Shown here: positions 1-24,000 of the stretch, in pieces
Layout: each line of letters starts with the position of its first letter
How positions within the stretch are numbered: position 1 is the first letter of the stretch
Made by a program: the position numbers and the translations under genes
Notes under the pieces: generated by a model
Told to the model about the DNA's origin: nothing
The model's input: the letters and a program-made list of their open reading frames with translations, nothing else
Database searches by the model: none
DNA from: Streptomyces rimosus subsp. rimosus
GTDB taxonomy: Bacteria; Actinomycetota; Actinomycetes; Streptomycetales; Streptomycetaceae
Length of the DNA: 24,000 nucleotides
Direction of reading: 5' to 3'
NCBI RefSeq assembly: GCF_000720725.1
Contig: NZ_JOCQ01000023.1
Coordinates: 41,688-65,687 of the forward strand

Positions 1-741
1 TGCGGATCGGCCGCCCGCCGCGACGCCCTCGGCGCCGAACTGACCCGGCTGGCTATCGGCCACCACCTGCCCGGCCACGAGGTCCTGGCACGCATCGTCC
101 GCCTCCAGGCCCTCGCCGGACTCGGCGACCTCGCGGCGGCGGACGCGGAGGCCGAGGAGATCGACCGGCTGGCACACCGCAACGAACGGCCGCTCGCCGC
201 GGTGTTCACCTCCTGGTACCGGGCGCTGCGCACCTGCGAGACCGACGGGTGGCCGGCGGCCCGCCCCGCATACGCGAAGGTCCTCGCGGAGACCGCGAAC
301 TGCGGCATGCCCGGACTGGTCCGGGGAGCGGCCGTCCTGGTCGCGCTCGTCCCGGTCATGCGGGGCGACGCCCTGCCCCGCCCCGACGACTTCGCCGGCC
401 TGGACGCGGGCCCGTACCGGCCGTGGCTCGACCCCCTGCTGCTGGCCGCCTCCGGCGCCACCGAGCGGGCCCGGCACGCACTCGCCACGGTTCCCCGGCC
501 GCCCCACGACCTCCTCCAGGAGGCGCTCTGGTGCGTACTGGCCCGTACGGCCGCGGCAGTGGGACACGAGCCGGTCCTGCGCCGGGCCCGCAACGAACTC
601 GCCGATGCTGATGGCGAGTTGGCCGGAGCAGGCAGCGGCCTGGTCTCCTTCGGACCGGTCGCACGCCAGCTGCGGGCCATCGACGCGGCCCTCGGCCAGG
701 GCGCACCGTGCGCTACGGAGCCGGCTGACGGCGGTACGTAG
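1..741 (+). CDS. hypothetical Ala/Leu-rich helical protein, C-terminal part (5' end outside window)
   Basis: Frame 1 is open from base 1 to TAG at 739-741. The listed ORF 202-741 is only the Met-initiated part, and the upstream translation (...LTRLAIGHHLPGHEVLARIVRLQALAGLGDLAAADAEAEEIDRLAHRNERPLAAVFTSWY...) is continuous with it. Third-position GC is high. I did not recognise a family. Confidence 0.6.
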   Translation, partial: CGSAARRDALGAELTRLAIGHHLPGHEVLARIVRLQALAGLGDLAAADAEAEEIDRLAHRNERPLAAVFTSWYRALRTCETDGWPAARPAYAKVLAETANCGMPGLVRGAAVLVALVPVMRGDALPRPDDFAGLDAGPYRPWLDPLLLAASGATERARHALATVPRPPHDLLQEALWCVLARTAAAVGHEPVLRRARNELADADGELAGAGSGLVSFGPVARQLRAIDAALGQGAPCATEPADGGT

Positions 742-750
742 CAGCGGTGG

Positions 751-2037
751 TCATCGGCCCGTGTACAGCAGCCGGTTGCGGGAGTCCTGGCCCGCGTCCT
801 TCACGTGGTCGGCGGTGGAGGCCGCGATGAGCGCCTTGTCGAGTTCGACCGGCGTCGCCCCGGGGTGGCCGGCGAGGTACATCGCGGCGGCACCGGTGGT
901 CTCGGCGGTGGCGGCCGAGGTGCCGGTGAGCTTCACGTAGGAGCTGTTGCCGCGGTTGCCGGCGGTGGTGATGTCGCTGCCGGGCGCGAACAGGTGGACG
1001 CAGTAACCGTAGTTGGACCACGCGGGGCGCTTGTCCTCGCGGTCGGTGGCGGCGACGGTGATGGCGGTGGTCTGCCGGGCGGGGGTGGTCTCGCAGGACT
1101 CGACACCCCGGCCCGACGCGTCCCCGTTCCCGGCCGCGGCGGTGTAGGCGATGCCCTTGTGGGTCATCTGGTAGAGCTGCAGGTCGAGTACCGAGCCGGG
1201 CTCACCGGAGAAGCCCATGTTGACGACGGAGGGGCCGTCGGCGTGGGCGGTGATCCAGTCGACCGCGGACATGATGTGCTCCAGGGTTCCGGTGCCGTCG
1301 CAGCCGAAGGCGCGTACCGACTGCACGGTCGCCCCCTTGGCGATGCCGCTCCAGAGCCCCGCGGCGATGGCCGCCGAGGCGGTCCCGTGACCGTTGCAGT
1401 CGGTGTCGCCGCCGGGGCTCTGCCGGATGGCGTCGTACGCGCCGTGCGCCCGGCCGCCCAGGAACTCCTGATGGCCCACCCGGACGCCGGTGTCGACGAT
1501 GTAGGTGGTCACGCCGGCCCCGGTGCCCGAGAAGCCGTAGCGGCCGTCCAGCGGAAGATCGCGCTGGTCCACGCGGTCCAGCCCCCACGGCGGATTCAGC
1601 TGGACACCACCGGCGGGCCGGTGCGCGGCGGGCACCCGGGCGGGCCGCTGCTGCCCGGACAGGTGTCCGGCGACCCGGTAGGTCCGGTCGCCGGTGATCG
1701 AGTCGACGCGGGTGTCGGAGTAGTAGGTGTCCACCTGCTCGCCGGTCAGCGTCACCGAGAACGCCTGGGAGGCGGCGAAGTACACCCTGCGCAACTCGCC
1801 GCCGTGGGCGGCGATCAGCTCATGGGCCCGCTCGGTGACCGCTTCCTCGGTCGCCTTGGTGCCGTTCACCTCGATGATGTACACGGCCGGGGCGGAGGAG
1901 ACGAAGGAGACGAAGGAGACCCGGTTGCCCGGCACGGCCGACGACGCCGGGCCGGCGGACAGCGCGGGAACGGCCACGGCGATCGCCGCGGCGGCCGCCG
2001 CGGCGGCCCAGGGCTTCCTTCTGAGGGCCGCCATCAT
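751..2037 (-). CDS. secreted subtilisin-like serine protease (peptidase S8 with I9-type propeptide)
   Basis: Triad and oxyanion motifs are present: YIVDTGV (Asp), HGTASAA (His), AAGNG (Asn), GTSAATAETTG (Ser). The N-terminus MMAALRRKPWAAAAAAAAIAVAVPALSA looks like a signal peptide and is followed by a propeptide-like segment. The ATG at 2037 is preceded by GAAGGAGG 5 nt upstream. The 727-aa ORF-track version runs through the upstream genes and is an artefact. Confidence 0.9.
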   Translation of the reverse strand: MMAALRRKPWAAAAAAAAIAVAVPALSAGPASSAVPGNRVSFVSFVSSAPAVYIIEVNGTKATEEAVTERAHELIAAHGGELRRVYFAASQAFSVTLTGEQVDTYYSDTRVDSITGDRTYRVAGHLSGQQRPARVPAAHRPAGGVQLNPPWGLDRVDQRDLPLDGRYGFSGTGAGVTTYIVDTGVRVGHQEFLGGRAHGAYDAIRQSPGGDTDCNGHGTASAAIAAGLWSGIAKGATVQSVRAFGCDGTGTLEHIMSAVDWITAHADGPSVVNMGFSGEPGSVLDLQLYQMTHKGIAYTAAAGNGDASGRGVESCETTPARQTTAITVAATDREDKRPAWSNYGYCVHLFAPGSDITTAGNRGNSSYVKLTGTSAATAETTGAAAMYLAGHPGATPVELDKALIAASTADHVKDAGQDSRNRLLYTGR

Positions 2038-2052
2038 GGAGACCTCCTTCAC

Positions 2053-2087
2053 GGGGGATTTCTGCATGGGGGATTTCCGCATGGGGG
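2053..2087. repeat. 15-nt tandem direct repeat (two full copies and a partial third) just upstream of the S8 protease SD
   Basis: gggggatttctgcat (2053-2067), gggggatttccgcat (2068-2082), then ggggg... (2083-2087). One mismatch between the full copies. Confidence 0.85.
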
Positions 2088-2159
2088 TGGGCCTTTCGCC
2101 TTGCGTGGAGAGAGCGCCCGGGGCGTCGGCAGGAGAGGCGACGCCTCCCGGGTCAGGGC

Positions 2160-2192
2160 GGTGCCGCCGCGCACCGGGGTGGCGGCGGCACC
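2160..2192 (-). terminator. GC-rich stem-loop 6 nt downstream of the thioredoxin-like gene stop
   Basis: An 11-bp perfect stem, ggtgccgccgc (2160-2170) with gcggcggcacc (2182-2192), and an 11-nt loop. There is no clear U-tract, which is common in high-GC actinomycetes. Confidence 0.5.
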
Positions 2193-2198
2193 CGAGCA

Positions 2199-2645
2199 CT
2201 ACAGCCGGTTCAGCCAGTTGCGCAGCGAGCTGGGCCCGTCGAAGCCCACCAGGCGGCTTCCGGCCTCGCGGCCGTTGCGGATGTTGAGCAGCGCGGGGAT
2301 ACCGCGCACGTTGTACTTCTGGGAGAGGCCGGGGTTCTCGTCGACGTCGACCTTCGCCCATACCCAGGCGCCCTTGTCCTGGGTGTTGTACTGCTGGAGG
2401 TAGGGCTTCTGCTTCTGGCACCAGTAACACCACGAAGCGGTGAAGTCGAGCACGACGGGCTTGGTCTTCGACCACTGCATGACCTGGTCGTAGTTCGCGT
2501 CGGTCACGTCGACGACGGCGGGGATGTCGGCGGCGGGGGCGGCCGCCTCGGTCACGGGCGCCACCGGGGCGGCGATGGCCGCGGTGGCGGTGCCGCTGAG
2601 GAGTGTTGCCACTGCCGCGGTCACGACAGCCAGCTTGCGGTACAT
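2199..2645 (-). CDS. secreted thioredoxin-fold thiol-disulfide oxidoreductase (atypical WCYWC motif)
   Basis: The Sec-type signal peptide is MYRKLAVVTAAVATLLSGTATAAIA/AP. The thioredoxin-like core reads VVLDFTASWCYWCQKQKPYL...VRGIPALL, with a cis-Pro-like IP. The RBS GGAAGGGAA lies upstream of the ATG at 2645. Confidence 0.85.
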   Translation of the reverse strand: MYRKLAVVTAAVATLLSGTATAAIAAPVAPVTEAAAPAADIPAVVDVTDANYDQVMQWSKTKPVVLDFTASWCYWCQKQKPYLQQYNTQDKGAWVWAKVDVDENPGLSQKYNVRGIPALLNIRNGREAGSRLVGFDGPSSLRNWLNRL

Positions 2646-2740
2646 GGTCGGTTCCCTTCCGTGGAAATTTCGATGGATGTGTGCTGGGTGGACATGGCTG
2701 GGCGCACGTACGCGCGGGAGGAGGCGGAGTCCGGGCGTCC

Positions 2741-3094
2741 TCAGCCCGTGGCGGTCTGTGTCGGCAGACCGTGGGCGACCCAGTCCTCGATTCCCTCGCG
2801 GTACTTGCGCACGTTCGTGTAACCGAGCGACACCAGCCGGCTACCGACGATCTCGCTGTTGCGGCACGGCACGTTCGCGCAGTACACGACGATGGGAGCG
2901 GTACGGTCCGGCAGTACGGTGGGCGCGAGTTCATCGGTGAAGCGCGCCGCGTCGTCGTAGGGGAAGCCCGGAATGTTCACCGCGCCGGGCAGGTGCTCCT
3001 GCCCGTAGTAGGCCGTCGGCATGGTGTCGACCACGACGACCTTCCCGGCGTCCATTTCCGCTTTCAGTTCGTCTCGCGTCACCAGGGGGAGCAC
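2741..3094 (-). CDS. single-domain rhodanese-like sulfurtransferase
   Basis: The 117-aa protein has a rhodanese fold signature (VVVDTMP..HLPGAVNIP..) and the active-site loop VVYCANVPCRNS (Cys-X5-Arg with a second Cys). The GTG start at 3094 is preceded by GGAGG 5 nt upstream and lies only 18 nt after the permease stop. Confidence 0.85.
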   Translation of the reverse strand: MLPLVTRDELKAEMDAGKVVVVDTMPTAYYGQEHLPGAVNIPGFPYDDAARFTDELAPTVLPDRTAPIVVYCANVPCRNSEIVGSRLVSLGYTNVRKYREGIEDWVAHGLPTQTATG

Positions 3095-3112
3095 AACGGC
3101 CTCCGGCTCTCG

Positions 3113-4501
3113 TCATACGGTTCGGTCGGGGAGGGGGGTGCCCCGCGCGGGAGTGCCGCGCCGGGCGTACACCGCGCGGCCGGCCACCGCGTACAGGGCG
3201 AAGGCGGCCACGACGGCGTTGATGGCGGGGATGCCGAAGTCCAGGTACGTGCCGGCCAGCGTCCCGACGGCCCAGCAGATCAGGGACAACGGCTGCCAGT
3301 CGGGACCGTGTTCGGGCAGGACACCGGTACGCCGGGCCCGGTCGAGGCTTACGCGGTGGCGCCGGACGACGTAGTACTCGGCGATGATGATTCCGGCCAC
3401 GGGAGGGGCGAGCATCCCGATGGCCGTCAGGAAGCCGGTGAAGTCGCCGACCACGCCCAGGGCGGACAGGGCGGTGCCCGCGGCGCCGATGCCCAGGGTC
3501 ACGGCCCGGCGGCCGATGCGGCGGCCGAAGAGCACATCCACGCTGTTGACCGTGGCCAGCGCGGACGAGTACAGGTTCCAGTCGTTGATCTTCAGGATCG
3601 CCGTCGCCAGGATCAGCGTGCCCAGCAGGCCGGACGAGGTGGTGATGATGCCCACGACGTCCGCGGTGCGGGCGGCGTGACCGAGCAGCACCGCGGTCAG
3701 GCCGATGAGGTACTCCCCCAGCGTCACGCCCAGCAGCGTCTGCTTGACGACGTCGGAGGGGCGGCGGTTGAAGCGCGTCATGTCCGGCGTCATCAGGGCG
3801 CCGAGGATGAAGGCGCCGGCGACCAGCGTCGTCCCCTGTGCCAGGGACATCACGGGGCCGGGCGGGGCGCCGGTCAGCAGCTCGTTCAGCGAGTGGCCGG
3901 CCAGCGTGTCCACCACCGACCAGCCGGCCAGGAGGAGGAAGGCGGGCACGGCCAGATACGCCGTCCACGCCATGATGCGGAAGCCGAAGACCGAGACGGC
4001 GGTGACCGCCGCGCCGCCGAGGACCGCCCAGGCCCACTCCGGCGCCCATGCGGCGAGCTGGTGCATGCCGTGCGCGAAGACGCCGTTCTGTACGCCGAAC
4101 CAGCCGGCGAGGCTGAACGCCACCAGCACTCCGACGGCGGCGGAGCCCTTGCGGCCGAAGCCCGACCAGCGGGCCAGCACCGAGGTGGACACCCCCTCCC
4201 GCACTCCGGCGACGCCCAGGAGGATCGTGACGATCTCCAGCATCACCGAGCCGACGGTGATGGCGATCACCGCGTCGGTGAAGGCCATGCCGTAGCCCAG
4301 GACGGCGCCGACCATGAACTGCTGGAAGGAGGAGACCTGGCCGAAGCGCTGCACGGCCACGCTGAACCAGGAGCGGCGGGCCTCCTCGGGGACCGGGGTG
4401 AGCGAGTAGTCGTCCTGGGCCTCGTTCCCCGCGGACCGGACGGCCTTCTTTCCGGTCCGGGGCGGCACGTCGCCGCTGCCCGTGTTCTCAGCCGACGCCA
4501 C
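3113..4501 (-). CDS. NCS1-family (cytosine/purine/uracil/hydantoin-type) permease, about 12 TM
   Basis: It resembles CodB-type permeases throughout, for example RRSWFSVAVQRFGQVSSFQQFMVGAVLG, TPDMTRFNR and INDWNLYSSALA. I prefer the GTG start at 4501 because AGGAGG sits 6 nt upstream. The ATG at 4570 and GTG at 4468 are alternative starts. With the 4501 start the gene overlaps the CDPS 3' end by 14 nt. Confidence 0.85.
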   Translation of the reverse strand: MASAENTGSGDVPPRTGKKAVRSAGNEAQDDYSLTPVPEEARRSWFSVAVQRFGQVSSFQQFMVGAVLGYGMAFTDAVIAITVGSVMLEIVTILLGVAGVREGVSTSVLARWSGFGRKGSAAVGVLVAFSLAGWFGVQNGVFAHGMHQLAAWAPEWAWAVLGGAAVTAVSVFGFRIMAWTAYLAVPAFLLLAGWSVVDTLAGHSLNELLTGAPPGPVMSLAQGTTLVAGAFILGALMTPDMTRFNRRPSDVVKQTLLGVTLGEYLIGLTAVLLGHAARTADVVGIITTSSGLLGTLILATAILKINDWNLYSSALATVNSVDVLFGRRIGRRAVTLGIGAAGTALSALGVVGDFTGFLTAIGMLAPPVAGIIIAEYYVVRRHRVSLDRARRTGVLPEHGPDWQPLSLICWAVGTLAGTYLDFGIPAINAVVAAFALYAVAGRAVYARRGTPARGTPLPDRTV

Positions 4502-5228
4502 GGGCCGCCTCCTGTGCCGGTACGGCTCCGGTCCGGAGCTGCGTCCCGGGCCGGTCCTGCGCCGCTTCACGGACGACCAGGAAGCCCTGCCCGCCCGTCG
4601 GCTGCAGGCTCAGTTCCCGGCGGAAGAAGCGCTCCAGGAAGGCGACCCGTTGGTGGTAGACGAAGAACGAGACGCGGTGTCCGGCGATGCCCCCGGCGTC
4701 GATGAAGAGCGGCAACTCGGCGAGGAAGTAGCGCACCGCTTCACGGAGTTGGTCCTCGGTCGCGGTGATGCCCGGCGGGAGCTTGTGCTCCAGCACCCAG
4801 TGCGAGGCGTCGAGACACGCGGCGCGGAAGGACTCGTCCTCCTCGTAGCGCAGGTGGACCTCGTCGAACAGGGCCAGATAGCGGGGAGTGCGGTGCAGCC
4901 GGTCCATGCCCCAGACCAGGCCCGCGGGGTCCTCCACGCCCAGTGCGCGCAGCGCCGTGGTGATCTTGTTGTGTACGTACTGTCCCTGCCGCCGGGCCTT
5001 GTGGCGGGCGTGGTCCAGGTCGTACCCCAGGGCCCGCAGGGTGTGCGCGGCCGCCATGTCCGGCACGAAGAAGTGGACGCTCTCGAAGCGCGTCACGGCC
5101 CAGTCGGCCAGTCGCCGCAGGCGCGCGGTGGTGAAGTAGCTGTTGAACGGGCTGACTCCGATGCACACGTGAGTGGCCGTCGGCAGGTAGCCGCGACATC
5201 GCTCGGTCAGTGGTTCAATGACAAACAT
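4488..5228 (-). CDS. cyclodipeptide synthase (tRNA-dependent, NYH-type signature)
   Basis: CDPS hallmark motifs align to AlbC. CIGVSPFNSYF matches GISAGNSYF (catalytic Ser plus Asn), YFLAELPLF matches YVLAEAPLF (Tyr and Glu), and FVYHQ matches CYHID (Tyr-His). The ATG at 5228 is preceded by GAGGA 5 nt upstream. The ORF-track start at 5240 is a GTG four codons further up. The protein is 246 aa, typical for a CDPS. Confidence 0.9.
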   Translation of the reverse strand: MFVIEPLTERCRGYLPTATHVCIGVSPFNSYFTTARLRRLADWAVTRFESVHFFVPDMAAAHTLRALGYDLDHARHKARRQGQYVHNKITTALRALGVEDPAGLVWGMDRLHRTPRYLALFDEVHLRYEEDESFRAACLDASHWVLEHKLPPGITATEDQLREAVRYFLAELPLFIDAGGIAGHRVSFFVYHQRVAFLERFFRRELSLQPTGGQGFLVVREAAQDRPGTQLRTGAVPAQEAARGVG

Positions 5229-5495
5229 CTTGATCCTCACACGGTGATGCGGACGAGCCCCCCTCGCACGGCCGGTCCGGCCGGCCCGTGAAGCGATGAC
5301 TGGAATAGTGACGGCGCAACAGTTGACTGAGTACTGCCGCCGGGTAATACCAATTGCGCAAACCCCCGCCCGGCTAGCGGAGAGTGCCCACCGGCAAGCG
5401 GACGGTGATCACCGAGAATGAACAATTCCGGAGAAACGAACACGTTGGGCTGAGGCCCTGGCGAATGCATCGGCAAGCGGCTTAACTCTTGGCTT
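5229..5495. promoter_or_regulatory. divergent promoter region between the CDPS operon and the LysR regulator
   Basis: This is a 267-nt intergenic region between divergent genes and is locally AT-richer. Overlapping palindromes CAATTG (5351-5356) and TTGCGCAA (5354-5361) are candidate LysR-type operator elements. I could not assign -10 or -35 boxes. Confidence 0.4.
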
Positions 5496-6416
5496 ATGGA
5501 TCTGCAACTTCGCCACTTACGGCAACTTCGCGTAATTTCCGACGCCGGAAGCCTGAACAGGGCCGCGACCGCGCTCGGCCTGCCGCAGCCGGCCCTGAGC
5601 CGCCAGATACGCAGACTGGAAGAACTGTTCGGCGGAACGTTGTTCGAACGCGATCGGCACGGCACGCGCCCATCCCCTTTGGGAAGCGCCGTACTGGACC
5701 ACGCAGAGTCCATCCTGCGCACCTTCGACGACCTGACGGAGCAGGTGCACGACTACCGCAGGCTCAGACGCGGGACACTCAGGGTCGGCTGGGCCCACAG
5801 CGGGCTGTACGAACCCATCCTGGGATGCCTGCGGCAGCTGTCGTGCGACGGGAACGTCCAGATCACGACCTCCGGTTCCAGCCGCGAGCTGATGGACCTG
5901 CTGCGGGCGGGGGAGATCGACATCGCCCTGCGCGACCACTCGTCGACCGACGGCCCGGTACCCACCCGTGACGGCGCGATCGGGCACGTCGCCTGGGCGG
6001 AGTCCCCGGTGCTGCTCGCGGTGGCGGCCGGTACGGCACTGGCCACCGCGGAACGTCTGACCATGGCGGACCTCGCGGGCGAGGACTGGATCTCCTGCAC
6101 CGGGCCGGACGCCTGCGACGACAAGCTACGCCGGCTCTGCGCCGCCTACGGGTTCAGCCCGCGCATCACCCACGACGTCACGGTGTCCGGACCCCGCGGC
6201 GCGGTGATCCGGCACCAGGGCTGCGTCGCCCTGACGCAGGCCTACCGCCCCCTGCTGCCGGGCGTGGTGCGGCGCACCGTGGACGACCTGGCCATGCGGG
6301 TGACGCATCTGGTGACCTACCGCATGGAGAGCTGGATCGCCGCGAAGGTGCCGCGGCTGGTCACCCTGCTGTCCGCCGCCTACCGAGGACAGGCCACGGA
6401 TCCCGAGTTGTCATGA
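5496..6416 (+). CDS. LysR-family transcriptional regulator (contains a TTA codon at codon 8)
   Basis: The N-terminal HTH is LRHLRQLRVISDAGSLNRAATALGLPQPALSRQIRRLEELFGGTLFERDRHGTRPSPLG, followed by a substrate-binding-type C-terminal domain. It is divergent from the CDPS operon. Confidence 0.9.
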   Translation: MDLQLRHLRQLRVISDAGSLNRAATALGLPQPALSRQIRRLEELFGGTLFERDRHGTRPSPLGSAVLDHAESILRTFDDLTEQVHDYRRLRRGTLRVGWAHSGLYEPILGCLRQLSCDGNVQITTSGSSRELMDLLRAGEIDIALRDHSSTDGPVPTRDGAIGHVAWAESPVLLAVAAGTALATAERLTMADLAGEDWISCTGPDACDDKLRRLCAAYGFSPRITHDVTVSGPRGAVIRHQGCVALTQAYRPLLPGVVRRTVDDLAMRVTHLVTYRMESWIAAKVPRLVTLLSAAYRGQATDPELS

Positions 6417-7366
6417 ACATAGAAATTCAGGACCTGCGGGTGCTGCGCGCCGTCGCCGAGAGCGGAAGCCTGGCCGGCGCGGCACGCAGCCTCGGGGTCA
6501 ACCAGGCCGGCGTCACCCGCCGGATACAGCACCTCGAACGGGTCACCGAACTCGTCGTACTGCACCGCGACCACCAGGGCGCCCGTCTCACCGCGGCCGG
6601 CCGGCTCCTGCTGCGCTGGGCCGACGACCTGCTGCCCAAGGTCGACCGTCTGCTGACCGCCTGCGGCCGCGAAGGCATCCCCGGACCTTCGGCCGAACGC
6701 CTGCGCATCGGCGCGGTACCCACTCCGGCCCTCCCCCTGATCACCAGCCTGCTCCGCGCCCATCTGCCGTCGACCGCCATCGAGCCGCGCACCGTTGGGG
6801 ACACGCTCCGGGAGGCGGCCTGCGAAGCACCGGCCGCGGGCCACGGCACCGCCCTGCCGGACCTGTTCCGCTCCCACTGCCTCGACCTGGCCGTCGTACG
6901 GCACTGCGTCGCGCTGGACGCCCCCCTGCCCGCCCTCTTCGGCTCCGCCGTACTCGCCGAGGAGAACCTCCTCATCGGCACCGTCGCCGGGCACCGCCTC
7001 GCAGGCAGGCCCTCGCTCCTGCTCGGCGACCTCGACGGAGAGACCTGCCTGCTCGTCGGCGGCCGGCGGCACGCCGACCTGCGCCGCCACTTCACCGCCG
7101 CCGTCCGGCACGCCGGCGTCCGCGTCTGGCTGCGCTGGGCGTCCGACGAGGCCGAGGCCGCCGCGCTGGCCTGCGCGCTGCCCGGAGTACTGCCCGCCTA
7201 TCCGCTCCCCGCGCCGAAAGCCGGCATGATCTACACCCCGCTCACCGACGACCGTACGCGTCATCGGCTGCTGCTGGTCTGGGAGGCGGACGGACCGGCC
7301 GCCGACTGGGCGCCCGGTCTCGCGGACCTGGTCCGCGAGACCTACCGACGCGCCGACCAGGCGTGA
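6413..7366 (+). CDS. LysR-family transcriptional regulator (second, divergent copy)
   Basis: The HTH is LRVLRAVAESGSLAGAARSLGVNQAGVTRRIQHLERV...ARLTAAGRLLL. Its start ATG overlaps the upstream stop as ATGA at 6413-6416. Confidence 0.85.
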   Translation: MNIEIQDLRVLRAVAESGSLAGAARSLGVNQAGVTRRIQHLERVTELVVLHRDHQGARLTAAGRLLLRWADDLLPKVDRLLTACGREGIPGPSAERLRIGAVPTPALPLITSLLRAHLPSTAIEPRTVGDTLREAACEAPAAGHGTALPDLFRSHCLDLAVVRHCVALDAPLPALFGSAVLAEENLLIGTVAGHRLAGRPSLLLGDLDGETCLLVGGRRHADLRRHFTAAVRHAGVRVWLRWASDEAEAAALACALPGVLPAYPLPAPKAGMIYTPLTDDRTRHRLLLVWEADGPAADWAPGLADLVRETYRRADQA

Positions 7367-7374
7367 GGGGACAG

Positions 7375-7445
7375 AGGTGGAGACAGGATTCGAACCTGTG
7401 TGAACGGCTTTGCAGGCCGTCGCCTCGCCTCTCGGCCACTCCACC
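7375..7445 (-). tRNA. tRNA-Cys (anticodon GCA), 71 nt, CCA not encoded
   Basis: The reverse complement folds by hand into a cloverleaf: GGTGGAG-TG-GCCG-AGAGGCG-AGGC-G-ACGGC-CTGCAAA-GCCGT-TCAC-ACAGG-TTCGAAT-CCTGT-CTCCACC-T. It has a 7-bp acceptor stem, 5-bp anticodon and T stems, a TTCGAAT T-loop and the U73 discriminator typical of tRNA-Cys. Confidence 0.9.
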
Positions 7446-7612
7446 GATACGGAATGCGCTCCGCGTCCGCCGGAACGCCGGCCGGAATAGACACTGCCCG
7501 ACCCGGCCCGATCTCTCGGCGTGGCCGTGACTGTAGCAACCTCGGGCCCGCACAGGAATACCCGCGTCCGACTCCGCCGGAGAAATTCCTGGCACTTCCC
7601 GGTGCCTTCGGA

Positions 7613-7626
7613 GCACCAGCTGGTGC
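7613..7626. promoter_or_regulatory. perfect 14-bp palindrome GCACCAGCTGGTGC upstream of the MFS gene
   Basis: The sequence equals its own reverse complement. It is flanked by repeated GGTGCCTT(TT)CGG elements at 7601-7611 and 7622-7634, and lies about 85 nt upstream of the proposed GTG start at 7710. Confidence 0.3.
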
Positions 7627-7709
7627 CTTTTCGGCATACCCGTCGACAGAACCGCCACGTGAAGTTTGAATGCCCCGGGAATCCACGCCTCAAGGGAATC
7701 GGTGACAGC

Positions 7710-9281
7710 GTGATCGAGCAAAAGTCCGGACCAATACGGAAGTGGTGGGCTTTCACGGGCCTGGGCATTCTGAGTTTTCTGGGATGCATCGACCTGACCA
7801 TCGTGAGCACCGCGGCACCCGTCATCCAGGACGACCTCGGCGCGACGGTCACCGAACTCCAGCTGATCGTCAACGTCTTCGTCGTGGCCCTGTCCACCGG
7901 CATGGTCGCCACCGGCCGCTTCTCCGACAGCCACGGACGGCGCAAGGTCCTCTACATCGGAGCCGTCGTCTTCGCCCTCGCCTCCCTGTGCGCGGGATGC
8001 GCGACCACCGCACCGTGGCTGATCGCCTTCCGCTTCTGCCAAGGAGCGGCCTGCGCCATTCTCTACACCGCCACCGGAGCCCTGGTCTCCGCCATCTTCC
8101 CCCCGCACGAACGCGGCCGGGCCATCGGAAGCCTCTACGGGGTCAACGGACTCGGCCTCGCGGCCGGCCCCGTACTCGGCGGCCTCCTCGTCGGCCCGGC
8201 GGGCTGGCCATGGATCTTCTGGCTCAACGTACCGCTCGTCGTGGTGGCACTGGCCATCTGCCTGCCCACTGTTCCCGAGTCCTACGGCGAGAAGATGACG
8301 GGCGGCATGGACTGGCCCGGGCTGGCCCTGCTGTTCACCTCCGTTCCCTCGCTCGTCCTCGGGCTGACCCTGGGGCACACCCAGGGCTGGAGCACCGCCG
8401 GCATCATCACCCTCCTCCTCTACGGCATCGCCGGTCTCGCTGCCTTCGTACAGGCCGAGTTGAGGGCGCAGAACCCGTTGATCCGCTTCCGGCTGTTCGC
8501 CCGGCGCGCCTTCCTGAGCGCGGTCACCGCCGACTTCGCGCTGGCCTTCTTCTACTGCGTCGCCCTCTTCCTGATGCCCTTGTACCTCCACACGGTGGGC
8601 GGCTTCGACGGGCGCACCACCGGCCTGCTCCTGCTCCCCTGCACAGCCGCCGTCGCCGTTCTCTCCCCACTGGTCGGCCGGCTCGTCGACCGGTGGGGGC
8701 CCCGGCGCCTGCTCTGCCTCGGCTTCCTGGCCTTCGCCCTGTCCGCCCTGGCCCAGACCAGGCTCACCCCGGACACGGGGACACCCGCCCTCATCGCGGG
8801 CTTCACGTTGATGGGCATCGGCTGGGCTCTCGTCCTCGGCCCCGCCACGGTCGCCGCGCTGTCCGCGGTGCCCGGCCACTTGGCCGGCACAGCCGTCGGG
8901 GCCTCGTGGACCGGCCACAACCTGGGAGGCGCCCTGGGCCTCGCCGCCGGCATGGAGGTCTACCGCCTCGCGGCACAGGCCGCCCTGTCCGACCGGCTCG
9001 ACCGCCTGGGTTTACCCGGCGGAGCCTGGACAGCTCAGGCGGTGGAGAACCCGCAGGCCGGCTCCGCGCTCCTGCAACGTCACACCGGCCTCGGCGCGCA
9101 ACAGGCCACGCAGATCAGCAACGCCGTGTTCACGAGCGGCAGTCGAGCCGCCATGTGGCTCCTGCTCGTGGTCGCCCTGACCGCCCTGCTCATCATCACC
9201 GTAGGGCTGCGCCCGGCACGCACGCCTCGGGCGGAACACACGACGGCACCAGATCGGTCCGAAGCAGGGCCACGGCTCTGA
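7710..9281 (+). CDS. MFS transporter, DHA2/EmrB-like (probably 14 TM) drug:H+ antiporter type
   Basis: The N-terminus RKWWAFTGLGILSFLGCIDLTIVSTAAPVIQDDLG and motif A GRFSDSHGRRKVLYIG are present. A length of about 523 aa from GTG 7710 fits 14-TM DHA2 proteins. The ORF-track ATG at 7521 would add a non-hydrophobic, Arg-rich 63-aa extension. The exact start is uncertain. Confidence 0.8.
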   Translation: MIEQKSGPIRKWWAFTGLGILSFLGCIDLTIVSTAAPVIQDDLGATVTELQLIVNVFVVALSTGMVATGRFSDSHGRRKVLYIGAVVFALASLCAGCATTAPWLIAFRFCQGAACAILYTATGALVSAIFPPHERGRAIGSLYGVNGLGLAAGPVLGGLLVGPAGWPWIFWLNVPLVVVALAICLPTVPESYGEKMTGGMDWPGLALLFTSVPSLVLGLTLGHTQGWSTAGIITLLLYGIAGLAAFVQAELRAQNPLIRFRLFARRAFLSAVTADFALAFFYCVALFLMPLYLHTVGGFDGRTTGLLLLPCTAAVAVLSPLVGRLVDRWGPRRLLCLGFLAFALSALAQTRLTPDTGTPALIAGFTLMGIGWALVLGPATVAALSAVPGHLAGTAVGASWTGHNLGGALGLAAGMEVYRLAAQAALSDRLDRLGLPGGAWTAQAVENPQAGSALLQRHTGLGAQQATQISNAVFTSGSRAAMWLLLVVALTALLIITVGLRPARTPRAEHTTAPDRSEAGPRL

Positions 9282-9330
9282 CCGGACGCGTGCCGGCGCC
9301 CGCCGACGTTCGGGCCCGCCCGGTTCCCGG

Positions 9331-10542
9331 TCATGTGGAACTGCCTGCCGGCTTGGCGGGCAAGAGGCCGCCGAGTGCGGCGGCAGCGCGGGCGACAGGG
9401 GTGTTCATGATCCTTGCGACGCTGGAGTGACCGGCGATGTAGGTGTCCAGGTGACGCCATGCCGGAGGCAGGCGTGTCAATGCCGTGTGCAGGAGGGCCG
9501 GGTTCCGGATGAAGAGGTCCGCCAGGGCCGCGCTGGCGCGCATGTCGACGCCGAGGATGTCGTCGACCTGCTGTGCGTAGTGGTCGGTGGCCGACTTCGC
9601 TTCGTCCTCACCGGCCGCGGCGACGAGCCGGGCGGCCGCGCGGCCGGCGAAGGCTCCCGAGTGCAGGGCGTACGAGATGCCTTCCCTGGACCAGTGGTCG
9701 ACCAGTGCCGCGGCGTCCCCGGCGACCAGTACATGTCCGCGGGCCAGCGGGGAGTCGGGGCGGCGGCAGCGGGTCAGGTGGCCGGTGTCGTGGAGGGGGC
9801 GGGCCGTGTGGAGGCTGTGGCGGGTGAGGAAGTCGTCCTTGTAGGCGCGCAGAGCCGCGGGGTTGCCACGGGAGGCCACCACCCCGGCGGTGCAGATGTC
9901 CCCCTTGGGGAACACCCAGCCGAAGGAGCCGGGCAGCGGCCCCCATTCGAGCAGGACACGGCCGCGCCACCGGTCGGCCGTCCGCGCGTCCACGGGCGTT
10001 TCCACTTCGAGGGCCAGATCCACTTGGGCGCATCGCACCCCGACGTAGCGGGCGACCCTGCTGGCGCTGCCGTCGGCGCCGATCACGGTACGGGCGCGAA
10101 GCGGGTCTCCGTGATTGGTGCGCACGGTGACGGTGCGGCCCTGTTGCTCCAGGGTGGCCAGTGCGGTGGAATCGCGGACCGTCGCACCCGCGGCGGCCGC
10201 CGCCTCGGTCAGTGCCGCGTCGGGTTCGCTGCGGAAGACCATGGCACAGGTGGGGGTACGGGACGTACGGGTGCGTTCCCTGCGGCCGTTGAGGCTGAAG
10301 GTGAACAGGCGGGTCGTATCGAATACGTTGAGGGGCAGGCCGGGAGGCAGGGCCGACAGGGAGGCCCCGATGAGGCCGCCGCCGCACGTCTTGTAGCGCG
10401 GGATGGCAGCACGTTCCAGCAGCAGCACCTCACAGCCGTGCCCGGCGGCCACACGGGCCGCGGTGGCGCCGGCCGGTCCGGCGCCGACGACGATCACGTC
10501 CCGGGTTTTGGTGGTGCGGGAGGGGGCGGAGTGGGCTGACAT
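9331..10542 (-). CDS. geranylgeranyl-reductase-family FAD-dependent oxidoreductase
   Basis: The Rossmann motif [15 protein letters not shown] sits at the N-terminus. RYKTCGGGL is the GGR-type Cys motif, and VLVAGDAAALVD is the second FAD motif. The ATG at 10542 has GGAGG 10 nt upstream. Confidence 0.85.
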   Translation of the reverse strand: MSAHSAPSRTTKTRDVIVVGAGPAGATAARVAAGHGCEVLLLERAAIPRYKTCGGGLIGASLSALPPGLPLNVFDTTRLFTFSLNGRRERTRTSRTPTCAMVFRSEPDAALTEAAAAAGATVRDSTALATLEQQGRTVTVRTNHGDPLRARTVIGADGSASRVARYVGVRCAQVDLALEVETPVDARTADRWRGRVLLEWGPLPGSFGWVFPKGDICTAGVVASRGNPAALRAYKDDFLTRHSLHTARPLHDTGHLTRCRRPDSPLARGHVLVAGDAAALVDHWSREGISYALHSGAFAGRAAARLVAAAGEDEAKSATDHYAQQVDDILGVDMRASAALADLFIRNPALLHTALTRLPPAWRHLDTYIAGHSSVARIMNTPVARAAAALGGLLPAKPAGSST

Positions 10543-13500
10543 GCGGTGGTCGCCTCCGAGTCGCGGAGACGGACGGGGCGGACGCTTCGGCTTCCGGGGA
10601 CCGGCGGGGCGACGGAGTGGCGGGGGTGTCCGGCCCCGGTTCGGGGTGCAGCCGGCCCAGGAGGTAGTGGGTGAGAGCGGAGGCCGTGGGGTGGGTCCAC
10701 ATGACCGTCGTGGGGATGTCCAGGGCCATCTCGCGTTGCAGGCGGTTGCGCAGGGCGATGGCCATGAGGGAGTCGAGGCCCAGCGTGACCAACGACGTGT
10801 CGGCGTCGAACCGGTCGGTTCCCACGCGCAGCACCGAGGCGATGTGTTCGACCACCCGGGGGATCAGGATCCCGTGCCGCTCCTGGGCGCTTCCGGCCGC
10901 CTTCAGCGATTCCAGCAGAGCGTTGCGGGAGCCGGATGCGTCGGTGTCCTCGGCCGGGGCGGCGAGGTCCGCGAAGAAGGCGAGGCGGCTGGTGGCGGGG
11001 TAGGACTCCAGCCACTGTGCGAAGTCGGCGGGGGTGTAGGCGGTGCGGGCACGGTTGTGGGAGAGGATGCGTTCCAGGGCGGCGATGCCTTCCTCCGGCG
11101 CGATCATGGCGTAGCCACGCCGGGCCATTCCCGCGCCGCGGCCGACCTCTGCCCACGGCCCCCAGTTGACGCAGGTGGCGGGCAGTCCTTGGGCGCGGCG
11201 CCAGGAGGTGAACTCGTCCAGCCAGGCGTTGGCCGCCGCGTAAGCGCCCTGCCCGGGGTTGCCCAGCAGGGAGGCCGCGGAGGAGAAGGTGACCCACCAG
11301 TCCAGGCCCTGGCCGCGGACGGCGTGGTGGAGGAGCCAGGCACCGGTCGCCTTGGGGCGCCAGACCTTCTCCAGCAGGTCGGGGGTGAGGTTGGCGACGG
11401 TGGCGTCCTCCACGACGGCCGCGGCGTGCACAACGCCCCGCAGGGGGTGGCCGGTCGCCAGAGCGCCGCGCACCAGAGCATCGGCGGCTCCCGGTTCCGC
11501 GATGTCTCCGTTGATGATTTCGACACGGGTGCCGGAGGACGCCGTGATCGCGTCGAGGGCGGTCCGGGCCGCCGCGGAGGGGGCGCCGCGGGAGGAGAGC
11601 ACCACGGCTCCGGCGCCTCGTTCCGCCAGCCACCGGGCGACCAGGAGTCCGAGCCCGCCGAGCCCGCCGGTGATCAGGTAACTGCCGTCGGGCCGGACGA
11701 CGGTGACGTCCCGGGGCCGCACCGGCAGGCGGTCGGTGCCGTCGGCGGGCCAGGTCAGGACGAGTTTGCCGATGTGCTGGGCGGAGGCCATGGTGTGGAA
11801 GGCGGCGGACGCCTCGGCCACGGGATGTTCCGTACGGGGCAGGAGCGGCAGCGTACCGTCGGCGAGCATGCCGGTCAGCTCGCGGAAGCCGGCGGCGAGC
11901 GTGTCCGCGCCCTCCAGCATCATCCGCAGGACATCGACACCGCAGAAGGTGACGTTGTGGCGGAAGGGCAGCAGGCCCAGGCGGGTGTTGGCGTAGATGT
12001 CCCGCTTGCCGAGTTCCACGAAGCGGCCCTGGTGCGCCAGCAGGTCCAGGCCCGCGGTCTGGGCAGGCCCGGTGAGGGAGTTGAGGACGACATCGACGCC
12101 GCGGCCCGCGGTCAGATCACGTACCTGGCCGGCGAAGTCCAGGGTCCGGGAGTCCAGTACGTGTGAGATGCCCAGCTCGCGCAGGAAGGCCCGCTTCTTG
12201 TCACTGCCGGCGGTGGCCAGGACTTCCGCGCCGCAGGCCCGTGCGAGGTGCACGGCGGCCAGCCCGGTGCCGCCGCTCGCCGAGTGGATCAGCACCCGCT
12301 CCCCCGGCCGCAGCCGGGCCAGGTGCCGCAGGGCGTACCAGGCGGTCAGGTAGGCGCAGGGCAGCGCGGCCGCCTCGCGGGTACTCACCCGGCCCGGGAG
12401 GCGCAGGACGCAGTCGGCGCGGACGGTCGCGAAGGAGGTCATGACGGCGCTCTCCGTGGCGTCCACGAACATCGCGGCCACCCGGTCCCCGGCCCGCACG
12501 TCCCGGACGCCCTCCCCGACGGCGGTGACGCGGCCCGCGCCGTCGAACGCGCAGGCGTCCGCCGTCTCCCCCTCGGTGCTGAAGTCCCGGTACACGCCCA
12601 TGGCCTGGAGTACGTTGATGAAGTTGACGCTGGTGGCGTCGAGCCGTACCTCGATCTCGCCCGGTCCGGGCCGTCGCCGGCGCTGGGCGACGCGTTCGAA
12701 GGAATCCAGATCGCCGACGCGGGCGAGGTGGAGGGCCACCCGGTCACGCCGCCGGTCGACGGTCCGGTCGCGGCGCTCCCGCTCGTCCAGCGGCGTGTTG
12801 CGCAGCCGGGCCAGGAGGCGCTTCCCGTGCCGGTAGGCGATCTCGTCCTGGTCATCGGGGCAGGTCAGCAGTTCGGCGGCCACCTGCCGTACCGGCGTCC
12901 GCGCATCGACGTCCAGGATGCCGGGGCGCAGTTCGGGATGCTCGTAGCTCAGGACCCGTACCAGTCCGCGCAAGCCCGCCTGGCCCACGTCCGGCCGGTC
13001 TTCTGGGGCCACGTGCTGAGCGGTGCGGGTGACCGTCCACAGCCGGGGCGCCGTCCCGCCGTCGGCGTACTTCGCCAGGCAGCGGGCCGTCGCCAGCAGG
13101 TGGGTGACCCGGTTCCGGGCCTGCTGGTCGGGGGACAGGCCGTCGGAGGCGGTGCCGGGTGCCGGAAGGTACACCACCGCCTGCGGTGTGTTCTTGCCGG
13201 AGCCGGTGGGGCCGGTGGGACCGAGCGGGTCTGGACCGTCCTCGCCGAAGTCGGCCGAGGCGGGCGTCAGGACCCGTACCGCGGCACCCTGTTCTTCCAA
13301 CACCTCGCCGAGCGCGGCCGCATAGGCTTCCTGCCCGGCCTCCGTCACCAGCGTCCAGGCTCCGGTGGCCGCCTGCGGCGCGGGGCGTTCGCAGGGGTCC
13401 CAGACCGTCTGCAGCAGTCGGTTCGCGAAGCGCTCTTCCGGGCTCTCGGCGGGTACGTGGTGGAACTCCACCCCGGTGGCGTCCGCGACCACCTTGCCGT

Positions 13501-16500
13501 TGTCGTCCCAGAGCCGGAAGTCCGCCGTGTACCGGCTGCCGTCCGCCCGCGTGAGCGTCACCAGGCAGTATCCGCTGAGCGGGACCGGGCCGTACTGCCG
13601 CAGCGCGCCGATCCGCCGCGGCAGGATGCCGCCCGCGGGCACGGCGTCGGTGCGCAGGACGGCGGCGGCCACCGCTTGCAGGCAGCTGTCCAGTGCGACG
13701 GGGTGCCAGTGGAGCACCGGAGCGCCCGCCCGGCCTTCGTCGGGCACCTGAAGTCGCGCCAGGAGGCGATCGCCTTCGGGGTGCCGCGCGGACCGCTGCT
13801 CCGGCGCGTCGGCGTACAGGGCCCGCAGACCGAGGAAGGGCGGCCCGTGGTGGACGCCGCGTTCCTCGCGCATCTGCCGGTAGATCTCCGATGCCTCCAC
13901 GAGATGGGGGAACTGCTTGCGCAACTGCGCCGGGTCGCAGCCCACCGGGGCGCGCTCCCCTTCGGGGACCACGTGCAGGCTCGCCCGGGCGTGCTGGACG
14001 GCCGTACCGTCGGAGGCGGTGCTGACCACCCGCCAGCGGGCGCTGTCCGGGCCGGATGCCTCGGCGGTGGCGGTGACGCGGGTGCCGTCCGCGGCCGGCA
14101 GCAGCAGCCGCTGCAGATCGATACCGGTGACGCGGAGGCGTTCCGTACCGGTGCCGTACAGGTCGGCCGCGGCGGCGATGGCCATCTCGCACAGGGCGGC
14201 ACCGGGCACCACGACGACATCGTTGACGCGGTGTGCGGCCAGCCAGGGCAGCGTCGTGGGGGTGATCAGGGTCTGCCACAGGTGGCGGCCTTCGCCGTCC
14301 GGATCCGCCGTGCGGGGGCCGGTCAGCGGGTGCGAGGCGGCCGGTTGCCGCAGCGGAGACGGATCCACGATGTACCGCCTGCGCTCCCAAGTGGTGGGCG
14401 GGACGTCGGCCAGGGAGCCGGTCCTGTAGCGCTCGGCCCAGTCCAGCGGATGGCCGGCGCAGTGCAGGGCTGCCACGTGTGTGTGGAAGGCCAGCATGTC
14501 GTCGGTGTCGCGCAGCAGGGAGGGCAGGGCCGCCGCGCCGGTGTGTCCGTACTCCGCCAGCGTGGCCTGTACGGGCTGGAGCAGGACGGAGTGCGGGCCG
14601 ATCTCCACGAACAGCCGGTGTCCGTCCTCGGCCGCGGCGCGTACCGCGTCGGCGAAGTGCACGACCCGGCGGAGGTTGTCCGACCAGTAGGCGGCGTCGA
14701 AGGCGACGGGTGCGCGCGGATCGTCGGAGACGGTGCTGTAGAAGGCCGCCGTCGGGGGCGTGCCGGTGACGCCGGTGAGCGCGTCGGCGAGGTCGGGCAG
14801 GATCGGGTCCATGTGGGCGGTGTGCGAGGCGACGTCCACTTCGACCACGCGGATGCCGACGCCGCGGGCGTCCCATTCCCGGGCGACCCGGCGGATGGCG
14901 TCGGCGTCTCCCCCGATGACGGTGTTGTGCGGCGACGCCACGACGGCGACGGTCACCCGGCGTACGTCCTGTTCCGCCAGGAGCTGTTCGACCTCCGCGC
15001 GCCCCAGGGCGACCGAGGCCATCAGGCCCCGCCCCGCGGTCCGCAGGATCAGGCGCGAGCGGCGGCAGATGACCCGTGCCCCGTCCTGGACGCCCAGTCC
15101 CCCGGCGGCCACCGCGGCGGCCACTTCGCCCATGGAGTGTCCGATCACGGCCGCCGGTTCGACGCCGTGCGCACGCCACATCGCCGCCAGCCCCAACTGG
15201 ATGGTGAAGATCACCGGCTGGACCCGGTCGAAGCCGGTCACCACCTCGGGCCGGGACAGCGTCTCCCGTACGGAGAAGCCGGACTCGGCGCGGACCAGCG
15301 GTTCGAGTTCGTCGACCACCCGGGTGAACTCCGGGACGCGGTCCAGCAGTTGTCGGCACATCCCGGCCCACTGCGAACCGTGTCCCGAGAACACCCACAC
15401 CACGCCCGGGCCGGGCTCCGGTACGGCCCGCCCGGTCGCCACCCCGGCGGGTGACGCGGTGCCGGACGCCAGCTCCTCCAGTCGTGCTGCGAGTTGGGCC
15501 CGGCCGACGGCGACGATCCCGGCCCGCTCCCGTGCGTACGAGCGCCGTACGGCCAGGGTGTGCGCCACATCGCCGAGCGGCACGCGCGCGCCCTCTCCCC
15601 GCAGCCAGCGGGCCAGGCGTACGGCCGCGGACCGCAGGGCCACCGGTGTGCCCGCGGAGAGCGGGAACACGCGCGGCACGTCACCGTCTTCCCGGCGCTC
15701 CGGCGCGACGGACGCACGCCGTCGGACGGCGCGGCGGCCGGCCGCGGGGGGCTGCTCAATGACGGCATGGGCGTTGGTCCCGCTGATGCCGAAGGACGAG
15801 ACGGCGGCCAACCGCGCCACTCCCCGCACCGGCCACCCGGTGGTGGCGGTGGGGACGAACAGACGGGAGCCGCTGGGGTCGATCTGCGGGTTCCAGCGGC
15901 GGAAGTGGAGGCTGGCGGGGACCTGGCCGTACCGCAGGGAGGCGATGGCCTTGAGCAGCCCGGCCAGGCCCGAAACCGGTTCGGTGTGGCCGAGGTTGGT
16001 CTTCACCGAGCCCAGCGCGCACCGGCCGCGGCCCCTGCCGTACACCGCGGCCACCGCGGCGAACTCGATCGGGTCACCGACCGCCGTGCCCGGGCCGTGT
16101 CCCTCCACCATCCCGACGTCGCCGGCCGCGACGCCCGCGCGCTCCAGCGCCTGGCGGTAGAGCTCGATCTGGGCGGGCTCCGACGGAGCGCTGAGCCGGG
16201 TGCCGCGGCCGTTCTGGTTGACCGCCGTGCCGCGCAGCACCGCCAGCACCCGGTCACCGGCCCGTACGGCGTCCGCCAGACGCTTGAGGACCACCACCGC
16301 ACAGCCCTCCCCGCGTACGTAGCCGTTGGCGGCGGCGTCGAAGGCGTGGCAGCGGCCGGTGGGAGAGAACACGCCCCAGAGCGCGGGGGCGGTGACGCCC
16401 TCCGGGCCGAGGGACAGCATCGTGGCGCCTGCCAGGGCGATCTCCGTCTCTCCTGTGCGCAGGCTCTGGCAAGCGGTGTGCACCGCGACCAGACCCGACG

Positions 16501-17047
16501 CGCAGGCGCTTTCGACCACGACCGAGGGGCCCTTCAAATTCAGCATGAATCCCACACGGCCGGGGCCGATGCTGTCGAATCCGGTGTACATCGCATAGGC
16601 GTGGATCTCTTCCAGGGGCCGTTGCATCCGCAGCATGTAGTCCTTCTGGTACATCCCGAAGAACATGCCCGTCGGCGTGCCCGAGAGGCTTCGCACCGGA
16701 ATACCGGCGTGTTCGACGGCCTCCCAGACCACTTCCCCGAGCATCCGGTGTTCGGGGTCCACCCAAGGCGCTTCCTGCGCGTTGATCCCGAAGAACTCCG
16801 GCTCGTAGGCATAGACGTCGTCATCCAGAAAACAGCCGTAGCGCAGCCGCTCCGACACCTCGGCCGGCAGCCCCATCAGCTCCTTCTGCTCCCACCGCTC
16901 GGCGGGCACCTCCCGCCTGGTGTCCCGGCGCGCCATGAGCAGCCGCCACAACGACGTCAGGGAATCGACCCGGCCCGGGAACCGGCAGGCCGCTCCGACG
17001 ACCGCAACCGGTTCTTCCCGGTCCGCCGTGCCGTTTCGTGTACTCAT
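10430..17047 (-). CDS. single-module fully reducing type I polyketide synthase (KS-AT-DH-ER-KR-ACP, no thioesterase), 2205 aa
   Basis: All six domains are recognisable by motif (see the sub-features). The ATG at 17047 is preceded by AAGGAAGGAGAG, and the ORF-track start at 17137 is 30 codons further upstream without a good SD. The last 113 nt overlap the downstream reductase gene. Confidence 0.95.
10658..10885 (-). other. PKS acyl carrier protein domain (approximate bounds)
   Basis: The phosphopantetheine attachment motif [15 protein letters not shown]. Confidence 0.85.
11138..11686 (-). other. PKS ketoreductase catalytic domain (approximate bounds)
   Basis: [18 protein letters not shown] (Rossmann motif), HAAAVVEDA (LDD-like position), and the catalytic Tyr in GQGAYAAAN. 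Confidence 0.8.
11753..12730 (-). other. PKS enoylreductase domain (approximate bounds)
   Basis: MDR-type ER with the NADPH motif [17 protein letters not shown]. It ends near HIGKLVLTW. Confidence 0.8.
13433..14335 (-). other. PKS dehydratase domain (approximate bounds)
   Basis: HPLTGPR at the N-terminus, the catalytic His in [28 protein letters not shown], and LDSCLQ (the DxxxQ motif). Confidence 0.75.
14498..15409 (-). other. PKS acyltransferase domain (approximate bounds)
   Basis: [12 protein letters not shown], the active-site GHSMGE, and the specificity-region motifs [10 protein letters not shown] and VASH. Confidence 0.85.
15752..17014 (-). other. PKS ketosynthase domain (approximate bounds)
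   Basis: [14 protein letters not shown], the active-site Cys in [18 protein letters not shown], and the His motifs [14 protein letters not shown] and [12 protein letters not shown]. Confidence 0.85.
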
Positions 17048-17168
17048 GCGACACTCTCCTTCCTTTGCTCCGAGACATTCACGGAGGCGATCGGACCGTT
17101 GTCCGCCGCATTTCCGGGTCCCGCACGTATCCTCCATCGCGCCGTACGGCCGCGGTCGTCCGATCGAT

Positions 17169-17187
17169 TTCCGGCCCGGGGCCGGAA
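17169..17187 (-). terminator. stem-loop 5 nt after the UbiB-like gene stop (possible terminator or attenuator before the PKS)
   Basis: ttccggcc-cgg-ggccggaa forms an 8-bp perfect stem. There is no U-tract. It sits in the 145-nt gap between the kinase stop (17193) and the PKS start (17047). Confidence 0.35.
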
Positions 17188-17192
17188 CTCTT

Positions 17193-18605
17193 TCAGTTGC
17201 CCGTGCCGAGAGTGAGCGGGCGGCCGCGGAGCAGACTGTGCATCCGCTCGGCCATCGACCCGATGTCCAGCATCATTTCCAGCGCGGTACGGGCCACCTG
17301 CTCCTCGGAGACGACCTCCGCCGCCAGGGAGAACATGACATTGCGCATCTCGTCCTTGAACACCTCGACCAGGGAGAGTTCCGGCGCCAGAAAACGCACC
17401 GAGCCCTCGACATTCGCGAACGCCTTGCCGAGGACGGCGACCGCCGGACTCGTCTTGATGCCGCGCCGGGTGGAACAGGTCAGTACGCGGGTGAGTGTCA
17501 CCCCGAAACTCAGCTCCTCCAGGGACGCACCGGCGACCTGCGGCACCAGGAGGGCCATGTCGGAGGCGAAGGCGTCGGGCTTCGCCCAGGATGTCGCGCG
17601 CCCCATCTCCATCCACGCCCGGGCCAGCCCGTGCCCGTCGCTCTGGGCCAGGGCCAGGAGAACGAGCACGAGCAGCATGCCGGTGCGCCGGTCCGTGCGT
17701 CCCACCATGCCCCAGTCGATCAGGGTGGCCTTCTCGCCGGGCGCGACGAACACATTGCCCGGGTGGAGGTCGGCGTGGAAGAACCGGTCGGTGAAGAAGC
17801 CGCGGAAGATGAACGTCAGCAGGTCACGTCCGATCGCCAGCCGCTCCCGCGGATCGAAGGCGTCACGCTTCGCGTACCGGATGGACCGGCCCGGGGCCAG
17901 GCTCTGCACCAGGACGCGCGGGGTGGCCAGCAGCACCTCCGGTACCGCGAGGTGGTCGAAGGGGGCGATGAGCCGGGCGGCCCGGCGCATGTTGCGCGCC
18001 TCGTTGACGAAGTCCAGCTCGGGGCGCATCGATTCGAAGAGCACATCGAGCATGGCCTCGATGTCGATCACTTCGGTGAAGCGGGGAGTGAGTCGGCCGG
18101 TGCGCCGGGCGGCCTTCCGCAGGAACGCCATGTCCTGGATCACCGTGTCGCGCACGCCCGGCCGCTGGATCTTGACCACGGCGGGCCGCCCGTCCGCGCG
18201 CGTGATCCGGTACACCTGCGCCAGGGAGGCGGCGCCCAGGGGTTTCTCGGTGTCGATGTCGCCCAACTTCCGGGGCCAGGTGGCGCCGAGTTCCGCCCGG
18301 AGCACCGGCTCCAGCGCGGAGAAGGGCAGTACCGACGCGCTGTCGTGCAGCTTCTCCAGTTCTGCGATCACATAGTCCGGGACGATGTCGGGGCGGGTGG
18401 ACAGCATCTGCCCGACCTTGATGTAGAACGGGCCGAGCTGCTCGAAGGCCCGGCGGATGCTCCGGGCCCGCTCCGCCTCGCGCCGCGCACGCTCGTCACC
18501 GGACCGGGCCCCCGCACCACGGCGGACACGGAAGGCCCGGGACGCCTCTTCGAGCGCCAGCTGCTTGAAAACCTGCGCAACGAGGCCAAGGCGGCCACCA
18601 CTCAT
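17193..18605 (-). CDS. ABC1/UbiB-family atypical protein kinase (AarF domain)
   Basis: The family signatures are the KxGQ motif (FYIKVGQMLSTRPDIVP), the Ala-rich loop (GAASLAQVYR), the catalytic loop (FFHADLHPGNVFV) and the DFG-equivalent (LIDWGMVG). Confidence 0.9.
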   Translation of the reverse strand: MSGGRLGLVAQVFKQLALEEASRAFRVRRGAGARSGDERARREAERARSIRRAFEQLGPFYIKVGQMLSTRPDIVPDYVIAELEKLHDSASVLPFSALEPVLRAELGATWPRKLGDIDTEKPLGAASLAQVYRITRADGRPAVVKIQRPGVRDTVIQDMAFLRKAARRTGRLTPRFTEVIDIEAMLDVLFESMRPELDFVNEARNMRRAARLIAPFDHLAVPEVLLATPRVLVQSLAPGRSIRYAKRDAFDPRERLAIGRDLLTFIFRGFFTDRFFHADLHPGNVFVAPGEKATLIDWGMVGRTDRRTGMLLVLVLLALAQSDGHGLARAWMEMGRATSWAKPDAFASDMALLVPQVAGASLEELSFGVTLTRVLTCSTRRGIKTSPAVAVLGKAFANVEGSVRFLAPELSLVEVFKDEMRNVMFSLAAEVVSEEQVARTALEMMLDIGSMAERMHSLLRGRPLTLGTGN

Positions 18606-18667
18606 GAGGGAACCGCCTCGCCGGTGAAACAGGAGAACAGCAGCGGACCGCCGAGGAACCGGAACGG

Positions 18668-19270
18668 TCAGGCACGCGGCGACGCACCGGAATCGGTGGC
18701 CTCCCGAGCTGTCGACGCGTCCCGCAAAGTTCCCACCAGGGCGGAGAGTTCGGACGTGAGTGTCCGCATCGTCTTCGCCACGTCCTCCTGACCGGCCGGC
18801 GCGCCGCCCCGCCGGGGCCGGCGCGACTCTTCGGCCGCCGGTCGGTGGTACGGCCCTTCCTCGTCGTCGTGGTCGCCGTAGCGCGGCCGTCGGCCGTGCT
18901 CGCGCGGGCGCCAGTGTTCGTCGTCCCGGTCGCGGTCCCGGCGTCGGCCGGAGTCCTCACGGTGCCGCCAATGGTCGTCCTCGCGGTCCCGCCGACGAGC
19001 GCCGTCCTCGCGATGCCGCCAGCCGTCGTCGTCCCGGTCCCGCCGGCGACCGCCGTCCTCACGGTGCCGCCAGCCGTCGTCGTCCCGGTCCCGCCGGCGG
19101 CCGTCGTCCTCACGGTGCCGCCATCCCTGGTCCCTGTGCCGCCGTCCCAGGTCGTCTTGCCCGTGCCAGCCGCGCCCGTCGTAGTCGATGATGTCGTCGA
19201 ACGCCACCTTCACATCGTCCGTGATGCCACCGACCAGATCCCTGAAGGTGTCACTGATGCTTTTGCCCAT
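18668..19270 (-). CDS. highly charged Arg/Asp/Glu/His/Trp tandem-repeat protein, unknown function
   Basis: The ORF is open with high GC3 and lies in an operon context. I prefer the ATG at 19270 (MGKSISDTF...), which follows AAAGGCGG, over the ATG at 19288. The centre holds 5-6 copies of a roughly 17-aa unit, GWRHREDxGRRRDRDDD. These are flanked by short predicted-helical N- and C-terminal segments. Confidence 0.7.
   Translation of the reverse strand: MGKSISDTFRDLVGGITDDVKVAFDDIIDYDGRGWHGQDDLGRRHRDQGWRHREDDGRRRDRDDDGWRHREDGGRRRDRDDDGWRHREDGARRRDREDDHWRHREDSGRRRDRDRDDEHWRPREHGRRPRYGDHDDEEGPYHRPAAEESRRPRRGGAPAGQEDVAKTMRTLTSELSALVGTLRDASTAREATDSGASPRA
18914..19171 (-). repeat. in-frame 51-nt (17-codon) tandem repeats inside the charged-protein gene
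   Basis: The units are 18914-18970 (57 nt), 18971-19021, 19022-19072, 19073-19123 (51 nt each) and a degenerate 19124-19171. Units 19022-19072 and 19073-19123 differ at only 2 of 51 positions. Confidence 0.85.
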
Positions 19271-19321
19271 GCGTGAGCCGCCTTTCATCGATATAGGTGA
19301 TCGACCGGTCCGACACCACGT

Positions 19322-19756
19322 CTACCGTTCGCGTTCGAGACGAAGCACGGTCCCATGGCGAATGCCGAGCCAAAGGGAGTGGTCGTCACCCCGGCCGTCC
19401 AGAAGGCAGCGACCGTAACGGTCGACGGAATCGTCGGAGCACACCCGGACCCAGACATTCTCCAACAGCCATGAGTCGCTGCCCACTTGCGCGGCCAGCC
19501 GGACATACACCGGATGCCGGTCGGTGTCGTCGAACGTCAGCCGCGGGGAACGCGGATCATTGGTGGACGCGTGGGTGACAGAGCTACCACGCCCCAGCGT
19601 GAAGAAGTTCCTGTCCCCCCGCCGGAAGTCGTCCTCGTCGACGTTGTCGAGCACGAACTCCCGTCCGCCGAGCCCCAGATAGACCAGGGCGTCGGTACCC
19701 GCGTCCGGTTCGCCCCCCGTCAGGATCTCCACCTCGATACTTTCGATGTCGGCCAT
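19322..19756 (-). CDS. stand-alone PLAT/LH2 (lipoxygenase-homology) beta-sandwich domain protein, 144 aa
   Basis: The PLAT signatures are IEVEILTGGEPDAGTDALVYLGLGG, DDFRRGDRNFF and SWLLENVWVRV. The ATG at 19756 is preceded by GAAGGAGG. The longer ORF-track start at 19852 adds a Gly/Cys/Arg-rich extension with no SD. Confidence 0.75.
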   Translation of the reverse strand: MADIESIEVEILTGGEPDAGTDALVYLGLGGREFVLDNVDEDDFRRGDRNFFTLGRGSSVTHASTNDPRSPRLTFDDTDRHPVYVRLAAQVGSDSWLLENVWVRVCSDDSVDRYGRCLLDGRGDDHSLWLGIRHGTVLRLERER

Positions 19757-20010
19757 CTCTCTCCCCTCCTTCGGCCGGGGCCGCAGTCGACCTGCGAACG
19801 ACTTCCGGCCTTCACTCCGACAGCAAATCCAGCATCCCCCGCCTCCACCCACAAGTCATCACCCACTAGGTGCTACCTTTGACGCCACGCGGTGAATTCA
19901 TTAAACATATCGAGGGATGGGCACGAAATAGCATCGGAGAATATCCGCCGCACCACACCCACGTTGCAGCTCGCACCCGTCCTCGCCATGGCCGCCTGGT
20001 GCGCCCGGTA

Positions 20011-20024
20011 ATCGATACATCGAT
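20011..20024. promoter_or_regulatory. ATCGAT-AC-ATCGAT dyad in the intergenic region upstream of the PLAT gene
   Basis: Two palindromic ATCGAT hexamers are spaced by 2 nt within the 357-nt gap (19757-20113). The gap also contains an AT-rich patch, gaattcattaaacatatcgag, at about 19893-19915. The function is unknown. Confidence 0.25.
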
Positions 20025-20113
20025 ATCTTCGGCCGCGGGCCGGCCAGGCCGGTCGAATCCTGGGCATCACGTCCGAAGCGCCGCCGAAAACTGCCGGTAT
20101 CCGGCCAGGCCTG

Positions 20114-21154
20114 TCAGGAGGTTCCGGTGAGGAGCGCGGCCCAGAGGACCGCTCCCGGGCCGAAGGCCAGAAGGATGCCGTACTCCCCCCGGCTCAGCGG
20201 GCGCCGGCTGCGGAGGCGGCGGAGGGTCATCAGGGCGCTGACGCCAGTGGTGTTGCCGTGTTCGGCCATCTCCTCGCGCGCGGCGCGGGTGGATACGGGG
20301 TCGAAGTCCAGGGTGTGGGCGACCTCGTCGATGATGCGGCGCCCGCCGGGGTGGAGGGCCCACCAGATGATGTCGGCGCGGGTGAGACCGTTCCGGGCGA
20401 GCAGGGGGGCGATCAGGTCGTCGACACGGGTGGCGAGGAATTCGGGGATGTCCTGGGGAACACGGACGTAAAGGCCGCTGTCGGTGGAAGCGATGACAAG
20501 ATCGTTCTCGCCCCGGGGGGCGATGACCGAGGCCATGTCGAGGATCTCCTGGCCGGGTGCCGTACCGGTCGGCGTCAGGACGGCCGCGGCGGCTCCGTCA
20601 CCGAAGAGGGCGTGGACGACCGCCCCTTCTTTGCCGTAGGGCGGTGGCTGGAGGTGGGGAGACATCGCCTCGGTGCAGATCGCGAGTGCGGGACGCCGGT
20701 GGTGTTCGACCCACAGGCGGGCGATGTCCACCGTGGGCATGGAGGCGTAGCACCCCATGGGGCCGAGGGTGTAGAGGGCCGTGTCGGGGTGGACACCGAG
20801 GCCGATGGCGATGTTGCTCAGGCCCTTGATCTGGTAGGCGGAGGAGGTGCTGACGACCACAGCACCGAGGTCGTGCGGTGCGAGGCCGGCGGTGCGCAGG
20901 ACCTTGCGCGCGGCCTCGTCGCCGTAGGTCACGCAGATGTCGACGGCCGCCCTCATCCGGCGGGTGTTGGACCAGGCGCGGGGGTCGGTGACGAGCGGAT
21001 TGACGGCGAACGCCTTGGTGACGATCCCCGACGCCTCGATGGTCTTGGCGACGATGTCCCCGCCCGCGTCACCATCCGTGAGTGCGGCGACGTCAGCCAT
21101 GGCGAGCAGCGGCGGAAAGGCGCCTTCGATGGCGCTCAGGGTTGCAGAGGGCAC
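20114..21154 (-). CDS. type III polyketide synthase (chalcone/stilbene-synthase superfamily), 346 aa
   Basis: The Cys-His-Asn triad sits in type III PKS contexts: GPMGCYASM, WWALHPGGRRII (HPGG rather than the FabH-type HxxN) and EHGNTTGVSAL. The GTG start at 21154 is preceded by GAAGGAGAA. Confidence 0.88.
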   Translation of the reverse strand: MPSATLSAIEGAFPPLLAMADVAALTDGDAGGDIVAKTIEASGIVTKAFAVNPLVTDPRAWSNTRRMRAAVDICVTYGDEAARKVLRTAGLAPHDLGAVVVSTSSAYQIKGLSNIAIGLGVHPDTALYTLGPMGCYASMPTVDIARLWVEHHRRPALAICTEAMSPHLQPPPYGKEGAVVHALFGDGAAAAVLTPTGTAPGQEILDMASVIAPRGENDLVIASTDSGLYVRVPQDIPEFLATRVDDLIAPLLARNGLTRADIIWWALHPGGRRIIDEVAHTLDFDPVSTRAAREEMAEHGNTTGVSALMTLRRLRSRRPLSRGEYGILLAFGPGAVLWAALLTGTS

Positions 21155-21306
21155 GGTTCTTCTCCTTCAGCGAGTCGGCGCTCACAGCGCCCCGGACCAC
21201 GAGAGCGGGACATCTCGCCAACGGTTCGCGGTCGACGGTGGGACCGGTAAGGAAGAGCGGCCGCGACCTTCTCGTCGCGCCTCGCCGCCACCGACACGCC
21301 GGAATT

Positions 21307-21340
21307 CGGCGGCCTTGGACGGCGGCCTTGTACGGCGGCC
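21307..21340. repeat. 13-nt tandem repeat, about 2.6 copies
   Basis: cggcggccttgga (21307-21319), cggcggccttgta (21320-21332), cggcggcc... (21333-21340). Confidence 0.8.
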
Positions 21341-21850
21341 CCGCCGACAGCGTCCGCCCCGCGACGCGCTCGCGGCTCACGCACGTCGCCTCACACCCGT
21401 CGGCGGCATCTGGGACCACTGCCGCCCCCGGAATCCACTATGACGGTCACAAGACCCTCACGGGAGGCGCACCCAGCCGCAGACGACTCACACACAATCT
21501 CCAAAGTGCTCCGCCACAATCGGCCACACCTCCTCGCACCACCCCGTAAGACGCACGGACTCCCCCATTCCGCCCTCCCGCGCGCCCCAGCCGAAACGAC
21601 ACTGCGCACTTGCGCCTGCCCACCCACCTGCCGCATGTGCCTGACACCGTCACCAGGCCGACACCTTGACCCCGGGGGGAGCGCGGTGTTCGACGTACCC
21701 CTTTGTTGCGCCTGCTGTCTGCCGAAAGACTCCGGCTGCTGCGGTCGAGGCCGGATTCACCGCCAATCACCATGGCGTCTCACCTTGACCGTTTCCTCGA
21801 CGAACTCAACGCTTCGGAAGCTGAATTGCGTGTCGAACGGTTCCCTCCGC

Positions 21851-21880
21851 TCGGGCACTCGTTCGGGCACTCGTTCGGGC
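21851..21880. repeat. 12-nt tandem repeat, 2.5 copies
   Basis: tcgggcactcgt (21851-21862), tcgggcactcgt (21863-21874), tcgggc (21875-21880). The two full copies are identical. Confidence 0.85.
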
Positions 21881-21898
21881 CGGTGATCGGCTGCGACT

Positions 21899-22384
21899 TC
21901 ACGCTGCGCGGGGCCCGCGCCGCCCCGACCGACTGGTGCTGGTCCCGCCCGGGCGCAACCCCCGAAACCTGCGTTGACCCACGCCAACACGGTACTGGGC
22001 ATCACCGAACTCACCCTGCCCGGCCAGCTCATCGAGGGGTGAGTGGTCTTGGCGGATGGCGCCCGCCACCGACTCGCCAGACCCCGACGCGTACCGGGAG
22101 CGGTACCTCGCCGTCGAACGTCGGCGGCTCCGCCCAGTCGGCCGGCGCCGATACGCTCTCACCGCCTGAGAATCGCCACAGCCGGCGATATCCGCGTCCA
22201 GCAGCACCATGTCTTCACCCGCGATCTCTCGGTGCCGCATATGCGGTGGGAAGGGCGCTCGCATGTGCTCTTCCCACCGCTGTGAAAGCAGGTTCAGTCC
22301 CGGTTCGCCCATATTCGCGATCATGCCCGAAATCCAGGCTCTGCGGAAAGGAGCACCCATAGAGCTGTCGGATGACCGTTTCAT
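21899..22384 (-). pseudogene. possible remnant of a small hypothetical protein gene
   Basis: The ATG at 22384 is preceded by GAGGAAG. The first roughly 75 codons look protein-like (MIANMGEPGLNLLSQRWEEHMRAPFPPHMRHREIAGEDMVLLDADIAGC). The rest is Arg/Ser/Gly-rich and resembles out-of-frame GC-rich sequence, and GC3 is mixed. I did not recognise a family with certainty. Confidence 0.3.
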
Positions 22385-22478
22385 CTGCTTCCTCGGCCAT
22401 GGACACCTGTCTGCCGCCCTGAGGACCACCTCACCCGGAACGAGCCGCACCCGAAGACTTCCTGACCGGCGGAGGCGA

Positions 22479-22522
22479 ACATCCGGCATACATCCGGCTC
22501 ACGTCCGGCACACATCCGGCTT
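22479..22522. repeat. 11-nt tandem repeat, 4 copies (ACATCCGGCNN)
   Basis: acatccggcat, acatccggctc, acgtccggcac, acatccggctt at 22479-22489, 22490-22500, 22501-22511 and 22512-22522. Confidence 0.85.
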
Positions 22523-22642
22523 ACGGCCTCGCCCGAATACGACAGGCGGGAGGTGCACAGGTAGCAGGTCACCAGCTCTTCTCCCGCCGGCCGCACAGCC
22601 ACGTCGCCGAAGTCGCCCTCCGCGGCAGCGGCTCGCGTGGCC

Positions 22643-22707
22643 CTTCAGGCTTCCTCTTCGGACTCCCTCTTCAGGCTTCCTCTTCAGGCTCCCTCTTCAG
22701 CGAACCT
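22643..22707. repeat. 13-nt tandem repeat, 5 copies (CTTCAGGCTNCCT), abutting or overlapping the DUF3291 stop codon
   Basis: cttcaggcttcct, cttcggactccct, cttcaggcttcct, cttcaggctccct, cttcagcgaacct at 22643, 22656, 22669, 22682 and 22695. The period is not a multiple of 3. Confidence 0.9.
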
Positions 22708-23254
22708 GGTCGCGCTTCGGTCCGATGCCTTTGGTCTTGGTCGGAGTTCCGTCCTGGGCGAACGAATGGTGGAAGGTGAAGGCGTGCGGCGTGGAACCGT
22801 TGTCGTGGAGGTGCTCCAGCCTGGAAACCCCGTCCTGCCAAGTGGGTATCACGCCGTCGGCGACCCACCAGAACACGTAACCCGGGTGTTCTGTCCTCTC
22901 GAACCAGTCGTAACGCCTGTTCAGCGCCGCACGGTGCAGACCGGTGTAGATGGCGTCGAAGACGGGGCGCAGGTCGGTCCAGAGCGAGAGCGTCGCGGCC
23001 AGGGCGATGGTTTCCGGCGTACGGCCTTTGCCGTACCAGGCCGGTACGGCGAACTCTCCCCAGATACCCCAGTCCAAGTCGAAGTGTGAGCCCCGTTCGC
23101 CGTCTGCCGCTTCGGCATGAGCGATGTATCCGGGGTGCCGGCTGATCTTCCGGTAGACAGCCTCACCCGTGTCGTAGAACTCGCGCGTGAGAGGCGCGCG
23201 ATCGGCGAGAGGTGACTTCAGAACACCGAATGTGTACAGAGCAAGATGGGACAT
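22697..23254 (-). CDS. DUF3291 domain protein (dimeric alpha/beta-barrel-like superfamily)
   Basis: The N-terminus MSHLALYTFGVLKSPLADRAPLTREFYDTGEAVYRKISRHPGYI and the overall 185-aa architecture match what I remember of the DUF3291 family. The ORF is clean with good GC3. Confidence 0.8.
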   Translation of the reverse strand: MSHLALYTFGVLKSPLADRAPLTREFYDTGEAVYRKISRHPGYIAHAEAADGERGSHFDLDWGIWGEFAVPAWYGKGRTPETIALAATLSLWTDLRPVFDAIYTGLHRAALNRRYDWFERTEHPGYVFWWVADGVIPTWQDGVSRLEHLHDNGSTPHAFTFHHSFAQDGTPTKTKGIGPKRDQVR

Positions 23255-23781
23255 GCTTCTCTTTCTGATTCGGGGTTCCTGGCGTGAACCCGGTTCGGTG
23301 GCCTACGCATGGGCGAGGATTCATGTGGCGTGCCAACGCATTCCGTCGCGGGGGCTCAGCCCGAACGAGCCCCCGTGCGACCGTGGGCAACCGCCGACGG
23401 CCAGGCGAAGATAGCTGCCTCTGCGGGCCATGTCGAAGTTGCGTTTTCCCTGCCCAAGTGGCTTCTTGTACAAGCCCTTGCGGGAACTGGGCGATGGCAC
23501 TGCTTGCCGGCGCGCGCTGTTTGGCGCGGGGCGGCGAGATGGCTGTCAATGCCGCAGTCGCTGGGGCTGCGGCCCACAAGCCACAGCCCCGTTCTCAGCG
23601 CGGCCTCTGCTCGGAGCCCGACGACCCAGCACGAGTACCAGGTTTGAGCATGGCTCCACCGGAGGGGGGACCGCAGAACTCCGCCACAAGTAGCGCCCGG
23701 GAAACATGGACCCGACGGCGGGTGACGGTTGCAGCAGTGACGGGCCTCGCGTGCGGTGCCGACTCGGGCTCCGGGGCGTGG

Positions 23782-24000
23782 TCACTCGGGGCGGTGCTGC
23801 CAGCGACGGTCGGTGCGGGTCAGTTCCCGGAAGCCCACCGACGTCAGCTGGTCGATCGCCGTCCGGTCTGTGGCCGGCTCGTAGGCGACGACGCGGTCCA
23901 CGCCGCACAGGCGGAGCCAGTCGGCGGCCTGAGTGAGCAGCCAGCGCTCCAGGCCCGTACCGCAGTGGGCCGGGCCGGTGTGGAGGTTGCCGATGTCGGC
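23782..24000 (-). CDS. GNAT-family N-acetyltransferase, C-terminal 72 codons (5' end outside window)
   Basis: It is absent from the ORF track because no start lies in the window. The reverse-strand frame is open from 24000 down to TGA at 23782-23784. It translates as ADIGNLHTGPAHCGTGLERWLLTQAADWLRLCGVDRVVAYEPATDRTAIDQLTSVGFRELTRTDRRWQHRPE, which is a GNAT motif-A-like and C-terminal beta-strand pattern. Confidence 0.6.
   Translation of the reverse strand, partial: ADIGNLHTGPAHCGTGLERWLLTQAADWLRLCGVDRVVAYEPATDRTAIDQLTSVGFRELTRTDRRWQHRPE

Follow-up and report, generated by a model that had tools for sequence, protein, structure and literature searches.

A conserved actinomycete gene set that links a predicted cyclo(L-Cys-L-Cys) synthase to an NCS1 permease, a rhodanese and an exported thioredoxin

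Why should a cyclodipeptide synthase (CDPS) that lacks the customary tailoring partners be translationally coupled to an NCS1 permease and a rhodanese? This arrangement is found in the window analysed here, by which we mean the whole stretch of 24,000 nucleotides from Streptomyces rimosus subsp. rimosus. The genes for the CDPS (5228-4488), the permease (4501-3113) and the rhodanese (3094-2741) follow one another on the minus strand. The open reading frame of the CDPS spans 5240 to 4488, with a likely start at ATG 5228 preceded by GAGGA, and its TGA stop codon (4490-4488) lies inside the permease gene, which starts at GTG 4501 and has AGGAGG at 4513-4508, 6 nt upstream; the two genes overlap by 14 nt. 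The permease stop codon occupies 3115-3113, and the rhodanese starts 18 nt later at GTG 3094, with GGAGG at 3104-3100. The coordinates and ribosome-binding motifs thus agree with the tight coupling described in the original prediction, as they do with its divergent LysR regulator. What did not stand was the size of the proposed three-gene operon: the unit also takes in two exported proteins, a thioredoxin and an S8 protease, as well as a further LysR regulator, a gene for tRNA-Cys and perhaps an MFS transporter. The features of the locus are as follows (coordinates in the window, strand, description).

751-2037, minus strand: secreted S8 subtilase with a signal peptide and an intact Asp/His/Ser triad (PF00082)
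2199-2645, minus strand: thioredoxin, exported by means of a signal peptide, with the active site WCYWC (PF00085)
2741-3094, minus strand: single-domain cytoplasmic rhodanese with a two-cysteine loop, VVYCAN-x-PCRNS (PF00581)
3113-4501, minus strand: NCS1-family permease of a CDPS-linked clade (PF02133)
4488-5228, minus strand: CDPS of the NYH subfamily, assigned by its pocket residues to the cCC specificity group (PF16715, TIGR04539)
5229-5495, no strand: control region that separates the divergent lysR gene from the CDPS operon, with blocks conserved among 13 Streptomyces loci
5496-6416, plus strand: LysR-type regulator, divergent from the operon (PF00126 and PF03466)
6413-7366, plus strand: second LysR-type regulator, whose start overlaps the stop of the first (PF00126 and PF03466)
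7374-7445, minus strand: tRNA-Cys(GCA), on the operon strand (Rfam tRNA, 64 bits; tRNA-Cys by ARAGORN)
7521-9281, plus strand: MFS transporter, a possible exporter of uncertain membership in the unit (PF07690, E 5e-59)

The CDPS matches PF16715 over the full length of the model (1-220 of 220; E 2e-69) and scores 255 bits against TIGR04539. The catalytic signature is intact, as had been claimed: the motifs GVSPFNSYF (Ser26, Asn29), YFLAELPLF (Tyr167, Glu171) and VYHQ (Tyr191, His192) are present, these six residues align with their counterparts in Rv2275 and YvmC, and the protein also aligns with AlbC. It carries the residues by which the NYH subfamily is recognised (Ser37, Tyr178, Glu182 and Tyr202, together with the Asn40/Tyr202/His203 signature, in AlbC numbering). 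Alignment of its P1 and P2 pocket residues to those of characterised CDPSs, a check put forward with the original prediction, placed the enzyme in the group that makes cyclo(L-Cys-L-Cys) (cCC). Its pockets read CGFPMLFF (P1) and AWVHQVA (P2) and fit the consensus of that group, CGFPx[LM]FF and AWVxQVx; the extraction procedure reproduces the published motifs of CDPS 4, 6, 100 and 102. Family, NYH signature and pocket consensus are thus shared with the cCC-making NYH enzymes (CDPS 1-7, 9 and 42-44 of Jacques et al. 2015; the cCC group of Gondry 2018). In particular, CDPS 7, the S. somaliensis orthologue (locus L002), is 70% identical to the window CDPS and has the pockets CGFPMLFF/AWVRQVA; its P1 is identical and its P2 differs only at variable position 159, where CDPS 1 and CDPS 2 carry K or G. 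The description of the CDPS as an orphan therefore does not hold in the enzymological sense, since its pocket residues are those of a characterised specificity group.

From this 70%-identical characterised orthologue we infer that the predicted product of the window CDPS is cCC. The assignment of that product to CDPS 1-7 is drawn here from the motif grouping, from the number of CGFP-type entries in Skinnider Table S2, which at 11 equals the "11 characterised cCC" enzymes of Gondry 2018 (PMC5816076), and from the PRISM table, in which Cys,Cys is predicted for the S. somaliensis and A. azurea orthologues. For cCC in E. coli supernatant, a parent ion of m/z 205 has been reported. This is 2 Da under the [M+H]+ of 207 that we calculate for the dithiol, which suggests that the exported form is the disulfide. 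The S. rimosus CDPS is itself an entry in the alignment file of Gondry 2018, and the cCC group, with 60 of about 800 CDPS sequences in 2017, is among the larger predicted CDPS groups. The cCC enzymes of Jacques 2015 and Gondry 2018 were assayed alone in E. coli, and PRISM gives cCC clusters as the CDPS gene only. Neither the accessible text of these enzyme studies nor the genome survey of Skinnider 2018 mentions the permease, the rhodanese or the thioredoxin.

These partners are nonetheless conserved. CDPS 7 and CDPS 5 (A. azurea, L045) are orthologues that share the gene neighbourhood of the window CDPS. Of 78 informative loci with a cCC-type CDPS, sampled at one genome per species, 68 have the NCS1 permease (immediately after the CDPS gene in 67 loci), 67 have the rhodanese and 66 the thioredoxin. 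The synteny on which the original prediction had been staked is thus found in 67-68 of the 78 loci. It spans four actinomycete orders despite rearrangements, in the genera Streptomyces, Actinomadura, Pilimelia, Amycolatopsis, Lentzea, Saccharothrix, Actinokineospora, Actinosynnema, Crossiella and Streptoalloteichus, and takes two architectures between which the rhodanese-thioredoxin pair moved as one unit. The permease and the rhodanese form a single fused protein, by in-frame readthrough, in nine Amycolatopsis species; in about 19 species the rhodanese start adjoins or overlaps the permease stop, and in 7 a gap of about 18 nt separates the two. Identities range from 67 to 97% for the rhodanese and mostly from 62 to 90% for the permease, as against 47 to 89% for the synthase. 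The association of CDPS, permease and rhodanese is firmly beyond what chance would produce. Might the genes be neighbours by descent alone, with no shared function? Gene order is inherited among related species, so that raw locus counts overstate the number of independent events, but the association survives rearrangement into two architectures and across four orders and includes both an in-frame fusion and overlapping stop and start codons; we regard this explanation as close to refuted.

What, then, might the permease carry? PF02133 matches along the whole of its LeuT-fold core (E 4e-25; 89 bits, cut-off 23.5), which makes the protein an NCS1 transporter, and it aligns to residues 5-404 of CodB (E 2e-31) and 30-447 of the hydantoin permease Mhp1. 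With these proteins it shares the fold and the aromatic pair, here Trp134 and Phe231, that sandwiches a planar cyclic amide. CodB requires Gln105 for cytosine transport. In the window permease Gln105 of the CodB cytosine site (Gln105/Trp108/Phe204) is replaced by Leu131, and the sodium-site residues Thr278/Thr279 are replaced by Lys and Ile. The cytosine permease model is its best NCBIfam match, at 184 bits as against the cut-off of 326 for CodB (NF008241). The score, the loss of Gln105, the absence of a neighbouring codA and the permease's place in a separate clade rule out a housekeeping codB, the finding that would have undone the original idea. That clade has signatures of its own and adjoins the permeases of hydantoinase operons; in four genomes its nearest outgroup (54-61% identity) has genes for Hydantoinase_A, PF06032 and OsmC as neighbours.

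The permease could in principle import a compound unrelated to diketopiperazines, such as a nucleobase, a hydantoin or a cysteine source, as a co-substrate or inducer. The family name and the best NCBIfam match would fit such a role, as would the related clade that imports substrates for hydantoinase operons. Set against them are the replacement of Gln105 by Leu, the lack of codA and of a nucleobase-transferring P450, and the rhodanese fusion, which is hard to explain for a nucleobase, and we consider this reading very improbable. The same residues and missing genes leave the suggested nucleobase import for a diketopiperazine-nucleobase conjugate unsupported, and we reject a guanitrypmycin-like scheme. 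By analogy and from the gene context, we propose that the substrate may be the diketopiperazine, probably in its disulfide form. To our knowledge all characterised NCS1 proteins are importers, and the lysine in place of a sodium-binding threonine suggests proton coupling.

The rhodanese (PF00581, E 6e-17) has a confidently modelled structure (AlphaFold, pLDDT 97) whose top structural matches are single-domain sulfurtransferases. Cys72, the first loop cysteine, aligns with the catalytic cysteine of PspE and YOR285W and ends the central strand, as is characteristic of the fold. The standard six-residue loop C-R-x-G-x-[RT] is replaced by C-A-N-V-P-C-R, which has CX5R length and a second invariant cysteine; the loop, both cysteines included, is invariant in 68 orthologues. 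A loop of CX5R length is also a feature of Cdc25/Acr2-type phosphatases and arsenate reductases, but the structural neighbours are sulfurtransferases and we rejected that assignment. The gene context of the closest outgroup, 108-aa proteins with a C-x-N-x-x-C-x-N-S loop, offered nothing informative. The thioredoxin carries an N-terminal signal peptide in 65 of 66 copies and a CXXC motif, with a variable middle dipeptide, in all of them. It has the thioredoxin fold and a WCxxC site; with its export signal and a score of 70.5 bits against TIGR01068 (cut-off 96.8) it falls outside the cytoplasmic TrxA family. The best NCBIfam match of the rhodanese is to the matching domain of TsoB (NF045694; E 1e-14), and TsoB is also, through its matching domain, a lower-ranked match of the thioredoxin (E 3e-7). 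Sulfur chemistry on the product, or redox handling of it, had been suggested from the rhodanese, and this suggestion gains much strength from the prediction of a dithiol product.

These proteins raise the possibility that the end product of the operon is a diketopiperazine natural product that carries a further sulfur modification. Sulfane sulfur added by the rhodanese would then form a persulfide or polysulfide bridge, which the exported thioredoxin would close or open, while export or self-protection would be the task of the permease. The sulfurtransferase fold and the position of the catalytic cysteine are consistent with this, and dithiol or disulfide natural products such as gliotoxin and holomycin usually have a dedicated redox enzyme. 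Consistent with it too is the absence of other tailoring enzymes: among the genes conserved across loci there is no cyclodipeptide oxidase, P450, 2-OG oxygenase, methyltransferase or prenyltransferase, in agreement with what the letters had indicated. NCS1 transporters, on the other hand, are known as importers, and the thioredoxin lies outside the cell while the rhodanese lies inside. Furthermore, because the partners are more conserved than the synthase and are spread over four orders, the locus looks more like physiology than like a variable antibiotic pathway. We therefore think a further modified product distinctly unlikely.

The genes farther out are less uniformly conserved. The S8 subtilase, which starts at ATG 2037 with AAGGAGG upstream, follows the thioredoxin in 35 loci of architecture A; in the other architecture the protease partner is an M1-like protein that is seemingly inactive. 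In most loci an orthologue of the first LysR lies upstream of the CDPS at a distance of 170-370 nt, and a second LysR is found in both architectures. In the 13 Streptomyces loci the control region contains the blocks AGTTAAGC..CCAG, then TGCG-N7-GGCATAACC-N5-GGCAGTACTCAG, then CCATTCCAGTCATCGC. The tRNA was the only match of an Rfam search at the gathering threshold, which detected neither a riboswitch nor a T-box in the 267-nt leader, and a promoter and terminator scan of 600-7600, of a kind that is uninformative for a high-GC genome, returned nothing. A tRNA-Cys gene is present in 10 cluster loci, where it occupies two different positions and is of two sequence types, with C33 in five copies; in some Streptomyces it lies no more than about 6 kb from the gene for the CDPS. 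Cys-tRNA(Cys) is the predicted substrate of the putative cCC synthase. Conservation of the window's MFS transporter is limited to the six closest Streptomyces loci; in 36 others the cluster has a different MFS beside it, and no exporter is universally conserved among the loci compared. For the FAD mono-oxygenase at 9331-10542, the related loci offer no conserved equivalent beyond a single weak match (28%, in L013). We excluded it from the unit, along with the downstream PKS and type III PKS, because these genes are not conserved alongside the unit.

The ten loci with a cCC-type CDPS but no permease, rhodanese or thioredoxin bear on what cCC might do. All ten lie in copper or mercury resistance islands, among genes for a CopA-type ATPase, a CopZ-like HMA protein, a cupredoxin, MerR, CopCD, BlaI/CopY-M48, CDF and MerB, and their pocket motifs match those of the characterised cCC synthases 42 and 43. 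This context makes metal binding an alternative role for cCC: it may bind thiophilic metals (Cu(I), Hg(II), perhaps Zn or Cd) and so act as a metallophore or small-molecule metallothionein that the rhodanese inside the cell and the thioredoxin outside would keep reduced, with the permease recovering the free or metal-bound ring. The permease-context operons themselves do not adjoin metal-homeostasis genes, the only case being L036 with CopA about 9 kb away, and their regulators are of the LysR type, not MerR, CsoR or ArsR. Moreover, the pocket of the metal-island clade differs from that of the operon clade (W119, Pro/Ile206), and the context of the one clade need not transfer to the other for that reason. 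For the operon we judge a metal-ligand role unlikely, if worth keeping in view.

Taken as a whole, the gene set hints at a system, not described before, by which thiol or sulfur chemistry is carried across the cell membrane. The reading we prefer, to which we give somewhat less than an even chance, is that the conserved operon is built around cCC, which would pass back and forth across the membrane as a dithiol/disulfide or sulfane-sulfur shuttle. The CDPS would join two Cys-tRNA(Cys) to give the dithiol diketopiperazine, which would leave the cell, possibly through the co-located MFS transporter. Outside, cCC would take part in thiol-disulfide or sulfane-sulfur exchange with the exported thioredoxin as catalyst, and in air its final state would be the intramolecular disulfide. 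The NCS1 permease would then re-import the compact bicyclic ring by proton symport and pass it, at the cytoplasmic face, to the two-cysteine rhodanese for reduction or desulfuration. The ring would thus be a diffusible shuttle of reducing power or sulfur between cytoplasm and cell surface, under the presumed control of the two LysR regulators. Its likely beneficiaries would be exported proteins such as the co-encoded protease, although this part of the model is weakened because the protease partner differs between the two architectures.

In the literature searched, we found no explanation of the biological role of cCC and no paper on a CDPS-permease-rhodanese-thioredoxin gene set. New here are the conserved partner set, the permease-rhodanese fusion, the linked gene for the substrate tRNA and the contrasting metal-island context. 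Were the shuttle model correct, Gram-positive bacteria would have a newly recognised means of providing thiol chemistry at the cell surface. With pulcherrimin set aside, it would also be the first case of a CDPS product with a physiological, as opposed to antibiotic, role, and the first of an NCS1 transporter with a diketopiperazine as its substrate.

Several known systems resemble parts of the proposed cycle. In the pulcherriminic acid system of Bacillus (the CDPS YvmC, the P450 CypX, the MFS protein YvmA and regulators), a CDPS product acts outside the cell and is served by a dedicated transporter and local regulators, as is proposed here for the product and its transport. There, however, cyclo(Leu-Leu) is oxidised by the P450, the transporter works in export and the system serves to chelate iron, whereas the window locus lacks the oxidase, has a transporter of an importer family and is predicted to centre on thiols. 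Among NCS1 proteins, we found no other case in the searchable literature of a permease fused or coupled to a rhodanese. The gliotoxin (GliT) and holomycin (HlmI) pathways also manage the dithiol/disulfide state of a cysteine-derived small molecule with pathway proteins, as we propose for cCC, but they use FAD-dependent dithiol oxidases and NRPS assembly and have no permease-rhodanese pair; in addition, their sulfur bridges ring carbons, whereas that of cCC is on side chains. A further likeness is to DsbD/CcdA with exported thioredoxin-like proteins, and to the TsoB family of rhodanese/DsbD-fusion selenoproteins (NF045694), in which a thiol relay runs from the cytoplasm to the outside and ends in an exported thioredoxin. 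No Pfam domain for a DsbD/CcdA membrane protein with paired cysteines was detected in the two loci scanned, the window and L081. In its broadest form, which we consider rather doubtful, our proposal is that a tRNA-derived cyclodipeptide carries reducing power or sulfane sulfur across the membrane as a diffusible small-molecule counterpart of DsbD, made by the CDPS (with a tRNA-Cys gene nearby in some species), used by the exported thioredoxin and recaptured by a permease coupled or fused to a two-cysteine rhodanese, and that the same molecule serves in copper and mercury defence at the sister loci. If the shuttle model is right, a small molecule and a permease would here replace the membrane domain of DsbD/CcdA.

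The cyclodipeptide synthase (CDPS) of the window, which is high-GC actinomycete DNA, matches a Streptomyces rimosus protein at 100% identity and is encoded by the first of five genes on the minus strand. We consider it likely that these genes constitute a conserved operon for cyclo(L-Cys-L-Cys) (cCC), in which an NCS1 permease, a rhodanese and an exported thioredoxin handle the sulfur chemistry of the product. The catalytic motifs named in the original prediction (GVSPFNSYF, YFLAELPLF and VYHQ) were borne out on the checked sequence, as were the 14-nt overlap between the CDPS stop and the permease GTG start, the AGGAGG located 6 nt before that GTG, and the gap of 18 nt between the permease gene and a rhodanese gene with its own GGAGG.

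Features of the window
5228-4488, minus strand: CDPS, first in operon order
4501-3113, minus strand: NCS1 permease, second
3094-2741, minus strand: rhodanese, third
2645-2199, minus strand: thioredoxin with signal peptide, fourth
2037-751, minus strand: S8 subtilase, fifth
5496-6416, divergent from the operon: LysR gene 1
6413-7366, divergent from the operon: LysR gene 2
7374-7445, minus (operon) strand: tRNA-Cys(GCA) gene
beyond the tRNA-Cys gene: MFS gene
9331-10542, minus strand: FAD mono-oxygenase
10430-17137, minus strand: highly reducing type I PKS (KS-AT-DH-ER-KR-ACP)
17193-18605, minus strand: ABC1 kinase
20114-21154, minus strand: type III PKS

The genes at 9331-21154 belong to an unrelated biosynthetic region that is not conserved with CDPS loci. 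The lysR-CDPS intergenic region (5229-5495) contains blocks conserved among Streptomyces loci and, ~40 nt upstream of the CDPS start, a GC-rich inverted repeat (CACGGGCCGG..CCGGCCGTG); these elements may represent a LysR box together with a leader structure, and Rfam returned no match in the region.

We scanned relatives at one genome per species and, from the best 80 of 177, left out two contigs of ~1.2 kb without context. In the resulting 78 informative loci, counted per species and not as independent events, the permease was present in 68, the rhodanese in 67 and the thioredoxin in 66, such that the CDPS-permease-rhodanese triad originally proposed is indeed conserved; in 67 loci the permease gene lies directly 3' of the CDPS gene on the same strand, frequently overlapping it. 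In architecture A (Streptomyces, Actinomadura, Pilimelia and part of Amycolatopsis) the order is CDPS-permease-rhodanese-thioredoxin-S8, with the S8 gene found in 35 loci among the same best 80 of 177 relatives. In architecture B (Lentzea, Saccharothrix, Actinokineospora and the A. orientalis group) the rhodanese-thioredoxin pair is shifted together beyond the divergent LysR gene, near an MFS gene and an exported M1-peptidase-like protein. The latter stands in place of the S8 protease (L081, 12983-14371, minus strand, and 28 other architecture-B loci) and is probably catalytically inactive, because its HEXXH zinc motif reads QAVAA. Identity to the window proteins is 67-97% for the rhodanese, mostly 62-90% for the permease and 47-89% for the CDPS; the synthase is thus less conserved than its partners.

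The CDPS is a known kind of synthase. The supplements of Gondry et al. 2018 (PMC5816076) and Skinnider et al. 2018 contain its closest characterised relatives, CDPS 7 (S. somaliensis), 5 (Amycolatopsis azurea), 4 (Saccharothrix espanaensis), 6 and 2, and in the alignment of the former the S. rimosus protein itself adjoins CDPS 7. Taking eight P1 and seven P2 positions from an alignment, a procedure that recovered the published motifs of CDPS 4, 6, 100 and 102, we obtained the pocket CGFPMLFF / AWVHQVA for the window enzyme and CGFPMLFF / AWVRQVA for CDPS 7, position 159 being variable within the group. Table S2 of Skinnider et al. 2018 holds eleven CGFP-type entries (1-7, 9 and 42-44), the same count as the "11 characterised" members of the cCC group in Table 3 of Gondry et al. 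2018 (PMC5816076), and the PRISM output for the loci of S. somaliensis and A. azurea is Cys,Cys. By homology, the pocket match, this count and the PRISM prediction together make cCC the predicted product.

The predicted substrate of the synthase is Cys-tRNA(Cys), and ARAGORN detected tRNA-Cys(GCA) in ten cluster loci (L001-L006, L008, L024, L017 and L018), always on the operon strand and with two positions and two sequence types overall. Eight agree with the window in position and sequence type; S. lichenis and S. pyxinae carry a different tRNA-Cys downstream of S8. In five of the nine window-type copies (window included) position 33 is C, where U33 is almost universal, which argues against these being the cell's only tRNA-Cys.

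The original prediction had named a housekeeping codB identity of the permease as one that would refute it, and the evidence contradicts that identity. The protein aligns to CodB over its full length (E 2e-31) and weakly to Mhp1, and scores below the CodB family cut-off. According to the CodB structure paper, an aromatic pair sandwiches the ring, Gln105 is needed for cytosine transport and Thr278/Thr279 bind sodium; throughout the permease clade the pair is retained (Trp134 and Phe231), Gln105 is replaced by Leu and Thr278/Thr279 by Lys/Ile. The Lys at the sodium site suggests proton coupling. CDPS-linked permeases are marked by signatures of their own (FGQVS[SA]F[QH]QF, SLAGWFGVQ and V[AS]GAF), and their next relatives, with 54-61% identity and other signatures, adjoin Hydantoinase_A, two PF06032 genes and OsmC in the four genomes examined, including S. 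somaliensis, where the hydantoinase-linked permease is a paralogue. The permease is thus a specialised branch of a lineage importing cyclic amides for catabolism. The operons of these next relatives (L082, L083, L084 and L087) are themselves conserved, have PF06032 genes annotated as DUF917 and in some cases lie near cysteine dioxygenase or PLP enzymes; they look like an uncharacterised pathway for uptake and breakdown of a cyclic amide, possibly sulfur-containing.

Permeases of 559-562 residues with both PF02133 and PF00581 were found by protein search in several Amycolatopsis species, the last transmembrane segment running directly into the rhodanese start (MLPLIGREELK). In 9 loci the permease reading frame continues through the rhodanese; in ~19 the permease stop adjoins or overlaps the start of the rhodanese, in 7 there is a window-like gap of ~18 nt, and in 29 the genes are apart. 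Both termini of NCS1 proteins are cytoplasmic, as established for Mhp1, and the fusion adds no membrane segment, so that the rhodanese lies against the cytoplasmic face of the permease.

The loop of the rhodanese, VVYCAN-x-PCRNS, does not vary across 68 sequences. In alignments its first Cys falls on the catalytic Cys of PspE and of yeast YOR285W. It exceeds their loops by 1-2 residues and contains a second Cys, also invariant in the wider family. The nearest structures to the confident model (pLDDT 97) are single-domain sulfurtransferases rather than Cdc25 or Acr2. Of the 66 thioredoxin orthologues (from the best 80 of 177 relatives), 65 carry a signal peptide; the WCxxC motif occurs in CPPC, CGPC, CYWC and CHWC variants. 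In NCBIfam the rhodanese best matches the corresponding domain of TsoB, a fusion of rhodanese and DsbD, and the thioredoxin matches the TsoB thioredoxin-like domain at lower rank (E 3e-7), only a hint that these domain types cooperate around a membrane step. A 164-residue rhodanese relative on a 2.4-kb metagenome contig (P0311; loop YCINPPCRNSE) has a lipoprotein signal peptide, and the type is therefore extracellular in some organisms.

The main rival explanation, that cCC serves in defence against thiophilic metals, comes from a sister clade. Ten long loci without permease context (L032, L047, L051, L055, L056, L059, L062, L075, L077 and L080), whose pockets have Trp at 119 and/or Pro or Ile at 206, all lie among copper/mercury homeostasis genes (CopA-type ATPase, CopZ-like HMA protein, cupredoxin, MerR, CopCD, BlaI/CopY with M48, CDF transporters, DUF305/DUF3105 and MerB), as do the sister-type loci L085 and L086. 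We found no published description of such loci in the open-access literature; subscription journals may differ. Since the characterised cCC synthases 42 and 43 share these pocket variants, the island context suggests that cCC is able to serve in this way.

For the operon of the window we tentatively propose a specific cycle, which we consider rather less likely than not: the cCC ring would be exported, take part outside the cell in thiol-disulfide or sulfane-sulfur exchange with the thioredoxin as catalyst, re-enter the cell in disulfide form and be reduced or desulfurated by the rhodanese. Taken as a whole, operon claim and cycle together are our best explanation, at slightly less than an even chance. 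Gondry et al. 2018 (PMC5816076) give a cCC parent ion in E. coli supernatant of m/z 205 and fragments at -28, -45 and -73; we calculate the dithiol [M+H]+ to be 2 Da heavier, which suggests that extracellular cCC is the intramolecular disulfide.
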